Positions 1-64,000 of a stretch of 64,000 nt of DNA are shown here, piece by piece. Numbering within the stretch: the first letter of the stretch is position 1; each line of letters begins with the position of its first letter. Origin of the DNA: an uncultured virus (IMG/VR IMGVR_UViG_3300008108_000086) (lineage: Duplodnaviria > Heunggongvirae > Uroviricota > Caudoviricetes); the IMG/VR virus record IMGVR_UViG_3300008108_000086. One strand, 5' to 3'. Both the position numbers and the translations under genes were made by a program. Below the pieces are notes generated by a model that made no database searches, had not been told where the DNA came from, and worked only from the letters and a program-made list of their open reading frames with translations.

Positions 1-27
1 GATTGAACCAATTCAGGAGAAAAAATA

Positions 28-405
28 ATGGCAACGTGGAAAGTTACACCACTATGGAAAAAGTCCATCATTGAACGCCAAGAATGGTTGAAAGATGACC
101 AACGATTGGTTGTTGAAACGGGCTGGCGTTGGGGTTCATTTGAGGTATACACTGATGATGACACACCACCTGTATTAGAACCAGGCGTTGATATGTTCGA
201 CTGTGGTTATGAATGTGAAATGATTGAGACAAATGATGGTTGCTGGGAAGAACATCTTTATGATGAATGTGATTCTGAAACTGTTGAATGGTTAGAAGAA
301 TTCTTGGAAGAAAATTCAGTGTTTGACCTTGAAGAACACGGTTGGAATCCAGGTGATTGTGAAATGATTATTGATTGTGAAATGTCCATTGAAAGAGTAG
401 ACTAA
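28..405 (+). CDS. hypothetical phage protein (acidic)
   Basis: 125-aa ORF with AGGAG RBS; stop overlaps next start. Confidence 0.75.
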   Translation: MATWKVTPLWKKSIIERQEWLKDDQRLVVETGWRWGSFEVYTDDDTPPVLEPGVDMFDCGYECEMIETNDGCWEEHLYDECDSETVEWLEEFLEENSVFDLEEHGWNPGDCEMIIDCEMSIERVD

Positions 406-626
406 TGATTGACCAAAAATTAATAGATATTACGGATGATTTTGATGATTTTCTCAAAAAAGTAGTTTCAAATTATGAGGTCAGTTATGCCGGTTTGGTT
501 GGTATTATTATGGCCAGAATGGTTGTCTTAGCACAAGTATCTGGTGGTGAAGAAATCATGTTGAAGATGCTTCCACACATGCAAAAAACACTCATTACGG
601 GAATGGACAGTAGTGACTATCATTGA
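405..626 (+). CDS. hypothetical protein
   Basis: 73-aa ORF coupled (TAATG) to the previous gene. Confidence 0.65.
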   Translation: MIDQKLIDITDDFDDFLKKVVSNYEVSYAGLVGIIMARMVVLAQVSGGEEIMLKMLPHMQKTLITGMDSSDYH

Positions 627-877
627 TCCGTGGAATGCGCCTATTGATATCAAAGAAATGCAATATGCCATCAAAGGCAATATGATTAAAGCGCAACTTA
701 TTGTTAGTGACTTGGAACAGGTGCAGATGAATCCTGCAACATTTCAGGATGATCGAATTCACAAAGATGCCTCACCACAGCCATGGCCTTACATATTTCC
801 GAGCACGGATGTTTGCCGTACCTGATGACCAGGTAAAAATCCTACGTTTGTCGCAAATAAACAACATTGGTTATTGA
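613..877 (+). pseudogene. hypothetical protein interrupted by frameshift/deletion near 750
   Basis: Frame from 613 reads ...QMNPATFQDD, then the +1 frame from 752 reads IEFTKMPHHSHGLTYFRARMFAVPDDQVKILRLSQINNIGY* to TGA 875-877, filling the gap to the next promoter. Confidence 0.45.
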
Positions 878-902
878 CATATATAACTGCTTATGTTATA
901 AT
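874..902 (+). promoter_or_regulatory. sigma70-type early promoter
   Basis: TTGACA (874-879), 17 bp spacer, TG-n-TATAAT (897-902): perfect consensus with extended -10. Confidence 0.85.
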
Positions 903-924
903 AACATCATAAGGAAATAATACT

Positions 925-1851
925 ATGAAAATTGCAGTTTGTTCAGATATTCACCTAGAATTTGGTACTATCAGCCTCGACAATACCGAAGGTGCTGATG
1001 TGCTTATCCTTGGTGGTGATATTTGTGTTGCTAGAGATTTAAACAATAGGGATGAATATGCGCTTGCTGACCGCTTTGGCCGCTCTGAGGCGTGGCATAC
1101 TTTCTTTCAAGAATGCTCTGCTAGATTCCCTCATGTTATCTACATCGCTGGAAATCACGAACATTATCACGGTGATTTTAGGGATACTATTACAAGGCTT
1201 CGTGATAAGCTTGGTTATCTACGCAATCTTCATATCTTAGACAAAGAAATTTTAACTGTTGATGATGTAACATTCATTGGTGGTACATTGTGGACTGATA
1301 TGAACAATGAGGATCCAATCACATTGTTGCACATGAAAGGCATGATGAATGACTTTCGTTGTGTAGATAATAGTAATCGCATGGTTACATACAAGGCACC
1401 AGTCTATAAAAAAGATGAGAATGGTGAGTACATCATGCAAAAAATTGGTGAAGTAAATTCATTGATTGAAGATGGTTTTGAATTCAAGCAACGTGTTGGT
1501 CGTTTTACACCAGAAGATGCGGTTGTTGACCACAAAGAAATGTTGGACTACATTCGTATAATGATTGAAGGTAAGTTTGACCAAAAGTTTGTTGTTGTGG
1601 GTCACCACGCACCAAGCAAATCGTCAACTCATCCTCGTTATGCTGATGAGGTCATTATGAATGGTGGTTACAGTACTGCATTAGATGAATTCATCATGGA
1701 TCATCCACAAATCAAATTGTGGACTCATGGTCATACACATGAAGATTTCGACTATATGGTTGGTTCTACTCGTATTGTTTGTAATCCCCGTGGTTATGAT
1801 GCATACGAAGACCGTGCTGATAGATTTCAATTGAAATTTGTGGAGATTTAA
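925..1851 (+). CDS. calcineurin-like metallophosphoesterase
   Basis: Motifs SDIH, GGD, GNHE, HH, HGHTH. Confidence 0.9.
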   Translation: MKIAVCSDIHLEFGTISLDNTEGADVLILGGDICVARDLNNRDEYALADRFGRSEAWHTFFQECSARFPHVIYIAGNHEHYHGDFRDTITRLRDKLGYLRNLHILDKEILTVDDVTFIGGTLWTDMNNEDPITLLHMKGMMNDFRCVDNSNRMVTYKAPVYKKDENGEYIMQKIGEVNSLIEDGFEFKQRVGRFTPEDAVVDHKEMLDYIRIMIEGKFDQKFVVVGHHAPSKSSTHPRYADEVIMNGGYSTALDEFIMDHPQIKLWTHGHTHEDFDYMVGSTRIVCNPRGYDAYEDRADRFQLKFVEI

Positions 1852-2096
1852 TGAACGAACAAATTAAAACGATTGCTTTGCAAGCTGGTGGTAGTCACTA
1901 TCCAGAGGTGAATAGTAAACAGTTAGAATTGTTCGCCAAGTTGCTTGTTAAGCAATGTATGGACATTATTGTGCAGAATAGAAAATATGCCAGTGAGCAT
2001 AAATGGCCGGCCTCTGAGTTGGCCAATGTGTGTTTATATGAAATTGATAAAACTTTTGGAGTGACTGAAGATGGAAAAGAAACTGTATCTGGTTGA
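1851..2096 (+). CDS. hypothetical protein
   Basis: 81-aa ORF coupled to upstream stop. Confidence 0.65.
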   Translation: MNEQIKTIALQAGGSHYPEVNSKQLELFAKLLVKQCMDIIVQNRKYASEHKWPASELANVCLYEIDKTFGVTEDGKETVSG

Positions 2097-2355
2097 AACT
2101 GTATCAATGTTTCGTATGCGTTATGTGATTGAGGCTCGTGAAGAATCTCATGCACATGATGAATTCATTATGGAAATTGGCAAAGAGTCTTTCAAAGAAT
2201 TCTCACAACACCACATTGATGAGGTGATTGTATCTAGTCGTGAATTGTCCGCAAAAGATTATTTGAAATTGTTTGATACAGATAATGATTACTGTAAGAA
2301 CTGGGACATTGCCGACAAGATGAAATCAATCAACTCTATTGATTATAAAGAATGA
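2071..2355 (+). CDS. hypothetical phage protein
   Basis: 94-aa ORF in tightly packed operon, ATGA overlap downstream. Confidence 0.7.
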   Translation: MEKKLYLVETVSMFRMRYVIEAREESHAHDEFIMEIGKESFKEFSQHHIDEVIVSSRELSAKDYLKLFDTDNDYCKNWDIADKMKSINSIDYKE

Positions 2356-3173
2356 AAAGGATTCTAATCACTGGCAGTTCTGGATACATTGGCCAACACC
2401 TCTGTAGGGTGTTAGCTGGTGAATATGTTGTTGGTTTGGATCGTGTATTTAAACCTCAACATGCGGAAAAATTTATCCAAGAAGATATTAACAGCCTGAA
2501 TTGTTTGGATGACCATTATGATGTTGTGGTTCATTTAGCTGCATTAGTGAATGTTGGTGATTCTATGAAATGGCCGATGCGATACTATCAAACGAATGTT
2601 ACTGGTACATTGAATGTTATGGAAAAAGTTAGTTATGACCATTTCATTTTTGCTTCTACAGGTGCAGCATCTAATCCTGATAGTCCATATGGTCTATCAA
2701 AAAAGGTTGTTGAATCATTGGTGCGAAATTATTGTACCTTAAATAATATAGATTACACTATTTTCAGGTTTTATAATGTGATTGGTTCTGCATACGAAAT
2801 TGATCCAACGAACCATGATGGGTTGATGTACAATCTAATGAAAGCGAGGGAAACAGGTGAGTTTAATTTATACGGTAATGATTACGATACACTTGATGGT
2901 ACCGCCGTGCGTGATTATATACACGTACTTGAAATATGTGAGGCCATTAAACTTGCTATTCAGCGACCTTCAAATCTCTTGTTGGAAAACCTAGGCAGTG
3001 GCCGAGGTTATACAGTACAACAAATCATAGACACATTTAAAAAGGTAAATGGTTGTGATTTTAATGTTAATGTGAAACCTCGTAGAAAAGGTGACTTGGC
3101 TCACTCCGTTCTACATGATGTGTCACCTTATATGCAAAAACAATTTACATTGGAAGAAATGTTAAAAGTATGA
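2352..3173 (+). CDS. galE: NAD-dependent epimerase/dehydratase, UDP-glucose 4-epimerase-like
   Basis: ILITGSSGYIG Rossmann motif, HLAA, YGLSK (YxxxK), FRFYNV, DGTAVRDYIHV, RRKGD. Confidence 0.85.
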   Translation: MKRILITGSSGYIGQHLCRVLAGEYVVGLDRVFKPQHAEKFIQEDINSLNCLDDHYDVVVHLAALVNVGDSMKWPMRYYQTNVTGTLNVMEKVSYDHFIFASTGAASNPDSPYGLSKKVVESLVRNYCTLNNIDYTIFRFYNVIGSAYEIDPTNHDGLMYNLMKARETGEFNLYGNDYDTLDGTAVRDYIHVLEICEAIKLAIQRPSNLLLENLGSGRGYTVQQIIDTFKKVNGCDFNVNVKPRRKGDLAHSVLHDVSPYMQKQFTLEEMLKV

Positions 3174-3832
3174 AAGTTTATTTCTCAAATTATCGTAACC
3201 ACTGGATTTCTCCATATACAATTTTGGAGAAGATTTTCTTTTGGCGTGAGATTGACTATGATGAACCAATCATTGAAAAGTGGTCTAATCGTCTGATGCC
3301 ATTGTCAAATGCATACATGAAATTCATGGACTTTATTCATCCACATATTCGTTATGTAAAACTCGACAGATGGGATACATGGAATATGGATGGTACATTG
3401 TCACCAATCATTCTTCCAATGTTGAAACAATTACATGCAACCAAACACGGTTCGCCCAATGTTGATGATGCAGATGTACCAGAAGAATTGAAGTCTACAT
3501 CGGCACCACCAAAAGAAAATGTATATGATATAGATGCTAACCATTTCAAACGTTTTGATTGGGTCATGGATGAAATGATTTGGGCTTTTGAACAACTACA
3601 ACCAGATAATGATTGGGAAGAACAATACACTTCGGGAGTATGTGATTGGAAATTTGTGCCTGTTGATGCGGAAGGTAATGAAGTGTCTAAAGGTGAACAA
3701 AGATATAGTGAAATGCGTCATGGACCAAATCATACATATGAGATAGACTGGGAAGGTCGTAACAAACATCAAGAACGCATCACTAATGGTTTGCGTTTGT
3801 TTGGTAAATATTATCAATCACTGTGGGATTAA
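3170..3832 (+). CDS. hypothetical phage protein
   Basis: 220-aa ORF with ATGA overlap; ends GLRLFGKYYQSLWD. Confidence 0.75.
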   Translation: MKVYFSNYRNHWISPYTILEKIFFWREIDYDEPIIEKWSNRLMPLSNAYMKFMDFIHPHIRYVKLDRWDTWNMDGTLSPIILPMLKQLHATKHGSPNVDDADVPEELKSTSAPPKENVYDIDANHFKRFDWVMDEMIWAFEQLQPDNDWEEQYTSGVCDWKFVPVDAEGNEVSKGEQRYSEMRHGPNHTYEIDWEGRNKHQERITNGLRLFGKYYQSLWD

Positions 3833-3833
3833 T

Positions 3834-4016
3834 ATGATTATTACTGCATTGGAACGCATCGAAAAGGAAATGGTGGAAATTAAACTCCGCCTTGCTGAAT
3901 TGGAACGCATCGAAAAAGAAAATGTGTATTTGCGTGAGTTGGTTCACCACCTTGCATCAAGGCCTGCACCTTATCAACCCGATCCTTATGGACCGCCATA
4001 TAAGGTGACCTGCTGA
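3834..4016 (+). CDS. hypothetical coiled-coil protein
   Basis: In-frame ATG at 3834 just after the upstream stop (track start 3786 overlaps). Confidence 0.6.
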   Translation: MIITALERIEKEMVEIKLRLAELERIEKENVYLRELVHHLASRPAPYQPDPYGPPYKVTC

Positions 4017-4255
4017 TGTTATCATTCATTCATTATGTCTCAGCATTGCGTAGGTTGAAGGAATCCGAAAAGACTGTACATATGCTGGGTGGTCCTCATG
4101 AGGCACCACCAATGATCCTGGCGCAACGGGACATGATTAAAAATGAGGTCGAATACTACCAAGATGAATCCATCAAACTAGGGGTTTATTTGTTTGTCGT
4201 TGCCATTATTGGCATCACAGTGTATGCTATACTTTTACAACTAGGAAAAATATGA
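4016..4255 (+). CDS. hypothetical membrane protein
   Basis: C-terminal hydrophobic segment LGVYLFVVAIIGITVYAILL. Confidence 0.65.
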   Translation: MLSFIHYVSALRRLKESEKTVHMLGGPHEAPPMILAQRDMIKNEVEYYQDESIKLGVYLFVVAIIGITVYAILLQLGKI

Positions 4256-4491
4256 AAAAGATTTTTGATTTTATTAAAACTAATTTGAGTACATGGTTGA
4301 CAACCTTATTGGCTTGTGTTATAATTTACCAAGTATACAACCTAGATACTAAGGCACCAGATTTTAAAGAATTTAAAGATGGTGTACAAAATCACCTATT
4401 GTGGTCTATCAAAGGTGAATGTTTCTTTGTGAGACCACAGACAGAGAAAACAGTTTATTTGGTTCGTGTGGAAGATTGTGATAGAAAATAA
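4252..4491 (+). CDS. hypothetical membrane-anchored protein
   Basis: N-terminal hydrophobic helix, ATGA overlap. Confidence 0.65.
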   Translation: MKKIFDFIKTNLSTWLTTLLACVIIYQVYNLDTKAPDFKEFKDGVQNHLLWSIKGECFFVRPQTEKTVYLVRVEDCDRK

Positions 4492-4500
4492 GGAGTCACT

Positions 4501-4812
4501 ATGAGTTTGTTTGTTGAAGTTAATTCAGTTGAAAAAGGTTGTCCAGTTATCATCAACTTGGACCACATTATCGAAATTGCACCGTTGGCCTCTGGTGGTT
4601 GTGCATTGTTTACACTTGATGGTGCAGGTATGAATTCAAAGAATGCTATGCGTGTTACTGATAGTTATGACCAGTTCAAGCAATTTGCTATGCAAACTGT
4701 ATCCGCTGAAGATATTGCACGCCGTTTCCCTAAAGTTACTGCACCAGCTGAAGTAACATCTAAGAAAACTAAAAAACTAGAAGAATTCGACATCCCTAAA
4801 TTCGGTGAGTAA
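4501..4812 (+). CDS. hypothetical protein
   Basis: 103-aa ORF with AGGAG RBS. Confidence 0.7.
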   Translation: MSLFVEVNSVEKGCPVIINLDHIIEIAPLASGGCALFTLDGAGMNSKNAMRVTDSYDQFKQFAMQTVSAEDIARRFPKVTAPAEVTSKKTKKLEEFDIPKFGE

Positions 4813-4814
4813 CA

Positions 4815-5045
4815 ATGAATTATATTATGGATCATACCATGGAACTAGAATTTAAACTAAAACAATCATATAATACCACACGCACAGTTGTTCATACAAC
4901 CAATGCAGTGACTTTGATGGAAATTTTGGAAGAATTTCAAATGTTCTTGGAAGGTTGTGGTTTTCAAATTGACGGCACATTAGATGTTGTACCGGACGAA
5001 GAAATTTATGGAACGAATATTCGCACCGACAATTCAATGGATTAA
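4815..5045 (+). CDS. hypothetical phage protein
   Basis: 76-aa ORF in operon. Confidence 0.65.
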   Translation: MNYIMDHTMELEFKLKQSYNTTRTVVHTTNAVTLMEILEEFQMFLEGCGFQIDGTLDVVPDEEIYGTNIRTDNSMD

Positions 5046-5295
5046 GAATGATTGGCATTCTAATCGCTTTCGCTTTTGTATTGAGTTGCTTGCTTGGGCT
5101 GTATCTATCGGGTGTAGTATTACGATGGCTGCCACGGTACCACATCCACCCTTACTTGTTCTCTATCCTGTATGGATTGCTGGTTGCGCTATGTACGCTT
5201 GGGCTGCTTATACTAGGAAATCATTTGGGATGTTGGTTAACTATATCTTGTTGACAACTATTGATACTATTGGTTTGGTTAGGATGTTAACATGA
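5008..5295 (+). CDS. small multi-pass membrane protein
   Basis: Three hydrophobic segments; likely start ATG 5008. Confidence 0.65.
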   Translation: MERIFAPTIQWIKNDWHSNRFRFCIELLAWAVSIGCSITMAATVPHPPLLVLYPVWIAGCAMYAWAAYTRKSFGMLVNYILLTTIDTIGLVRMLT

Positions 5296-5546
5296 GTTTA
5301 GTATTAACAACCAACACCTTCTATGGCACTTCAGTGCAACAACAGTGGCATGCTCTGTCATTCGTAATGACTGAACCAATCAGTTATGAATTTCAGGTCG
5401 TTGAGTATATGGAGAATGACAAGATAACGAAGGTTTCATTACAGGTGAAAAAAAATATCCATGACCAGTATGGCAACATAAAAACCCATGGTTTGTGGGT
5501 AGATGTTCCTAGGATTAAATTACCGTATGTGGCGCCTGTGGTGTAA
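5292..5546 (+). CDS. hypothetical protein
   Basis: 84-aa ORF, ATGA overlap. Confidence 0.6.
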   Translation: MSLVLTTNTFYGTSVQQQWHALSFVMTEPISYEFQVVEYMENDKITKVSLQVKKNIHDQYGNIKTHGLWVDVPRIKLPYVAPVV

Positions 5547-5676
5547 AGCTTTAGGTGAGAAAAGTGGTAACAATGACAGCGAAGCCAACAGGATCGCTTG
5601 CATTAGAACCATTATTGTGTTATCATACATCATCACAAACCTTTTTATAATTGCAGGCGTCATAAGGCATTGGTAA
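5527..5676 (+). CDS. small membrane protein of T4-like aquatic phages (49 aa, not in ORF track)
   Basis: MWRLWCKALGEKSGNNDSEANRIACIRTIIVLSYIITNLFIIAGVIRHW*; resembles a small protein recalled from cyanophage-like genomes. Confidence 0.65.
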   Translation: MWRLWCKALGEKSGNNDSEANRIACIRTIIVLSYIITNLFIIAGVIRHW

Positions 5677-5807
5677 TGTTAGGTGAAATCATAAAACATA
5701 TATTATTATTGCCTTTTTATCTGGCAATCATATTAATTTGGGGTATAATTGCACCTGCATTAATTTTTGGTTTATTGTTTGCTTTCTTTAAACATTTGTT
5801 CCTATGA
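5676..5807 (+). CDS. small hydrophobic protein (43 aa, not in ORF track)
   Basis: MLGEIIKHILLLPFYLAIILIWGIIAPALIFGLLFAFFKHLFL*; TAATG and ATGA coupling on both sides. Confidence 0.55.
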   Translation: MLGEIIKHILLLPFYLAIILIWGIIAPALIFGLLFAFFKHLFL

Positions 5808-6364
5808 ATATCTTTTATCTACACAATGACCCCAAAACTTGTGCTGAAATGCACAACGACAAGCATTGTATCAAAATGATTCTCGAATATGCTCAGTTAC
5901 TTTCTACTGCTCATCGTGTTATTGATGGCGTGGAACTTGAAGGTATTTCTGCTTCAGGTAGAAAAAGGAAATTCTGGACACTAGGCGATAGTCGTGATTA
6001 TACATTGTATAAGGCTACTCATATCAACCATCCATCAGCAATTTGGTGTAGACAATCATATGCTAACTATGTTTGGTTGTCTAAGCTATTGACAGAATTG
6101 TGTCGTGAGTACACTTATCGTTATGGTAAAGTTCACAAAGTTGAATTATCTGGTCTTGAAGAAGAATTGATGTATCCACCAACAAACATTCCTCATCACG
6201 TAGCTTTCACAGAGCCAACACCAGCAATGCCCGATGATGTAAAAGTGGCAGGCGATTCAATCAAGTCTTACCGTAATTACTATATAAATAATAAGATGCA
6301 TCTTGCATCGTGGCGAGGCAAGGTAAATTCCCGTAACATTCCTAACTGGTTTCAAACCGCATGA
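5804..6364 (+). CDS. pyrimidine-dimer DNA glycosylase/endonuclease V-like protein
   Basis: MNIFYL...DKHCIKMILEYAQLLSTAH, HINHP, EYTYRYGKVH, YRNYY pattern. Confidence 0.65.
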   Translation: MNIFYLHNDPKTCAEMHNDKHCIKMILEYAQLLSTAHRVIDGVELEGISASGRKRKFWTLGDSRDYTLYKATHINHPSAIWCRQSYANYVWLSKLLTELCREYTYRYGKVHKVELSGLEEELMYPPTNIPHHVAFTEPTPAMPDDVKVAGDSIKSYRNYYINNKMHLASWRGKVNSRNIPNWFQTA

Positions 6365-6636
6365 TTTATACATTTTTGAATAAGAATACAGATGAAATTG
6401 AAGAACATACCATGCGCCTTGCTGAGTATGATGAGTTTAAAACAAACAATCCCCACTTAGAACGATATTTTTCAGTTGATGGCATTCCAGGTCTTGGTGA
6501 TGGCCAGCGCATGAGTGTTCCTGGTATCGGTCAACCACATTCGGCCTTTGAAACCGGTGTCATTCAAAGAATGAAAGAAACCATTCCAGGAAATACCATG
6601 TCTGGTCATAAAACAAAACGACCAAGGGAATGGTAA
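6361..6636 (+). CDS. hypothetical phage protein
   Basis: 91-aa ORF preceded by TATAAATA (6283-6290), upstream of phoH. Confidence 0.65.
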   Translation: MIYTFLNKNTDEIEEHTMRLAEYDEFKTNNPHLERYFSVDGIPGLGDGQRMSVPGIGQPHSAFETGVIQRMKETIPGNTMSGHKTKRPREW

Positions 6637-6774
6637 TGGCCCAAGTACCTGCACTATTTCTACCTAAAAAGAAAACTGAGGAGAAACCTCAAGTAAAGAA
6701 TTCCGGTAAGAATCGGAAGAAAAAGAAACCCGATTCTACCACAAAAGTTTCAGCATTATTTCAAAGGGGAATTG

Positions 6775-7539
6775 ATGGTTACAAAAAAAACAACGGCCAG
6801 ATACGCAGCGGAACAACTACAAGAGGATGAAAATAAGACGAGGCATCAACCCGCAGTAAACAATTCATTAAAGATTAAACCAGACCATCTAAAGACGTTT
6901 GAACCATTAACAGAGAATCAAAGATTATTCTTTGAGATGTATAAAGGCGGTGCCTACTTCATGGGACTATTCGGTAGTCCTGGAGTAGGCAAAACCTTTT
7001 TGGCACTATATAAATCAATAGAAGAAGTTTTGGATAAATCGAATTCATTCAAACAAGTGGTGGTTGTTAGGTCACTTGTTCAATTACGTGATGTTGGTTA
7101 TTTGCCTGGTAATCTTGAAGAAAAACAAGAAATCTATGAATTACCTTACAAAGAAATTGCGGCCACACTATTTGGTCGTTCTGATGCATGGGATAGATTA
7201 AAAGAACAAAACCATGTACGATTTATATCTACTACAGCGATTCGTGGTATCTCTATTGATGATGCAATTATTATTGTAGATGAGAACCAAAACTTGAACT
7301 GGTCAGAGGTGAATACAATTATTACCCGTGTCGGACACAGGTCAAAAATTATATTTTCGGGTGATTTTAAACAGACAGATTTAATTAAGAGTAACAAAGA
7401 CCAAACAGCATTCCATAGTTTCTTAGAAGTGGCAAGAAAGATGCCATCCTTTCAGGAAATATACTTTACACCAGACGATATTGTTCGTTCAAGTCTAGTA
7501 AAACAATGGATCGTGGCCTGTGAAGACTTAGGTTACTAG
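6775..7539 (+). CDS. phoH: PhoH-family ATPase
   Basis: Walker A GSPGVGKT, GYLPGNLEEK, IRGISI, IIVDENQN, ITRVG, SGDFKQTD, DIVRS. Confidence 0.92.
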   Translation: MVTKKTTARYAAEQLQEDENKTRHQPAVNNSLKIKPDHLKTFEPLTENQRLFFEMYKGGAYFMGLFGSPGVGKTFLALYKSIEEVLDKSNSFKQVVVVRSLVQLRDVGYLPGNLEEKQEIYELPYKEIAATLFGRSDAWDRLKEQNHVRFISTTAIRGISIDDAIIIVDENQNLNWSEVNTIITRVGHRSKIIFSGDFKQTDLIKSNKDQTAFHSFLEVARKMPSFQEIYFTPDDIVRSSLVKQWIVACEDLGY

Positions 7540-7574
7540 GATAAATATTATTCCAATACATAAGAGGAAAGACG

Positions 7575-9026
7575 ATGATTTTTGAAATTCAAGCCACACG
7601 TTTCGAAGACGGTGATACACAAACATTTTTCTATGACAACATGGCTAATGTGTTGAAGGACTCCGATGGTAATCTTTTTGAATATCCACAGGACCAAATG
7701 CCTCAACATAGACTCAAACCATACAAATCTTTTGATAAGAATAGACCACTCAAGAAATCTAAATTAATTAGTCATTTAAAAATTCAAATGGGATTGAGTT
7801 GTAACTATTCTTGTGATTATTGTTCACAGAAATTTGTTGAACGTCAGCCAGAAACTTCCAAAAAAGACATTGATGTTTTTATGGAAAAATTAAATGTATT
7901 ACACTTTGATGAAGATGTTGGTCTGAAAATTGAATTTTGGGGTGGTGAGCCTCTTGTTTATTGGAAAACAATGAAACCATTGGCTGAGGCCATCGCTGAA
8001 AAATTTGATGGTTGGAAAACCAAACCACAATTCAGTGTTATCACCAATGGTTCGATACTAACTGATGAAATTATTGATTGGTTAATGATGATGGATTTTG
8101 CTGTGTCTATTTCACATGATGGACCAGGTCAATTTGTACGTGGTCCTGATCCGTTTGATGATCCTGAACAGAAAGAACGTATTTTGGGATTCTATCGTAT
8201 GATGACTAGACTTGGTAAAAGTTTTAGTTTCAATTCAATGTTGAACTCTAAAAATCAAAGTCGTAAAGAAATCTATGATTGGTTCGTAAATCTTACTGGT
8301 GACGAAAATGTTATCTTGGGTGAAGGTTCAATGGTTGATGCCTATGACGAAGAAGGTATATCATACTCACTAATCACAAAACAAGAACATTTTGATTTTA
8401 GACAACGTGCCTTTGGTGAGTTGTATGGCACAGAAGGTCAAATTGGTTTCAGAGCACAATTAGGTAAAATTGATGATTTTGTGACTGGTGTATTGTCTCA
8501 TAGAGAATCTAAATATTTGGGTCAAAAGTGTGGTATGGATGATGAACACACTTTGTCTGTCGATTTACGTGGTAACGTTATGACCTGCCAGAATGTGAGT
8601 TCTTTGGAAATTTCCAAAAACGGTGAATCACACCATGGTGGAAACTTGGAAGATTATGCGAAAGTTGAATTGAAGTCTGTTACACATTGGTCTAACCGAA
8701 AAGAATGTCCAGAGTGTCCAGTGTTACATGTCTGTAAAGGTGCATGTATGTTCTTGGACGAAAAGTTTTGGGATGTTTCTTGTGCTAATGCATACTCTGA
8801 TAACGTGGCATTATTTGCGGCCGGATTCACAGTCATGACAGGTGGTTATATTCCGACACTAATTAAGAGTGATACTCTACCTCTTGACCGACAAGATATC
8901 TTTGGTAATATATTCACGCACGAAGAAGATAAACAGAAAAAAATTATACCAATCAAGGTAATTAAAGAGATTATTGGTGAAGTTGATGAAGTTTTGGTTT
9001 ATGGTAAATCTCGTTTAGAAAACTAA
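7575..9026 (+). CDS. radical SAM/SPASM-domain protein (peptide/protein maturase-like)
   Basis: CNYSCDYC (CX3CX2C), FWGGEPL, ITNG, SISHDG; C-terminal SPASM cysteines CG...GNVMTC...CPECPVLHVCKGAC...C. Confidence 0.9.
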   Translation: MIFEIQATRFEDGDTQTFFYDNMANVLKDSDGNLFEYPQDQMPQHRLKPYKSFDKNRPLKKSKLISHLKIQMGLSCNYSCDYCSQKFVERQPETSKKDIDVFMEKLNVLHFDEDVGLKIEFWGGEPLVYWKTMKPLAEAIAEKFDGWKTKPQFSVITNGSILTDEIIDWLMMMDFAVSISHDGPGQFVRGPDPFDDPEQKERILGFYRMMTRLGKSFSFNSMLNSKNQSRKEIYDWFVNLTGDENVILGEGSMVDAYDEEGISYSLITKQEHFDFRQRAFGELYGTEGQIGFRAQLGKIDDFVTGVLSHRESKYLGQKCGMDDEHTLSVDLRGNVMTCQNVSSLEISKNGESHHGGNLEDYAKVELKSVTHWSNRKECPECPVLHVCKGACMFLDEKFWDVSCANAYSDNVALFAAGFTVMTGGYIPTLIKSDTLPLDRQDIFGNIFTHEEDKQKKIIPIKVIKEIIGEVDEVLVYGKSRLEN

Positions 9027-9059
9027 ATAACTACAACAACATTATAGAGAGTAGAAAAA

Positions 9060-9950
9060 ATGCCACTACCAGCACCAGGTCAACCTATCGGATTTTCAAA
9101 CATTAATGCAGAACTTGGCCGAATATATACCGTTCCTACGGAATTGACTTTTTTAAATGGTTTTATAAAACCAGCTATAAGACCAGGTACATCAAATTTA
9201 GGTTCTTTTGGTGGGTTGAGATATTATAGACAGAATAATGCTGGAAATTGTAATAACGTAAACAATACCGCAAAAAATTGTAATTGTGGTAATATTCAAT
9301 GTAATAAAACCAATAATTGTACCGCAGTAAATTGTGCAAACTGTGATACTCAGGCTTGGTTACAAACTGGAGACTGTCAGTTATCAACAACACCCGTATA
9401 CAACTGCACATCAAACCAAAATTGTTTTTCTTATAATTGCAATTGTTCAAAGATTATTTGTACCAAGTTGTTTGATTTGGGATTGATGAAGAAAAACATT
9501 TTTGAAGCAGACCAAGCATTTGGTGAACGTTTGCAAAAAACTAATCCAGATATCTACAATGGTTATCGTGCATGGGCAGAAATTGTTGTTGATTGGATGG
9601 ATGGCAAAGGTCCTAAGATGATGCCTTGGATGTCCGATGAAGAATTTAGTGCAGCTGCAAAGAAATGGTCCATCACTTGGGCTCACGATATTGCAACACC
9701 TTGGGCAGAAGAAATGGCATACTTGATGGGTGAAAAGGAAACAGGCAGTCTGACAGGTAAAATGATGTTTGTGTTTGGCACACCAATCTGTAAGGTAATT
9801 GGTGTATGGCAACGTTGGTTTGGACCAAGTAAAAAAGAACCTGGTTTCTTAAAAGGTGCTGGCCTTGTTGTAATTTTTGTAATGTTCAAATTGGTTGCAG
9901 AACTAGGTCGTTTTATTGAGAGATTTATTCCAAAGAAAAAGGTGGCATAA
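9060..9950 (+). CDS. Cys/Asn-rich protein, candidate substrate/precursor of the radical SAM enzyme
   Basis: N-terminus MPLPAPGQPIGFSNINAELG; 12 Cys in about 67 aa mostly as N-C; C-terminal KIICTKL domain with terminal hydrophobic helix. Confidence 0.7.
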   Translation: MPLPAPGQPIGFSNINAELGRIYTVPTELTFLNGFIKPAIRPGTSNLGSFGGLRYYRQNNAGNCNNVNNTAKNCNCGNIQCNKTNNCTAVNCANCDTQAWLQTGDCQLSTTPVYNCTSNQNCFSYNCNCSKIICTKLFDLGLMKKNIFEADQAFGERLQKTNPDIYNGYRAWAEIVVDWMDGKGPKMMPWMSDEEFSAAAKKWSITWAHDIATPWAEEMAYLMGEKETGSLTGKMMFVFGTPICKVIGVWQRWFGPSKKEPGFLKGAGLVVIFVMFKLVAELGRFIERFIPKKKVA

Positions 9951-10240
9951 TGACGACATATTCTAGTATAAGACCGGTTAAAATATTGATTAACAATCTG
10001 GATTATACAGATGAACATCTGAGACATTTTTTTAACACATATAGTTCAAATGCCTTTGACTCAATGACGCAACAAAAAAAAGAACGTGTTTTTGAACTGT
10101 TAACAAAACATGAAAATTTACTAACAAAAATTTTTGGGAACGCTTTGGCCGAAAGTGCGGTTTTTGTTCCAAAATTGACTAGAGATAATGTTGATAATGC
10201 ATATGTTAGAGAATATAAAGAATGGTTGGAAAAACAATGA
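9950..10240 (+). CDS. hypothetical protein (paralog of next gene)
   Basis: 96 aa, TAATG coupling; ends YKEWLEKQ. Confidence 0.65.
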   Translation: MTTYSSIRPVKILINNLDYTDEHLRHFFNTYSSNAFDSMTQQKKERVFELLTKHENLLTKIFGNALAESAVFVPKLTRDNVDNAYVREYKEWLEKQ

Positions 10241-10623
10241 AAAAATATTCACATACTTTACTTCCAACAATAAAAACATATAATAATGAAAATATTTTAT
10301 ACGATAAAACATTAATACCAAATTTTGTAAAAAAAACATTCTTCGAAAGAGTTGCTGCTTTAAGTGAAGAAGAAAAAGATGAATTTTTCCGCATGAGTTA
10401 TGAGTATGAGGATGTATTAGTGGAACTATTTGACGGACAGATTCAGAAATTCACGGAAGCTGGTTGGACAACGGCAAATGATCCAATTTTTAGAAATCCA
10501 ACAGAAGAATATGAAAATTATGCATCTTTACCGAAAGATGCTGATTTGACAGATGAGGAACATCAGTTGAAATTGGAACACCTAAGACAATTTAAAGAAT
10601 GGTTTGAAAAACAAAATTACTGA
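10237..10623 (+). CDS. hypothetical protein
   Basis: ATGA-coupled start at 10237; ends FKEWFEKQNY. Confidence 0.65.
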   Translation: MKKYSHTLLPTIKTYNNENILYDKTLIPNFVKKTFFERVAALSEEEKDEFFRMSYEYEDVLVELFDGQIQKFTEAGWTTANDPIFRNPTEEYENYASLPKDADLTDEEHQLKLEHLRQFKEWFEKQNY

Positions 10624-10631
10624 TTTTTATT

Positions 10632-11324
10632 ATGACAAAAGATGACAGAGATGCGTACCATTGGTACCAAAATGCACAGAATATGTTTTGGCAAAGTCCG
10701 GTGTGGGAAGTGCAAACTAAATTCGATGAACAATTTAATGAGACATTATTGGATGAAATTTATGGTATTGGTAAAGATATTGTATTGGGTAAAGATAAGG
10801 ATCCAAACAACAGTATATGGGACTACAGTAGACCCAACTTAGATATACTCAAACAAGAAATTATAGACATTGTAACCAAGAAGATTGTGCAAAATATTCC
10901 ACAACTCAGGATGTTAAACATTCGTGGTTGTGAACACTTCATGGGTTGGGTCAATGTGCGTGAACCAGGAGAACGCTTAGAGGTGCATGGACACACCGAA
11001 TCAGCAATTGCAGCAACGTATTATATCAAAGTTAAAGAAGGTTGTGGTGACCTTGTATTATTTGATTCCGCACAGGCCATTGATTGGTTAAACAATACAC
11101 TAAGTAGTACACCAAAATTAAGAGAACGTAGATATAAACCGGTTGAAGGTAGATTGATATTCTTTCCGTCATATGTGTTGCATGGAGTTGACGAAAATAA
11201 ATCCGATGACCTACGTATTTCACTATCAACCGACCTAAGAAAAGTGGTAGATAAAAATGCACAAAATACGGTAATTTTAAAATCTTGGGCTGGTCGCATG
11301 GCAAAGATTAAAGAATGGAAATGA
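10632..11324 (+). CDS. 2OG-Fe(II) oxygenase-like protein (TIGR02466-like)
   Basis: GWVN...HGH...ATYY...GDLVLFD...EGRLIFFPSYVLHGV...RISLS. Confidence 0.85.
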   Translation: MTKDDRDAYHWYQNAQNMFWQSPVWEVQTKFDEQFNETLLDEIYGIGKDIVLGKDKDPNNSIWDYSRPNLDILKQEIIDIVTKKIVQNIPQLRMLNIRGCEHFMGWVNVREPGERLEVHGHTESAIAATYYIKVKEGCGDLVLFDSAQAIDWLNNTLSSTPKLRERRYKPVEGRLIFFPSYVLHGVDENKSDDLRISLSTDLRKVVDKNAQNTVILKSWAGRMAKIKEWK

Positions 11325-11694
11325 TGTTTACCAAGCTGGAAAAATCTTTTGATGTATAATCCCACCACACACAGATACTGAAATTATCACCTCTATAAAT
11401 TTCTATATGCAAACCGAAGGTTGCACAACAACTTTTTATAAACCGAAGGTGGAGATTCCAAAAACTGTACAGGTTGAGAATCAAACCAATGGACATATAT
11501 ATTTTGAAGAAGATTTAATTGAAGTTGGTAGTTTTGTTGCTAAAGATTATGATATTTGGTTACTTGATGTAAGTCAAATACATGGCGTTAAGGGTAAATT
11601 TAATTTACGTAAAGCCATTACCTTAGGAACTTTTGTTCATAAGTATCAGGACGTACTAGAAATGTTAAAGGAAACCAATAATGTCGTTTGTTAA
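11321..11694 (+). pseudogene. 2OG-Fe(II) oxygenase-like gene with internal deletion/frameshift
   Basis: ATG 11321 gives MMFTKLEKSFDV*; another frame from 11356 gives IIPPHTDTEIITSINFY...LLDVSQIHGV...RKAITL, collinear with the downstream paralog but lacking roughly 55 codons. Confidence 0.65.
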
Positions 11695-12352
11695 ATTAAA
11701 ACATACATATGAATATATGCCACACACCATTATACCACAAGGTAAGGCTGATTCATTTGCTGGAAAATATGGACTAGGTGTAAGACACAGTACAATTTGG
11801 ACACCAGAACCTGAAAAAGAAGTGTTGTATAAAGTTATACCTGAAAGGTATTGGAAAGATTTTCAAGTAACAAGAATGTCTATTAATAGTTTGTTGTTAC
11901 CACACGTTGATAATGATTTTATAACAACAATCAATTTTTATTATGACCCACAGAATTACAGGACAGTTTTCTTCAAACCAAAACCAGGAGCAAATTCTTG
12001 GAAGACAGAAGAAGATAGACACCATGGTGTTGATGGGGGAACAATTATAGACCAAAATGTTAATGTTGAGGAATTAAAAACAAGAGTTAAAGAATTTGTG
12101 TCTGAAAAACAAAATATGCCAACTTGTGAAGAAATAACATACGTTGATGCGGTATACACATTTGATGATGTTTATGAAATTGGATCTTTTGTGGCTCAAA
12201 CTGGAGAAGCATATATGCTGGACGTTAGAGTTGCACATAATGTTGAACCATTAGGTGGCGATGCAAAACTTAGAAAGGCTTTTGCACTTAGAACCAAATT
12301 ATATGAATATAGTCAGGTGTATGAAATGTTACAAGAAACTGGAAACTTATAA
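11681..12352 (+). CDS. 2OG-Fe(II) oxygenase-like (cupin/DSBH) protein
   Basis: LLPHVD (HxD)...TINFY...LDVRVAHNV...RKAFALR. Confidence 0.7.
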   Translation: MSFVKLKHTYEYMPHTIIPQGKADSFAGKYGLGVRHSTIWTPEPEKEVLYKVIPERYWKDFQVTRMSINSLLLPHVDNDFITTINFYYDPQNYRTVFFKPKPGANSWKTEEDRHHGVDGGTIIDQNVNVEELKTRVKEFVSEKQNMPTCEEITYVDAVYTFDDVYEIGSFVAQTGEAYMLDVRVAHNVEPLGGDAKLRKAFALRTKLYEYSQVYEMLQETGNL

Positions 12353-12362
12353 AGGATAAGAA

Positions 12363-13157
12363 ATGTTTTTCGAAAAATTAAACTATACAGTAGATATTGA
12401 AAAATTAAAACAAGAAGTGAAAGATAGTGTTTTCACTTTGGGTGACCAAGTTATTCAAGGCGAAGAATACGAAACACCGAAATATAATGGATTTGGTGGA
12501 TGGAGTTTACTGTGCAAAGAAGCCACATGGACTGGCGGTTGGGAAGCTGTTCAATTAGAAAAAGGACAATCATTAGAATCATTCTTACCAACAAATGAAT
12601 TAGTCGCAAAAGCATACAAATTTTTTAATATATCACATGGTCTAGAACATGATAAACCTACCGAAGCATATGTTGGTGAAATTAAAAAAGTTCTGGACGA
12701 TATACGTGAGATGGGTTTTTATCCTACAAGAGCAAGGGTTACTTGTTTGAAAGCACACTCAAAATCTTTGGTGCATAGAGATGCTGATGAAACGGAATAT
12801 ATGGCTCGTATTCATATTCCATTATTCACAAACAAGAAATGTGTGCATATATCCCAAGGTAAAAATTTGCATATGCCTGCTGATGGTAGTGTCTGGATTC
12901 TTTGGGTGAATCAATGGCACCAAATTCGAAATGACTCGGATGAAGACCGATATCATATCATCATGGATGCATATGACACCAAAAAGGTAACAAAACATTT
13001 TAATTATGACGGAGAATTCGAACAATTACAAAATTTTGTAAGAGGGTTCCGACAAAAAATTGATGATGCTGAATTAACAGATGAAGATATTGATTTTTTT
13101 GAGGCAATTAGAGAAAGATATGTTACCAAAAAAGTTAGAGATAACGAATTCATTTAA
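12363..13157 (+). CDS. aspartyl/asparaginyl beta-hydroxylase-like dioxygenase
   Basis: VHRD...RIHIPL...HMPADG...WHQIRN...DRYHIIMD. Confidence 0.8.
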   Translation: MFFEKLNYTVDIEKLKQEVKDSVFTLGDQVIQGEEYETPKYNGFGGWSLLCKEATWTGGWEAVQLEKGQSLESFLPTNELVAKAYKFFNISHGLEHDKPTEAYVGEIKKVLDDIREMGFYPTRARVTCLKAHSKSLVHRDADETEYMARIHIPLFTNKKCVHISQGKNLHMPADGSVWILWVNQWHQIRNDSDEDRYHIIMDAYDTKKVTKHFNYDGEFEQLQNFVRGFRQKIDDAELTDEDIDFFEAIRERYVTKKVRDNEFI

Positions 13158-13160
13158 ATT

Positions 13161-14678
13161 ATGACCGATATACATGGTATTGTTTTTACCGGTATGGAAC
13201 GAACTAGAACAATTAGTCGGCCGGCCGGTGCAGCAAGATTAAGAACTTTTTTAGAACCACATGGTTATAACCTTGAGGTCGTTGATTACTTTGGTAACTT
13301 CACTGAAGAAGAAATTGAAAGAGTTTGTGATAGATTTATTGGACCAAAAACTTTGTTTGTTGGTATCAGTATTACGTTCATATATGCTTTTGATAAATTG
13401 AATCATTTATTCAAATACATCAGAGAAAAATATCCACAAGTGAAAACATTGATTGGTGGTAATGAGACACCAATTGATGGTGTAGATTTAACACAAGTTG
13501 ATAGAGTTTTTTGGGGTTATGCTGAAGAAGCCGTATTACACTACCTTAAATTTCTAAACAAAAAACGTTTGGATGATTTGAAATGGGTACCATACAAAGG
13601 AACACTATCTATCAATGCAGAAATGCTATATAAAAATGATGATAGTGATTTAACAATCAAATGGTTAGAAAGTGATTTAATCAAAAACAATTTCTTGCCG
13701 ATTGAAATTAGTCGAGGATGTATATTCAGATGCCGATTCTGTGCCTTCCCATTGTTAGGCAAAAAGAAAAATGATTATATTCGCCATGTGGATAATTTAG
13801 CCGCAGAGTTGCGTAGAAATTATGAAATGTTTGGTGTGAATAACTATTGGTTCAATGATGATACATTCAATGACAATGTGGTTAAATTGGATTATGTTGC
13901 TGAAGCTATTGCAAAGAGTGGTATTAAGATTACTTACACAGCATTCTTACGTGCAGATTTGATTGAACGTTTTCCAGAAACTATACCTATGTTGGCTGAC
14001 ACTGGTTTGGTTGCTGCAACATTTGGTTTGGAAACATTTCATCCTGAAGCAAAGAAGGCCATCGGTAAAGGCCTAGATAATGAAAGACAGTTTGAAGCGA
14101 TTAGACAGTTAAAGAAGTACAAACCAACCTACACTTATACAGGAATGATTTGTGGTTTACCTGGTGAACCCCTATCTAGTGTATACAAGAGTCAGAAAAT
14201 GTTATTGGACCAAAATTTTGAAGTGTTTGACAATTGGGATTGGTGGCCCTTGGTTATCAGAAAAAATTCTGTTAGTCGCCTAAGTGAATTTGAAAAGGAA
14301 TATGAGAAGTGGGGTTATAGTGAATTATTACCCGGAGAATATACGATACCAGAAGGTGATGATGATACACGATATCACAACGATGACAGTAATTTGTTAA
14401 TTTGGAAAAATAAATACTTAAACTATTTCAATTCAAGAAAAATTACAACCGATTTAAATGTGGAAACAGAACAACACCGAATTAAAGCAGGCAAATCAAT
14501 TTATGGTAATGCTGATAAAGGTGTCAGTATCAACCATGATGTATTTGAATTGGTTGGTATGGGAGTTGATATTAAAGATATCATTGATGGAACATTCGAC
14601 AAAACTTTTTTGAATAAAAAAATTGAAGAAGCGGATCAAACTATCCTTGAATATAAAAGATTAAAGTTAGGATTATAA
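13161..14678 (+). CDS. B12-binding radical SAM protein
   Basis: N-terminal cobalamin-binding-like region (GAARL...EVVDY, VGISIT, LIGG); IEISRGCIFRCRFC; DDTF; GLET; GLPGE. Confidence 0.85.
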   Translation: MTDIHGIVFTGMERTRTISRPAGAARLRTFLEPHGYNLEVVDYFGNFTEEEIERVCDRFIGPKTLFVGISITFIYAFDKLNHLFKYIREKYPQVKTLIGGNETPIDGVDLTQVDRVFWGYAEEAVLHYLKFLNKKRLDDLKWVPYKGTLSINAEMLYKNDDSDLTIKWLESDLIKNNFLPIEISRGCIFRCRFCAFPLLGKKKNDYIRHVDNLAAELRRNYEMFGVNNYWFNDDTFNDNVVKLDYVAEAIAKSGIKITYTAFLRADLIERFPETIPMLADTGLVAATFGLETFHPEAKKAIGKGLDNERQFEAIRQLKKYKPTYTYTGMICGLPGEPLSSVYKSQKMLLDQNFEVFDNWDWWPLVIRKNSVSRLSEFEKEYEKWGYSELLPGEYTIPEGDDDTRYHNDDSNLLIWKNKYLNYFNSRKITTDLNVETEQHRIKAGKSIYGNADKGVSINHDVFELVGMGVDIKDIIDGTFDKTFLNKKIEEADQTILEYKRLKLGL

Positions 14679-15337
14679 TGTTTGTTTATTGCCCACCAAA
14701 AGAGATTCCAAAAATTGAATCTCAAACTTTTCCTGACGGGAAAAGATATTATGTCACACCTGACGGCAAGAAATTACCATCGGTGACCACAGTGGTGGGA
14801 GCACAGAAAAAAGAAGCCATCATGGCATGGCGCCGTAGAGTTGGTGATGAAGTTGCAAACAAAATCTCCAGACAGGCCACATCCCGTGGCACCAATATGC
14901 ATACGTTGTGTGAATACTATTTGAACAATGAACCTAAACCACCAGGAACTGTTATGCCTGATGCCAAAGAGATGTTCATATCAATCAAACCATTACTAAA
15001 CAAAATCAACAATATACACTACCAAGAGGTTGGATTGTGGTCCTCCCAACTTGGACTGGCAGGTCGTGTAGACTGTATTGGTGAGTATGAGGGTAAACTG
15101 TCTGTAATTGATTTTAAAACATCAAAGAAGGCTAAAGACCGTGATTCTATTTTGGATTATTTCTGGCAAACAACTGCATATGCATTGATGTATGAAGAAT
15201 TGGTTGGCCAACCAATTGATGAACTGGTAATTATTATGGCTGTGCAAGATGCACCACCATTAGTTTTTAGAGAAAAAACACAAGACCACATTGAAGGTCT
15301 GGTTAAGGCAATTGATTTTTATCACAAAAACAGTTGA
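14678..15337 (+). CDS. PD-(D/E)xK exonuclease of T4-like phages
   Basis: PSVTTV, RGTNMH, AGRVDCI, IDFKTS, Q..AYA motifs. Confidence 0.85.
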   Translation: MFVYCPPKEIPKIESQTFPDGKRYYVTPDGKKLPSVTTVVGAQKKEAIMAWRRRVGDEVANKISRQATSRGTNMHTLCEYYLNNEPKPPGTVMPDAKEMFISIKPLLNKINNIHYQEVGLWSSQLGLAGRVDCIGEYEGKLSVIDFKTSKKAKDRDSILDYFWQTTAYALMYEELVGQPIDELVIIMAVQDAPPLVFREKTQDHIEGLVKAIDFYHKNS

Positions 15338-15362
15338 CACAATAAATAAGATATGTTATAAT
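15334..15362 (+). promoter_or_regulatory. sigma70-type promoter for tmRNA, with a late-type ATAAATA motif in the spacer
   Basis: TTGACA 15334-15339, 17 bp spacer, TG-n-TATAAT 15357-15362. Confidence 0.85.
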
Positions 15363-15368
15363 GTGTTT

Positions 15369-15672
15369 TTATGGTTGTACGAAGCAACTAGAAATGTGTT
15401 CTGGACGGGGGTGCGAATCTCCCCACCTCCACCAAAAACATGGCAGAGAAAGTCGCCTAACTAGCGGCCTCACTCATATGAGGATACACGGTAAGTCACC
15501 TTTTACTGTAGTGGTAATTGCAAATACTTACGCCGATATGAGATGTTTTTGATGGGGGTGCATAGTTTCGACAGGGCAAATAGTACAGAAGTGGACAACT
15601 CATCAGAGAAGATGTTAAAACTAAATCAAGTAAACGCAAACGACTCACAGTTCGCATTAGCAGCCTAAACGC
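15369..15672 (+). ncRNA. ssrA: circularly permuted (two-piece) tmRNA
   Basis: Acceptor piece ends GGGGG-TGCGAAT-CTCCC-CACCTCC-A-CCA (15434); coding piece starts GGGGGTG (15554) followed by CATAGTTTCGAC; the two strands pair with G3:U70; tag ANDSQFALAA* at 15636-15668; both ends approximate. Confidence 0.88.
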
Positions 15673-15700
15673 AAAAGAAATTAGAATCGCAGATGAATTA

Positions 15701-16258
15701 ATGGAACTGGTACCAAAATTGCGTGACGAATTTTTAGAATATCACAAAGACTTTCACACCACATTCAAAGGCGGCACATCATACGCAGCAACAAATCCAT
15801 TGGCCATATTAGATGAAAAAGAAAAGAATGATTGGAAGGTTGAAGGATTACGTTATGCCTTGCCGGAACAACGTATTGAACAAAACTTTTTCCTTGAACC
15901 AAGAGTACGCAGTATATTCCCAACAGCCTCAACATTGACACAACAATACATTGCTCATGCTGGTTGCAGTGGTTATAGTGTACTTGAAGCAGGTGGTGTT
16001 ATTAATCGACATGCAGATATAGAAAATAAATCACACAATACAATAAGAATACATATACCATTAATAGTACCTGAGGGTGATGTTTATTTTGAAGTGGATG
16101 GTAAAGAATTGGAATGGTCCGATTTATTTGGATTCGATAACGGGCAGTTACATAGTGCTCACAACAAATCACAAAAAAGACGTTTAATTTATATCATAGA
16201 TATAACACGGTCTTTTTTAGGAATTCCAGCATTTGGAATAGGTTCGTTAGGTTCCTGA
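15701..16258 (+). CDS. aspartyl/asparaginyl beta-hydroxylase-like dioxygenase (N-terminus possibly truncated)
   Basis: YSVLEAGGVINRHAD...IRIHIPL...FDNGQLHSAHN...RRLIYIID. Confidence 0.82.
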   Translation: MELVPKLRDEFLEYHKDFHTTFKGGTSYAATNPLAILDEKEKNDWKVEGLRYALPEQRIEQNFFLEPRVRSIFPTASTLTQQYIAHAGCSGYSVLEAGGVINRHADIENKSHNTIRIHIPLIVPEGDVYFEVDGKELEWSDLFGFDNGQLHSAHNKSQKRRLIYIIDITRSFLGIPAFGIGSLGS

Positions 16259-16294
16259 ATACCTATCATTTTGTTTAACAACTAGGAGTTAATT

Positions 16295-16837
16295 TTGAAG
16301 AAAATCAGTTTTATTTTGGCCTCTTTGGTCATCAGTGCTTCAGCAATGGCACAAGGTTATGGTTCATTGGAATATTCAGATGAAACAAATCGTGCAACAG
16401 ATGCGAAAAACATCAAAGAAGCTGTTGTCATTGGTACTAAAGTTGGTTCTACTGACTATAGCCTTAAAATGGAAAACAGCCAAGCTGCACTCGGCAGTGG
16501 TTCCATTACACAAGGTTTGGAAGTTCGTGTGAAACAATCTATCGGTGCATTTTACATTGGTGGTCGTTTGGGTGAAAGAATTAGTAGTTCTACACACTTC
16601 TCACATTATGCAGTTGATGCTGGTGTGAAATTCCCATTGGTTGCTGGTTTGACTGGTGATGTTGGTGGTCGTTATCGTAATGCGTTTGACACTGCAAACA
16701 ACTATCAAACAACCCGTGTTCATGCAGCAGTTGGTTATCCTTTGACTAAAAAAGATTCTGTTGCAGTTCGTTGGAGCCGTACATACGGTGACGAAGAAAA
16801 AGATGCATGGCGTCTACAGTACACACGTAGTTTCTAA
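16295..16837 (+). CDS. outer-membrane beta-barrel protein (porin-like)
   Basis: TTG start with AGGAG RBS; Sec signal peptide ending SAMA; alternating amphipathic strands; C-terminal YTRSF aromatic signature. Confidence 0.75.
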   Translation: MKKISFILASLVISASAMAQGYGSLEYSDETNRATDAKNIKEAVVIGTKVGSTDYSLKMENSQAALGSGSITQGLEVRVKQSIGAFYIGGRLGERISSSTHFSHYAVDAGVKFPLVAGLTGDVGGRYRNAFDTANNYQTTRVHAAVGYPLTKKDSVAVRWSRTYGDEEKDAWRLQYTRSF

Positions 16838-16841
16838 TACG

Positions 16842-16849
16842 TATAAATA
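16842..16849 (+). promoter_or_regulatory. T4-type late promoter
   Basis: Intergenic TATAAATA. Confidence 0.7.
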
Positions 16850-16918
16850 AGTATATGGGTTCGGTGGGACCCATTTAAATAATCCACCAACACACTTTAC
16901 ACAACACAGGAGAAAACT

Positions 16919-17197
16919 ATGTCAAACATGACACCCTTTGAAATACGTCTTGAACTACTAAAAATGGCCAGAGACATGTTATATGATTCATACAACGCAG
17001 AACGAGACCGTCTACAACAAGACTGGCACATCAAATGCGATACGGCAAAAGCCAAAGGTGAAACACCACCTGAACATCCGGCACTGCCAACAATCCCCTC
17101 AGAAACAGACATTATTAACAAGGCCCAAACCTTGAATGGTTTTGTATCGAATATTTCCACGGCACCTGAAATCAAGGTCACCAGAAAAACTACCTGA
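16919..17197 (+). CDS. conserved hypothetical phage protein
   Basis: MSNMTPFEIRLELLKMA..., strong AGGAG RBS. Confidence 0.8.
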   Translation: MSNMTPFEIRLELLKMARDMLYDSYNAERDRLQQDWHIKCDTAKAKGETPPEHPALPTIPSETDIINKAQTLNGFVSNISTAPEIKVTRKTT

Positions 17198-17200
17198 GGA

Positions 17201-17223
17201 TTAAGGGGGGTTTCCCCCTTTAA
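17201..17223 (+). terminator. stem-loop, possible terminator or processing site
   Basis: TTAAGGGGGG-TTT-CCCCCTTTAA inverted repeat. Confidence 0.45.
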
Positions 17224-17241
17224 CACACACAAGGAGTACCA

Positions 17242-17730
17242 ATGAAGTTTTTACCAACTTTATTATTTTCTTTATCAATATTAATTATACCTTTATCATC
17301 ACAACAGCAAACACTTTCACTTGAACATGCTGTTTCACAAGATGTGAATAAACAACTTCTTTGCATGGCTAAAAATATTTACTATGAAGCCGCAAGTGAA
17401 TCATTTGAAGGTAAATTAGCGGTAGCACAAGTTACAATGAATCGTGCAAATAGTCCAAAGTTTCCATCCACAATTTGTGAGGTCGTGTACCAAAAAACAG
17501 GCAACACATACCAATTCAGCTGGGTTGGTGAGAAGGTCGGTCCGATTAGAAGTAAGTATGCATGGGAAGAATGCCTAATTGTTGCAAGGAAAGCCTTGAC
17601 AGAACCAAAATTACATGATACAATATACAGAACAAAATCAATGTTCTATCATAACACTTCGGTAAATCCGGCGTGGAAATTGAAGTATGTTGCTAAAATT
17701 GGAAACCATTTGTTCTATACGAAAGCTTAA
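17242..17730 (+). CDS. cell wall hydrolase, SleB/Hydrolase_2 family
   Basis: CMAKNIYYEA...GKLAVAQVTMNR...FPSTICEVVYQ...QFSW...IGNHLFY; N-terminal signal. Confidence 0.9.
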   Translation: MKFLPTLLFSLSILIIPLSSQQQTLSLEHAVSQDVNKQLLCMAKNIYYEAASESFEGKLAVAQVTMNRANSPKFPSTICEVVYQKTGNTYQFSWVGEKVGPIRSKYAWEECLIVARKALTEPKLHDTIYRTKSMFYHNTSVNPAWKLKYVAKIGNHLFYTKA

Positions 17731-17731
17731 A

Positions 17732-17953
17732 GTGCCAACAAAAACCGAAATTAATGAATTTAGTGAAATGATTAGTAAAAGCGTCAGTGAAATGGGTGGT
17801 ACCCATATGGATGCAATCATACATCATTGTGAACAAACAGGCATGGAAGTTGATGTGGCTTCTTCCTTAATCTCCAGTGCATTGAAAGCAAAGATTAGAG
17901 AAGAAGCACAAGACTTAAATCTATTGAAGAAAAGTTCTAAATTGCCTCTATGA
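17732..17953 (+). CDS. gp33: late transcription coactivator gp33
   Basis: MDAIIHHCE...LISSALKAKIREEAQDLNLL; GTG start; synteny with gp59 and gp32. Confidence 0.85.
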   Translation: MPTKTEINEFSEMISKSVSEMGGTHMDAIIHHCEQTGMEVDVASSLISSALKAKIREEAQDLNLLKKSSKLPL

Positions 17954-18558
17954 CCGAAACGACAGGATTTGAAGCATATGCCCTATATCAAAGCATTAAA
18001 CTTCATTTTACTTCTGATACTTACAATTTTTTTCGTTATAACGGAAAGACCAACGTATCAAAGGACAACTTCGCAAACAACAAAGCCAAATATTCTTTTT
18101 ATAAACTTTCCAGAAAGTACAACATAGACGAATTACGGTCGTTTTATATTGCCAATTTCCTGGAAACCAATGTGAATTGGGTCGGTGATATATCTGGTAT
18201 TGAAGGTGAAGAAAACTACAAGAAATGGCAAAAAAGAAACCAGAGCTTGACATACCGCTTCGAACAAGATATAATAGGTCTACTTAACGCAACACAATCA
18301 CCAAATGAAATGTTGATGGTTAACGATGGACAATATCCAGTATTGTTAAAAGAAATGGCTCAGAACACTATAAGCATTGAAACGGTGTGTATATTAAATG
18401 ATATTATGAATTTCTTACCAATGTGGTCTAAAAAAATAACAGATGATGTTGTTTGGCCAACATACAAGAGAAAAATTGAAAAGTACACACCGTTCATTGT
18501 TTATGATAAAGAAAAGTTCAAAGAAATTTTAAAAGAAAGTTTGAAAGAATATGCATAA
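17950..18558 (+). CDS. gp59: helicase loader gp59
   Basis: YQSIKLHF...YNFFRYNGK...FYKLSRK...ISIETVCIL; 33-59-32 order. Confidence 0.88.
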   Translation: MTETTGFEAYALYQSIKLHFTSDTYNFFRYNGKTNVSKDNFANNKAKYSFYKLSRKYNIDELRSFYIANFLETNVNWVGDISGIEGEENYKKWQKRNQSLTYRFEQDIIGLLNATQSPNEMLMVNDGQYPVLLKEMAQNTISIETVCILNDIMNFLPMWSKKITDDVVWPTYKRKIEKYTPFIVYDKEKFKEILKESLKEYA

Positions 18559-19045
18559 AATTAACTGCATCTATTTGGACATGGATGGCGTTATTGCCAA
18601 CTTTGAAAAGAGGTATGTGGAACTTTTTAAGGTTGCACCAAGTTCAACAAGAGAATATAAAGAATTCAATAAATATTTTGATAAGTTTATTGCTGATGGT
18701 AATTTTGAAACACTAGAGTTGATGCCTGATGCAATGGATTTGGTACGTGCTTTGCGTAATGCACTTCCACCAACTCAGATTCTATCCTCTACAGCGAGTG
18801 AGAAACGACATGATGCGGTGTCTAAACAAAAGATAAAGTGGTTGGAAACAAATGAGATTGACTTTCAACGTAACTTTGTACCAGGCAAACATCTAAAGAA
18901 AAAATACGCAAGAACAGACACGTTAATCATTGACGATACCGAAAGTGTTATCACTGATTGGCGTGACTCAGGTGGAGTGGCAATCTTACATAAGAATGTT
19001 CCCGATACCTTGGCACAGTTGAAGTTTATACTTGACGAGGCCTAA
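18551..19045 (+). CDS. HAD-superfamily 5'(3')-deoxyribonucleotidase-like protein
   Basis: IYLDMDGVIANF, ILSS, K..WL, LIIDD. Confidence 0.82.
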   Translation: MHKINCIYLDMDGVIANFEKRYVELFKVAPSSTREYKEFNKYFDKFIADGNFETLELMPDAMDLVRALRNALPPTQILSSTASEKRHDAVSKQKIKWLETNEIDFQRNFVPGKHLKKKYARTDTLIIDDTESVITDWRDSGGVAILHKNVPDTLAQLKFILDEA

Positions 19046-19060
19046 ATAATATTATATAAT
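19032..19060 (+). promoter_or_regulatory. sigma70-type promoter for gene 32
   Basis: TTGACG, 17 bp spacer, TATAAT; CTAAATA late-like motif in the spacer. Confidence 0.75.
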
Positions 19061-19122
19061 GCATCATGTGGACAATCCGTTTATATTCCGTTAATATTCC
19101 GTTTATACTAGAAAGGTAAATC

Positions 19123-20004
19123 ATGGTAGATTTTTCAAATCTTAAAAAGAGTTCAGGCAATCTGGACACATTGAAAGCAAAAGTGGCAGAGCTCAACGCC
19201 TCCACAGAAGGTAAATCCGATAAAGAAAACTTTTGGCGACCAGAAGTAGACAAAGCTGGCAACGGCATGGCTACGATTCGTTTTCTACCCGCAGCAGCAG
19301 TTGATGGTGAAGATGGTCTTCCTTGGGCTAAGATTTTCGAACATGGATTCCAAGGTCCTGGTGGTTGGTTAATCGACAAATGTTTGACAACCAAAAACCA
19401 ACAATGTCCCGTATGTGAACACAACAACAAATTGTGGAACTCAGGCATTGAAGCAAACAAGGACATTGTACGTAAACAAAAACGTAAACTAAGTTACATT
19501 GCAAACGTGTATATCGTTTCTGATCCTAAGCATCCAGAGAATGAAGGACAAGTTAAATTGTTCAAGTTCGGTGCCAAGATTTTTGAGAAGGTTACAGAGG
19601 CGATGAACCCTCAGTTTGAAGATGAAACACCAATCAATCCATTTGATTTGTGGAAAGGTGCTAACTTCAAGTTGAAGATTACTAAGGTTGCAGGTTATCA
19701 AAACTATGATAAGTCTGAATTCATGTCACCATCTGCATTGTTGGATGACGATGAGAAGTTGGAGAAAATTTGGAAGTCTGAATACTCATTGACTGAGTTG
19801 ACAGCTGACAAAGAATTCAAGTCTTATGATATGTTGAAAACACGTTTGGATAAAGTACTTGGTTTGAATGATGATGGTGATGCTCCTCGAGCACGTACCA
19901 CAGTTGAACAAGCTAAGGCTGCACCTAAGAAGCCAGTTGAAGTAGATATCGCAGATACTGATGATGACGATATGGAATACTTTGCCAAGTTGGCTGAAGA
20001 TTAA
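19123..20004 (+). CDS. gp32: single-stranded DNA-binding protein gp32
   Basis: FWRPEVDKAGNG, IRFLP, HGFQGPGGW, CPVCE, KRKLSY, NPFDLWKGANFKLK, acidic C-tail. Confidence 0.95.
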   Translation: MVDFSNLKKSSGNLDTLKAKVAELNASTEGKSDKENFWRPEVDKAGNGMATIRFLPAAAVDGEDGLPWAKIFEHGFQGPGGWLIDKCLTTKNQQCPVCEHNNKLWNSGIEANKDIVRKQKRKLSYIANVYIVSDPKHPENEGQVKLFKFGAKIFEKVTEAMNPQFEDETPINPFDLWKGANFKLKITKVAGYQNYDKSEFMSPSALLDDDEKLEKIWKSEYSLTELTADKEFKSYDMLKTRLDKVLGLNDDGDAPRARTTVEQAKAAPKKPVEVDIADTDDDDMEYFAKLAED

Positions 20005-20035
20005 ACAAAAGCTCCTTTCTCAGAACTTTGTTTAG

Positions 20036-20059
20036 ACCCCGCTTCGGCGGGGTTTTTTA
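20036..20059 (+). terminator. Rho-independent terminator
   Basis: ACCCCGC-TTCG-GCGGGGT followed by T-run, between convergent genes. Confidence 0.9.
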
Positions 20060-20063
20060 TTGG

Positions 20064-21527
20064 TTAAACAACTCTTGTTGATTCAACAATCAATTGCATG
20101 AATGTTGGTTCATCGTTACGCACAGATATTTGACTAGGTCTCAATCCGGTTCTTTCCTGTTTCTGTGAAACATTGTTGACCGTCTTGTTAATAATAGGTT
20201 TCATATCATTAGATGCAAGTATAGGTAAATTCAAATCAGCATTGGTATTTGATAATGATGAAACAGGTGCAGACTTTGGTGCCGGTGCAACAGGACTGGC
20301 TGCAGGTGGCACAACTGGTGTGATTGGTTTATTTACTGGTTTGGTTTGTACTGGTGCAGATGTTAAATTACCTTCAGCATCAAATTCTTGGCCAACAGGT
20401 GCTTGTGGTGTTACGTTTTGTTTTTTAACAGGCTCAGCGGTTGGTGCAGGAGGTATTATACCAAATTTTTCAAATTCATCTATGTCACTTTTTGGAACTT
20501 TTGGTTGATTTCTTAAATAATTTCCAGCAGCTGCAGGATTATAAAGTGCTGCTGCTCGTGTTGTGAATGGTGCATCATCAATATATTTTCTATATTTTGT
20601 AAGTGACTTCTCATATGATTGTAATTCTTCTTCCGACTTAGCAGAATTTAATGCTTGAGCTGCTAAAGCTGTATCACTACCAACGTCAGTGGATATTTGG
20701 TCACGTTGTTTATCCGTCATATTAGACAAAACATTTGTTGCACCAACAGTAATAGCAACACCGGCGAGGCCAACACCGCCAACAGTTAAACTACCGCTGG
20801 CGGCCGCAGCAGTTGCCGCTTGCAAACCAAATCTACCGGCTTTAGATAATACTTCAAGGCCTTTCAATCCAACCTTTTTGGCTACTTCAAGTAGAGTGCC
20901 TCTCATTACCGAAACCAAATCAGCCAAACCTTTTAGTTTCTCCCACATATCACTCCACATTGAATTTTCTTTAACTGGTTCAGCAGTTATCTTACCACCA
21001 GAATTAATTTGTTTCATTAACTTCTGTAGTGTATCAACCAATTCTTTATGACGTTTACCTTTTTCTAAGGCAATTTCTTCTTCAGAATTTTTGGCCAATT
21101 GTTTTAATTTAATATCTTCTTCACGGTTCGTTTGTAAGAAAGAATATATTTTGGATAACTGTTCATTCATACCTTGTGAATCACCGGTGCCGCCAACTTT
21201 TTTTAATTTCTCAGCAGTGTTTCTGGTACCAACAACACTTTTAGTACGACCAGTAAAATAGTCAATATCTTTTTGATTACGACCAGTCATTTTACCAAAC
21301 AAAGCCGGACCAAACCTGGATCCCATAGTCATGAATCTTACAATATTCAAAGGATCAAATTTCGCTTTGATGCCTTTAACTCTAGCTTGACCTTTCAATG
21401 AAATGGTTTTACCAATAGCACCAAGTACACCCGTATCACTTTGTGCTAGTTGGTCAAGCAATATGTCAGAAAAATTTGCTTTTCTGACACTTCTAGCCTG
21501 TTGATAATTTAGTTTATTATCTGCCAT
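20064..21527 (-). CDS. baseplate hub/tape-measure-like protein
   Basis: 487-aa helical then Pro-rich protein downstream of gp26/gp51. Confidence 0.5.
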   Translation of the reverse strand: MADNKLNYQQARSVRKANFSDILLDQLAQSDTGVLGAIGKTISLKGQARVKGIKAKFDPLNIVRFMTMGSRFGPALFGKMTGRNQKDIDYFTGRTKSVVGTRNTAEKLKKVGGTGDSQGMNEQLSKIYSFLQTNREEDIKLKQLAKNSEEEIALEKGKRHKELVDTLQKLMKQINSGGKITAEPVKENSMWSDMWEKLKGLADLVSVMRGTLLEVAKKVGLKGLEVLSKAGRFGLQAATAAAASGSLTVGGVGLAGVAITVGATNVLSNMTDKQRDQISTDVGSDTALAAQALNSAKSEEELQSYEKSLTKYRKYIDDAPFTTRAAALYNPAAAGNYLRNQPKVPKSDIDEFEKFGIIPPAPTAEPVKKQNVTPQAPVGQEFDAEGNLTSAPVQTKPVNKPITPVVPPAASPVAPAPKSAPVSSLSNTNADLNLPILASNDMKPIINKTVNNVSQKQERTGLRPSQISVRNDEPTFMQLIVESTRVV

Positions 21528-21530
21528 TTT

Positions 21531-23156
21531 TTACTTTCTTTGATGTGCTGGTCTATCATCAACCTTTGGTGCATTTGATGATTCGGTTGTATTGTTCACG
21601 TTAGTTGTATTTTGTTGTATGTTTATTGGTGCAGGAGTGTCCTGTTTTTTCATATCGTTATTTTGTATGGATGATTGGTTCACTTGACTACCTGAATTTG
21701 ATGTTGAAATATTTTCTAAACCTTTTGCATATTTTTCTTCATATTGGCCAACTTTTTGAAAAAGAAATTCTTTAACTTCTTTTACTGTTTTTGGATTATC
21801 CAAATCCGGTATTAATTTTTTACCTGTTTTGTCTTTTTTAAGTTTATAGAAAACATATTTATTTGCATCAGCTGCCTTGGGTAATTTCTTTGCAGCAATA
21901 TCATCATCATTCAATTTAAAGAAACTTCTTGCACCGCCAGCACCTAAAAAATGAGCAGTGTATATTGTTGATGCATTTATTGGTATACCTGCTTTTTTCA
22001 ATACTTCGGAATTTTCTTTTATAAACAATGCACCTGCAATAGCATTAGCTTCCGGATCAGTTACACCTTTTTGTTCTAAAATTGGATAGTCTTTACCATA
22101 TTTTTTCACCATGTCCGACCAACTACCTTTAAGGAATTGATATAAACCTGTTGCTGAAGATGTGTCTGCTTTTATATTCGGATTAAATTTACTTTCCTGG
22201 TTTGCCATAGCATACATTAATGGTCTAGACACACCAACAAGAGTTGAAGCTTTATCAATTGCGCTGGCCACAGATTGAGATGGCATTAATAAACCACCAA
22301 TAATAGCGGGGGCAGTACCTAGTGCAATTTTTTGAGCAGTTGATAGATTAGGTACAGGTTTAGATGGCGTTGGTGGTTGTTGTGTTGCGGTGTCTGGTTT
22401 ATTTTGTTCTTTTAGTTTATCAGCTTTAGCTTTCTCCGCAGCCTCACGTTTTAATTTTTCTTGTTCCTCTTTCTTTAATTTTTCTGCTGTTTCTTTCTTA
22501 GCCTTTTCTTCAGCTTCTTTTTTGGCTTTCGTTTCAGCTTCTTTTTTGGCTGCCTCTTGAGCATCTTTTCTAGCCTTTTCCTCAGCAGCTTTTTTAACTC
22601 CGTCATCAACTTCTTTTTTGGCTTTTTCAACTGGTTTTTCAGCTGGTTTAGCTGGATCTGCTGGTTTCTTAGGTGTTTCAGCTGGTTTAGCTGGATCTGC
22701 TGGTTTCTTAGGTGTTTCAGCTGGTTTAGCTGGATCTGCTGGTTTCTTAGGTGGTTCACCAGTTTTCTTAGGCGGTTCTTTGGCCTTTTCTTCCGCCTTC
22801 TTCTCACGGCGTATAACTGCTTTAGGTTTCGGTCTTCTACGTATAGTCAAAGCTCTGATTATTTCAGAGTGTCTTTTTTGTTCCTCAGAATCTTCTTCTT
22901 CTCTAAAGTTAACCTGTTGTTCACGTTCTAATTTTATATCGACACTGTTTTGCACCATCAATTTATAAATTTCACCGAGATATTTGGCGTTAGACATGGG
23001 TTCAGCAGTATTTTCGGTATTTGTTTTAGAAAAAAGACTGCCGATTTTACTTACAGTTCTTTTTAGAAAACTAACAGAACTTTTTGTTTTTTCAGACGCA
23101 ACAGGACTTGACGATTTATCGCCACTGTTTTCTTTTTTATTTCCGAATAACTTCAT
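21531..23156 (-). CDS. tail-associated lytic transglycosylase (SLT-like) protein with charged/Pro-rich linker
   Basis: MANQESKFNP...SSATGLYQF...YTAHFLGAGGA; PAKPAETPKKPAD repeats. Confidence 0.75.
   Translation of the reverse strand: MKLFGNKKENSGDKSSSPVASEKTKSSVSFLKRTVSKIGSLFSKTNTENTAEPMSNAKYLGEIYKLMVQNSVDIKLEREQQVNFREEEDSEEQKRHSEIIRALTIRRRPKPKAVIRREKKAEEKAKEPPKKTGEPPKKPADPAKPAETPKKPADPAKPAETPKKPADPAKPAEKPVEKAKKEVDDGVKKAAEEKARKDAQEAAKKEAETKAKKEAEEKAKKETAEKLKKEEQEKLKREAAEKAKADKLKEQNKPDTATQQPPTPSKPVPNLSTAQKIALGTAPAIIGGLLMPSQSVASAIDKASTLVGVSRPLMYAMANQESKFNPNIKADTSSATGLYQFLKGSWSDMVKKYGKDYPILEQKGVTDPEANAIAGALFIKENSEVLKKAGIPINASTIYTAHFLGAGGARSFFKLNDDDIAAKKLPKAADANKYVFYKLKKDKTGKKLIPDLDNPKTVKEVKEFLFQKVGQYEEKYAKGLENISTSNSGSQVNQSSIQNNDMKKQDTPAPINIQQNTTNVNNTTESSNAPKVDDRPAHQRK
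22638..22757. repeat. 39-bp tandem repeat x3 (encodes PKKPADPAKPAET)
   Basis: AGCTGGTTTAGCTGGATCTGCTGGTTTCTTAGGTG recurs at 22641, 22680, 22719. Confidence 0.9.
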
Positions 23157-23287
23157 TTATTTCTTTGTCGTTCTTTTAGTTTTTGGTTTTCTTCTTCCAA
23201 ATATTGAATCAACATGGCGACATAGATATCTCGTTCCCAAGGTATCATATTTTCAAGTTCGGTAAGACTATACTTATGGTGTTGCAT
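23153..23287 (-). CDS. gp51: baseplate hub assembly catalyst gp51 (frame open upstream into the end of gp26)
   Basis: (LGYDDLKNYYKTNFSL)MQHHKYSLTELENMIPWERDIYVAMLIQYLEEENQKLKERQRNK*; not in ORF track. Confidence 0.85.
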   Translation of the reverse strand: MQHHKYSLTELENMIPWERDIYVAMLIQYLEEENQKLKERQRNK

Positions 23288-23337
23288 CAATGAAAAGTTA
23301 GTCTTGTAGTAATTTTTTAAGTCATCATAACCAAGTA

Positions 23338-24063
23338 TTAGCCGAAAAAACTTTCGAGCCCTTCCACATCCAAGTGGTGTTCAAAACCACATTTGGAACA
23401 AGTCATATCAATTTTCTTAGACAGTTTAGGAATACTATTAAAGAACTTTTCCAGTTTCTCAAACTGTTCTTGGTTTAGTTGTTCAATAAACTCAACCAAT
23501 TCTTCTACAGGAACTTCTTTTGCATAGTGGAATTGTTCACCATCATAAACATATTCAATTGACTGAGCCAACATGTTGAAGGTAACTTCTGTAATGTCAT
23601 CCATATCAACCGAATCTTTGATTAACTTAAATGGTGGATACTTCATTTTAACGGTGATTTTTTCTGTTAATTGAATTTCTGGATCCACATATTCTTCTTG
23701 CACTGGTTGTATCTCAGTCAAATCAATCTTGGCTTCCATGATGTTGCCACAGACTTTATCATCGACTTCATTGTTACAACGGTATTTTGATTCGGAGATT
23801 TCACTGACTGATTTTGCTCTCAACTGTAGAAAATAATATTCAATATCTACGATTGGCAATTCATCAATGTCCACATCTTTAGACAAAGTACACACAGTCA
23901 AAATTTCTCTGACATTGTGTTGAATTGTTTTCGCATCAGAAGATTCCAAGGCCATCATCAAGGCCTTTTGTTCTTTGACTAGATACGGTCTATATTTAAT
24001 TTTCTTTTTAGAAAGTGGTAATTCCAGTTCATATGTTGGCACTTCAAGTTTTGGTAAAGCCAT
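23338..24063 (-). CDS. gp26: baseplate hub assembly protein gp26
   Basis: MALPKLEVPTYEL...YRPYLVKEQK...LRAKSVSE...CSKC...EGLESFFG. Confidence 0.88.
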   Translation of the reverse strand: MALPKLEVPTYELELPLSKKKIKYRPYLVKEQKALMMALESSDAKTIQHNVREILTVCTLSKDVDIDELPIVDIEYYFLQLRAKSVSEISESKYRCNNEVDDKVCGNIMEAKIDLTEIQPVQEEYVDPEIQLTEKITVKMKYPPFKLIKDSVDMDDITEVTFNMLAQSIEYVYDGEQFHYAKEVPVEELVEFIEQLNQEQFEKLEKFFNSIPKLSKKIDMTCSKCGFEHHLDVEGLESFFG

Positions 24064-24077
24064 AATAACTCCTTAGT

Positions 24078-24749
24078 TCATTCATTAAAATTTATTGGTG
24101 ATGATATTGAATCTGCTATGCCGCTAAATCCACTCGAAACAGCATTTCCTATAGAACCACCTAATCCACCCGCTCCACTTGCAATAGAATCTAAACCTGC
24201 ATCCAAAAGGTCCATACCCAAAGCTTGTAGAGACAAGTTTTTCCAGTATGTGTATGCAAATGTTACTGTCAGTTTATGATACCCATCTCCGTTCCAATCT
24301 AAGTCCAACTGATTCATAGAAACTGGATATGCATCCATCAAACTGACAGCATATGTTTTTTCGTTTGAAACGTTGTATTGATTGATTGTCAAAGTTGTTG
24401 CGTAATTTTCTTTGTAACGCATATTGTAATTGTATGTTGGATTGATGTAATTCAACCATCCATCAAAAAGCAATCTTTGTTGCATATCATCATCAACAAT
24501 AAAAGTCAAATCAATATCATTGTATGTTGTAAGATATGGATGTTTTTCAATTGGACCATACGTCTTTTGTTCTGTGGTTGCAAATGTTCTACCAGGTAAA
24601 TTTGCAACTTCACATCTGTAATTGAGTCTACGTGCAGACTTTATATATGGTATCAAAGTTAATGGTAGAGGTATTTCAACATCGAACCTACTGGTTCTAG
24701 CCAAATCACCAGAGAAACTTGATTTAAAATCGTTGAGTGTACGTGCCAT
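24078..24749 (-). CDS. gp54: tail tube initiator gp54-like protein
   Basis: LARTSRFDV...CEVANLPG...DAYPVSM...LTVTFAY (tail-tube family). Confidence 0.7.
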   Translation of the reverse strand: MARTLNDFKSSFSGDLARTSRFDVEIPLPLTLIPYIKSARRLNYRCEVANLPGRTFATTEQKTYGPIEKHPYLTTYNDIDLTFIVDDDMQQRLLFDGWLNYINPTYNYNMRYKENYATTLTINQYNVSNEKTYAVSLMDAYPVSMNQLDLDWNGDGYHKLTVTFAYTYWKNLSLQALGMDLLDAGLDSIASGAGGLGGSIGNAVSSGFSGIADSISSPINFNE

Positions 24750-25367
24750 TTAAGAATTCCTTATTTCTTGGACCGAATCTTTCCAGACTTCTTGTGGTTT
24801 TGCCTTTTTGAACTGCTGAATTGGTAAATATGTTGCAATATCCCATTCATTAGGTTCTACAGCCAGAATTCTGGATTTTATATGACTGTATAGGTAGTGT
24901 TTGATGCAAGGTCTAAATTCTTTTAACTTGGAAGAAGCCTCCAGAATTTGATAGGTGATACGGATTCGCTTTATTTCATCGTTCTCATCATAGATTGCGA
25001 AATTCAATAATTTACGCAGGAAAAGAACCCTGTACTTTAACGGCAAATAATGTAGGTTTAACCCGATAAACCCATCAGATTGTCTTTTAAGTGGTAATAC
25101 CAGTGGAAATCTGTCATAATATGGTAAATTTGCCTTACCTTTTGGATCATACACAAAATAATACATACCACCCATTAAAAATTTCTGTCTGTCTCCTGGT
25201 CTTGTCCATCTATTTTGTTCTTTTGTGATTGGAACAGATAAACGTGTTGGATTTCTGAGTGCTGCAACTTTTTGCAACAACCAACGCAAAGATTCACGGC
25301 TCATTGTTGGATATTGAGCCGCTACCTTTTCTTCAGATAGTGTGGTGAGTATGGATTTTGTCGTCAT
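24750..25367 (-). CDS. gp2: DNA end protector protein gp2
   Basis: YDPKGKANLPYYDRFPLV...GLNLHYLP...CIKHYL; likely ATG at 25367. Confidence 0.88.
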   Translation of the reverse strand: MTTKSILTTLSEEKVAAQYPTMSRESLRWLLQKVAALRNPTRLSVPITKEQNRWTRPGDRQKFLMGGMYYFVYDPKGKANLPYYDRFPLVLPLKRQSDGFIGLNLHYLPLKYRVLFLRKLLNFAIYDENDEIKRIRITYQILEASSKLKEFRPCIKHYLYSHIKSRILAVEPNEWDIATYLPIQQFKKAKPQEVWKDSVQEIRNS

Positions 25368-25378
25368 CGGATATTTAG

Positions 25379-25813
25379 TTACAGTCCAAGATGGTCTTCC
25401 GTTATCAACTTGAATTCCCAACCTCTATCCAAACAATACTCTGTTGCAGCCTTCCATTTGGCTTGATTGACACCCCATGTTACAACCTCTTGTATATATT
25501 GTTTAGTGACACGTTTCTTCTTTTCTGGTTCCATTGTTTGTTTTTTTGGTTTTACTTCAAGCATCATCGTTTTAGTTTGGCCATTTTTGTCTTTAACTTT
25601 AACAACAAAGTCTGGAAAGTATCGGTGCATACGATTGTCAACTGGTGATTTGTATGGAATTATCAATTCTTCTGAGGCCCAAGACACAATACTTGGATTT
25701 TTGTCGAGCCAATTCATCACTCGACATTCCCATGATGAGCGATATATGATGTTTTTGTGGTCTCCCATGTATTTCTGGGGATTTGAGGGTCGAAACGTTC
25801 CTGAATATGCCAT
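25379..25813 (-). CDS. gp4: head completion nuclease gp4
   Basis: NPQKYMGD...YRSSWE...WASEE...HRYFPDF...EVKP...NQAKWKAA. Confidence 0.92.
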   Translation of the reverse strand: MAYSGTFRPSNPQKYMGDHKNIIYRSSWECRVMNWLDKNPSIVSWASEELIIPYKSPVDNRMHRYFPDFVVKVKDKNGQTKTMMLEVKPKKQTMEPEKKKRVTKQYIQEVVTWGVNQAKWKAATEYCLDRGWEFKLITEDHLGL

Positions 25814-25848
25814 AAATACTATATATCACTCTTTCAGAAAACAAAACG

Positions 25849-26889
25849 ATGGCACTTATTTCAATACCAACATCAATTGGCGGCATTAATATACCAGGTG
25901 GATTACTAGGCGGTCCACTTGGATCATTGTATGAAAGTGGAGGACTGGACTTTGTGCAGTATCCAAGAGACTTAGGTAGTTCAACTAAATCACATTCAGT
26001 ATTCTTTACAATCGAAGAAGTCAAAGAAATTGGTTTGGAAGGCATATATGTTTTGAATAGAAATTTTGTGGACATGGGATTTGACGCTGCAGGAGTAGGC
26101 CTAGATGCAATTAACGGTCTCTCGTTTGATTCATTAAGCAGCACATGGGATAGTTTCACATCAACCGTTAAAGACGGTGTAACAAAAGTTGTTGATGATC
26201 CTAGAGGAGCCGCAACTGGCACATTAAACGCAGGTTTTGGAGCACTTGATAGTATAGCTGGAAAAATTGCTGGTGTTACAAACTTTTTTAGTGAGAGGAA
26301 AGGTACACCAGTCGGTTACATATCTTTGTACATGCCAGAAAACTTTTCTTTAAGTTCTGCTGCATCTTATGATGATAGTACAACATTAGCATCAGCTGCA
26401 GGTGCAATACCACTTTTAGGTAAAGTTGTTAGTAAATTTACAGATGTTGTAAACAACGATGCATCAAAAGTTATATTGAACAAAGCTGGTTACGTTTTCA
26501 ATCCACAGAAACAAATGTTGTTTCAAGGTATTGACTTTAGAACATTCGATATGTCATTTACATTTACACCATATTCAGCAAAAGAAGCTGAAGATGTTAA
26601 ACAAATTATCAAAATGTTTAGAAAGTGGGCTGCACCAGCTGCATCAACTGCTTTTGCAGGTATGTTTTGGGTGCCACCTGCATATTTTAATATTGATTTC
26701 CGTTTCCAAGGCAAAACAAATACGAATCTACCAAGATTGCAAAAATGTGTGGTTGAATCAATTGATGTAAACTATGCACCAAATGGATGGACAGCACATA
26801 CAGATGGTGCACCGGTACAAAGTATTGTGAACATCACATTTAAAGAAATTATCTTGGTTGACAGAGCATCAATCGAGGCAGGATACTAA
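25849..26889 (+). CDS. gp48: baseplate tail tube cap gp48
   Basis: QYPRDL, ISLYMP, NPQKQMLFQGIDFRTFDMSFTFTP, VNYAPNG, ITFKE. Confidence 0.82.
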   Translation: MALISIPTSIGGINIPGGLLGGPLGSLYESGGLDFVQYPRDLGSSTKSHSVFFTIEEVKEIGLEGIYVLNRNFVDMGFDAAGVGLDAINGLSFDSLSSTWDSFTSTVKDGVTKVVDDPRGAATGTLNAGFGALDSIAGKIAGVTNFFSERKGTPVGYISLYMPENFSLSSAASYDDSTTLASAAGAIPLLGKVVSKFTDVVNNDASKVILNKAGYVFNPQKQMLFQGIDFRTFDMSFTFTPYSAKEAEDVKQIIKMFRKWAAPAASTAFAGMFWVPPAYFNIDFRFQGKTNTNLPRLQKCVVESIDVNYAPNGWTAHTDGAPVQSIVNITFKEIILVDRASIEAGY

Positions 26890-27485
26890 TGCAATACTTT
26901 AATTCTTTACCAAAAATAAGATACGTGGACCAAAACAACGTTACCACAGTCTATACAAATTTGATGGCAAGAGCAAGTGTAATACCAAGTGTATTAAATA
27001 ATGCTCTGGTTTATTATAGTTATGATGTACAAGACGGTGATACTCCTGAAATTATTGCTTACAAATATTACGGAGATATCAATCGTTTTTGGATTGTTTT
27101 ATATTGTAATCAATTAAATGATCCACAATGGGACTGGCCATTAAGTTCAAATAAATTTCAAAAATATATTTTAAACAAATACAATACTAATAATTTAAAT
27201 TTTACACATCATTATGAAAAAATTACCACACAAACAAATATAAACACAAATACAACAACCGTTGAAACTGAAACAATTTCACAAGAAGTTTACAACAGTT
27301 TGCAACCTAATACAACAAGTACATATACATTAGGTTCAGAAATAATTCAGGTAAATGTTGCAAAAAAGGTAGTTACAAATTATGAATATGAAACTACTTT
27401 AAATGAATCAAAAAGAAACATAAAGATATTGAATAAGATTTATGCTGATACATTAGAAGCACAATTTTTAGAATTGATGAAGTAA
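26889..27485 (+). CDS. gp53: baseplate wedge subunit gp53
   Basis: YFNSLP...DGDTPEIIAYKYYG...WIVL..N...DWPL...NESKRNIKIL. Confidence 0.88.
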   Translation: MQYFNSLPKIRYVDQNNVTTVYTNLMARASVIPSVLNNALVYYSYDVQDGDTPEIIAYKYYGDINRFWIVLYCNQLNDPQWDWPLSSNKFQKYILNKYNTNNLNFTHHYEKITTQTNINTNTTTVETETISQEVYNSLQPNTTSTYTLGSEIIQVNVAKKVVTNYEYETTLNESKRNIKILNKIYADTLEAQFLELMK

Positions 27486-27486
27486 T

Positions 27487-28836
27487 ATGGCTGAAGATAA
27501 TAGCGCACCAGCAGGTGGACCAAGATATGCACAAGACTTCAATTTAGAAGCAGTGGATATTATTACCGATTATGGTGATGTTTTTAAATTAAAGCATTTG
27601 GTAATTGAATTGTCTTTTTTTGAGGACATATACTCTTTTGCTTGTTCTGGTAATGTTGTTTTACGTGATGCTGTCGGTATTATCGAAAAACTCAGATTAG
27701 ATGGTTCAGAATTTATTGAGATTATCTACGGAAAATCAAAAAATCAATCATCAGAATATAAAAATTCAAGAAAATATAGATTATATAAGGTTGGTAATAG
27801 AAAACCAGCTGGCAATAAAAACTCCGAATTCTTTACAATGTATTTTTCATCGGAAGAATTGTTTTTGTCGGAACAACTGAAGATTTCTAAATCTTTCAAA
27901 GGAACAGTAATATCCGACATTATAAGTAGTTTACTTTTGGATGAATTCAATGGATTAAAAGTTAATCCCAAAAAAGTCAAATACATACAACAAACATATG
28001 GTGTTTATGATTTTGTTATACCTAGAATAAAACCATTTGAAGCAATAAGTTGGTTATCAACATATGCAAGGCCAGATATTAATGGTGGTGCAGATATGTT
28101 ATTCTATGAGACAAACGATGGATTTTACTTTCAATCAATACAATCAATGTTTGCGGATACTCCTTATGCAACATACAAATATCAACCATCGGACCTGAAT
28201 TATGGTAGCAGAGCTGAAAATATGTTTAACATTCTGGATTATGAATTCGTAAAAACATATGACACTCTAGAAGCAACAAATTCTGGTATGTATGCCAACA
28301 GATTGATTTCAATTGATCCAATTAAAAGAACAAAGACGGTTACAAATTTTAGTAAAGATGAATTGGGATATACACAATCAGGTTCAGCAATCAATAGATT
28401 TGGTAAACACCAAACACAAATGTATGAAAGTTCTTTGAAATTGGCATTTAGTAATGCAAATCAAATCGACCAAGAATATATAAGTCAAAAACCGGATGGC
28501 GTGGCCAAAGACATATACATAGAGACATACGTGCCTAATAGGACTGCACAAATTGCCTTGTCGAATTACACGTTGATGAAGGCAATAATACCTGGAGACA
28601 GTAGTATAACAGCAGGAAGAACAGTTAATATTTTGTTATATTCTTTAGGCACGGAAGGCACACCAACAGCAGCCACAAGACAGAAAGATGAATATTTTTC
28701 AGGCATATATCTTGTAACTGCTGTTAGGCATATTATACAAACACAAGGTACATATCAAACTGTTTTGGAATTAGCAAAAGAAAACACTAAATTGAAATAT
28801 CAAGACCAATCATACTTGGGAGCAGTGAATGAGTAG
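27487..28836 (+). CDS. baseplate hub protein (gp27-like)
   Basis: Between gp53 and gp5; FEDIYS...SG, PFEAISWL, FYET..GFYF, IPGDS...SGIYLVTAVRH. Confidence 0.65.
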   Translation: MAEDNSAPAGGPRYAQDFNLEAVDIITDYGDVFKLKHLVIELSFFEDIYSFACSGNVVLRDAVGIIEKLRLDGSEFIEIIYGKSKNQSSEYKNSRKYRLYKVGNRKPAGNKNSEFFTMYFSSEELFLSEQLKISKSFKGTVISDIISSLLLDEFNGLKVNPKKVKYIQQTYGVYDFVIPRIKPFEAISWLSTYARPDINGGADMLFYETNDGFYFQSIQSMFADTPYATYKYQPSDLNYGSRAENMFNILDYEFVKTYDTLEATNSGMYANRLISIDPIKRTKTVTNFSKDELGYTQSGSAINRFGKHQTQMYESSLKLAFSNANQIDQEYISQKPDGVAKDIYIETYVPNRTAQIALSNYTLMKAIIPGDSSITAGRTVNILLYSLGTEGTPTAATRQKDEYFSGIYLVTAVRHIIQTQGTYQTVLELAKENTKLKYQDQSYLGAVNE

Positions 28837-29155
28837 TAATTTTATAGGCAAAGATGGATTTATTTGGTGGATAGGCATTAATGAATTCAGAGGTGATCCG
28901 TTGGGCCTAGGTAGATGCAAGGTTAGAATTTTTGGTTGGCACACCGACAACAAAATAGATTTACCAACGGAAGATTTGCCTTGGGCTCTTCCAATGTATC
29001 CTATTAATCATTCAAAATCATTTTCAGCACCTATGTTGGGTGAGTGGATTGTAGGGTTTTTTATGGATGGTGAATCAGGTCAGGCACCGGTGATGATGGG
29101 TGTTTTACCTGGATTAGAAAAAGAACCAGACCAAACAACACAAGAGTATATTTAA
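28829..29155 (+). CDS. gp5: gp5 N-terminal OB-fold domain (stand-alone)
   Basis: FIWWIG...DPLGLGRCKVRIFGWH...LPWA...GEWIVGFFMDGE..QAPVMMG. Confidence 0.85.
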   Translation: MSSNFIGKDGFIWWIGINEFRGDPLGLGRCKVRIFGWHTDNKIDLPTEDLPWALPMYPINHSKSFSAPMLGEWIVGFFMDGESGQAPVMMGVLPGLEKEPDQTTQEYI

Positions 29156-29156
29156 A

Positions 29157-29987
29157 ATGGCAGATACAGTAGAACCAACAGGACCAGAAGCAAAAGATTT
29201 ACCAATAGTTGGTAATGAAAATCTGAAACCACCTCCTGGTGCAGAGAATGATGGCCGTGTTCCAGGAACACCAACAATACCGATGTGTGCAAGAAGTGTT
29301 GTTACTGGAACAAGTAGAGGTAACAACAATAAAAAATTGGCTCACGTTTGTAGTTTTATTGATGAAATGAGAAAAAACATATATCTGAAAAAATTCATCA
29401 AATCTACAGCACAAGCAATTAGAGAACAAATCCGTAATATTTTGAAGATACTTGGTTTGAGTGATAAGTCAGGTGCATTTGCAGCAATTTCAGCCAAACT
29501 CAAAGAAGCGGCTCGTTGGTTGAAAACGGTGCAGAAATTCTTAAAAGACGTTATTGATTTTGAGAGATATGTACTAGCATACGTTACAAAAATTAGAGCC
29601 ATTATTGCTTGGATACGTTCTTTGCCCGCTAGATTCTTAGCATTATTAGCACAATGTTTGGCCAAATTCCTAAAACTGGTTGGTAGTGTTTTGACAGATT
29701 TCTGGCAAGAATTGACAGCCGGATCAGACAGTGGTTTGGGAGAGTTAGTTAGTTCAGCAAAAACACTCGCAAACGAAACAATTAAAACTGTTCAATTAGC
29801 AGGCACAGCAGCTGCGGGAGTAGTTGTTATTGCTGGAGCAGCGACAACAGGATTATTGGTGCCAACTTCTGCTGCAGAAGTTTCGGCAGCAAATAGAACG
29901 ATTGCAAATTACAATGCAACTTTACCAACAGCAGAAAATGTATCCGCTCAGGCAGTTGTACCGAACCAAAACAAATCTACACCTTAA
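29157..29987 (+). CDS. hypothetical baseplate-associated helical protein
   Basis: 276-aa ORF between the two gp5 parts. Confidence 0.65.
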   Translation: MADTVEPTGPEAKDLPIVGNENLKPPPGAENDGRVPGTPTIPMCARSVVTGTSRGNNNKKLAHVCSFIDEMRKNIYLKKFIKSTAQAIREQIRNILKILGLSDKSGAFAAISAKLKEAARWLKTVQKFLKDVIDFERYVLAYVTKIRAIIAWIRSLPARFLALLAQCLAKFLKLVGSVLTDFWQELTAGSDSGLGELVSSAKTLANETIKTVQLAGTAAAGVVVIAGAATTGLLVPTSAAEVSAANRTIANYNATLPTAENVSAQAVVPNQNKSTP

Positions 29988-29990
29988 ATT

Positions 29991-30854
29991 ATGTCTGAAA
30001 TTAATTCACCCCCAATAGAAAATACGTGGACAGAACCAGAGTCTGCTGCAAACACATATTACCAACCAATATATCCTTACAATAATGTACAGCAAACTGA
30101 AGCTGGACATAAATTTGAAATGGACGACACGCCAACCAGAGAACGTGTGTGTTTATCGCATAGGTCAGGAACATTTATAGAGATGCATCCGAATGGTGAT
30201 GAAGTACACAAAGTTTATGGCAACGGATTCACAATCATCGTTTCAAATAAAAACATATTAATTGGTGGTGATTGTAATATTGAGATTGAAGGTAACTGCA
30301 ACCTGAACGTTCTAAAAGACATGAATGTACAGGTAGGTGGAAATTATAACTTACAAGTCAGAGGTGAGACAAACATTAGGTCTGTTGGTGATGTAGATAT
30401 TTTAGGTGATGCTGATGTAAGAATTACGGCTGATGAAAATTTTGGTGGTACCATGTATCTTGGTGCTGCTGACCATATATCCATAGCATCCGATTTGAAC
30501 GTTGGTGGTTCGATACATGCAGACATGATTAATGCTGAATCTAGAGTTACCGCAGGCACAGGTGTTTTTGCAGGATTTGATGGATTCACAACATCTGGTG
30601 GTGTATCTGCTGGATTTCCAACACCAGCGACACCTATTGCAGTTCCTGGTCAAATTAATGCACTAGGTAGTGTGTATGCTGCGGTTTCAGTAAATGCGCC
30701 TTTGGCCAATTTCTCATTGGCAAGAATTGGTGTTATGGATGCAGTATTAATGTCAGATAAAATCAATACAGCTATATTTGACACACACATTCATGGAAAC
30801 GGCAATAACGGATTTCCAACAACAAACCCATTCACGCCCTTTGTAGGAGTATAA
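29991..30854 (+). CDS. gp5: gp5 C-terminal beta-helix spike protein
   Basis: YPYNNV.QTEAGH.FEMDDTP..ER...HRSGTF.E, VxG repeats, terminal HIH. Confidence 0.82.
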   Translation: MSEINSPPIENTWTEPESAANTYYQPIYPYNNVQQTEAGHKFEMDDTPTRERVCLSHRSGTFIEMHPNGDEVHKVYGNGFTIIVSNKNILIGGDCNIEIEGNCNLNVLKDMNVQVGGNYNLQVRGETNIRSVGDVDILGDADVRITADENFGGTMYLGAADHISIASDLNVGGSIHADMINAESRVTAGTGVFAGFDGFTTSGGVSAGFPTPATPIAVPGQINALGSVYAAVSVNAPLANFSLARIGVMDAVLMSDKINTAIFDTHIHGNGNNGFPTTNPFTPFVGV

Positions 30855-30856
30855 TT

Positions 30857-31687
30857 ATGACAGCAGTGGCAAATGCAGCGGGAGTTTTTCACTCTTTTGG
30901 ATACAGTTTTGATGATCCAAATGGACACATACAAGAACTATCACAAGACACAATAGAACATTTGGATGCTATGCCTCCTTTTATTACGGATTGGCAAGCA
31001 CAAGATATTGCAAATAAAGATTTCGATGGTTATTATCAAAATCCTATGCAAAGCATCACTATGTTAATATATCAAAATGCCAATGCAATTAGTGAACTTG
31101 CAAATACCGGAAACGGAGTATTAAATTTAGTAACTGTTCGCAATTCAGCAACACAATTAAGAAGTAATGCACAAGAGTTTTTATCACACACAAGTAGACT
31201 GTCTGGTTTAACTCCATATGTTGGAACAGATGATATTAATCCCTACCTTGATATGGCCATGAGTTTTGGTAGAACAGCAATGTATATCACTCAACAAACC
31301 GATGGTATCACAAACAATGCACCTATTATGGGTAGTTTTACTAGTTTGATGATTGAACCACAACTCATTGCAAACAATAACACACTGTTAACCTACAAAA
31401 ATCAAATTCAAGGCAGCATTAATGTGTCATTTGACATAGTTTTGCAAGAAAATGTACACAATTCAAATTTGACAAATCAACAAATTACAACTATAAACAC
31501 ACATATTAATAATTTGAATAATTACATGCAAACCAGAAGAATAGCTGATATTAATTTCTACAATAATGTAAAATATTTCATTGAAGGATACAATAAAACC
31601 AAGAAACTGAATAATATGGGTGAAACTGAGAAATACTTGATTATGAATTTGATTGGTACCGAAAAGGCCAAGACAAGAATTGCATAA
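30857..31687 (+). CDS. hypothetical structural protein
   Basis: 276-aa ORF with AGGAG RBS in the baseplate cluster. Confidence 0.7.
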   Translation: MTAVANAAGVFHSFGYSFDDPNGHIQELSQDTIEHLDAMPPFITDWQAQDIANKDFDGYYQNPMQSITMLIYQNANAISELANTGNGVLNLVTVRNSATQLRSNAQEFLSHTSRLSGLTPYVGTDDINPYLDMAMSFGRTAMYITQQTDGITNNAPIMGSFTSLMIEPQLIANNNTLLTYKNQIQGSINVSFDIVLQENVHNSNLTNQQITTINTHINNLNNYMQTRRIADINFYNNVKYFIEGYNKTKKLNNMGETEKYLIMNLIGTEKAKTRIA

Positions 31688-31784
31688 TTGCCGAAATTTC
31701 GAATTTTTGCGTTCCGGCCCAAGAATTTTCTCCCACAGCTTCAAAAGTCCAAAAAAGCGTTTTACTCCTAGACATAAATAAAAG

Positions 31785-32186
31785 ATGGCAACCATACAAA
31801 CTTTACAAAAACTCTACTCCGATATAGACTTCACACTCGCCAAGAGACCTGTGTTGAATGATATCGCTTTAAGTTATGATAATCAGGCCATCATCCGTTC
31901 AGTGAGAAACATATTATCAACAAAAAAGTTTGAGAAACTATGGAATCCAGATTTTGGATCTAATATAGACACCCTTTTATTTGAAAATATCTCCAGTGTT
32001 ACGGCTGCGGCTTTAGAAAAAGAGATTTCAGTTGCAATTGAAAACTATGAACCTAGGGTAAATATGAAAAATGTAGTGGTGACACCATACATCGACAAAA
32101 ATGCTTATGATGTTACACTAACATTTTATATAGCAAATGCAACACAACCAACTACTGTAACAGTTTTTTTAGAGAGAAACAGATAA
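31785..32186 (+). CDS. gp25: baseplate wedge subunit gp25
   Basis: YSDIDF...AIIRSVRNIL...PDFGS...LFE...IENYEPRV. Confidence 0.9.
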   Translation: MATIQTLQKLYSDIDFTLAKRPVLNDIALSYDNQAIIRSVRNILSTKKFEKLWNPDFGSNIDTLLFENISSVTAAALEKEISVAIENYEPRVNMKNVVVTPYIDKNAYDVTLTFYIANATQPTTVTVFLERNR

Positions 32187-32187
32187 A

Positions 32188-34266
32188 ATGGCAGGTGCTA
32201 ATTCAAACTTCAACATAACCGAACTAGATTTTGGTTCAATCAAAGACAGTTTAAAGAACTATATGAAGGACAATGGTGTCCTTAATGATTATAATTATGA
32301 AGGTTCTGCAATTTCCACACTCCTAGATGTATTAGCATACAATACGCAGTATAATGCATATTACTTGAACATGGTTGCAAATGAAATGTTTTTGGATACT
32401 GCATTGCAAAGAAATTCAGTGGTTTCTCAAGCAAAACTATTAAATTATACACCGAAATCAGCAATTGCACCATCAGCCACAATCAATTTGAGAATAAATG
32501 GTGTAACAGATTCGACTATAACTTTACCAAAATATACAAACTTTCTTTCAGAAGCAATTGATGGCATCAATTATAATTTTGTAAATACAGATGCACATAC
32601 TGTGGATGTTGTTAATGGTGTCGCACAATTTAATAACCTAACACTGAAACAAGGCAGACCACAAATAAATTCATTTCTGGTAGACACTGGAACAAATCCA
32701 AAAAGTCTATTCAAGTTACCAGACACAGACATAGACACAACAACACTTTTGGTGGCAGTACAACAATCTACATCAAACACTTCGTTAACAACATATAGAC
32801 CATCAACAGACTATCTATCTTTAGGTAACGATTCTGAGGTATATTTCCTACAAGAAGGTCTAAATGGTTACTACGAAATTTATTTCGGCAATAACATTTT
32901 AGGTAAAAGTTTAAATAACGGTAATATTGTTCGTGTTTCATATGTTACAACTCAAGGATTAAATTCCGCTGGCGCAAATAATTTTGTCATAATGAATACT
33001 GTTGCAGGTTACAGTAACACGGTTATTACACCGATAACTTCTGCAACACAAGGTTCTCCAAAAGAAACCATCGACTCTATTCGTTTTCAAGCACCAAAAT
33101 CTTATGCTGCACAAGGTCGTGCAGTAACTAAAGATGATTACATAACAGCGATTCAACAAAATACATTAGGTTATTCTTTTGATGCAGTGAATGTTTGGGG
33201 TGGCCAACAAAATGATCCTCCTGTTTATGGTCGTGTATTTGTTTGTATGAAACCGACTGGTGCATATACGATTACAGAAAATCAAAAATCAAAACTGATT
33301 AAAGACGTTTTAAAGCCAATTTCTTTAATGACAATTGAACCAACGATTGTTGATCCAGATTATACTTACGTACAAATTACAGCAAATGTGTTGTATGATC
33401 CAAAGAAAACAACTGCTACATCGGCACAAATTAAGGCTGCCGTTAGAAATGTTATCAATCAATACGCTAGGTCAACTTTAAATACTTTTAATTCGACATT
33501 CAAAGCGTCCGATTTCAACAATAGAATCAACGCAACCGATTCTTCTATTATCACAAATGAAATTTCTATCAAGTTACAAAAGAAATTCTTTCCAAATTTA
33601 AGTACACCAACAACATACAAACTATATTACGGAACAGAACTGAAAAAAGGTATGTTCTTGACTGGTATATTGAGTTCACCAACAGTGGTCTATAGAAATC
33701 CATTAAACTTGGCGCAAACTATTCAAGGCCTTTATATCGAGGAAGTACCTTCATCCTCAGGTGGTGTGGAATCTATTACAGTTACAAATCCTGGTTATGG
33801 TTATGAATATCCACCAAAGATTACTATATTAGGTGATGGTTCTGGTGCAACAGCAGAAGCAGTAGTAGTGAATGGTGTTATTAAAAGAATTAATGTGCTG
33901 ACAAAAGGTACAGGTTATACATCAGCAATATTGACAATAACAAATGCGGCCAACGATACAACAGGTACACTTGGTGCAGCAACAGTTATGCTTGAAGGTA
34001 AATATGGTACATTAAGAACTTATTTTAATGATACATTTAACGTGAAAACAGTCTTCAATGGTAATATTGGTACAGTAGACTACAATAATGGTATCGTTAC
34101 ATTAAATGCGTTTTCACCTATTACAGTTGACAATGAATTAGGTCAACTAACATTGACTACAACACCTACATCAACTATTATATCATCTTCTTACAACAGA
34201 ATCATTACAGTGGATGAATTTGATCCACAATCAATCATTGTCAATGTAACAGCTAAAACAACATGA
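32188..34266 (+). CDS. gp6: baseplate wedge subunit gp6
   Basis: ELDFGSIK...DYNYEGS...LAYNT...NEMFLDTA..R.SVVS.AK...QGRAVT..DY. Confidence 0.92.
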   Translation: MAGANSNFNITELDFGSIKDSLKNYMKDNGVLNDYNYEGSAISTLLDVLAYNTQYNAYYLNMVANEMFLDTALQRNSVVSQAKLLNYTPKSAIAPSATINLRINGVTDSTITLPKYTNFLSEAIDGINYNFVNTDAHTVDVVNGVAQFNNLTLKQGRPQINSFLVDTGTNPKSLFKLPDTDIDTTTLLVAVQQSTSNTSLTTYRPSTDYLSLGNDSEVYFLQEGLNGYYEIYFGNNILGKSLNNGNIVRVSYVTTQGLNSAGANNFVIMNTVAGYSNTVITPITSATQGSPKETIDSIRFQAPKSYAAQGRAVTKDDYITAIQQNTLGYSFDAVNVWGGQQNDPPVYGRVFVCMKPTGAYTITENQKSKLIKDVLKPISLMTIEPTIVDPDYTYVQITANVLYDPKKTTATSAQIKAAVRNVINQYARSTLNTFNSTFKASDFNNRINATDSSIITNEISIKLQKKFFPNLSTPTTYKLYYGTELKKGMFLTGILSSPTVVYRNPLNLAQTIQGLYIEEVPSSSGGVESITVTNPGYGYEYPPKITILGDGSGATAEAVVVNGVIKRINVLTKGTGYTSAILTITNAANDTTGTLGAATVMLEGKYGTLRTYFNDTFNVKTVFNGNIGTVDYNNGIVTLNAFSPITVDNELGQLTLTTTPTSTIISSSYNRIITVDEFDPQSIIVNVTAKTT

Positions 34267-37200
34267 TAGAAAACGGCCAACTAACCTCTTTATTGGTCAA
34301 GGACCAATTACCTGAGCACATTCGTGACAATGACCAGTATATAAACTTTCACACGTTTATTAAGGCATACTATGAATGGATGGAAGAAACAGGTAAAGTT
34401 ACCGAACGTACCAAGAATCTGTTATCATACAAAGATATTGATACCACAACAGAAGAATTTTTAGATTACTTTACTAATGATTTTTTACCATTCTTTCCAA
34501 AAGATACTCTGTTAAGTAAAGAAGAAGCAGTTAAGGTTGCAAGACAATTATACCAAACAAAAGGTACACCGGCATCGTATGAATTTCTTTTTCGTATCCT
34601 TTTTAACTCAGACTTTGAAGTTTTCAATACAAAAGAAGCGGTGTTTAAAGCATCTGCTGGTACATGGTATGTTTCAAAGAGTTTAAAACTTGCATCAAGT
34701 AATCGTAATTTTTTAAATACTAAAAACCTAAGAGTCTTTGGTTTAGAATCAAAATCAATCGCAACTATTGAGTCCGCAGTTTTAGTTGGTGAGAAAACAG
34801 AAATTTTTATTTCAGATATTCAACGACTGTTTGAATCTGGAGAATTCATTAAGATAGTTGACTCGAACAACCAAGATGTGTTGTTTAACGGTCAAATACT
34901 TACAGCAAAAATTGTAGGTCAAATCAGTCAAATTAAAATAAACTCTGTCAAACGTGGTTCTTTATACCAACCAGGTGATCCTGTTGTTGTATATGATGGT
35001 ATGGATGATGACACCACTGGTGTTGGTGCATCGGCTATTGTTTCAGAAACAACAAGAGGTTCTCTACAACGTATCAATGTTGTGAATGGTGGTTTTGGTT
35101 ATACTTTAAAACCAAACACAGTTGTTACAGTGGCTGGTGGTGGAGGTGCCAAAGCAAACGTATATGCTTTGTCTAATTTCTTACCACCATCTTACACGAT
35201 TGTTCAAGGCGGTTCAGGTTATAGAGTAAACGATAGAGTAAATTATGCTAATGCGGCCTTTGCTTACGTTACTAGTGTTAGTGGAACAGGTTCGATTACA
35301 GGCATTAGATATGTGCCTTCTGTAAATGCACAGGCTGTTGTTAGTCTTACCGCAACAGTTCAATCATCCAATGTTTTGGCCAGTGGTGCAGTTATAACAA
35401 CAGCATCAGCACCTGGTAATGCAAGAGCAAATGTTAGTTACATTACAACTGATGTTATTGGATTTAAAGATGATGTTCTAATTGGTAATAGTAATTTCTT
35501 TTTTGCAAACATGGCAAGTGCAAATGCAAACACAAGAATGATTGATGCATTATCTTTCAGTACACTAGAAACAAGTTCAATTTTTAGTATGATTGTTGAC
35601 AATGGTGGCGGTGGTATTGCATCTATACCAACCATCGAGGTCACTTCTACAGTACCCACAGAAGATGAGTTTGATGTTTACTCAGCCAAACGTTCTGATA
35701 TTGCACCACTTGGTATACTTGCACCAATTCAAATCATTAATGGTGGAGGTTGGTATCAAGCAAACGACAGAATAGTTTTCACTGGAGGTTCTGGACGAGG
35801 TGCATATGCAAATGTAACCAGTGTTGGTGCAAACGGTACCATAACAGGAATATCCTATTTTTATAATCCAGCCGATGCATTTCCACTTTATCCATTAGGT
35901 GGAAATGGTTATAAAAATGAATTTTTACCTTCAGTCAGTGTTCAATCAGCAAACGCAAAAGCATCTGGCGCAATCATAACAGTACCTGGAATACTAGGTA
36001 CTGGTGCTGACTTCTCATTAGTTGTTGACCGTGTTGGTTCAATTACTACAATTGGCATACAAAATTATGGTGAAGATTACTCATCACAACCAGGTGTCTC
36101 GTTAAAGATACAAGATATTGTTGTGTCAAACGTTGCGATTGAAAATCTACCACGTAAAGGTGAGGTCATCTATCAAGGTCCGACAATCAACCTATCAACA
36201 TATACCGCCAGAGTTAATTCAGTATCTTTATTGGCTCCAGATGCAAACACACAATTGTCACTGTACAATCTACAGGTGTTCAACTACAATGCAAATCCAA
36301 ATCCAAATTTAACATTGAAGATATTGGGTGAGGATAGAAACATCAACTTGGTAATGGCCAACTCGGCATTTCCACAATTTGAAAAGACATATAGTTATTT
36401 TGATGCATCAGGTAACAGAACAGTATACACCAGAAACTATAACAAACAAGGTTACATTTCATATGGTGATGGTTCTGCAAAAGCAAACGCAACATTCTTA
36501 AATGGCTTGGTCATTGGTGATGGTCAGTATTTGACCTCACAAGGACAGCCAAGTTCATTTGACATTATGCAGGATGATAGGTACAATAACTTTACCTATT
36601 TAATTACAGTTGACAAAGAGATTTCAAAATACAGAGAAGTTCTTTTAGGTCTGTTGCATCCTGTAGGAACAAATGTATTAGGTCGTTATGGTTTAAAATC
36701 AAACAACAATATAAATTCACACACTTTTGAAGCATTGTATGTAGGTAAACCATGGTCATATTATATCGGTGAACATGTAGAAGATGTGGTAACAATTGTA
36801 ACAGATTTTACCAATAGAAGTAACAACATAGTTAAAATCAATCACAAAAGTGGTGCAAACTTGGAACAAATATTCAATGCAGACACACACATCAGCATTG
36901 AAACAAAGAATGGTCCAAATGTATATTCAGAAATTGTTGCGGTTAATGATGCCGCAAACACAATAACACTTGCAAGTAATGTTTGGTTAACCTATGCAAA
37001 CGTTGCGGTGGTAACAGGAAACTCTGGTTCAAACGTACTAAATATTACATCTCTGACTGGTCTATATGATTTGATGAATAATGGAAACTATAGTGATTCG
37101 GAAAATCCTATAAGAGATATTGTTTACCGTGGTGATGTTGTTCTTGTTGATAATAATTCAAGCAAAGTGGTTAACACAGTTGATTATGTAAACAAAAAAA

Positions 37201-37397
37201 TATATTTGACGACCAATTTGAGTTCGACAACAAATTCTTATATAGCTGTAAAAAGAACCTTCATTGCAAATAGTACAATATCATCAAATCAAATTCAAGT
37301 ATATGGTTCAGCTGGATTACCATATATACCAGAACTCGCCACTGAAGATGGTGATACATTAATAACAGAAGATGGAAAAACAATCCTATTGGGGTAA
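34263..37397 (+). CDS. gp7: baseplate wedge initiator gp7-like protein
   Basis: QLPEHIR...FIKAYYEWME...YQTKGT..SYEFLFRILF...QD..YNNFTY...LHPVG. Confidence 0.78.
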   Translation: MIENGQLTSLLVKDQLPEHIRDNDQYINFHTFIKAYYEWMEETGKVTERTKNLLSYKDIDTTTEEFLDYFTNDFLPFFPKDTLLSKEEAVKVARQLYQTKGTPASYEFLFRILFNSDFEVFNTKEAVFKASAGTWYVSKSLKLASSNRNFLNTKNLRVFGLESKSIATIESAVLVGEKTEIFISDIQRLFESGEFIKIVDSNNQDVLFNGQILTAKIVGQISQIKINSVKRGSLYQPGDPVVVYDGMDDDTTGVGASAIVSETTRGSLQRINVVNGGFGYTLKPNTVVTVAGGGGAKANVYALSNFLPPSYTIVQGGSGYRVNDRVNYANAAFAYVTSVSGTGSITGIRYVPSVNAQAVVSLTATVQSSNVLASGAVITTASAPGNARANVSYITTDVIGFKDDVLIGNSNFFFANMASANANTRMIDALSFSTLETSSIFSMIVDNGGGGIASIPTIEVTSTVPTEDEFDVYSAKRSDIAPLGILAPIQIINGGGWYQANDRIVFTGGSGRGAYANVTSVGANGTITGISYFYNPADAFPLYPLGGNGYKNEFLPSVSVQSANAKASGAIITVPGILGTGADFSLVVDRVGSITTIGIQNYGEDYSSQPGVSLKIQDIVVSNVAIENLPRKGEVIYQGPTINLSTYTARVNSVSLLAPDANTQLSLYNLQVFNYNANPNPNLTLKILGEDRNINLVMANSAFPQFEKTYSYFDASGNRTVYTRNYNKQGYISYGDGSAKANATFLNGLVIGDGQYLTSQGQPSSFDIMQDDRYNNFTYLITVDKEISKYREVLLGLLHPVGTNVLGRYGLKSNNNINSHTFEALYVGKPWSYYIGEHVEDVVTIVTDFTNRSNNIVKINHKSGANLEQIFNADTHISIETKNGPNVYSEIVAVNDAANTITLASNVWLTYANVAVVTGNSGSNVLNITSLTGLYDLMNNGNYSDSENPIRDIVYRGDVVLVDNNSSKVVNTVDYVNKKIYLTTNLSSTTNSYIAVKRTFIANSTISSNQIQVYGSAGLPYIPELATEDGDTLITEDGKTILLG

Positions 37398-37400
37398 ACA

Positions 37401-39011
37401 ATGTCAACAGTAAAAATTTCGCAATTAACAGAGAATAGTCCGACAACCAACAGAGCTAATACAATTTTTGTTGGTGTGAACTTGCAAACAAGTGTCACTG
37501 GTTCTTATACACTAGAACAGATTTTTGAATTGTCTGATGCATACGCACAAGCGGCTTTCTTAAAGGCAAATACACCATCTAGTGTTGCGAATTCTGCTGG
37601 TAATTTTGCCAACGGTGCATTTCTTGCGGCAAACTCTGGTGCCACGTTTGCTAATGCAGCATTCATTACTGCTAATGCAGCATACGATGCACAAAATACA
37701 ACCGCATCCTTTGCCAACGGTGCCTTCGCAACAGCCAATGCCTCTTATGTATCACAAAATACTACTGCAACTTTTGCAAATGCAGCCTTCACAAGAGCCA
37801 ATTCTGGTTACGGACAGGCCAACTCTGCTGCATCTTTTGCCAACGGTTCTTTTGTAACGGCTAATGCATCTTATGATAAGGCAAACTCGAATGCATTGTT
37901 TGCTAATGGTGCTTTCGTAACAGCCAATTCTGGTGCATCCTTTGCAAATTCGGCATTCATAACAGCCAATGCAGCAGCATCGTTTGCTAATGGTGCCTTT
38001 TTGACAGCTAATGCATCATATGAATCCCAGAATACCACAGCATCGTTTGCTAATGGTGCTTTCGTAACCGCTAATGCAGCCTACAATTCACAAAATACTA
38101 CTGCATCATTCGCTAATGGTGCCTTTGTGGTGGCCAATTCATCAGCATCGTTTGCTAATGGTGCCTTTGTAACCGCTAATGCAGCCTACAATTCACAAAA
38201 TACCACAGCATCGTTTGCTAATGGTGCCTTTTTGACAGCTAATGCATCATATGAATCCCAGAATACCACAGCATCGTTTGCTAATGGTGCCTTTGTAACC
38301 GCTAATGCATCATACGTTGCACAGAATACCACAGCATCGTTTGCTAATGGTGCCTTTGTGGTGGCCAATTCATCAGCAACTTTTGCTAATGCATCATTCA
38401 TTACAGCGAATGCCTCTTATGCATCACAGAATACAACCTCTGCATTTGCTAATGGTGCCTTTGTAACCGCTAATGCATCATATGAATCCCAGAATACCAC
38501 AGCAACCTTTGCAAATGCAGCCTTTACAAGAGCCAATTCTGGTTATGAACAGGCCAATAGTGCTGCATCGTTTGCCAACGGTGCTTTCACTCAAGCAAAT
38601 ACATCATTGCAAAATACTTCCACAATTGTTGTTAATACAAACTTAACAGTACCAGGTATACTAACTGTTAATGGACCTTTGTATGCTGCGAATACAATAA
38701 GAACTCCAAATATATTTCCAGGTTCACAAACTGCAATTGATATTGGATTTTCCAATTCTAGTATGGTTAAAGCAAACATCGCAGCAGATTTGGTCGTGAC
38801 TTTAAGTTCTTTTGTACCAGGAAAATTCACTGATGTTATTATTACCAACACATCAGGTCAACAAAGAACAATAACACACGGTTGTACAGAAATTAATTCT
38901 TCAATGGGCGCAACAACATTTAACTTAGCAGCAACAAGAACATGTTATCTAAGATATTTTAGTTTTAACAATGACCTAGCAAATACATATGTCGCAGCCA
39001 CATATCAATAA
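37401..39011 (+). CDS. fibre-like structural protein with Ala-Asn heptad repeats
   Basis: VKISQL N-terminus; dozens of ANGAFxT/ANxSYxS/QNTTASF heptads. Confidence 0.7.
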   Translation: MSTVKISQLTENSPTTNRANTIFVGVNLQTSVTGSYTLEQIFELSDAYAQAAFLKANTPSSVANSAGNFANGAFLAANSGATFANAAFITANAAYDAQNTTASFANGAFATANASYVSQNTTATFANAAFTRANSGYGQANSAASFANGSFVTANASYDKANSNALFANGAFVTANSGASFANSAFITANAAASFANGAFLTANASYESQNTTASFANGAFVTANAAYNSQNTTASFANGAFVVANSSASFANGAFVTANAAYNSQNTTASFANGAFLTANASYESQNTTASFANGAFVTANASYVAQNTTASFANGAFVVANSSATFANASFITANASYASQNTTSAFANGAFVTANASYESQNTTATFANAAFTRANSGYEQANSAASFANGAFTQANTSLQNTSTIVVNTNLTVPGILTVNGPLYAANTIRTPNIFPGSQTAIDIGFSNSSMVKANIAADLVVTLSSFVPGKFTDVIITNTSGQQRTITHGCTEINSSMGATTFNLAATRTCYLRYFSFNNDLANTYVAATYQ

Positions 39012-39021
39012 TAAATAAATC

Positions 39022-40401
39022 ATGGCAAATAAAAACATACTCACAAGCGCATCAAAGGTTTCACAGATAGACCTGTTGTATTATGCACCAGTTGCAGTGG
39101 TACCGCCAGCAATTACAATACCAATTCATTCTTACTATTGTTTCTTGGCCAAGCCAACTCCATGGGCAGATAATGATAATCCAACCATGCCGACTGGTGA
39201 CTTGAAGTCCATTAAACAAGTTCAAAAGAATATATTTGTTGCAAAACAAATTAAGACCAGTGATATATCACCAGTCATTCAACGAGTTGACTGGACCACA
39301 GGCACAGTGTATGATTATTTTCGTGATGATGTAGACATGTTGGCCAAAGATGTAAATGGTTTTATAACCAAAACATTCTATGTAAAGAACAAATACGACC
39401 AAGTCTTTAAGTGTTTGTGGAACAATAATGCTGGTGCATCAACAAGAGAACCTTATTTTGAACCAGGTACTTACTCAGCTAACAGAATTTTCCAAGGTGA
39501 CGATGGTTACAAATGGAAATTCATGTACACCATTGACACCGGTCTAAAACTAAAGTTTATGGACAGAGAATGGATGCCAGTACAAGTTGGTTCCAATACA
39601 CCGAACCCATTGGTTACCAGTGCAGGTGCAGGCAGTATAGATGTTATCAACGTCATAAATGGTGGGTCAGGATACGACACGGTCAATGCGGTCGTGTATG
39701 TTACTATCACAGGTGATGGCACAGGCGCAAGTGCATCCGCAAACGTGGAGTCTTTGGTGGATGGTGGTTCAGTTAGAGATATTATCGTGGTAAATCCAGG
39801 TAGTAATTATACCTATGCCAATATTGCGGTGACTTCGGCCATTGGTGGTAATGCCAACGTTACATGGGCAACATCACCGATTGGTGGCCATGGTTTTGAT
39901 CCTATTTCTGAGTTAGGTTGTGAACATGTTATGTTGACCGCTGAGTTCGATGGTGATGAAAATGGTTTTATACCAACAGACATAGACTATCACCAAGTAG
40001 GCATCATAGTAAATCCAACCACAAAACAATTCAATCCAAACCCAGCTAACGGTATCATCTATAGCACAACAACAAATATTGTTGTGGCTCCAGGTTCAGA
40101 TGCAGGTTATACACCAGATGAATTCGTATATCAAGGTACGTTGGCCAATCCAACATTTTATGCAAACGTTTTGAGTTTTGATGGTGGTTCCAATCTAATT
40201 AAGCTGATAAATACTACAGGAACTCCAGCAAATAACAGTCCAATATTTGGCCAAGATTCAAAGACAACAAGAACATTATTGTCATATAGTACTCCAAATT
40301 TTGCAGTTCATTCTGGTTATATGATTTATGTACAGAATAGATCCGGTGTTCAAAGAAGTACTGATGGCATAGAACAATTCAGATTCGTATTAGGTTTCTA
40401 A
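39022..40401 (+). CDS. gp8: baseplate wedge subunit gp8
   Basis: RVDWTTGTVYD...FYVKN...VFKCLWN...DGYKWKFMYTI...GGHG.D...ELG. Confidence 0.88.
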   Translation: MANKNILTSASKVSQIDLLYYAPVAVVPPAITIPIHSYYCFLAKPTPWADNDNPTMPTGDLKSIKQVQKNIFVAKQIKTSDISPVIQRVDWTTGTVYDYFRDDVDMLAKDVNGFITKTFYVKNKYDQVFKCLWNNNAGASTREPYFEPGTYSANRIFQGDDGYKWKFMYTIDTGLKLKFMDREWMPVQVGSNTPNPLVTSAGAGSIDVINVINGGSGYDTVNAVVYVTITGDGTGASASANVESLVDGGSVRDIIVVNPGSNYTYANIAVTSAIGGNANVTWATSPIGGHGFDPISELGCEHVMLTAEFDGDENGFIPTDIDYHQVGIIVNPTTKQFNPNPANGIIYSTTTNIVVAPGSDAGYTPDEFVYQGTLANPTFYANVLSFDGGSNLIKLINTTGTPANNSPIFGQDSKTTRTLLSYSTPNFAVHSGYMIYVQNRSGVQRSTDGIEQFRFVLGF

Positions 40402-40410
40402 GGGAAAAAA

Positions 40411-43400
40411 ATGGCTTTAAATTTTAACGTTGATCCATACTTTGACGATTTCGATGGAGCAAAAAACTTCCATCGTATATTGTTTAAACCTGGTGTTGCT
40501 GTACAAGCAAGAGAATTAACACAAGCGCAAACTATATTACAAAATCAAATCACCAGTTTTGCGGACAACATTTTCAAACAAAATTCTCCTGTTACAGGTG
40601 GACAGGTTACGACCAATTTTGATGTAAAGTATATTAAGATTCAAGAATCATTTGAAGGTATCAATATTGATATCGAACAATTTGAAAATAAATTAATTAG
40701 AAATGCTGATGGAACTGTTGTTGCTAGAGTTATAACAACTGCGGTAGCAACAGGCACCGCAGGCGAAGGTGATGCGGCAACATTGATTGTTTCATACAAA
40801 ACCGGAACACAATTTACCGACAACGATATCATTTATGATTCAGATTCAAATCTAGCCTGTCAGGCTATGCCAAGTGAAGCGGTAGGTCCATCATCAATTG
40901 CATCCATTTCACAAGGCGTTTTCTATGTACTAGGTAACTTTGTTCAAGTAACTCCACAAACAGTTATCTTGGACAAGTATGGTAATACACCATCAAGACG
41001 AGTTGGTTTGGAAATAACCGAAACAATATTCGATTATGCAAACGATAATTCATTGTTGGATCCAGCAGTTGGTGCATCCAACTATCAAGCACCAGGTGCA
41101 GACCGTTATGTAATTAGTTTACAGATATCTTCAAGACCTTTATTTTTTGGTGACGATTCTTTGTTTATTGAATTGGTTAGAATTGAGGAAGGTAGTGTAT
41201 ACAGAATGGTTGATGGTTCAGTCTATGCAACCATTGATGATTACTTTGCGAAACGTGACTATGAAACTAATGGTGATTATATAATTCAAGATTTTAAATT
41301 AACACCAAAAACTTATGCAGATGATGAAGACAAATATACCATGAACGTTGGTAAAGGTCTGGCTTATGTACACGGATATCGTGTGGAAAATCCATCACCA
41401 ATTAACATCATCTCCAATCGTGCAAGAACAACAGCATCCCAAAATAACGAACCATCTTTCATAGATTATGGTAGTTATTTTTTGGTTAGTAACGTTGCCG
41501 GTATAGGTACAGCCACATTTCCTGTAACAACAGCCAACACAGTAGATTTCCATTGTGTGGCCAATACAAATATCAATACTGCAAACACCTCAACTTATAA
41601 TTCCACATTAGTTGCAACAGCATACATTCGTGGACTACAATTAGATAGCACACCATCAAACAGTGATGCGTCAACTTATGTTTTCAAAGCACACGTTTAT
41701 GATATTGAAAACAAATCAATTTCAGCAAATGTTATCTCAGCAAATGCAACATCAATAGTATTGGCTAGCATTAATGGTATAACATCATCGGTAGATGGTG
41801 CGTATGAAGGTGTTGATGTTACTATCACCAGAGGAACCAATGCAGGTGAGACCAGAACTATTTCAAATTACAATGGCACCACAAGAGTTGCAACAGTAAG
41901 CCAATCATGGAGTGTTACACCTGATAGTTCATCAGTATATGTTTTAAACTTTGATACACCAGATATTGAATCTATGGTGTTTACAAACAGTGATAACACA
42001 TATCCAAAAGTAAGATATGCCAGTGCAAAGATTGACAATCAAGGAAAAGTTGGTAACATACCATCAGGTGATGCCATTTTTGAAAATCCAAATATACCAG
42101 AAATGATTTACCCAATTGGTAATCCATTTGTTTCTGAGATTTCATCACCATCTTATACAACATATCAAGAAATTAAAGGTATAAATTTTAACGTTTCTGG
42201 TTCAACTCTGTCAGCTGAATTGTCTTACACAAGTAGTTACGCCAACGTTATTAAACATTTGGGTAATGAAGGCACAACATTATCAGGTGATGTTGTTGAA
42301 CAATGTTATACAATTATTGTTACAGACAGACAATCAAATAGTACACTGACTAATGGTCAAGTTGTTCCTTGGACATTGAATGGTAGAAGTGTTACCTTAA
42401 ACAATGATGGTTCGGTTGCAACATTCACAACACCAACATCAGATTTGACCGCATTTACTGCAACAATTATTGCAAAGGTGTTTGTTGTTGATGGTACTAA
42501 CACTAGTCACGTACTAAGAATTAAGAATCTAGTCACAGGAAATACAACAGCAGTATCAAGTAATGCTTCTGGTTATATGACTACTGTAGCTACAAATACA
42601 TTTGTTGATGACTCAGCAAGTTCAACAGGTCACGTTTATATTAAGGCAGCTGGTGTTTTGGCTAATGGTTTAAAACAATCATTATATTTGTCTGATGTTA
42701 AACAAATTATAAAAATTATTGACACAAAAACCAATGTGTATCCAACTCTGGATATGTTAACAAACAGTTCTTATGATGTTACAAACAGATACACATTTGA
42801 TAATGGTCAAAGAGATAGTTATTATGACCATGCATCATTAACATTAAGACCGGGTGCTGTTAAGCCTACAGGCAACCTTCTTATTATTCTAGACTATTAT
42901 AAACACAGTGGTGGTGATGGTTACTTTAGTAAAATGTCATACATTGATAACTCAAGTTCACCAGAAAACTACAATGAGATTCCATCATACACCAGTAAAC
43001 ATGGTGCCGTGTATTCATTGAGAGATTGTATAGACTTTAGACCTTCAATACTCAATGCACAAACACAATTTGTTTTCCGTTATTCTAATCCTTCTTCAAC
43101 TAGATTAGGTACATTACAGCCAGCAGATTTGTCAACCTTTATTTGTGACTATTCTTATTATCTTGGACGTAAAGACAAACTGATTATATCAAAAGATAAA
43201 TCAATTCAAATCATTGAGGGTTCACCTTCTATTAATCCATTGTTGCCTAATGCACCAGATGGATCACTAGTTTTGGCCAACATTACACATAGACCATATA
43301 CAGGATATGTTCCAACAGAAATCTCAACTGGACTATCCGATTTGTCTATAGAATCGGTACAAAATCGCCGTTATACCATGTCAGATATTGCTGGATTGGA

Positions 43401-46400
43401 TACAAGAATTAATAGAATTGAATACTATACAGCGTTAAATGCATTGGAACAAAATGCAAATTCATTGCAGATTTCTGATGCATATGGATTAAACAGATTT
43501 AAAAACGGTATTATGGTTGATGATTTTTCTGGTTACTCAGCATCCGATTCTGGAGTTGCAGACTTTAATGCATCTATCAATCGTAGAACAAAGCGCATGA
43601 CAGCAAAACAAACTGTCAAAAACTTCCCGTTAAAGAGTTTGGCGTTAGCTTATAACATGGAAAAAGCAACAAGTAGTGCAATTTCTTTATTGAATTTTGC
43701 ACGAACATCATCCGGTTATAACAACTACTTCTCTTTACCATACACATCAACAAATATTATTGCACAAAGATTGGCAAGTAGAACAGTCAACATTAATCCT
43801 TTCTCTGTCACAGAATCAAAAGGATTGGTTGCATTGTCACCTAACGTTGACAATTGGGTTGATACAACTTATTCTCCTTCACTATTAATTGTTGATCCGA
43901 ATCTACACGTTTGGCAAAGTTCAAACACAGTTAATACATTAGTGTCAGGTGATTGGCAAACAGTTGGTGGTACAACCACATTAGATAAACAAAATTCTTC
44001 GGAAACAACTTGGTCTAACGTAACTGGTGGCCGATTTACAGGTATAACAACAGAAAATGTTAAGCAAACAACTACAACATCAACATATAAAACTGTAACA
44101 AATCAAGCTGGTACAGATATACTTGGTGCATATAGTAAACTAGACAATACTTATTCATTGAATAATGGTTACATTAATGACATTAGTATTCTACCATGGA
44201 TAAGACCGCAAGAAATTACTATCAGTGCTGAGGGGATGTTATACAAGACACGGGTTTATAGTTTCTTTGATACAATTAGTACAGACAAATACATCAAGAA
44301 AACAAATGAAATTGAATTGACCAATGTTGTTGGTACATTCCAACCAAATGATATTGTTGGTTATTACTCAGCTGGCACTTTTGTACCAACAGGTATTGTT
44401 ATTGGTGTATATGATTATCCAAACTCAAATAGTATGAGATTGTATGTTGCAGGTGACGGTAAAACTACAACATACCATAACGGAAATGCTTTAGTAAATT
44501 CTACATTTAATGCTGAAGGTGTTTATCAAGCCAGCACAGCACAAGGTACTTTTAGTAGTCAGAAACATAATGGTGGTTTGATTCGCACTGTTGGCAGCAC
44601 AACGCAATTAACATTATCAACACTTGCATCTTCAACAAACACAGACTATGTTGGTCAAACTTTATATATCAATAGTGGTACTGGCCAAGGACAATCAGCA
44701 GTAATCAACGGTTATAACGGATCAACCAAAGTGATTACATTGGCGACACCAATATCTTGTGCAGTGAATGACCTATACTCAATAGGAACATTTGTAACCA
44801 ATGAAGAAGGTAGTTTCTTTGGTATATTTACAATACCTGCAAATACTTTCCACACAGGTACTAGAGTGTTCCGTATGGACAATCGTTTCAATGGAAACGA
44901 ATCTACTATAACGACATATGCAGAAGGTACATTCTATGCTTCCGGTTTACAAACAAATGCACAAAATATAGATTTCGGTGCATCACCTTCCGGAGCAAAA
45001 GACACATTCACACAAAGTAAAAAGAGAGATGTAGTAACTTACAAAACAACTGTTGATGTAACCACCACATCTTCATTCACATTTATCCCACCTGAGCCAA
45101 GAGATCCGGTAGCACAGACTTTCATCATAGATAAAGACAATTTTTCAAATGGTGCATTTATTACCTCTGTTAGAATATTCTTTAAACAAAAACCAACCAG
45201 TGATGCTGCGCCAGTAACATTATCAATTGTTGGAACACTCAATGGTTATCCAAATGGATCAACATTAGACAATTCAATTGTTACTCTACCAGCATACAAA
45301 ATTAAAACCTCTGAATCTCCACAATATTTGGATGAAACTACATACACAGAATTTACTTTCAAATCACCTGTGTACATCCAATCTGAAGTGATGTATTCAA
45401 TTGTTTTGAAATCATCTTCAAACGAATACTTATTATACACAGCCTCCAACGGAGACATAGCATTACCTTCTTCAGTTAAGAATCTTGCAACTGATCCATA
45501 TCCAAGTTCAATTACAAAAATTGGTGCAGCACCTTATGTCGGATCATTATTTTTGTCACAGAATTCTCAAACATGGACAGCGGATCAAAACCAAAGTTTG
45601 ATGTTTACTATTGAACGTGCAAAATTTGACATAACAAAAACACCTTCAATTAGAATGATTGTTCCTAAGAAGATGCCACAGAGAACATTAGTGGAAAATC
45701 AAATTGATTATTTCACAAATGCTAATACCATGGTCAACAATGTTGGTACAACTTCTGATGTTGACTTATTAGTTGATGCTTTCAACTTGACAACCACAGA
45801 TTTTGTTCCTTCATCAACAGGTATTAATTACACATATTCAGCAACATTACAAAATGGCACCGACACCTCAGAGGTGAATATTAATCCAGGTAAATATGGT
45901 ACAACAATGTACGAACACATTTATTTGAATGATAATAAGGGTCAAAGAATTATCAAGGCCAATTCAACAACATCTTTCTCGATGTATGCATACTTGATTT
46001 CAACTGACGATGCGGTATCACCAATTATTTCTGATGCAGGCACTTCAGTATTCACAATCGAATATGATATCAACAACTGTGAATTGTCAAACGGTTTAAT
46101 TTCTATCACTAGTGGTGGTAGTGGTTACAATGTTCAAAACACAACAGTTACAATTTCACCACCAACTGGTAAAAATGGTGAACAAGCTTACGCATCAGCT
46201 AATGTGGTTGGTGGTGTTATTGATGCAATTTATATTACCACACCAGGTGCAGGTTACATCGAAACACCAACCATCACAATCGTTGATGCAAATAACACAC
46301 CAGGAACTGGCGCAACAGCTGTTGTTGCTGGTGAAACTTCTGTTAAGGGTGGTCCAGCCGCAACAAGATACATCACCAAGAAGGTTGTATTAGAAGGTGG

Positions 46401-46782
46401 ATTTGATTCAGGTGACCTAAATGTTTATTTGTCCGCATATCGTCCTTTGGGAACCGATGTTAACGTGTATTATAAAGTCTTGAGTAGAAATGATACACAA
46501 GGTTTTGATGATGGTTATTGGCAGTTAATGACAAAAACAAACAGTAGTGATGGATTATATTCACAATCAAGAAATAACCTACATGAATACACATTTGCAC
46601 CAGGAACTTTAGGTAAAGAACAAGGTTTTGTTTCTTATTTAAGTAACAATGGTCAAACATACTACACATTCAGTCAGTTTGCTATCAAAGTTGTATTAAC
46701 AACGACAGACAGTACCCTTGTTCCATATTTGTCTGACATAAGATGTATTGCTTTACCACCAAATACTAACACTGTATTCTAA
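40411..46782 (+). CDS. large virion structural protein, VrlC/DUF4815-like
   Basis: FNVDPYFDDF...ILFKPG.AVQARELTQ.Q; APGADRY; RFKNG.MVDDF; DPVAQTF. Confidence 0.8.
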   Translation: MALNFNVDPYFDDFDGAKNFHRILFKPGVAVQARELTQAQTILQNQITSFADNIFKQNSPVTGGQVTTNFDVKYIKIQESFEGINIDIEQFENKLIRNADGTVVARVITTAVATGTAGEGDAATLIVSYKTGTQFTDNDIIYDSDSNLACQAMPSEAVGPSSIASISQGVFYVLGNFVQVTPQTVILDKYGNTPSRRVGLEITETIFDYANDNSLLDPAVGASNYQAPGADRYVISLQISSRPLFFGDDSLFIELVRIEEGSVYRMVDGSVYATIDDYFAKRDYETNGDYIIQDFKLTPKTYADDEDKYTMNVGKGLAYVHGYRVENPSPINIISNRARTTASQNNEPSFIDYGSYFLVSNVAGIGTATFPVTTANTVDFHCVANTNINTANTSTYNSTLVATAYIRGLQLDSTPSNSDASTYVFKAHVYDIENKSISANVISANATSIVLASINGITSSVDGAYEGVDVTITRGTNAGETRTISNYNGTTRVATVSQSWSVTPDSSSVYVLNFDTPDIESMVFTNSDNTYPKVRYASAKIDNQGKVGNIPSGDAIFENPNIPEMIYPIGNPFVSEISSPSYTTYQEIKGINFNVSGSTLSAELSYTSSYANVIKHLGNEGTTLSGDVVEQCYTIIVTDRQSNSTLTNGQVVPWTLNGRSVTLNNDGSVATFTTPTSDLTAFTATIIAKVFVVDGTNTSHVLRIKNLVTGNTTAVSSNASGYMTTVATNTFVDDSASSTGHVYIKAAGVLANGLKQSLYLSDVKQIIKIIDTKTNVYPTLDMLTNSSYDVTNRYTFDNGQRDSYYDHASLTLRPGAVKPTGNLLIILDYYKHSGGDGYFSKMSYIDNSSSPENYNEIPSYTSKHGAVYSLRDCIDFRPSILNAQTQFVFRYSNPSSTRLGTLQPADLSTFICDYSYYLGRKDKLIISKDKSIQIIEGSPSINPLLPNAPDGSLVLANITHRPYTGYVPTEISTGLSDLSIESVQNRRYTMSDIAGLDTRINRIEYYTALNALEQNANSLQISDAYGLNRFKNGIMVDDFSGYSASDSGVADFNASINRRTKRMTAKQTVKNFPLKSLALAYNMEKATSSAISLLNFARTSSGYNNYFSLPYTSTNIIAQRLASRTVNINPFSVTESKGLVALSPNVDNWVDTTYSPSLLIVDPNLHVWQSSNTVNTLVSGDWQTVGGTTTLDKQNSSETTWSNVTGGRFTGITTENVKQTTTTSTYKTVTNQAGTDILGAYSKLDNTYSLNNGYINDISILPWIRPQEITISAEGMLYKTRVYSFFDTISTDKYIKKTNEIELTNVVGTFQPNDIVGYYSAGTFVPTGIVIGVYDYPNSNSMRLYVAGDGKTTTYHNGNALVNSTFNAEGVYQASTAQGTFSSQKHNGGLIRTVGSTTQLTLSTLASSTNTDYVGQTLYINSGTGQGQSAVINGYNGSTKVITLATPISCAVNDLYSIGTFVTNEEGSFFGIFTIPANTFHTGTRVFRMDNRFNGNESTITTYAEGTFYASGLQTNAQNIDFGASPSGAKDTFTQSKKRDVVTYKTTVDVTTTSSFTFIPPEPRDPVAQTFIIDKDNFSNGAFITSVRIFFKQKPTSDAAPVTLSIVGTLNGYPNGSTLDNSIVTLPAYKIKTSESPQYLDETTYTEFTFKSPVYIQSEVMYSIVLKSSSNEYLLYTASNGDIALPSSVKNLATDPYPSSITKIGAAPYVGSLFLSQNSQTWTADQNQSLMFTIERAKFDITKTPSIRMIVPKKMPQRTLVENQIDYFTNANTMVNNVGTTSDVDLLVDAFNLTTTDFVPSSTGINYTYSATLQNGTDTSEVNINPGKYGTTMYEHIYLNDNKGQRIIKANSTTSFSMYAYLISTDDAVSPIISDAGTSVFTIEYDINNCELSNGLISITSGGSGYNVQNTTVTISPPTGKNGEQAYASANVVGGVIDAIYITTPGAGYIETPTITIVDANNTPGTGATAVVAGETSVKGGPAATRYITKKVVLEGGFDSGDLNVYLSAYRPLGTDVNVYYKVLSRNDTQGFDDGYWQLMTKTNSSDGLYSQSRNNLHEYTFAPGTLGKEQGFVSYLSNNGQTYYTFSQFAIKVVLTTTDSTLVPYLSDIRCIALPPNTNTVF

Positions 46783-46784
46783 TT

Positions 46785-47006
46785 ATGCAACTACTGAAGG
46801 TACAAGGCACTAAACTAGTGAGGGATCCTAGAAGTGGTGCCATTATCAACCAAGATAAAACAGGACTAGATGACTATCTGGCTAGACGCCGTGGTATGGA
46901 GTCTCAAAAGGAAGAAATAAATAAAGTAAAGTCTGATATCACAGAAATGAAACAAGACATGACAGAAATAAAAAGTTTGTTACTAAAACTATTAGAAAAA
47001 GGTTAA
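46785..47006 (+). CDS. small coiled-coil protein of T4-like phages
   Basis: LVRDPRSGAIIN...EIKSLL. Confidence 0.75.
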   Translation: MQLLKVQGTKLVRDPRSGAIINQDKTGLDDYLARRRGMESQKEEINKVKSDITEMKQDMTEIKSLLLKLLEKG

Positions 47007-47007
47007 A

Positions 47008-50000
47008 ATGGCTAATACAGTTACCTCATTAAGTTATGCCAATACATTCGGCCATTGGTTAACGTCAACTAATGCATTGATTGCTGAAAATAATGCATTG
47101 GCTAAAGACAATTATGTGAAAGATTCGGGAACAATTTATCTTTCCGAAGGCACACTGAACGCATTACAATCAAACGGTAATGTTATTGTACAAAAAGTAT
47201 TGAGTGTTCAAGGTGTTGGTTCATATGCTGTTGTACAGAATGATTTAACTGTTCAACGCCAAGGTTTATTTACCAATACGGAATTAAGTTTGACTGCATC
47301 AGGTAATGTTCAAATTGATAAAGTATTAACAGTATCTGGTTTAGGATATGGTCTTAGAGTTGTTAATGATGCCGAGGTTGATGGTAATTTGTATGTTGGT
47401 GGTGACCTAGATTTAAATATTCTAGAAGCTCGTCAGAAAGTTAACACATCGACCTTATCTGTTACTGGTTCAACGTTTACCAATAAACTGCAAGCAAATA
47501 ATCAAGTTGTTACAGGTGTACTTACCGCAAACAGTAGTATCTTCACAAGTCGTTTGCAATCAAACACTTCTATAACAACCACAGAAATTCAAGCCAACAC
47601 CGTTATTAACGCTGCGACCATTTCTATAACAACTGGTATCTTTGGCAACTCGTTACAAGCCAATTCATCCGTTAACACATCAAATGCTTCTATTGTTAAT
47701 ACGTTGTATGTAAATAGAGTACAAGCAAACTCATCCGTAAACACATCAAATGTATCCGTTGTTAACACAGTATTCGCTAATAACATAGTTGCAAATTCAT
47801 CCATTCGTGTACCTGAAGCCTTTATATCAGGTAATGCATATGTGAGCAATAATTTCTTTGTAAATTCATCCACATATGTGGATGATAATGTCTATGCAGC
47901 AAACACAATGTTCAGTGATATAGTATTTGCAAATACCGTTTACATACAAAATAATAGTCTCACTGTTGGTAACACCAACTCAACATCATTCTTTGCTGCA
48001 GCAAATATAACCACACCAACATTACATTTTGTACAAGGTTATGGTGATTATCTTACTGCAAACTTACACATTTATACACCTTCAATAGACGTTGAAGGTA
48101 CCACATTGACACGTTTTGTACAAGCAAATTCGTCAATGAATACATCCAACTCAAGTGTTGTTAACACCAGCTGGACAAATTATTTGGTCGCAAATACATT
48201 AGTTACTACAGCAGGTATTGCTGTAACAGGTAAGACACATACTAATACTTTACAAGCCAACACTTCGGCAAATACAGAAACTTTATCTGTGACTCAACGT
48301 GCATTGATTGATAGAGTACAAGCCAACACATCAGTTAACACTGACATTTTAAGTGTTGCGACAATTGCTTATTCAAATAGATTCCAAGCAAACAGTACAG
48401 TAAATGCACAATCAATAAGTGTCACAAGCAATACTTTTACAAATAGATTACAAGCAAACACATCTGTAAACACTGCAACAATGTTTGTTACAAACAAGAT
48501 TGATGCTAATGACGCATCAGTTTTTGTAAACAACCTACAAACTTTAGGTCAGTTATCTGTTGGTGGAGATTTTGTTATCAATGGCACAACAGTGTACAAC
48601 TCAAATGTGTTTACATTAAACGCAGCATCAAATGAAGGCCAATTTGCTTCCATCTTTGTAAACAGAGGTATCACTGGTGCAAATGCAGAAATTTTTTGGA
48701 ACGAATCACAAGAATGGTGGGAAGTATATGGTGTACACACAGGTGACTACTATAGAATTTTAAGTGATGAACACCTTAGTGACGCATTGGATTCTACCAA
48801 TCCATTGGTCATTGCATCATCATTGGCTGCAAACACACTAGATGTAAAAATACAAACAGCAAATAATTATTTTACATCGGTCACAAATTCAACCAACAGT
48901 TTTGCAAACGGTGCCTTTGTAAGAGCCAACTCATCTTATGCGGCTCAAAATACAACCGCATCATTTGCAAACGCAGCATTTAGACATGCAAACGCAGCAT
49001 ATGAATCTGCAAACAATGTGGCACCTCAAGTTGCACCAGCATTTGCACAGGCCAATGCAGCATTTGCAAAAGCAAACAGTGTTATATCTTCAATCAGAGG
49101 AACAACAGGTTCAATTTCTGCGAGTGATGCTGGTGTTACCTTAAGAAGTAACAATGGTATTGTTATTTTTGCCACAAATGATGGTGATACAGGTAACACA
49201 TTGTCAATCAGTACGTCACAAGACCTAAGAACTTCCGGTTCACCAACGTTTGCTGGTTTAACATTGTCAACTCCACTACAAGTAGGCCAAGGTGGTACAG
49301 GAACAACATCCTATGCATCATTATTTGGTTTAGCAGTAACTGCTGCAGCAGGTTCAGGTGAAGCCGGAAAAGTTCTTGGTACAGATGGTTCTGGTAGTTA
49401 TTCTTGGGTAACAGGTGGTACCGGTGGTGGTGGTGGCGGTACACAACCAGGTTCTAGAATTTCTTCTGCTCGTTTATCTTATACTGGTGATAGTTCGACC
49501 GCTAAGTTTACCACACCAACATTCAGTACTGGTACACAACTTAGAGCATACATTAACGGTGTGCGTCAATTAGAATCTGAATACAATGCATTTACTTCAA
49601 ACTCTATTATTTGGTTTACAAGCCCACCAGTAACTGGTGATAAAATTTTGGTTGAAGTTGATGGTTATGCCGTGTATGAATACTTTGCAAACAATATTGT
49701 TTATGGTCCTGCATCAGGTGATATGTCTGGTGCAACTATTCAAGATGCAATCGACAACTTAGAAACAAGAAAGATGCCAAAAATTGGTGGCACCTTTACA
49801 GGCCGTGTTAATGGTCTGACTATGCCATCAACTACATCGAACACTGTATTTGCAACAACACAATTTGTAAACCAATATGCAAATGCTGGTTACACATTAA
49901 CACATAGTATTACTGGTAATGCAGGCACAGTAACAAATGGATTGTATTCAAGTAGTTCATATGCCGATCCATCTTGGTTAACAAGTCTCGCAACATCAAA

Positions 50001-51237
50001 ACTTTCTGGTACAATTGCTGACACCAACTTAAATAATTCTGGTGTAACTGCAACAGGTTATGGCACAGCAAGTTCAATACCAAAATTTGTTGTCGATGCA
50101 AAAGGTAGAATTACTAGTGCAACTAATGTTGCAATTCAAATTGCAACTTCACAGATTACTGGTTATCCAACCTTTGCAGCATCAGCAACCACAGACACAA
50201 CCAATGCGACCAATATTACTTCAGGTACTTTGCCTGATGCACGACTGTCATCAACAGCAGTAAGTGCTGGTTCATATGGTGGTAATAATAAGGTTGGAAG
50301 ATTTACTGTTGATGCAAAGGGTAGAATTACTGCTGCAAGTGATTCACAAATTTCTATTACGAAATCACAGATATCTGATTTCCCAGTCTTTACTGATACA
50401 ACCAATGCAAGTAACATTACATCAGGTACATTGGCTGATGCTAGATTGCCATCAGGATTGCCTAGATTGAGTGGTGCATCATTCACTGGAGCTGTATCTG
50501 TGAATGGTACAGGTTCAGCACAACTCACAACAAGTGGTGATATCTATGCATACAGAAGCGGTGGTACAACTGGTGTTATATTCTTAAACAGTGCTGGCAA
50601 TAGGTATCTTTACAATGATGGTTCAAATTATTATTTACCTGGCCAAGGTCTGATTGTCAATGGTTCCACTGTTCTAAACACGGCAGACGCAGCCACTATT
50701 ACGGGTACAAGAAATTATACATCAAGTGCATCAGTTAATACCCAAGGTCAAGCAGGTACATTGGTTGCTTATGGCAATCAAGGTAGTATAGGTACAAACC
50801 ACGCAACTATGTCCTTCCATAGACCAGGTTATTATGCTATTAACATGGGTCTAGACAACGATAACGTGTTCCGTATTGGCGGTTGGTCAGCAGGTGCTAA
50901 TAGATTCCAAATGGACATGTCAGGTAACTTGACGATGGCAGGCAACGTAACTGCTTTCTCTGATATTAGATTAAAAACAAACATTCAAACAATCGAAAAC
51001 GCTTTAGATAAAGTGATGAATATGCGTGGTGTTTCTTTTGAAAGAATTGATAATGGTGAAAAGAACATTGGTGTTATTGCACAAGAAATAAAAGAAGTTC
51101 TTCCAGAAGTTGTTATGCAACATGAAGGTGAAGACCAGTTTATGTCAGTATCTTATGGTAACATTGTTGGTGTTTTGATTGAAGCAATTAAAGAACTTAA
51201 AGCAGAGATTGAAGTTTTAAAAGGACAGAATAAATGA
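47008..51237 (+). CDS. tail fibre protein with C-terminal intramolecular chaperone (peptidase S74-like)
   Basis: Beta-repeat and AN-heptad regions, VDAKGRIT repeats; C-terminal SDIRLKTNI...GVIAQE...PEVV...LIEAIKEL. Confidence 0.85.
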   Translation: MANTVTSLSYANTFGHWLTSTNALIAENNALAKDNYVKDSGTIYLSEGTLNALQSNGNVIVQKVLSVQGVGSYAVVQNDLTVQRQGLFTNTELSLTASGNVQIDKVLTVSGLGYGLRVVNDAEVDGNLYVGGDLDLNILEARQKVNTSTLSVTGSTFTNKLQANNQVVTGVLTANSSIFTSRLQSNTSITTTEIQANTVINAATISITTGIFGNSLQANSSVNTSNASIVNTLYVNRVQANSSVNTSNVSVVNTVFANNIVANSSIRVPEAFISGNAYVSNNFFVNSSTYVDDNVYAANTMFSDIVFANTVYIQNNSLTVGNTNSTSFFAAANITTPTLHFVQGYGDYLTANLHIYTPSIDVEGTTLTRFVQANSSMNTSNSSVVNTSWTNYLVANTLVTTAGIAVTGKTHTNTLQANTSANTETLSVTQRALIDRVQANTSVNTDILSVATIAYSNRFQANSTVNAQSISVTSNTFTNRLQANTSVNTATMFVTNKIDANDASVFVNNLQTLGQLSVGGDFVINGTTVYNSNVFTLNAASNEGQFASIFVNRGITGANAEIFWNESQEWWEVYGVHTGDYYRILSDEHLSDALDSTNPLVIASSLAANTLDVKIQTANNYFTSVTNSTNSFANGAFVRANSSYAAQNTTASFANAAFRHANAAYESANNVAPQVAPAFAQANAAFAKANSVISSIRGTTGSISASDAGVTLRSNNGIVIFATNDGDTGNTLSISTSQDLRTSGSPTFAGLTLSTPLQVGQGGTGTTSYASLFGLAVTAAAGSGEAGKVLGTDGSGSYSWVTGGTGGGGGGTQPGSRISSARLSYTGDSSTAKFTTPTFSTGTQLRAYINGVRQLESEYNAFTSNSIIWFTSPPVTGDKILVEVDGYAVYEYFANNIVYGPASGDMSGATIQDAIDNLETRKMPKIGGTFTGRVNGLTMPSTTSNTVFATTQFVNQYANAGYTLTHSITGNAGTVTNGLYSSSSYADPSWLTSLATSKLSGTIADTNLNNSGVTATGYGTASSIPKFVVDAKGRITSATNVAIQIATSQITGYPTFAASATTDTTNATNITSGTLPDARLSSTAVSAGSYGGNNKVGRFTVDAKGRITAASDSQISITKSQISDFPVFTDTTNASNITSGTLADARLPSGLPRLSGASFTGAVSVNGTGSAQLTTSGDIYAYRSGGTTGVIFLNSAGNRYLYNDGSNYYLPGQGLIVNGSTVLNTADAATITGTRNYTSSASVNTQGQAGTLVAYGNQGSIGTNHATMSFHRPGYYAINMGLDNDNVFRIGGWSAGANRFQMDMSGNLTMAGNVTAFSDIRLKTNIQTIENALDKVMNMRGVSFERIDNGEKNIGVIAQEIKEVLPEVVMQHEGEDQFMSVSYGNIVGVLIEAIKELKAEIEVLKGQNK

Positions 51238-52223
51238 CAACAAAGATAACGCCATCAGTACTGGCAAATACAGCAGTCACTGCTGGTTCTTATGGTACAG
51301 CTTCACAAATACCAACAATTGAAATTGATGCACAAGGCCGTGTTGTTGCTGCCGAACAAAATGCAGTTGCAATAAACACAAGCCAATTGGTATCAGGTAC
51401 CATTGCTGATGCAAGATTACCAGATAAGGTAACTGCAACATCGGTTGGTTCCGCAAGTCAAGTTTCTCGTTTTACTGTTGATACTAAAGGAAGAATTACT
51501 TCAGCGAACAGTACACCAATTCAAATCGCAACTTCACAAATCACTGGTTATCCAACTTTTGCAACATCTGCTACAACAGATACAACCAATGCAGATAACA
51601 TTACTTCAGGTACATTAGCTGCGGCCAGATTACCAACAACAGCAGTAACTGTTGGAACATATGGTTCCTCGGCTGGTTCCGCATACTCAAGGTTTGTAGT
51701 TGATTCTTATGGTAGAATCACATCAGCGGCCAACGTGGCAATATCAATACCATCTTCACAAGTTACAGGTTTGGCCACTTCAGCAACCACCGATACTACA
51801 GATGCATCCAATATAACCACAGGATTTTTACCATCTGCTAGACTAACAATAACAGGTGTAACTGCTGGTTCATATGGTTCACAATCACATGCAACAAGAT
51901 TTACTGTTGATAACAGAGGTAGACTTACTTCTGCAAACAACATTGCAATTTTAATTAATGCATCAGCTGTTGCAGGTTTAGCTTCAGTGGCCACATCAGG
52001 TTCTTACTTTGATTTGGCAGATAAACCTTCTATTCCTACCACAATAAACACACTATCCACTGGTTATCCGATTGGTTCAATTTATATGAACGGATTGAAC
52101 AGTGCTAATCCAAATACATTGTTTGGTTTTGGTACCTGGGTACCAGTTACCAACACAGTCTTTGCCACAGCCAATACAACACCAGATATTGATCCACTTT
52201 ATGTTTGGATGCGAACCGAATAA
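51234..52223 (+). CDS. tail fibre-related protein
   Basis: Four VDxxGRxT-type repeats; C-terminal YPIGSIY...NP..LFGFGTW...YVWMRT (gp10-like). Confidence 0.7.
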   Translation: MTTKITPSVLANTAVTAGSYGTASQIPTIEIDAQGRVVAAEQNAVAINTSQLVSGTIADARLPDKVTATSVGSASQVSRFTVDTKGRITSANSTPIQIATSQITGYPTFATSATTDTTNADNITSGTLAAARLPTTAVTVGTYGSSAGSAYSRFVVDSYGRITSAANVAISIPSSQVTGLATSATTDTTDASNITTGFLPSARLTITGVTAGSYGSQSHATRFTVDNRGRLTSANNIAILINASAVAGLASVATSGSYFDLADKPSIPTTINTLSTGYPIGSIYMNGLNSANPNTLFGFGTWVPVTNTVFATANTTPDIDPLYVWMRTE

Positions 52224-52252
52224 CTGATAAATACCTCTAAAGGGGTTAAAAA

Positions 52253-52594
52253 ATGCCAGCAGGTTATCAAGAATTATTTTTAGAACAAGGTTCAAACTTT
52301 AACACATCGGTCGCATTGGATGAGGCCGATGGTATGCCTTTTCAATTAGTTAATTGCCAAGTTAAAGCTGTGATGAAAAAATCTTATTATTCAAGTAACA
52401 CAACAGCGCAATTTGTAATAACAATTAATGATCCAACTGAAGGTATATTGATTATGTCTCTACCATATGCAAATACTGCAAACATTTCTGCTGGTAGATA
52501 TGTATATGATGTTGTTATAAAAGATTCTTCTAATAACGTTACAAGAGTTTTAGAGGGAATTGTGAACGTGTTGCCTCAAGTTACTGTATTTTAA
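52253..52594 (+). CDS. phage structural/adaptor protein
   Basis: LEQGSNF...GRYVYDV...RVLEGIVNV.P.VT. Confidence 0.7.
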   Translation: MPAGYQELFLEQGSNFNTSVALDEADGMPFQLVNCQVKAVMKKSYYSSNTTAQFVITINDPTEGILIMSLPYANTANISAGRYVYDVVIKDSSNNVTRVLEGIVNVLPQVTVF

Positions 52595-52603
52595 AGGAAC
52601 ATT

Positions 52604-53137
52604 ATGCCAACAGTAACAGTTAGACAACCAGCAACCGTTAAGGTAAGAGTAGAAGGACAAAAATCAAGGGTCCAGACACTATCATATGGTACAAAAACAC
52701 TTAGAAGTTTAACAGACCTAGGACTTACTGGTGCAAACACAGGTGATGTGATAGTTTATAACTCCGAAACAAAAACATTTAGTGCAAAAGGCCTTGGCAC
52801 GGATACTCCCGTTCGTGGTCATTTATTACCAACAGAGTCGAGAACATACGACCTTGGTAGCAGAACAAGAAAATTCCGAAGTCTCTTTCTAAGTGGTAAC
52901 ACTATTGACTTGGATGGTACAGTCATTAAAGCTGAAGCAACAACAGGTGCGATTTCATTTGCAGCTGCACCGACAGCAGCAAATCCTAATCCGATTGCGC
53001 TTGTTATTTCACCGGTTGGCGGAATTGCACCAGTGCAGACCATTCAAGGTGTGATTCCAGAAGATGCAATTCAACGGGCAGTGGCAAACTCAGTAACTTA
53101 TTTGGCATTCCAGGGTGTTGATATGGGTTTCTTTTGA
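52604..53137 (+). CDS. tail fibre-related protein
   Basis: LTDL...GDVIVYN; GHLLP...YDLGS...FRSLFLSG.TI. Confidence 0.65.
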   Translation: MPTVTVRQPATVKVRVEGQKSRVQTLSYGTKTLRSLTDLGLTGANTGDVIVYNSETKTFSAKGLGTDTPVRGHLLPTESRTYDLGSRTRKFRSLFLSGNTIDLDGTVIKAEATTGAISFAAAPTAANPNPIALVISPVGGIAPVQTIQGVIPEDAIQRAVANSVTYLAFQGVDMGFF

Positions 53138-53145
53138 GATAAATT

Positions 53146-53370
53146 ATGGCAAATACAACAATACAGATACTGCGTTCTTACGCAAATACGGCACCGAATC
53201 ATTTAGAAGATGGTGAGTTGGCATTTTCTTTTGTTTCCAACACTCTTTTTATTGGTAGCAGTAGATTAAATGTGGAAACTCAATTATACACCAATAACAT
53301 TGTGAGTATAGGTGGACCAGAGTACATTGCCAATGCGATTAGTATAATTGATGCAGGCAATTTTTCATAA
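53146..53370 (+). CDS. short protein with Mtd-N-like fibre attachment domain
   Basis: IQILRS...LEDGELAFS...LFIG; ends IDAGNF. Confidence 0.6.
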   Translation: MANTTIQILRSYANTAPNHLEDGELAFSFVSNTLFIGSSRLNVETQLYTNNIVSIGGPEYIANAISIIDAGNFS

Positions 53371-53416
53371 ATAGATAATAGGATTTAAATCCAACTAAAC
53401 AAAAAGGATAATAATA

Positions 53417-55330
53417 ATGGCTATCGGAAACACCTCAATTCTAATCAAGCGTTCCACCACGCTAGGCACACCAGTAAGCTTACAAGCTGGTGAACTTGGT
53501 TATTCATACCTTTCAAATACCATATTCATTGGTTCACCATCTGGTACAGGTGTTGTTAATGTTGGTGGTCAATATTATACGTCACAAATTGATGCAGCTA
53601 CCAGTTCAAATACTGTTAGTACAATTGTTAAACGTGATGCAGCTGGTAACGTTTTCTTAGGCCACGCAAACGTTAGAAGCATTAGTTTCTCCGATGGTGG
53701 TACATTAAGTACTGGTGCTTTCTCAGGTAACGCAAACTCAGCAACACAATTTCAGACCGACAGATATATTGATGTTACTGGTGGCGACATTACTGCTTCT
53801 GCACAATTGTTTAATGGTACCGCAAATGCAACATTAAGTGCATCACTTAACTCTGTTGCTGGTCTATCTGCTGGTACATACGGTGGTGTAACCAACATTC
53901 CTGTTGTTACTGTTGCTGCAAACGGCCGTGTTATGGCCATTGCCAATACAAGTATTGCAACCTCTTTGAGTATTGCTGCTGATACTGGTACAGATACAGT
54001 ACACCTTGCAAATAACACATTGACCTTTACTGGTGGTGAAGGTATAACATCAGCAGTAACAGATAATGCAGTTTCTTTTGGTGTAGACACTACAGTTGTT
54101 CGTGCAAATACACCTAGTTTACTACAAACGATTGATGGCGACCTTATACTTAGCGGCAACTTGTCGGTTTTAGGTACATCTACAACATATAACGTTACAA
54201 CACTTACTGTTGAAGACTCATTGATTGCACTTGCTAAAAACAATACATCCGATGCGGTTGATATTGGTTTCTACGGCCACTACAATAACGGTGCAGACCG
54301 CCATGCAGGTTTGATGCGTCATGCTGGTGATGGTTACTTCTATTTGTTCGACAACTATGATACAGAACCAACAGGTAACGTAATCAACGTTGCATCTGCA
54401 AGTTTCCGTCAAGCAAACTTGAAATCTAACTTAGTTGCTGCATGGGCAAACACAACAGTATTACAAGTTGGTACATTAAACGTTGCTGGTGCAACAACAC
54501 TAAAATCACTAACATTAACTGAGGATTTAGAAGTTCCTAGTGGTGGTACTGGTGCAAGTTCATTCACAGCAGGTTCTATCCTTGTTGGTGATGGTTCAAA
54601 CTCATTAAAACTACTTGCTAATAGTACATATACTGAAACAGGTAGTGGCGCACAAAACAATACTATTACTTCTGTAACTGTTGATGCATATGGTAGAACA
54701 ACAGCTGCAACATTTAGTCAGATTTCTGGTCTAACAGTTGGCCAAGGTGGTACTGGTGTAAATACATTTAGTGCCGGTCAAGTTATTATTGGTAACGGGT
54801 CTGGTGCTTTAGTATCACAAGCAAACGTAGCGTCAATTAATACAAACGTTGCAACTTCAAACACAGTTAACAACATCACGACAGATGTATACGGCCGTGT
54901 AACAGGATTTTCACAACAAGAAATTTCTGGTCTATCAGTTGCTCAAGGCGGTACAGGTGCATCCACATTTACAGCTGGCAGAATGTTGGTTGGCAATGGC
55001 GCTGGTGCAATTCAGGCAATCGCTAACGTTACATACACATTAACTGGTACACTAGGTGCTGCTAAGACAATCACATCATTGACTGTTGATGAATATGGCC
55101 GTGTAAGTGCTGCAACTGCTTCAGACATTTCTGGTTTGACTGTAACACAAGGCGGTACTGGTGCTTCTACATTCACCACAAACGGTATCGTATTTGGTTC
55201 AGGCACTAGTGCAATGGGTGTTACTGCTGCGGCAGGTACATCAGACCAAACATGGTCTAATCAAATACTTACAGTAACCAACGCAGGTGTTCCTGTTTGG
55301 TCATCCGCTTTGGACGGAGGTCAATTCTAA
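53417..55330 (+). CDS. tail fibre protein
   Basis: ILIKRS...LQAGELGYS N-terminus; V.QGGTG and VD.YGR repeats; ends LDGGQF. Confidence 0.78.
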   Translation: MAIGNTSILIKRSTTLGTPVSLQAGELGYSYLSNTIFIGSPSGTGVVNVGGQYYTSQIDAATSSNTVSTIVKRDAAGNVFLGHANVRSISFSDGGTLSTGAFSGNANSATQFQTDRYIDVTGGDITASAQLFNGTANATLSASLNSVAGLSAGTYGGVTNIPVVTVAANGRVMAIANTSIATSLSIAADTGTDTVHLANNTLTFTGGEGITSAVTDNAVSFGVDTTVVRANTPSLLQTIDGDLILSGNLSVLGTSTTYNVTTLTVEDSLIALAKNNTSDAVDIGFYGHYNNGADRHAGLMRHAGDGYFYLFDNYDTEPTGNVINVASASFRQANLKSNLVAAWANTTVLQVGTLNVAGATTLKSLTLTEDLEVPSGGTGASSFTAGSILVGDGSNSLKLLANSTYTETGSGAQNNTITSVTVDAYGRTTAATFSQISGLTVGQGGTGVNTFSAGQVIIGNGSGALVSQANVASINTNVATSNTVNNITTDVYGRVTGFSQQEISGLSVAQGGTGASTFTAGRMLVGNGAGAIQAIANVTYTLTGTLGAAKTITSLTVDEYGRVSAATASDISGLTVTQGGTGASTFTTNGIVFGSGTSAMGVTAAAGTSDQTWSNQILTVTNAGVPVWSSALDGGQF

Positions 55331-55376
55331 GCTGACTATATAATGTAATAGATTTTTTTTATGATAGGAGTTTGAA

Positions 55377-56102
55377 ATGGCAAATGAAAAGTATTTAAAT
55401 TATTATATTGAGACATTGACGGCAACAATGACAGACTGTGTTGTCCGAAATGTCTCAATGCAAGCGAATCAAAAAATTACTGATGATGTTGTAAAAGAAC
55501 AGACTGAAAAACTTGAAGCATTGGCAAGATCCAATAATGAATTACAAACATTAATTGGAGAATTGGAACAAGCCAATGCAACGAATGAAAGTAGTGTCAT
55601 ACAAGATTTGAAAAACAAGTTAGACGAAAAGGAAAAACTTGTTGCCAAACAAAGTACCGACATTAATGAATTGACCAATAAACATCGTATTGAACTTGAG
55701 GAATTAAACACAAAGTTTAGAGACTATGATAGTGTTAAGAATCAAGCAACACATGTCGAAACGTTTAAAGGTGAATTGATTAGAGCCCGAGAAGAAACTA
55801 ATAGAGTTCGAACAGAACTTGAAAATAGAATCAACTCTATGAATGCCGAAACGAATGGAAAAATTCAAGGCATTAATGAAGAAAATGATAAAAATGTTAG
55901 AGTGTTGATTCAGAGACATGAAGCTGAGAAAGGTAATCTGAATAATAAGATTGCCGAATTGACTGAAAAGATTGAATACTTACAACTACCTCCTGCCAAA
56001 CGAAGAAAAATTGAAGAACAGCTGAATAAAGAAGTGGCACCAACGACAATAACAAGTTTAGTTGGTGCTGATGGCGAACTCAAGGATGGCGGATCGTTTT
56101 AA
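55377..56102 (+). CDS. coiled-coil protein
   Basis: Heptad-rich E/K/L composition; AGGAG RBS. Confidence 0.7.
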   Translation: MANEKYLNYYIETLTATMTDCVVRNVSMQANQKITDDVVKEQTEKLEALARSNNELQTLIGELEQANATNESSVIQDLKNKLDEKEKLVAKQSTDINELTNKHRIELEELNTKFRDYDSVKNQATHVETFKGELIRAREETNRVRTELENRINSMNAETNGKIQGINEENDKNVRVLIQRHEAEKGNLNNKIAELTEKIEYLQLPPAKRRKIEEQLNKEVAPTTITSLVGADGELKDGGSF

Positions 56103-56106
56103 GTAA

Positions 56107-57735
56107 ATGTCAAACACAGCAATACAGTTAAAAAAATCAGGCGTAACAGGAAACACACCATCAGGTCTTGCATTTGGTGAGGTTGCTCTTAACTACGCCG
56201 ATGGTAAACTGTTTTATAAAAACAGTCTTGGTGGTACATCATACATATCCAACCAATTCTCGTTTGACACAATCAACTCAAACAACTCCCTAATATTTGC
56301 GGGAAGTGGTTCAGACACCTTGTCTTTTGTTGCAGGTAATAATGTTACCATAAGCACAAATACAACCACAAAAACAATCACAATCAATGCGTCAGTATCA
56401 GGTGGAAGTGACCCTGGTCCTGCGTTTGACCGTGCCAATGGTGCATTTGTAACTGCTAACTCAGCAGCCAGCTTTGCCAATGATGCTTTTTTAAGAGCTA
56501 ATGCATCCTATGATTCACAAAATACCACAGCATCGTTTGCCAACGGTGCCTTTGTGGTGGCCAATTCATCAGCAACTTTTGCTAACGGAGCTTTCGATAG
56601 AGCCAATGCGGCCTATAATGCTGCGAATACCGCCACAGACCCGTGGGTAAGAACTCAAGCAAATAATGCTTACGACAAAGCCAATTCAGCTGGTTCATTT
56701 GCCAACGGAGCATTCGATGTTGCCAATTCGGCAGCCAGCTTTGCTAATGGTGCATTCACACAAGCAAATTCTAACTATACAAGTGCTGTAACAAAATTAA
56801 ATGTAACTCATAGTGGTGCTTCAGCATATTTAATTGACCAATATTCAGGTAATAATCCATCAATTTATATTTCAGGTGGTGAAACAATAGCATTCAATCT
56901 TGATATATCTGGTCATCCATTTCTAATTCGTCAATCATCAGGTGGTACTAATATTTCTGATGGATTAACACACGTGTCATCTTCAGGTGTTGTAACAACA
57001 GGTTCCAATGCTCAAGGAAAAGAATCTGGAATATTATTTTGGAAAGTTCCTTTCTCTTTAGTTGAAAGTACATATGTTTATCAATGCCAATACCATAGTG
57101 GTATGGTTGGAAATATTATTATACAACAACCAGTTTCTTTTGTTGCTAGTAATACAACTTTGGCTTTTTCGCTGGCCAATGGTGCTTTTGATAGAGCCAA
57201 TTCAGCGGCATCATTTGCTAATGGTGCATTTGTAACAGCCAATTCTGGTGCCACGTTTGCTAATGGTGCTTTTGTAACAGCCAATTCTGGTGCATCATTT
57301 GCTAATGGTGCTTTTGATAGAGCCAATTCAGCGGCATCATTTGCTAATGGTTCTTTTGTAACAGCCAATTCTGGTGCCACGTTTGCTAATGGTGCTTTCA
57401 ATGCAGCTAATTCTGGTGCCATGTTTGCTAATGGTGCTTTCAATGCAGCTAATTCTGGTGCCATGTTTGCCAATGGTGCTTTTGATAGAGCCAATGCTGC
57501 ATATGCATTTGCAAATACAATTTCTGGAGGTTCTTCGGTTGATAATGTAGCTAGGAATAGTGCAAATTCAGCAGAATTTTTTGCTAATGGTGCCTTTATT
57601 ACAGCGAATTCGGCCGCAAGTTTTGCCAATGGTGCTTTTGATAGAGCCAATGCAGCCTTCGCTAAAGCTAACACAGGAACAACCGCACTCGATGTAAACT
57701 CTGATATTGTTGCCTTCACAATCGCCTTTAGTTGA
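56107..57735 (+). CDS. tail fibre protein with AN heptads and cupredoxin-like insert
   Basis: IQLKKS...GEVALNY.DGKLFY; GHPF...YQCQYHSGMVG; ANGAFDRAN repeats. Confidence 0.75.
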   Translation: MSNTAIQLKKSGVTGNTPSGLAFGEVALNYADGKLFYKNSLGGTSYISNQFSFDTINSNNSLIFAGSGSDTLSFVAGNNVTISTNTTTKTITINASVSGGSDPGPAFDRANGAFVTANSAASFANDAFLRANASYDSQNTTASFANGAFVVANSSATFANGAFDRANAAYNAANTATDPWVRTQANNAYDKANSAGSFANGAFDVANSAASFANGAFTQANSNYTSAVTKLNVTHSGASAYLIDQYSGNNPSIYISGGETIAFNLDISGHPFLIRQSSGGTNISDGLTHVSSSGVVTTGSNAQGKESGILFWKVPFSLVESTYVYQCQYHSGMVGNIIIQQPVSFVASNTTLAFSLANGAFDRANSAASFANGAFVTANSGATFANGAFVTANSGASFANGAFDRANSAASFANGSFVTANSGATFANGAFNAANSGAMFANGAFNAANSGAMFANGAFDRANAAYAFANTISGGSSVDNVARNSANSAEFFANGAFITANSAASFANGAFDRANAAFAKANTGTTALDVNSDIVAFTIAFS

Positions 57736-57766
57736 TAGAATAAATAAAGGATAATAGGGAATTTAT

Positions 57767-58093
57767 ATGGCAAATACATTTAAAAATCAACTACAAGCAG
57801 CAGTCGGAACATCACCAGCAACCATTTATACTGCTGGTGCCAATGTGTCGACCACAGTTATTGGTATGACTATTGCAAACATACTAAACACAACCATAAC
57901 AGCCAATGTGATATTGAATTCTGGTGGTTCAGACTACTATATGGTTAAGATGGCTGAGATTGAACCTGGCAATTCTTTAATCACTATCGGCGGTGAACAG
58001 AAATTAGTAATGAGAGCCAACGATGTTCTAAAAGTTTCAACAAGTAATGCTTCAGCAGCTGATGTTATTGTGAGTTTATTGGAAATAACATAA
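57767..58093 (+). CDS. small virion structural protein
   Basis: MANTFKN...VIGMTIAN...KLVM...D.LKV...DVIVSLLEIT; preceded by ATAAATA. Confidence 0.72.
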   Translation: MANTFKNQLQAAVGTSPATIYTAGANVSTTVIGMTIANILNTTITANVILNSGGSDYYMVKMAEIEPGNSLITIGGEQKLVMRANDVLKVSTSNASAADVIVSLLEIT

Positions 58094-58094
58094 C

Positions 58095-60266
58095 ATGGAA
58101 TTTACTTACATTGGCAACCAAAATAAGAAGGATGTAAGGTTAACCGGTTCATTTGCTAATGGTGCATTTGTAACTGCTAACTCAGCAGCCTCTTTTGCTA
58201 ATGCGGCCTTCGATAGGGCCAATGCGGCCTTCTTACAGGCGAATACTAGTGGTGGTGGAGGCAGTAGTACACCAGTAACAATTTATTCTGATGTGTTTAC
58301 TGCCAATGGTAATACGTCAACATTCAATTTAAGTACATCACCGGAAGATGAAAATTATATAATTGCAGTAGTCGATGGTATTACTCAATTAAGAAGTACG
58401 TATACTGTTACAGGTAACGTGGTCACTTTTGATAGTGCATTTGATAATGGAGCCAACGTTGAAATAACAACCATCACTGGCGGCGGTGAAAGTCCATATG
58501 CAGCCAACCACGCCAATTTGGCATATGCACAGGCAAATGCTGCCTTCACGCAGGCAAATAATTCTACTGATACATGGGTAAGAACACAAGCTAACAGTGC
58601 GTTTGACAAAGCAAACTCGGCAGGTTCATTTGCTAATAGTTCTTTTGTAACTGCCAATGCAAGTTATGACCAAGCAAACACAGGTGCTTTATTTGCAAAT
58701 GGTGCCTTCATAACAGCCAATTCTGGTGCATCATTTGCCAATGGTGCTTTCGATAGAGCCAATGCTGCTTATGCACAGGCTAATAATTCTACTGATACTT
58801 GGGTTAGGACTCAGGCCAATAATGCATACGATACGGCAAACTCGGCTCAAACATTTGCTAACGCAGCATTTATAACAGCAAACTCTGCGGCAAGTTTTGC
58901 TAACGGTGCTTATGCGGCCGCAAACTTAAAATTTAATACATCAGGTGGTACAATTTCTGGTGATGTTTCCATTACAGGAAATCTAAGTATATTAGGTAAT
59001 GCATTCAGCACTAGTGCAACTCAAATTGTTGCAAATGATACACTCTTTATTATGGGTACAGGAAACTATTCAGGTGATGTACTTGATATTGGTTTTTCAT
59101 CTCATTACAACGATGGTACCAATGCACACACAGGTATAATTCGAGATGCTGGCACCAAAGAATGGCATGTGTTTGAAGGTTATACACCTGAGGTTGGTGC
59201 AAACAATAGTATTGATATTAATCATGCATCATTTAAGATTGCAACACTTCAAGCAAATTTAAAATCAACAACCATAACGATTAAAGGTATAGATTTATTA
59301 CCTTATGTTAATAATGCATATGCAACGGCCAACTCTGGTGCATCCTTTGCTAACTCAGCATTCATTACAGCCAATGCATCATATGAATCCCAGAATACCA
59401 CAGCATCGTTTGCTAACGGTGCTTTCATTACAGCTAATGCGGCATTCAATGCAGCGAACAATGCAACCGATCCGTGGGTAAGAAATCAGGCTAACAACTC
59501 TTACAATACAGCTAACGGAGCATTTGTAACAGCCAATTCTGCTGCATCATTTGCTAATGGTGCTTTTGATAGAGCCAATGCTGCTTATGCAGCTGCAAAT
59601 ACGGGTAGTGGAGTAGGTGGTGTATTAACAAGTTTTGTTGATACATTTACTGCGAATGGTATATCCAACAACTTCACATTATCAACAACACCAACGAATA
59701 AAAATATTACGTTTGTGTCTATACAAGGTGTATTACAACCAAAAGAAAGTTATAATATATCTGGTACCATATTAACATTTGATTCCACTCCACCAAATAC
59801 AGCTTTTATTGAAATAACAACTTTGAATGGTGCATCTGATAATGCTGCCTTTATTGCAGCCAATGCTGCCTTTATTACAGCCAATTCTGGTGCATCATTT
59901 GCTAACGCAGCATTTATACAGGCTAATGCTGCATTCACTCAAGCAAATACTGCTTCAATAAGATACATCACTTTAAATGAAACTGGTAATATTGTCATAA
60001 AAACCGGAACAGTAAGATTTTATCCGCCTAGTAATATAGCTATAAATAATGTATACGCTAGTTTGAGCACCACATCAGCAAACACTTTTACTTTCGAGGT
60101 AGTTAAAAACGGGTCAGTAGTAGGAACATACAACATAGACTCTAACACAAATAAAATGACCGTAGCGGCAGCAAATATTAATTTAACTTCAAACGATTAC
60201 TTAACAGTAAATATTACTAATGGGTCACAAGCAAGTGATTTAAGAATTGACTTAGAGTATAAATAG
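58095..60266 (+). CDS. tail fibre protein with AN heptads
   Basis: Two FTANG...F.LS.P beta modules, AN heptads, DIGF..HYN.G..HTG module shared with ORF 53417. Confidence 0.75.
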   Translation: MEFTYIGNQNKKDVRLTGSFANGAFVTANSAASFANAAFDRANAAFLQANTSGGGGSSTPVTIYSDVFTANGNTSTFNLSTSPEDENYIIAVVDGITQLRSTYTVTGNVVTFDSAFDNGANVEITTITGGGESPYAANHANLAYAQANAAFTQANNSTDTWVRTQANSAFDKANSAGSFANSSFVTANASYDQANTGALFANGAFITANSGASFANGAFDRANAAYAQANNSTDTWVRTQANNAYDTANSAQTFANAAFITANSAASFANGAYAAANLKFNTSGGTISGDVSITGNLSILGNAFSTSATQIVANDTLFIMGTGNYSGDVLDIGFSSHYNDGTNAHTGIIRDAGTKEWHVFEGYTPEVGANNSIDINHASFKIATLQANLKSTTITIKGIDLLPYVNNAYATANSGASFANSAFITANASYESQNTTASFANGAFITANAAFNAANNATDPWVRNQANNSYNTANGAFVTANSAASFANGAFDRANAAYAAANTGSGVGGVLTSFVDTFTANGISNNFTLSTTPTNKNITFVSIQGVLQPKESYNISGTILTFDSTPPNTAFIEITTLNGASDNAAFIAANAAFITANSGASFANAAFIQANAAFTQANTASIRYITLNETGNIVIKTGTVRFYPPSNIAINNVYASLSTTSANTFTFEVVKNGSVVGTYNIDSNTNKMTVAAANINLTSNDYLTVNITNGSQASDLRIDLEYK

Positions 60267-60297
60267 AGTATAAATAGAGTATAAATAGAGCATAAAT
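60253..60297 (+). repeat. 11-bp tandem repeat x4 creating three TATAAATA late-promoter motifs
   Basis: TAGAGTATAAA x3 plus TAGAGCATAAA. Confidence 0.85.
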
Positions 60298-60321
60298 GTT
60301 AAATAAAACAAAGGTATTTTT

Positions 60322-60645
60322 ATGGATTTTATAAAAATTTTTTACAATGGTTTACCTGCAAAAGTTTATAAACTTTTGTCAAGTATTCCTAATAACATTG
60401 AAAGTGATGTAGAAAGATTTAGTTATATACATAACCTTTTATCTGTTGATTTAGGTATTGAATCTAATGTATTGTTTGGATCAATTTCGGATATACAAGG
60501 ACTTTGTTATTTTTATACAGAACAACACAAATTAAATTTGATTTCTAATGAAAATTTTGAATTAGTATTTGACACGGACAGTATGATTGTAAAAGAAACA
60601 TTAACTGAATTTAGTGAAGAAACTCAAGAAACTCAAGGAATATAA
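60322..60645 (+). CDS. hypothetical protein
   Basis: 107-aa ORF, very AT-rich. Confidence 0.6.
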   Translation: MDFIKIFYNGLPAKVYKLLSSIPNNIESDVERFSYIHNLLSVDLGIESNVLFGSISDIQGLCYFYTEQHKLNLISNENFELVFDTDSMIVKETLTEFSEETQETQGI

Positions 60646-60647
60646 TA

Positions 60648-61541
60648 ATGTATGTGAAGTATAGAATCTCATCAAACACCGTTACTGCAAATGTAATATC
60701 GGATATTACAGGTATTATTGGTGGAACAATAACACAAGCGAATCAGCTGAGTGCTGGTGCTTCAGGAAATACTATTTTTTCCGGTAACTATCCTAGTGGT
60801 ACAATATATACAGTTTCTTTTACGGATGATGCCACAGCTTCGGTTATAAGTAAAAAAAATCATGCAAACACGTCATATCAATCATACATTTTATTAAGTG
60901 GTTCAACTGATACAACTTTTGGAGTAGGTATTAATGCAACTGCATGTGGATTAGGTAAAGACTGGAGTTCAGGATCAACAATTACTAATAGCACAACAGG
61001 TTTCTCAGATACAGTTTTACATTTAAAACAATATATTCCAACGGCGGACAAACCAGAAGAACTAATTATTATAGTTACAAATAAATCTCTTATTTTAATA
61101 CAATCCAATCATAATACTTGTATTGGATGGGTAGATATTACAACTAATGGTGTCGTTGAAAAATATACAACAAGCATGAGAACTATTTTATGTAATTTTA
61201 CCACTAGTAATGCTAAAGTTCCATATACATATAAATTATTAGGTGCATTATCCAGTTATGGATTAACAAATTATACTAAAATATTTAATGCTGCGCCTTT
61301 TACATCAACACCAGATGCACCAATAATATCAGCAATATCTTTTTTAGCATTTGATGAAAATCGTACTCCAGTAATTATTGAAAATCCAGCGCTTGTATGT
61401 AATCCTAATGCAGGAAATTATGTAAACTTCTTATATGGTGTGGTATCTATTCCTCCTGGACTTTTAAAAAGTAAATCACTATATAATACAAGTGGTGTAA
61501 ATAGAATTTCTTTTAGTAATTTTGCTTTTGTAACAGAATAG
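60648..61541 (+). CDS. hypothetical structural protein
   Basis: 297-aa Ser/Thr/Asn-rich ORF. Confidence 0.65.
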   Translation: MYVKYRISSNTVTANVISDITGIIGGTITQANQLSAGASGNTIFSGNYPSGTIYTVSFTDDATASVISKKNHANTSYQSYILLSGSTDTTFGVGINATACGLGKDWSSGSTITNSTTGFSDTVLHLKQYIPTADKPEELIIIVTNKSLILIQSNHNTCIGWVDITTNGVVEKYTTSMRTILCNFTTSNAKVPYTYKLLGALSSYGLTNYTKIFNAAPFTSTPDAPIISAISFLAFDENRTPVIIENPALVCNPNAGNYVNFLYGVVSIPPGLLKSKSLYNTSGVNRISFSNFAFVTE

Positions 61542-61551
61542 GAATAAAAAA

Positions 61552-63003
61552 ATGTTGATAAAATTTAGTATGCCTCGGGCTGCCACTATGACAGACTTGT
61601 TATGGAATCTCATGCAAGCAGTTTTTGTAACAGCAACCACGGCCGCAAATACAACTCCTACTATTACTAGAGTTTCCACTAGCAATGTGGCCAATACACA
61701 AGCTTCGCTTCTTGGAGTTGGTCCAGGTTGTTTTATTGAAGAAGTTATTTCTAATACTGAATCTGGTGGATGGACTTTAGGCCCAAATAATAACTTTACT
61801 CAAAGTGTGGTGCCAGCTGCCACTGTGGGTTCATACATACTACATCTTCAGACTTCAAATGGAAAAGCCAATACTAAATATTTTGCCATTGGTTGTGGCG
61901 GGGTCGCTGCTGGCAGCGGTGGCGCCAGCGTTTGGAATTCGGGCGTTCAGACTATTAATGACAACAGTGCTAATTGGCCAAATTGTGGTGTTTATGATGT
62001 TGGTTACGGAAGTTTACAGCGTATCCGGTCGATGGAGGGACTCAATGATGGTAGCTTTTTAGGATCGGACATTACACGAATTAGAAAATTAACCGCTGGG
62101 ACAAACAACACCACATGGGGCAGAAATATTTCTGCGGCGTCACCTTTTTCTCTACAATACTTTGCAAACCGATACAATGAATCAAATTTTGGTACCGCAA
62201 CTCGAACTCCATTTTATGTAGGCGCAACAGAAAATTATATTTTTTTAGTTCATGAAGGTGCAATTTGGTATTTTGGTACAAGAACCTCTCAGCCTTGGGA
62301 AGATGCCTATACTGATAACCCTTATTATGTTTCTTTTGGACATGCAGGTACAGCAGCAAACACAACTCATTCATATCATGAAACTTTTTCTAATCTAAAT
62401 CATGTGTTAGGCTCGCCAGGAGTAGGAGTTATCAATAGGTCGTTTACACAAGCATTTAGTAGAACAATCACCACAGCAAACACAAATTACGCAAGTAGTC
62501 CACCAATGTTATATTATAATACGGTTGCTGGAAACCAGTTAGAAGCAAATAGTTTTTGGACAGTTACGGGTGGTAACCAAAACGCTTACGGTTCAGAAGG
62601 ATTTGATGCAATTTCAATGCAATTCGGCCGAGCCCAATCAACTGCTCTGGTTAACCTAAGGGCGAACTCAAATAATGCATTATCAGGAACACATATGCGT
62701 AATACTTGGGATCATTTCAATGCGCCGTTTGATGGACCAAGCTTTGATACTACTACAGGTCTTATGGTGCCAACAATATATCCAATTAATTTTAGTGTTT
62801 CTGGAAATAGTGTTAATTCAGGTGGAAATTCAGGTGGTAGAGCACTGGGTATATACAAAGGACAACTTGGCATTGCTAACAACAGTCCTTTACTTAATTT
62901 AGCATCTTATATAATTGACGGATCAAATTATATACCAGTATTTGTTGGTAATTCCATGTTTCATTCTGCAAACACAGACTTATATTTTATAAGAGCAGCT
63001 TAA
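61552..63003 (+). CDS. hypothetical structural protein (possible receptor-binding/tail component)
   Basis: 483-aa Gly/Asn/Thr-rich ORF with AGGA RBS. Confidence 0.65.
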   Translation: MLIKFSMPRAATMTDLLWNLMQAVFVTATTAANTTPTITRVSTSNVANTQASLLGVGPGCFIEEVISNTESGGWTLGPNNNFTQSVVPAATVGSYILHLQTSNGKANTKYFAIGCGGVAAGSGGASVWNSGVQTINDNSANWPNCGVYDVGYGSLQRIRSMEGLNDGSFLGSDITRIRKLTAGTNNTTWGRNISAASPFSLQYFANRYNESNFGTATRTPFYVGATENYIFLVHEGAIWYFGTRTSQPWEDAYTDNPYYVSFGHAGTAANTTHSYHETFSNLNHVLGSPGVGVINRSFTQAFSRTITTANTNYASSPPMLYYNTVAGNQLEANSFWTVTGGNQNAYGSEGFDAISMQFGRAQSTALVNLRANSNNALSGTHMRNTWDHFNAPFDGPSFDTTTGLMVPTIYPINFSVSGNSVNSGGNSGGRALGIYKGQLGIANNSPLLNLASYIIDGSNYIPVFVGNSMFHSANTDLYFIRAA

Positions 63004-63037
63004 TCATAAAACAAATTTTTAGTTATATAAAAATAAC

Positions 63038-63454
63038 ATGGCAATTTTATCATCGAATAAAAGGTCAATTGGTTTTAGTACTTCACCAATTAATCAAAGC
63101 AATAATATAGTTCTAGCAGATACTACTAATGTTGCATCAAATGAATTACCTTTAAATCAATTAATAAATTTAACTACTTTTGACAAAATAAAGTCAATTG
63201 GTTTTAGTACTTCACCAATTAATCAAAGCAATAATATAGTTCTAGCAGATACCACTAATGTTGCATCAAATGAATTACCTTTAAATCAATTAATAAATTT
63301 AACTACTTTTAACAAAATAAAGTTTATTAATCTTGAACAACCAATAGCTTTTGGTTCTCACACAGCACAGCAAGCAAATTCATTTATAATTAATGCATCT
63401 AGTACACCAAGCGTTCAAAGTAGTACTAGTAGTACTTTTTGGACAATAGGTTAA
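63038..63454 (+). CDS. hypothetical protein with internal 43-aa duplication
   Basis: SIGFSTSPINQSNNIVLADTTNVASNELPLNQLINLTTF occurs twice. Confidence 0.55.
   Translation: MAILSSNKRSIGFSTSPINQSNNIVLADTTNVASNELPLNQLINLTTFDKIKSIGFSTSPINQSNNIVLADTTNVASNELPLNQLINLTTFNKIKFINLEQPIAFGSHTAQQANSFIINASSTPSVQSSTSSTFWTIG
63064..63323. repeat. 129-bp near-perfect tandem duplication
   Basis: Copies start at 63064 and 63193, two substitutions. Confidence 0.9.
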
Positions 63455-63513
63455 ATGAATTTGATTGCGGATTTTTGCCATAAATATAATTATAAAATAA
63501 AAAAAAATAGAAG

Positions 63514-64000
63514 ATGGCATTATTAAAAATTAAACCGTTTATTATAGATGATACAAAACTCGGCCTCATCTTTTGCTAATGGTGCATTTTTAGTTGCAAA
63601 TTCTGGTGCATCATTTGCCAATTCATCGTTCATAACAGCGAATTCATCATACGCATCACAAAATACTACAGCAACCTTTGCTAATGCGGCCTTTGATGCC
63701 GCTAATGCGGCTTTTAGTCAATCCAATACTAGTGCATCATTTGCCAATGGTGCATTTGATAGAGCTAATGCTGCTTATGCACAGGCTAATAATTCCACAG
63801 ATACATGGGTAAGAACACAGGCTAATACTGCATACGATACGGCAAATTCTGCGGCATCTTTTGCTAATGGTGCTTTTGGCCAAGCAAACTCGGCCGCAAG
63901 TTTTGCTAACGGTGCTTTTATTACCGCAAACACAGCATACAATTGGGGCAATCACGCTTCCGCTGGATATGCAACAACAATTACCTGTAACATTAGATAC
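63514..64000 (+). pseudogene. tail fibre gene with AN heptads, frameshifted near 63556, running off the window
   Basis: ATG 63514 gives MALLKIKPFIIDDT then stops; +1 frame from 63557 reads NSASSFANGAFLVANSGASFANSS... open to 64000. Confidence 0.6.

Follow-up and report, generated by a model that had tools for sequence, protein, structure and literature searches.

A probable maturation cassette for a fibre-type protein, with a radical SAM/SPASM enzyme and an Asn-Cys protein, in a freshwater T4-like phage

A freshwater T4-like phage carries a block of genes for a radical SAM/SPASM enzyme, several oxygenases and a protein rich in Asn-Cys pairs (the Asn-Cys protein). Gene neighbourhoods tie the enzyme genetically to the adjoining Asn-Cys protein and, in relatives, to tail fibres with (Asn/Asp-Cys)n runs. 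The block probably serves the post-translational maturation of a fibre-type phage protein, and the predicted modification is most likely a set of thioether cross-links from Cys to Asn/Asp, together with hydroxylation.

The window (the whole stretch of DNA analysed, 64,000 nucleotides of IMG/VR record IMGVR_UViG_3300008108_000086) contains every gene that the first-pass annotation had listed between phoH and the exonuclease, all co-oriented and tightly packed (Table 1). Four oxygenase-type genes, one of them broken, lie inside this block and a fifth lies 3' of the tmRNA. The tmRNA itself had been recognised correctly according to Rfam; ARAGORN called none in the window. In an alignment its 3' part is 80 nt shorter than in sister contigs, one of which (L003) has a tmRNA scoring 114.5 bits. 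The structural module of the window begins near 20 kb. The cassette lies outside it, in the phoH-exonuclease region, and this position counts against a fibre role.

Table 1. Features of the block and its flanks (positions in the window)
Feature	Position	Strand	Length (aa)	Basis or remark
phoH	6772-7539			PF02562 2.8e-37; left border of block
Radical SAM/SPASM maturase-type enzyme	7575-9026	+	483	PF04055 36.7 bits (cut-off 29.5); phrog_1802 1.2e-58
Asn-Cys protein	9060-9950	+	296	N-terminal motif aa 1-58; core aa 62-134; helical C-domain aa 131-296
Small protein, accessory	9950-10240	+	96	paralog of 10222-10623
Small protein, accessory	10222-10623	+	133	paralog of 9950-10240
2OG-Fe(II) oxygenase	10632-11324	+	230	PF13759 2OG-FeII_Oxy_5, 3.1e-18, 66.5 bits (cut-off 27); phrog_81 3.7e-28
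Remnant of 179-aa DSBH oxygenase paralog	11315-11694	+		160-nt deletion near 11352
DSBH (cupin/JmjC-like) oxygenase-type protein	11681-12352	+	223	conserved residues, AF2 model
Asp/Asn beta-hydroxylase-like (AspH-like) oxygenase	12363-13157	+	264	PF05118 1.9e-9, 38 bits (cut-off 22.6)
B12-binding-type (class B-like) radical SAM, accessory	13161-14678	+	505	PF04055 7e-20, 72.3 bits
PD-(D/E)XK exonuclease	14678-15337			phrog_298 2e-72; right border of block
tmRNA (flank, outside system)	15320-15691	+		Rfam RF01850 93.7 bits, RF04321 114 bits
Second AspH-family gene, LpxO-like	15701-16258	+	185	PF05118 1.5e-14, 54.5 bits; NF033391 LpxO 9.7e-10, below cut-off

In IMG/VR, the Asn-Cys gene stands directly 3' of the radical SAM/SPASM gene in all 75 loci whose sequence continues for 1 kb or more past the enzyme. 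Among the 64 loci that extend 5 kb or more past it, the Asn-Cys gene, the DSBH family of 11681-12352 and the AspH-like gene 12363-13157 are each present in 64/64, and the Oxy_5 gene (10632-11324 family) in 56. The core of the system is the radical SAM enzyme, the Asn-Cys protein, the DSBH oxygenase and this AspH-like gene. The first-pass annotation had also included the two small paralogs (96-aa, 25/64; 133-aa, 22/64), the B12 radical SAM (22/64, always with a first radical SAM at least 81% identical) and the AspH-like gene behind the tmRNA (19/64). None of these is supported as part of the core: they are clade-specific accessories, and the LpxO-like gene 15701-16258 probably lies outside it. 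Two of them, the B12 radical SAM and the AspH-like gene behind the tmRNA, are clade-restricted, and position alone ties them to the Asn-Cys substrate. Relatives carry desaturase, sulfotransferase or halogenase-like gene insertions within the block. In one locus with a 60% identical enzyme (L082) there is no Asn-Cys ORF in the 5.5 kb downstream, and the upstream side is off the contig.

The distant set consists of 56 phage or genome loci, mostly Burkholderiales prophage-like, in which the enzyme is 34-56% identical and its upstream flank spans 3.5 kb or more. In 53 of them an ORF upstream of the enzyme, on its strand, carries an Asn/Asp-Cys run in a terminal or near-terminal position: 47 pass a strict Asn-Cys window test and 6 have shorter terminal runs, while 3 have none. 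Co-occurrence of the radical SAM with N-C-rich ORFs, proposed earlier as a check, is therefore seen in close and distant loci alike. Loci L100 and L159 have no Asn/Asp-Cys run, and RSP15 is exceptional in having only a two-pair ending (...NCQCGN). When the strict test was applied to 7980 ORFs of at least 60 aa, only 57 passed, and 56 of these are on the enzyme's strand in the enzyme's locus (54 upstream; the 2 downstream are the Asn-Cys genes of T4-like contigs L080 and L081). Across 59 (XC)n>=4 runs, position X is occupied by N in 130 cases, by D in 30 and by A in 12, Asn or Asp thus filling 160/201 positions, and 32 of the runs terminate at the stop codon. Among the non-terminal runs, a self-cleaving Hint domain comes next in L090, L093 and gp028 of Achromobacter phage JWF.

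Most run-bearing ORFs encode tail fibres (190-620 aa), and collagen repeats occur in them (PF01391, 3.5e-43). Six of ten tested match tail-fibre PHROGs and one more a "structural protein" family; in the JWF and RSP15 records annotated tail-fibre genes surround them. 2OG oxygenase genes usually separate the fibre gene from that of the enzyme (Pfam Oxy_5 or Oxy_3 in 6/12 sampled intervening ORFs), and an Oxy_5-like family occurs in 61/82 loci. The suggested partnership of oxygenases with the enzyme and the Asn-Cys protein therefore extends from the IMG/VR loci to the distant ones. Since related enzymes in many phages adjoin tail fibres ending in Asn-Cys pairs, these phages probably modify a part of the fibre chemically.

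The Asn-Cys protein of the window has no Pfam, PHROG or NCBIfam match. It had been described as Cys-rich, rightly, with 12 Cys in about 67 aa; the count is 13 within residues 62-134 (73 aa), out of 14 in total. The residue before Cys in this core is Asn ten times, Asp once and Gln once, and none of 10000 shuffles of the core reached 10 NC dipeptides. Across 44 homologs, 12 Cys columns are either invariant or conserved to 90% or more. No other genuine ORF of this kind occurs among the 238 in the window that reach 60 aa, the remaining Cys-dense matches being short or antisense frames. AF2 modelled the core at pLDDT <50 and the C-domain as helical at pLDDT 71-85; the C-domain gave no informative fold match. 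Its hydrophobic C-terminal helix is transmembrane-like (KD19 maximum 1.98 at aa 262-280), which would suit a cell-membrane protein equally well as a virion part. The C-domain also terminates a 616-aa glycine-rich protein beside the fibre genes of Synechococcus phage SynMITS9220M01 and is found as the end of Gly_rich_2 proteins. The N-terminal motif heads 661 representative proteins, Gly_rich_2 and fn3 proteins included. Short forms of 131-156 aa that stop right behind the core exist, and in locus L083 a short homolog sits between a long-tail-fibre-like gene (Peptidase_S74 domain) and the radical SAM enzyme.

In the enzyme, the radical SAM motif CX3CX2C (C76/C80/C83) and a complete 7-Cys SPASM pattern (C319-x13-G-x4-C338, C378-x2-C381-x5-C387-x3-C391, C403) are invariant in 9/9 aligned relatives. 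The earlier radical SAM/SPASM call is upheld by the Radical_SAM model and this pattern, but not by the Pfam SPASM model, which gave no match at E<=0.01. Homolog clusters at E<=1e-10 number at least 2763, and none carries a name. The best NCBIfam matches are the PapB (NF047865, 6.7e-22, 78.2 bits against a cut-off of 340), geopeptide (76.2), CcpM (68.5) and QhpD (TIGR03906, 1.1e-17, 63.9 against 453) maturases, all far under their own cut-offs; SCIFF is also among the best, and the CrpC family scores 45.6 against 525. No curated family model comes anywhere near its cut-off with this enzyme. Among solved structures, 8vpo and CteB are the best matches.

All three 2OG-Fe(II)-like genes noted at first pass, one of them broken, were recovered. 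The Pfam family of 10632-11324 recurs in prophage loci, where it lies between the fibre gene and the radical SAM gene. The 11681-12352 protein has no Pfam match; 31 relatives all keep its H75, D77, H186 and R198, its AF2 model (pLDDT 81.8) is cupin/JmjC-like, and Foldseek found NO66, MINA53, JMJD5 and RmlC at E ~1e-3 and TM 0.3-0.4. The broken gene, 11407-11694, falls within the remnant 11315-11694, which is 42% identical to the C-terminus of this protein. Its deletion, defined by alignment with contigs L003 and L004 and by blastn, is absent from two otherwise identical public contigs and one 90%-identical contig, and the intact form is found on contigs of 4/4 public runs. Both Asp/Asn hydroxylase-like genes score above the PF05118 cut-off, in agreement with the earlier call. 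For the predicted B12-binding radical SAM the Radical_SAM match is clear; its B12-binding score of 29.0 bits is under the 32.1 cut-off, PF02310 is precomputed on many homologs, and the PhpK-family match (1.3e-27) is below the family cut-off. The kinship of the two small paralogs was confirmed by profile-profile comparison of the 96-aa protein with the 133-aa family (hhalign 98.6%, E 6e-16).

A maturation pathway can be proposed from these gene contents. The enzyme, carrying three [4Fe-4S] clusters, would split SAM reductively and then take a hydrogen from the acceptor, most plausibly the beta-carbon of the Asn/Asp preceding or near each Cys. Bonding of that carbon to the Cys sulfur would give a series of thioether (ranthionine-type) cross-links, turning the core into a covalently knotted module resistant to reduction. 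The DSBH oxygenases that are always present (the 11681-12352 family and the AspH-like 12363-13157), usually joined by 10632-11324, would hydroxylate side chains of the core, most plausibly on Asn or Asp, and in the window's clade the B12-type radical SAM may contribute methyl groups. The product would probably be part of an adhesin or fibre of the virion. The fibre itself is capped by the run in prophage relatives; in the window phage the run sits in a small protein of its own, and the N-terminal motif and membrane-anchor-like C-domain of that protein are modules common to glycine-rich or fibre-like phage proteins. Of the two destinations first proposed, the virion appendage is favoured over the released peptide, because the runs of distant relatives stand at tail-fibre ends and both flanking modules recur on fibre-like or glycine-rich phage proteins.

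The reaction type cannot be fixed by homology, since formylglycine, cyclopropanes, and C-C or C-O links are also among the products of SPASM enzymes. It is unlikely, though conceivable, that the pairing is real and the chemistry is different: a metal- or Fe-S-binding Cys run, anSME-like formylglycine, C-C/C-O cross-links or another change. An alternating X-C run would place every Cys on the same face of a strand, much as in metal-binding fibre needles such as that of T4 gp37. The JWF record names its homolog an anaerobic sulfatase-maturating enzyme, the NCBIfam matches also include anSME, DynA, and the YhhB and GrrM cyclophane synthases, and 8vpo is cited in the available part of a paper on radical SAM cyclopropyl synthases. 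Against this, the thioether maturases outscore anSME (42 bits), and the strict preference for Asn/Asp before Cys agrees with the known acceptor residues of ranthipeptide enzymes.

A rather unlikely alternative is that the Asn-Cys protein, still modified by the radical SAM enzyme, is a membrane-anchored or released factor in the infected cell (a RiPP-like peptide cut from a precursor, an exclusion factor or a lysis-timing factor), its C-terminal helical domain serving as a membrane hold or export aid. The hydrophobic helix, the distance from the structural module, the leader/core-like order of a conserved N-terminal region and core, and the short forms would all fit. However, the run of distant relatives is the end of whole tail fibres and not of small peptides, both flanking modules are shared with large fibre-like or glycine-rich proteins, and Pfam and PHROG searches of the cassette found no protease or exporter gene. 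That the enzymes are unrelated auxiliary genes for small molecules, lipids or DNA, beside a Cys-rich protein by chance, is very improbable. In its favour, 2OG oxygenase arrays with no assigned role are common in cyanophages according to the accessible text of PMC2938197, and the LpxO-like gene, the inserted genes of relatives and the clade-restricted B12 radical SAM would fit. For the core, chance adjacency is untenable because the pairing persists in T4-like phages, in siphophage-like prophages and in differing gene orders, even where enzyme identity has dropped to 34%; for the accessory genes it is possible.

The favoured reading, a maturation cassette for a fibre-type protein, was compared with known systems. 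A literature search found no paper describing such a phage radical SAM/Asn-Cys system, in line with the first-pass statement that no characterised one was known. QhpD, also a radical SAM/SPASM enzyme, makes Cys-to-Asp/Glu thioethers within a protein subunit that remains in a larger assembly (quinohaemoprotein amine dehydrogenase). That subunit, QhpC, belongs to a periplasmic enzyme with a quinone cofactor and has neither an Asn-Cys pair repeat nor a phage context. NxxcB joins Cys to an Asn three residues upstream, at the beta-carbon of that Asn; the core of the window protein contains four NxxC motifs, and its NCNC runs are interleaved NxxC motifs. PapB, the best family match of the enzyme, couples Cys to C-terminal residues and to the carbon adjoining the carboxylate of Asp or Glu, according to the accessible part of PMC12373016. 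The products of these two ranthipeptide systems, PapB/PapA (freyrasin) and NxxcB/NxxcA, are short secreted Firmicutes peptides, whereas here an entire tail fibre or a 296-aa protein would be the substrate, and oxygenases accompany the enzyme.

The available text of Iyer et al. 2010 (PMC2938197) describes tandem dioxygenase arrays in cyanophages and beta-hydroxylase neighbourhoods with tail-collar or glycine-rich proteins, and predicts that bacterial beta-hydroxylase and sulfotransferase clusters modify proteins of these types. The likeness lies in tandem sets of DSBH oxygenases in T4-like phages, but that text describes no radical SAM/SPASM partner and no Asn-Cys substrate. The closest experimental precedent, at the protein level and outside phages, is CrpC/CrpA: in the accessible part of Dieter et al. 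2026 (PMC13692751), CrpC of Methanococcus voltae (TIGR04463 family) puts ranthionine links into a Cys-rich protein. This system is archaeal, and the paper contains no mention of phages and reports no oxygenases. In the modified motifs of CrpA (ACAGM, CAVD, CPLVL) Cys comes before the acceptor, whereas in the window Asn/Asp directly precedes Cys. Both systems have a radical SAM/SPASM enzyme that carries three [4Fe-4S] clusters and whose gene adjoins that of a Cys-rich protein, not of a short peptide, and a substrate with an N-terminal region (for recognition in CrpA) followed by a Cys-rich part, C-terminal in CrpA.

Judged from gene order in relatives, the radical SAM/SPASM enzyme of the window belongs to a family that is genetically coupled to (Asn/Asp-Cys)n segments, with predicted double-stranded beta-helix (DSBH) oxygenases as constant companions. 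The window itself is part of a T4-like myovirus genome: PHROGs searches identified a gp32-type SSB (phrog_224, 8e-107), a helicase loader and a DNA end protector, together with baseplate hub and wedge, tail tube and long tail fibre distal subunit genes. Related IMG/VR contigs reach 172-180 kb. Of public metagenome runs from freshwater or lakes, at least 19 (about 14 studies), many of them possibly the window's own source, contain half or more of the window's sampled words, and a metatranscriptome run contains 0.05 of them. Megablast of the cassette, the genes between phoH and the PD-(D/E)XK exonuclease, matched nothing among cultured phages.

The first-pass annotation had described this cassette as a co-oriented, tightly packed block, and so it is: every gene from phoH to the exonuclease lies on the + strand, and neighbouring genes are 0-83 nt apart. 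The genes it had named (a radical SAM/SPASM enzyme, a Cys/Asn-rich protein, two small paralogs, 2OG-Fe(II)-like genes, and Asp/Asn hydroxylase-like genes in the block and after the tmRNA) were likewise recovered on the evidence listed below, the 223-aa oxygenase with moderate confidence.

Features of the cassette and its right flank, with the number of close relatives (64 loci with at least 5 kb downstream of the enzyme) that carry each gene
Feature	Coordinates	Strand	Evidence or remark	Loci
phoH	6772-7539	+	left border of cassette	
Radical SAM/SPASM enzyme, 483 aa	7575-9026	+	PF04055 36.7 bits (cut-off 29.5)	
Asn-Cys protein, 296 aa	9060-9950	+	Asn-Cys-rich core	64/64
Small protein, 96 aa	9950-10240	+	paralog of 133-aa protein	25/64
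Small protein, 133 aa	10222-10623	+	paralog of 96-aa protein	22/64
2OG-FeII_Oxy_5 oxygenase, 230 aa	10632-11324	+	PF13759 66.5 bits (cut-off 27)	56/64
95-aa ORF, oxygenase paralog remnant	11407-11694	+	tail of 179-aa paralog of 223-aa protein	
223-aa protein without Pfam match (putative DSBH family)	11681-12352	+	H75/D77/H186/R198 invariant, cupin/JmjC-like model	64/64
Asp/Asn beta-hydroxylase-family (AspH-like) protein, 264 aa	12363-13157	+	PF05118 38 bits (cut-off 22.6)	64/64
B12-type radical SAM, 505 aa	13161-14678	+	PF04055 72.3 bits	22/64
PD-(D/E)XK exonuclease	14678-15337	+	right border of cassette	
tmRNA, 3' of exonuclease	15320-15691		Rfam beta_tmRNA 93.7 bits	
Second AspH-family gene, 3' of tmRNA	15701-16258		PF05118 54.5 bits; best NCBIfam match LpxO (lipid A hydroxylase)	19/64

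The first enzyme carries the radical SAM motif CX3CX2C at C76/C80/C83. SPASM domains are defined by a C-terminal 7-Cys pattern (CX9-15GX4C ... CX2CX5CX3C ... C) for two auxiliary clusters. The complete pattern is present (C319-x13-G-x4-C338, C378/C381/C387/C391, C403) and invariant in 9/9 relatives, down to 44% identity, while the Pfam SPASM model gave no match to the enzyme at E<=0.01. It scores highest against families of maturases that form thioethers: PapB (78 bits), geopeptide (76), CcpM (68.5), QhpD (64) and SCIFF (51). All scores for named maturases lie far below the curated cut-offs, namely PapB (NF047865) 78.2 bits against 340, CrpC (TIGR04463) 45.6 against 525, QhpD (TIGR03906) 63.9 against 453 and anaerobic sulfatase maturase (TIGR03942) 42 against 349, and the enzyme is therefore assigned to a separate family, which contains at least 2763 clusters. 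No sulfatase gene was seen within the window. The nearest solved structures are 8vpo and CteB.

The Asn-Cys protein is built of an N-motif, an Asn-Cys core and a helical C-domain. Residues 62-134 hold 13 Cys, preceded by Asn ten times and by Asp and Gln once each; the 10 NC dipeptides of the core were reached by 0/10000 core shuffles. A ranthipeptide-type thioether joins a Cys sulfur to an acceptor residue at its beta- or gamma-carbon; of this the core shows sequence prerequisites alone, with Asn/Asp before 11/13 Cys and four NxxC motifs. No second genuine ORF of this kind occurs elsewhere in the window. In RiPP systems an RRE domain binds the leader of a precursor, whose core is modified before the leader is cut off and the peptide set free; the Asn-Cys protein has a conserved N-terminal region and a core, and no protease or exporter gene was seen in the cassette. 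The model of the core has a pLDDT below 50, and the fold search in the protein atlas gave unnamed viral clusters (0.86-0.89).

Both flanking modules occur well outside the cassette. The N-motif (MTLPxSGxIxxSxINxEIG...L; first ~30-45 residues, 9060-9194) stands at the start of 661 representative proteins when a library of 1.84 billion is searched, including Gly_rich_2 and fn3 proteins of 300-700 aa. Two of its top matches were dropped as unrelated, a 4382-aa protein with HYR-type repeats (Pfam) and a 523-aa protein with a tandem repeat recognised by eye. The C-domain comprises the last ~165 residues from KIICTKL (9450-9947); it is helical (pLDDT 71-85) with a hydrophobic terminal helix (KD 1.98). 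It recurs behind glycine-rich and other N-terminal parts and on DUF4815-type phage proteins. For example, in Synechococcus phage SynMITS9220M01 it ends a 616-aa glycine-rich protein, after poly-Pro and poly-Arg linkers, adjacent to fibre genes. From the distribution of both modules on glycine-rich proteins, the Asn-Cys core occupies the place that a glycine-rich domain holds in other family members. N-motif and C-domain are unnamed, widespread phage modules without a Pfam family. Fold comparison of the C-domain with the PDB was uninformative (best matches Z < 6, helical bundles and membrane hairpins), and the BFVD structure search returned homologs alone. Possible roles of the C-domain are to tether the protein to a membrane while it matures, to serve in assembly as a removable domain, by analogy with the Hint or S74 domains found in relatives, or to anchor the protein in the virion.

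The close relatives comprise 76 IMG/VR loci with enzymes 63-100% identical. The Asn-Cys gene follows the enzyme in 75/75 loci with at least 1 kb downstream. Together with the enzyme, the genes present in every locus of the 5-kb subset form a core, and the two small paralogs, the B12 radical SAM and the second AspH-like gene are accessory; this division within the freshwater clade is new. So is the finding that the B12 radical SAM is a clade-specific addition, confined to loci whose first enzyme is at least 81% identical. In two loci (L076, L078) phoH adjoins the exonuclease and the cassette comes after both, so the cassette behaves as a movable unit. Additional tailoring-type genes lie between enzyme and partner in two others: two fatty-acid-desaturase genes (L063:9437-10866) and a sulfotransferase gene (L035:9478-10125). 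Outside this set, L082 is an exception: its 60%-identical enzyme stands at the contig start, the genes behind it encode a Cys-poor protein of 234 aa, a halogenase-like protein and oxygenases (1466-4636), and the 5.5 kb downstream of the enzyme contain no Asn-Cys ORF.

Distant relatives place the pairing among tail fibres. Among cultured phages, an enzyme 44% identical to that of the window occurs in RSP15 (Ralstonia), JWF and 2-1 (both Achromobacter); in the first two its gene sits amid tail and fibre genes. Two genes upstream of the JWF enzyme, the fibre protein gp028 carries ...QNCNCDCNCNCSC, followed directly by a self-cleaving Hint domain. An enzyme-alignment scan limited to one genome per prokaryote species yielded 80 loci, most of them in Limnohabitans, Polynucleobacter, Burkholderia and other Burkholderiales, with lysis and tail genes as neighbours. 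At least 3.5 kb of upstream sequence was available in 56 loci (scan loci plus two phages), in which same-strand upstream ORFs were searched for stretches of 30 residues with 5 or more Cys and 4 or more NC/CN dipeptides. Such an ORF was found in 47/56 loci, and shorter terminal runs (e.g. ...YNCNCACDCC) in 6 more. The run is absent in 3/56 (L100, L159 and RSP15), although the RSP15 side fibre still ends ...NTNCQCGN. Co-occurrence of enzyme homologs with N-C-rich ORFs, on which the first-pass annotation had staked its proposal, is therefore observed in both the close and the distant set.

Of the 7980 ORFs examined, no more than 57 reach the strict threshold, 56 of them on the enzyme's strand in its locus; 54 of these lie upstream of the enzyme, and the other two (L080, L081) are the downstream Asn-Cys genes of T4-like contigs. 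In 59 runs of at least four X-Cys pairs, X is mostly Asn (130), followed by Asp (30) and Ala (12). The run ends exactly at the stop codon in 32/59 cases and within 5 residues of it in most others. Run-carrying ORFs contain collagen repeats and conserved fibre motifs; 6/10 tested matched tail-fibre PHROGs and one more a 'structural protein' family. The interval between fibre and enzyme holds an Oxy_5-like family in 61/82 loci and a 270-aa family in 55/82, and 6/12 ORFs sampled from it match Pfam Oxy_5 or Oxy_3. The 270-aa family (e.g. L104:5101-5928, L001:7314-8129) follows the Asn-Cys-ending fibre in prophage-type loci, has no relatives in the window or the IMG/VR T4-like loci, and may be a fibre assembly or tip component. 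In three loci (L083, L084, L135) a short homolog of the Asn-Cys protein, with N-motif and core and ending ...NCDCNCDCNCNCG, immediately precedes the enzyme gene; in L083 a long-tail-fibre-like gene with a Peptidase_S74 domain comes before the homolog.

2OG-Fe(II) oxygenases of the DSBH type are characterised by an HxD...H iron triad on a double-stranded beta-helix. The Oxy_5 gene and both AspH-like genes match Pfam models. The 223-aa protein is assigned to this fold with moderate confidence, from residues invariant in 31 relatives and a model (pLDDT 81.8) resembling the JmjC-type protein hydroxylases NO66, MINA53 and JMJD5 as well as cupins at E ~1e-3 and low TM (0.3-0.4); its family profile gave chance-level matches (E 0.02) against PDB sequences. 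Its 179-aa paralog had been reported as broken. It is indeed truncated to 95 aa in the window, where 160 nt near 11352 are missing. These nucleotides are present (L003:11663-11822) in two otherwise identical IMG/VR contigs and one 90%-identical contig, and the gene is intact, without a joint, on contigs of four public runs. The break, newly seen to be absent from the sister contigs, is therefore peculiar to the window's record, being a rare variant or else an artefact. The two small proteins are paralogs by hhalign (98.6%, E 6e-16).

Class B radical SAM enzymes carry an N-terminal cobalamin-binding domain before the radical SAM domain. In the second radical SAM protein the B12-binding match is 29.0 bits against a cut-off of 32.1 and the PhpK family match 96 against 600; PF02310 is precomputed on many of its homologs. 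Neither this gene nor the AspH-like gene matched anything in cultured phages by tblastn. The tmRNA also matches the Rfam permuted-tmRNA model, its reading frame ends ...ANDSQFALAA, and ARAGORN made no call in the region. Its 3' side is 80 nt shorter (~15672; cf. L003:16143-16222) than in the identical sister contigs (Rfam 93.7 vs 114.5 bits). Behind it (15701-16837) come the LpxO-like hydroxylase gene and then a gene for a 180-aa protein whose start resembles a signal peptide and whose end, ...YTRSF, resembles that of outer-membrane beta-barrel proteins; the pair might act to remodel the outer membrane of the host.

By analogy, the favoured chemistry is thioether formation plus Asn/Asp hydroxylation. 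The radical SAM enzyme would install multiple Cys-to-Asn/Asp thioethers in the core, the oxygenases would hydroxylate Asn/Asp, and in the window's clade only the B12 enzyme may add C-methylation. NxxcB joins Cys to the beta-carbon of an Asn that precedes it by three residues, and a run of NCNC can be read as NxxC motifs that interleave. The bond made by PapB goes from Cys to the carbon neighbouring an Asp/Glu carboxylate, or else to a C-terminal residue (PMC12373016), and CrpC forms ranthionine links within a Cys-rich protein of 29 kDa (PMC13692751). Multiple thioethers are preferred because of these precedents and because the nearest families are thioether-forming. Since the runs are terminal or directly followed by a self-cleaving Hint domain, a free C-terminus may matter.

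One rival explanation is that the product is a membrane-bound or released factor rather than a virion part, which would suit the hydrophobic terminal helix and suits the runs on tail-fibre ORFs less well. Another accepts the pairing and assigns it other chemistry, such as formylglycine, C-C links or metal binding; the Cys run could bind metal, and the family scores point towards thioethers, with the sulfatase maturase model trailing. A third, which concerns the accessory genes only, gives the enzymes unrelated auxiliary roles; it agrees with the clade restriction of the B12 radical SAM, and for the core the linkage counts speak against it. The earlier interpretation stands in part: core pairing through those counts, and a fibre-type target through the runs on tail-fibre ORFs. 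A tentative extension of the thioether reading, to which we give well under an even chance, is that several unrelated phage lineages apply peptide-antibiotic chemistry to their own virion. The (Asn/Asp-Cys)n run at the fibre tip would be turned into interlocking thioether rings, arranged as a ladder and bearing hydroxylated residues: a covalent, reduction-proof knot made by the dedicated radical SAM/SPASM enzyme and 2OG oxygenases, which would tune or hold the host-binding end. Terminal placement, Hint domain or helical C-domain would each supply the free or processed C-terminus on which this chemistry depends.

Tail-fibre tips set which bacteria can be infected, and the usual view is that nothing but folding, chaperones and metal ions shapes them. 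If the proposal is true, a widespread, dedicated enzyme set altering fibre chemistry would add a layer to host recognition and virion stability, and radical-SAM 'RiPP' chemistry, so far a matter of small secreted peptides, would reach the structural proteins of viruses. Thousands of environmental phages would then share a post-translational modification of virus structure that forms a class of its own, and a new one. Enzymologists would gain a large new family (at least 2763 clusters) whose repeat substrate is unusually simple.

A radical SAM enzyme coupled to Asn-Cys runs of phage fibres was not found in the openly available full-text literature (subscription-only papers and supplements lay outside this scope), in agreement with the initial remark that no phage system of this kind is characterised. 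A related description is that of the cyanophage dioxygenase arrays of Iyer et al. 2010 (PMC2938197), with predicted hydroxylation of tail-collar and glycine-rich proteins; the excerpts of that paper describe no such radical SAM partner. The present system would be a case, so far partly supported, in which a radical SAM/SPASM enzyme matures the fibre proteins of a virus.

Follow-up and report, generated by a model that had tools for sequence, protein, structure and literature searches.

The 64,000-nucleotide stretch of DNA analyzed here, taken from an uncultured tailed virus of the marine T4-like kind (IMG/VR record IMGVR_UViG_3300008108_000086) and referred to as the window, contains a gene of three dissimilar parts whose middle part is dominated by asparagine and cysteine. 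The question is whether its product is a virion component carrying an enzymatically modified core, as the first-pass annotation had proposed, or the precursor of a classical secreted RiPP. The gene call itself held: a single 296-residue plus-strand open reading frame carries the leader, the core and the KIICTKL segment, and residues 63-129 do correspond to nucleotides 9246-9446 of the core. We found 674 homologues at E ≤ 1e-3 (977 candidates), and the Atlas clusters matching the protein were 100% viruses. Profile searches assigned it to no Pfam, PHROG or NCBIfam family (no Pfam family at E ≤ 0.01 and no match to the Peptidase_S74 intramolecular chaperone), the named ESM Atlas clusters gave no usable match, and no support was found for the overlapping antisense frames of 91, 121 and 114 residues. 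The features of the locus are collected in Table 1.

Table 1. Features of the locus, with coordinates in the window and the basis of each assignment.
Feature	Coordinates	Strand	Basis or remark
Radical SAM/SPASM enzyme, 483 aa, probable modifier of the core	7575..9026	+	Motifs, Pfam, phrog_1802
Target ORF, 296 aa, three modules	9060..9950	+	Stop codon 9948-9950
Module 1, N-terminal motif, aa 1-58	9060..9233	+	Alignment of homologues; least conserved module (0.45)
Module 2, Asn-Cys framework, 12 Cys, aa 59-130	9234..9449	+	Probable radical-SAM substrate
Module 3, unnamed six-helix C-terminal KIICT domain, aa 131-296	9450..9947	+	AF2 model, homologue clusters
Last helix, aa 263-289, hydrophobic/amphipathic, then basic tail	9846..9926	+	Kyte-Doolittle
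Small partner gene, 96 aa	9950..10240	+	Start overlaps target stop codon
Paralogue of partner, 133 aa	10222..10623	+	Partner HMM, E 1.4e-4
2OG-Fe(II) oxygenase	10632-11324	+	Pfam, NCBIfam
Two unnamed genes, between the 2OG-Fe(II) oxygenase and the Asp/Asn beta-hydroxylase-like gene		+	
Asp/Asn beta-hydroxylase-like gene	12363-13157	+	Pfam, NCBIfam
B12-binding radical SAM gene	13161-14678	+	Pfam, NCBIfam

The unusual composition of the core was borne out by counting. Asparagine precedes 10 of the 12 cysteines, with glutamine and aspartate preceding one each, in a 67-residue tract that also holds 18 asparagines and four NxxC motifs. When the core was shuffled 200,000 times with its composition preserved, only one shuffle contained ten or more NC dipeptides. 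In 106 full-length homologues, the 12 cysteines were kept at frequencies of 0.64-1.00 and most of the asparagines preceding them at 0.71-1.00, which indicates that selection, not chance, maintains the pattern. The expectation of a hypervariable core between conserved flanks was contradicted by the same homologues, as mean identity was higher in the core (0.66) than in the leader (0.45). Such conservation is not that of a classical RiPP. AF2 modelled the core as disordered, with pLDDT < 50 for residues 47-131, from a 22-row alignment whose shallow depth may partly explain the low confidence. The core was also compared by eye with the EGF-type Asp/Asn hydroxylation consensus, which it did not fit, and so no claim is made for the neighboring AspH-like gene.

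A cysteine-rich tract of this kind could instead be a metal-thiolate domain, metallothionein- or Fe-S-like, or a disulfide knot formed without any enzyme, in which case the presence of a radical SAM gene alongside would be explained otherwise, for example by a part in Fe-S handling or by a different, unrelated substrate. CxC and CxxC spacings are plentiful in the core, and at the tip of a trimeric fibre every second residue can face a metal axis, the HxH iron sites of T4 gp37 being an example. Many Fe-S-related genes are also described in T4-like marine phages in the accessible portion of one report (PMC5332604). However, metal binding leaves the conserved asparagine before each cysteine unexplained. 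The number of cysteines upstream of the junction ranges from 11 to 17 among relatives, odd numbers included, which is a poor fit to a fixed disulfide set, and assembly in the cytoplasm would make such a set less expected still. We therefore considered a metal or disulfide core unlikely, a judgment to which the gene pairing described below contributes.

It was noted that the first-pass annotation had overlooked both genes adjoining the target: the small partner downstream and, ending 33 nt upstream, a radical SAM/SPASM enzyme. The CxxxCxxC motif of this enzyme (CNYSCDYC) was invariant in 24 homologues. The full seven-cysteine SPASM pattern (C..GxxxxC, CxxCxxxxxCxxxC, ..C) was present, with C319, C338, C378, C381, C387, C391 and C403 invariant in the enzyme alignment. 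The protein matched Pfam Radical_SAM PF04055 (E = 6.2e-9; 36.7 bits against a cut-off of 29.5) and phrog_1802 (E = 1.2e-58). Its best NCBIfam matches were RiPP-type maturases, including PapB (6.7e-22), geopeptide, CcpM, QhpD (1.1e-17) and SCIFF (9.7e-14), with the best 25 matches all far below the curated cut-offs (78.2 bits against 340 for PapB). Alignments were near full-length to CcpM (62-396), DynA (75-401) and anSME (72-392), and the best PDB sequence matches were 8vpo_A (8.3e-12) and CteB 5wgg_A (9.3e-8). The N-terminal region spans about 60 residues, less than in the RRE-bearing maturases to which the enzyme aligns, and is conserved across both enzyme clades (F3, I5, Y20 and N22 invariant). 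A complex model of the enzyme with target residues 1-135, SAM and three 4Fe-4S clusters gave scores of 0.00, 0.32 and 0.00, speaking neither for nor against binding. The promoter and terminator scan returned no plus-strand terminator-like sites between 7953 and 10147 and fewer promoter-like sites than the shuffle expectation (30 vs 37.2), a result weakly consistent with co-transcription of this stretch.

We assessed how closely the enzyme tracks the Asn-Cys tract. All 50 of the Asn-Cys-type loci contained the enzyme and all 27 C-domain loci that have no such tract lacked it, although 49 of the 50 belong to one syntenic lineage, so that most of this count reflects shared ancestry. It lay at most 100 nt upstream in 42 of these loci, 162-1480 nt upstream in seven and downstream in one. 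L044/L080 provides an independent context, in which a protein with a different N-terminus carries a 6-NC run before the C-domain, and the enzyme is at 42% identity. A second enzyme clade, likewise at 42% identity, was examined in loci whose upstream sequence spanned 4 kb or more, many of them near-duplicates: 19 of 24 encoded a reading frame with at least four [ND]C in 40 residues, mostly at the extreme C-terminus, and two further loci held Cys-run variants (21 of 24 in total). The same search of the 27 enzyme-free loci (305 kb) found none. Tail-fibre PHROGs were matched by 9 of 10 second-clade Asn-Cys proteins, and the substrates in this clade are tail-fibre proteins of 175-356 residues with the run at their end. 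Achromobacter phage JWF, which is in culture, has the enzyme (43.5% identity) inside its tail-fibre cluster, and the NC/DC run of fibre gp028 leads directly into a Hint domain (Pfam Hom_end_hint, 47.5 bits against 32.1, starting at residue 308). Recurrence of the pairing in at least three gene contexts, and its failure in all 27 controls, argue against a core that needs no enzyme.

These contexts bear on the first-pass interpretation, which survives in part; a virion role, as opposed to a secreted RiPP, would suit the homologues. Homologues occur in fibre and baseplate contexts, but the target itself sits among early/metabolic genes (PhoH, oxygenases), outside the window's own fibre cluster, and gave no fibre-profile match in the PHROG search. 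A classical RiPP precursor, with the leader recognized by the enzyme, the modified core excised and set free as a bioactive peptide, and a follower or export role for the C-domain, would accord with the RiPP-type enzyme next door and with a 182-residue relative (P0162) in which just 14 residues with an NC run stand ahead of the C-domain. We nevertheless judged it very improbable: in addition to the conserved core, the target is a 296-residue protein and not a short peptide, the leader also occurs on cysteine-free proteins without the enzyme, scanning the neighbors with Pfam, PHROG and NCBIfam revealed neither a peptidase nor a transporter, and the second-clade substrates are full-sized fibre proteins.

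The two modules flanking the core were then considered apart from it. The leader follows the motif M-x-LP-x-SG-x-I-x-x-S-[DN]-I-N-x-E-x-G ... L-x-F-L-N-G-[YF]-I-K-P. A profile built from nothing but 36 Asn-Cys-type leaders matched residues 1-23 of five cysteine-free, Gly-rich C-domain proteins (E 1.8e-5 to 0.015; 2704 ORFs), from whose loci the radical SAM/SPASM enzyme is absent. Such sharing with other small phage proteins lends support to the earlier suggestion of a leader resembling those of small phage fibre/tip proteins; a word search with the leader alone (residues 1-58) returned a single match, a close homologue. The abrupt change after the core was also confirmed, as a helical domain begins at residue 131, with AF2 helices from 133-139 onwards. 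Folded alone, this domain was modelled as six helices at pLDDT 94.1 and pTM 0.86. The family comprises 733 clusters (50% identity) at E ≤ 1e-3 and always occupies the extreme C-terminus, in proteins of 150-1859 residues, and we conclude that it is a widespread, phage-only, unnamed module.

A PDB profile search with the C-domain alignment gave no matches at E ≤ 10, a Foldseek search of its model against the PDB gave none at E ≤ 1e-3, and the BFVD matches were all uncharacterised phage proteins. The NEL E3-ligase domain of SspH1 (best VIA Z 6.3, rmsd 3.4, 110 aligned) and SlrP (Z 6.1) were not taken as homologues, since helical bundles reach such scores as noise by the tool's own account. C-domain proteins without an Asn-Cys tract were found in tail-fibre or baseplate clusters, and fusion partners of the domain include gp5 OB (a gp5-like hub), phrog_358 (pieces of a giant baseplate protein) and Gly_rich_2. 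In three loci (L037, L062 and L068), several different fibre-cluster proteins of one phage end in the C-domain. Among cultured phages the domain occurred in only one record, and a short-type query against them found none. The patterns KIICTKL and GY.AWA matched 35 stretches in genome contigs, none of them confirmed, and revealed no prophage copies. The record nearest to the window (G001, 26 kb) is without the C-domain. Judged by sequence, leader and C-domain are thus not specific to Asn-Cys proteins and are also carried by cysteine-free, Gly-rich ones.

The first-pass annotation had further described the C-terminal end as a hydrophobic helix with a basic tail serving as a membrane anchor. The helix and tail are present (Kyte-Doolittle 19-residue maximum of 1.98 at residues 262-280; protein end ..PKKKVA), while the case for an anchor is weak. 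A non-virion, tail-anchored membrane protein, acting for instance in exclusion, lysis timing or host takeover, with its C-domain in the inner membrane and its Asn-Cys part in the cytoplasm, would agree with a 19-residue maximum of at least 1.6 in 86 of 112 full-length representatives, some of which have 19-20 uncharged residues in the last helix, with a moderately hydrophobic penultimate helix (0.76) and with the position of the gene among early/metabolic genes. Yet lysine or arginine is conserved in mid-helix, and the target has K265, K278, E282 and R285 in or beside the hydrophobic segment. The last helix is missing from 29 of 141 representatives, and where it was modelled in the target it lies, at pLDDT 94-95, within one compact domain. 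The same domain also ends gp5-like hubs, phrog_358 pieces and Gly-rich fibre-cluster proteins, and on all these grounds we regard a membrane protein as quite unlikely.

For the proposal that the C-domain is cleavable, the evidence is circumstantial and comes from relatives. In 4 of 121 representatives, the end of a Hint domain (..HN, then K) abuts KIICT, the other 117 being without Hint, and the lysine after HN would lead one to expect cleavage rather than splicing. In other phages, Asn-Cys runs either terminate the protein or precede a Hint domain. The target, on the other hand, matched no Hint profile and revealed no autoprotease feature. Compared with Hint/Hedgehog-type domains, its C-domain consists of six helices in place of the Hint beta fold and has no junction cysteine nucleophile; the invariant Cys134 of KIIC lies three residues into the domain, within predicted helix 1.

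In 61 of 78 loci the partner gene immediately followed the C-domain gene, and its only three non-adjacent matches each follow a second C-domain gene. It was not seen after Asn-Cys fibres without the C-domain, and so tracks the C-domain and not the enzyme. The family (52-143 residues) bears the motif LSxxEKxRLFxMLTDxAxxLxKIxPN..YxAWK, is helical by sequence pattern only and had no Pfam or PHROG family in profile searches. The genes at 10632..14678 are kept in the window's own lineage, but in the second clade and in cultured phages they do not accompany the enzyme.

Taking these observations together, we lean evenly between acceptance and doubt on the following explanation: the target is a phage-only, three-module accessory protein of the tail-fibre or adhesin type, with an enzyme-modified core and a C-domain that forms a docking unit with the partner. 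From co-occurrence and enzyme family, the Asn-Cys core is a putative substrate of the radical SAM/SPASM enzyme. Several of its thiols would most likely be converted to thioether cross-links, ranthionine- or sactionine-like, to nearby residues, with the flanking asparagines as plausible acceptors, and a segment unable to fold alone would thereby be locked into a rigid, redox-insensitive knot. Leader and C-domain would serve as a scaffold that related phages reuse for cysteine-free, Gly-rich proteins. The C-domain and the translationally coupled 9950-10240 protein would constitute a two-gene unit, perhaps one that helps fibre-type proteins to assemble or dock, much as a fibre C-terminus works with its downstream chaperone. 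This unit may be dispensable or removed in the mature product, so that the mature protein would end in, or close to, the Asn-Cys tract.

A broader claim, possible though doubtful, is that several unrelated tailed-phage groups covalently cross-link Asn-Cys tracts at the ends of their host-binding fibre proteins by RiPP-type radical-SAM chemistry, and that the marine T4-like members do so on pro-proteins with a general, removable C-domain/partner cassette for fibre maturation. The findings point to an undescribed route of phage fibre-part maturation; in the partly available sources covered by a literature search, no paper was found on Asn-Cys tracts or on radical SAM modification of phage fibres. 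Enzymatic thioether-type cross-linking has so far been associated with peptide antibiotics and one archaeal protein; if the explanation is true, phages would also use it in assembling their host-recognition parts, which would add a new layer to virion maturation. Two large protein families that lack annotation, the KIICT domain and its partner, would likewise gain names and a role open to testing. In abundant marine phages, both are joined by fusion or linkage to gp5-like hubs, giant baseplate proteins and Gly-rich adhesin-type proteins. Cultured entry points are Achromobacter phage JWF gp028/gp030 and Synechococcus phage SynMITS9220M01 gene 028.

Among known systems, several share parts of this arrangement. 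In ranthipeptide and sactipeptide systems (PapB/PapA freyrasin, CteB/SCIFF, NxxcB/NxxcA, QhpD/QhpC), the enzymes belong to the same superfamily and give the best profile matches, the substrates are likewise Cys-rich, and Asx residues are thioether acceptors in several cases. The target differs as a 296-residue protein with a conserved rather than hypervariable core, in a phage fibre context, without leader peptidase or exporter and with an enzyme under all curated NCBIfam cut-offs. Type-A BIL/Hint systems resemble the family through the Hint domain lying between passenger and KIICT in the four relatives and right after the Asn-Cys run in phage JWF, whereas the target lacks Hint and its C-domain is all-alpha. 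Downstream tail fibre assembly chaperones such as lambda Tfa, T4 gp38 and P2 gpG offer a likeness of gene arrangement, although the partner matched no known chaperone family by sequence or profile: a small gene directly follows a fibre-type gene and is paired with its C-terminal module, and several fibre-cluster proteins of one phage share that module. CrpC/CrpA of Methanococcus voltae, in the accessible part of its description, places ranthionine-type thioether cross-links on a protein and not a short peptide (PMC13692751). As described there, that system is archaeal and cellular where the window's is viral, the acceptor motifs of CrpA are CAGM, CAVD, PCAGD and CPLV where the present core is Asn-Cys, and CrpA is without the helical C-terminal module and partner gene that the target has; the window's enzyme scored 45.6 bits where the TIGR04463 cut-off is 525. 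In both systems, nonetheless, the gene of a SPASM radical SAM enzyme lies next to that of its known or putative substrate, which is Cys-rich, as large as a protein and provided with an additional N-terminal domain, and CrpC/CrpA, as far as that part of its description extends, is thus a published precedent that supports a protein-sized substrate for such an enzyme.

The source of the sequence was a marine T4-like myovirus (36.5% G+C) whose baseplate, tail-tube and fibre genes were all represented by PHROG matches at 20-63 kb of the window. Its closest cultured relatives through the gp6-like wedge protein were Pelagibacter phage HTVC008M and Methylophilales phage Melnitz (~41% identity). In the ORF listing, the target was a single plus-strand ORF identical to the sequence quoted in the first-pass annotation, and it matched no Pfam, PHROG or NCBIfam family. 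That annotation had described both the ORF and its Cys-rich core as we observed them, but had missed the radical SAM/SPASM enzyme gene directly upstream and the small partner gene immediately downstream, which begins on the target's stop codon.

Coordinates of the features discussed, in the window and in the IMG/VR loci (L-numbers)
Sequence	Feature	Position	Strand	Remark
Window	PhoH	6772-7539	+	first in gene block
Window	Radical SAM/SPASM enzyme	7575-9026	+	between PhoH and target
Window	Target	9060-9950	+	296 aa
Window	Asn-Cys core of target	9246-9446	+	aa 63-129
Window	Partner	9950-10240	+	directly after target; paralogous to next row
Window	Small ORF	10222-10623	+	paralogue of partner
Window	2OG-Fe(II) oxygenase		+	next in block
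Window	Two unnamed genes		+	next in block
Window	Asp/Asn beta-hydroxylase-like gene		+	next in block
Window	B12-binding radical SAM gene	13161-14678	+	last in block
Window	Small ORF	11407-11694		95 aa
Window	ORF following it	11681-12352		223 aa
Window	phrog_358 giant protein, unsplit	40411-46782	+	2123 aa
L054	phrog_358, split	1060-6546 and 6857-8395
L056	phrog_358, split	2014-6504 and 6972-9020
L080	Tandem paralogues ending in NC runs	3022-3327 and 3337-3633		~100 aa each
L040	Gly-rich fibre-cluster protein	6939-7682
L040	Second small-ORF family	6507-6926
L079	Second small-ORF family	6519-6860

Within the core, 18 Asn and 12 Cys were counted, and the residue before Cys was Asn in 10 cases, Gln in one and Asp in one, just as first described. 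Ten or more NC dipeptides were reached in just 1 of 200,000 shuffles, and in 106 full-length homologues the Cys were conserved at 0.64-1.00 and most of the preceding Asn at 0.71-1.00. The pattern is thus real and under selection. It was proposed earlier that the core would be hypervariable between conserved flanks; however, the homologue alignment contradicted this, as mean identity to the target was 0.66 in the core versus 0.45 in the leader (0.76 in the C-terminal domain, 0.57 in the last helix and tail). AlphaFold2 with a 22-row alignment gave pLDDT below 50 across residues 47-131. A minimal family member, P0162 (182 aa), holds 14 residues including a run of four NC and then the C-terminal domain; either its start is mis-called or it could be a genuine mini-precursor.

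We then examined the enzyme. It possesses a CxxxCxxC motif and the full seven-Cys SPASM pattern, all of these Cys being invariant across 24 homologues. Its top NCBIfam profile matches were RiPP-type maturases (PapB, geopeptide, CcpM, QhpD and SCIFF), and it came near no curated cut-off among them. The closest solved structures by sequence were CteB and 8vpo_A; 8vpo is reportedly referred to in work on cyclopropyl synthases of the radical SAM type. Among 78 IMG/VR loci encoding a relative of the target, the enzyme was present at all 50 with at least six NC dipeptides before the KIIC junction (Asn-Cys-type) and at none of the 27 with at most one NC, the remaining locus being truncated. It ended within 100 nt upstream at 42 of the 50, lay 162-1480 nt upstream at seven and was downstream at one.

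Because 49 of these 50 loci form one syntenic lineage, independent cases were sought. At L044/L080, a protein with a different N-terminus carried a six-NC run immediately before the C-terminal domain, together with an enzyme at 42% identity. This enzyme as query retrieved 27 further loci, a second clade, 24 of which included 4 kb or more of upstream sequence. At 19 of these 24 there was an ORF with four or more [ND]C in 40 residues, nearly always with the run at the protein's extreme end; two others ended in Cys-run variants and three had neither. As many of these loci are near-duplicates, the independent events number fewer than 21. Scanned in the same way, the 27 loci that lack the enzyme (305 kb) yielded no such ORF. 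Tail-fibre PHROG matches were obtained for nine of ten Asn-Cys proteins submitted. The cultured Achromobacter phage JWF encodes the enzyme (43.5% identity) within its tail-fibre cluster, where fibre gp028 has an NC/DC run followed immediately by a Hint domain from residue 308. A weaker case is Ralstonia phage RSP15, in which a side-fibre fragment ending in ..NCQCGN lies two genes ahead of the enzyme. At L080, the tandem paralogues adjoin a C-terminal-domain-bearing paralogue of the same phage, with the radical SAM gene ~4 kb downstream.

Only the enzyme, plus a 2OG oxygenase twice, was common to the neighbourhoods of both clades, so the window's oxygenases and its B12-binding radical SAM gene cannot be linked to the Asn-Cys tract. 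The latter gene best matched PhpK-family P-methyltransferases (1.3e-27, far under the cut-off), and its synteny with the block is kept in the window's lineage. It was also noted that the 223-aa ORF has a C-terminal part paralogous to the 95-aa ORF before it; their tblastn matches overlap at many loci, and neither has a Pfam or PHROG family.

The leader motif (residues 1-58) occurs once in the window. A leader HMM built from 36 distinct Asn-Cys-type leaders only was run on 2704 ORFs and matched residues 1-23 of five Gly-rich, Cys-free proteins with the C-terminal domain (E 1.8e-5 to 0.015; next unrelated ORFs E ≥0.02), none with an enzyme within 6 kb. Second-clade substrates lack the leader altogether. 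Since it also heads enzyme-free, Cys-free proteins, the leader is a structural head shared by both protein types rather than an enzyme-specific recognition peptide. The likeness to other phage proteins first suggested for it holds to the extent of this common head, and a virion role would fit the homologues.

The C-terminal domain (residues 131-296) recurs at 70-78% identity after quite different N-terminal parts, and the proteins that carry it, ~150 to 1859 aa long, always end with it. A full HMMER scan of 1.84 billion representatives gave 733 clusters at E≤1e-3, of which 228 reached 1e-10 and 44 reached 1e-30; the Atlas clusters were viral, and a pattern scan of the genomes of 185,579 species confirmed no copy. 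Among 40 long representatives, Pfam assigned Gly_rich_2 to 14 (one of them, P0148, with a Hint domain too), DUF4815 to nine, He_PIG Ig to one and HYDIN-type Ig to two, with no domain in 14. The domain also ends gp5-like hub proteins at L072 and L076-78 (Gp5_OB, phrog_430/694), Gly-rich proteins inside fibre clusters, and the first piece of the split giant baseplate protein (family phrog_358) at L054 and L056, in two related phages; there, the later part of the phrog_358 profile is matched by the second piece. The sole cultured carrier was Synechococcus phage SynMITS9220M01, in which gene 028, the next gene after a "fiber protein", has a long poly-Pro and poly-Arg spacer and then the domain at its end. 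Four loci had two C-terminal-domain genes and the window one. In the L040 fibre-cluster protein, poly-Gly leads into another C-terminal module, which starts GCCVISSALAEK, includes a clear hydrophobic helix and may represent a second version of such terminal modules.

Folded alone (37 rows), the domain formed six helices (pLDDT 94.1, pTM 0.86). No solved structure matched by profile search or by Foldseek at E≤1e-3; the best VIA score was Z 6.3, a value at noise level for helical bundles, and BFVD matches were uncharacterised phage proteins. The membrane anchor initially proposed agrees with a hydrophobic last helix (Kyte-Doolittle 1.98; ≥1.6 in 86 of 112 full-length representatives). However, this helix carries a Lys/Arg at its middle, is missing in 29 of 141 representatives and was modelled by AlphaFold2 at pLDDT 94-95 within one compact domain; a membrane role is a possibility.

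Among 121 representatives with a readable junction, KIICT was preceded by poly-Gly in 66, a Cys run in 12, poly-Pro in one, a Hint end (..HN, then K) in four and other residues in 38. P0148 has a complete Hint domain that fills precisely the stretch from the poly-Gly linker to KKIICT, and P0180, P0192 and P0202 share its end. By established Hint chemistry, the domain in JWF would cleave at its first Cys, and in these four proteins the Lys after HN suggests cleavage rather than splicing. Together with the second-clade NC runs that form natural protein ends and the JWF Hint domain, these junctions offer a circumstantial case that the C-terminal domain may be removed. No protease profile matched the target, and the invariant Cys134 sits inside predicted helix 1, which counts against self-cleavage.

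The partner family (LSxxEKxRLFxMLTDxAxxLxKIxPN...YxAWK) was searched with an HMM of 14 seeds against every one of the 6387 ORFs in the loci and window. It directly followed the C-terminal-domain gene at 61 of the 78 loci: at 47 Asn-Cys-type loci, at 13 others and at the truncated L022. Of the 17 remaining loci, two have no room. Because the seeds were downstream ORFs, their own adjacency holds by construction and the informative part is the lack of matches elsewhere: only three were found, each after a second C-terminal-domain gene. At L080 it follows the one paralogue with the domain and not the two ending at the NC run, and by HMM it was absent from all other second-clade loci. The partner thus tracks the C-terminal domain rather than the enzyme. 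The 52-aa ORFs after gp5-like fusions aligned weakly with it (hhalign probability 55%, E 1.2e-4), and SynMITS9220M01 and L040 have another small ORF downstream. A second small-ORF family (C-[VL]-IYNAI..N-[DN]-NP-[YW]-D) occupies the partner's place at L079, L040 and SynMITS9220M01.

The best-supported account is that the target is a three-module protein whose Asn-Cys framework would be modified by the adjacent enzyme, most likely through predicted thioether cross-links. Its head and tail would be modules found generally in fibre-type proteins. Tail and partner would together form a putative unit for assembly or docking, which may be removed. A literature search found no paper on phage Asn-Cys tracts. 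A published precedent for an enzyme of this kind acting on a protein, as proposed for the target, is CrpC with its protein substrate CrpA (PMC13692751).
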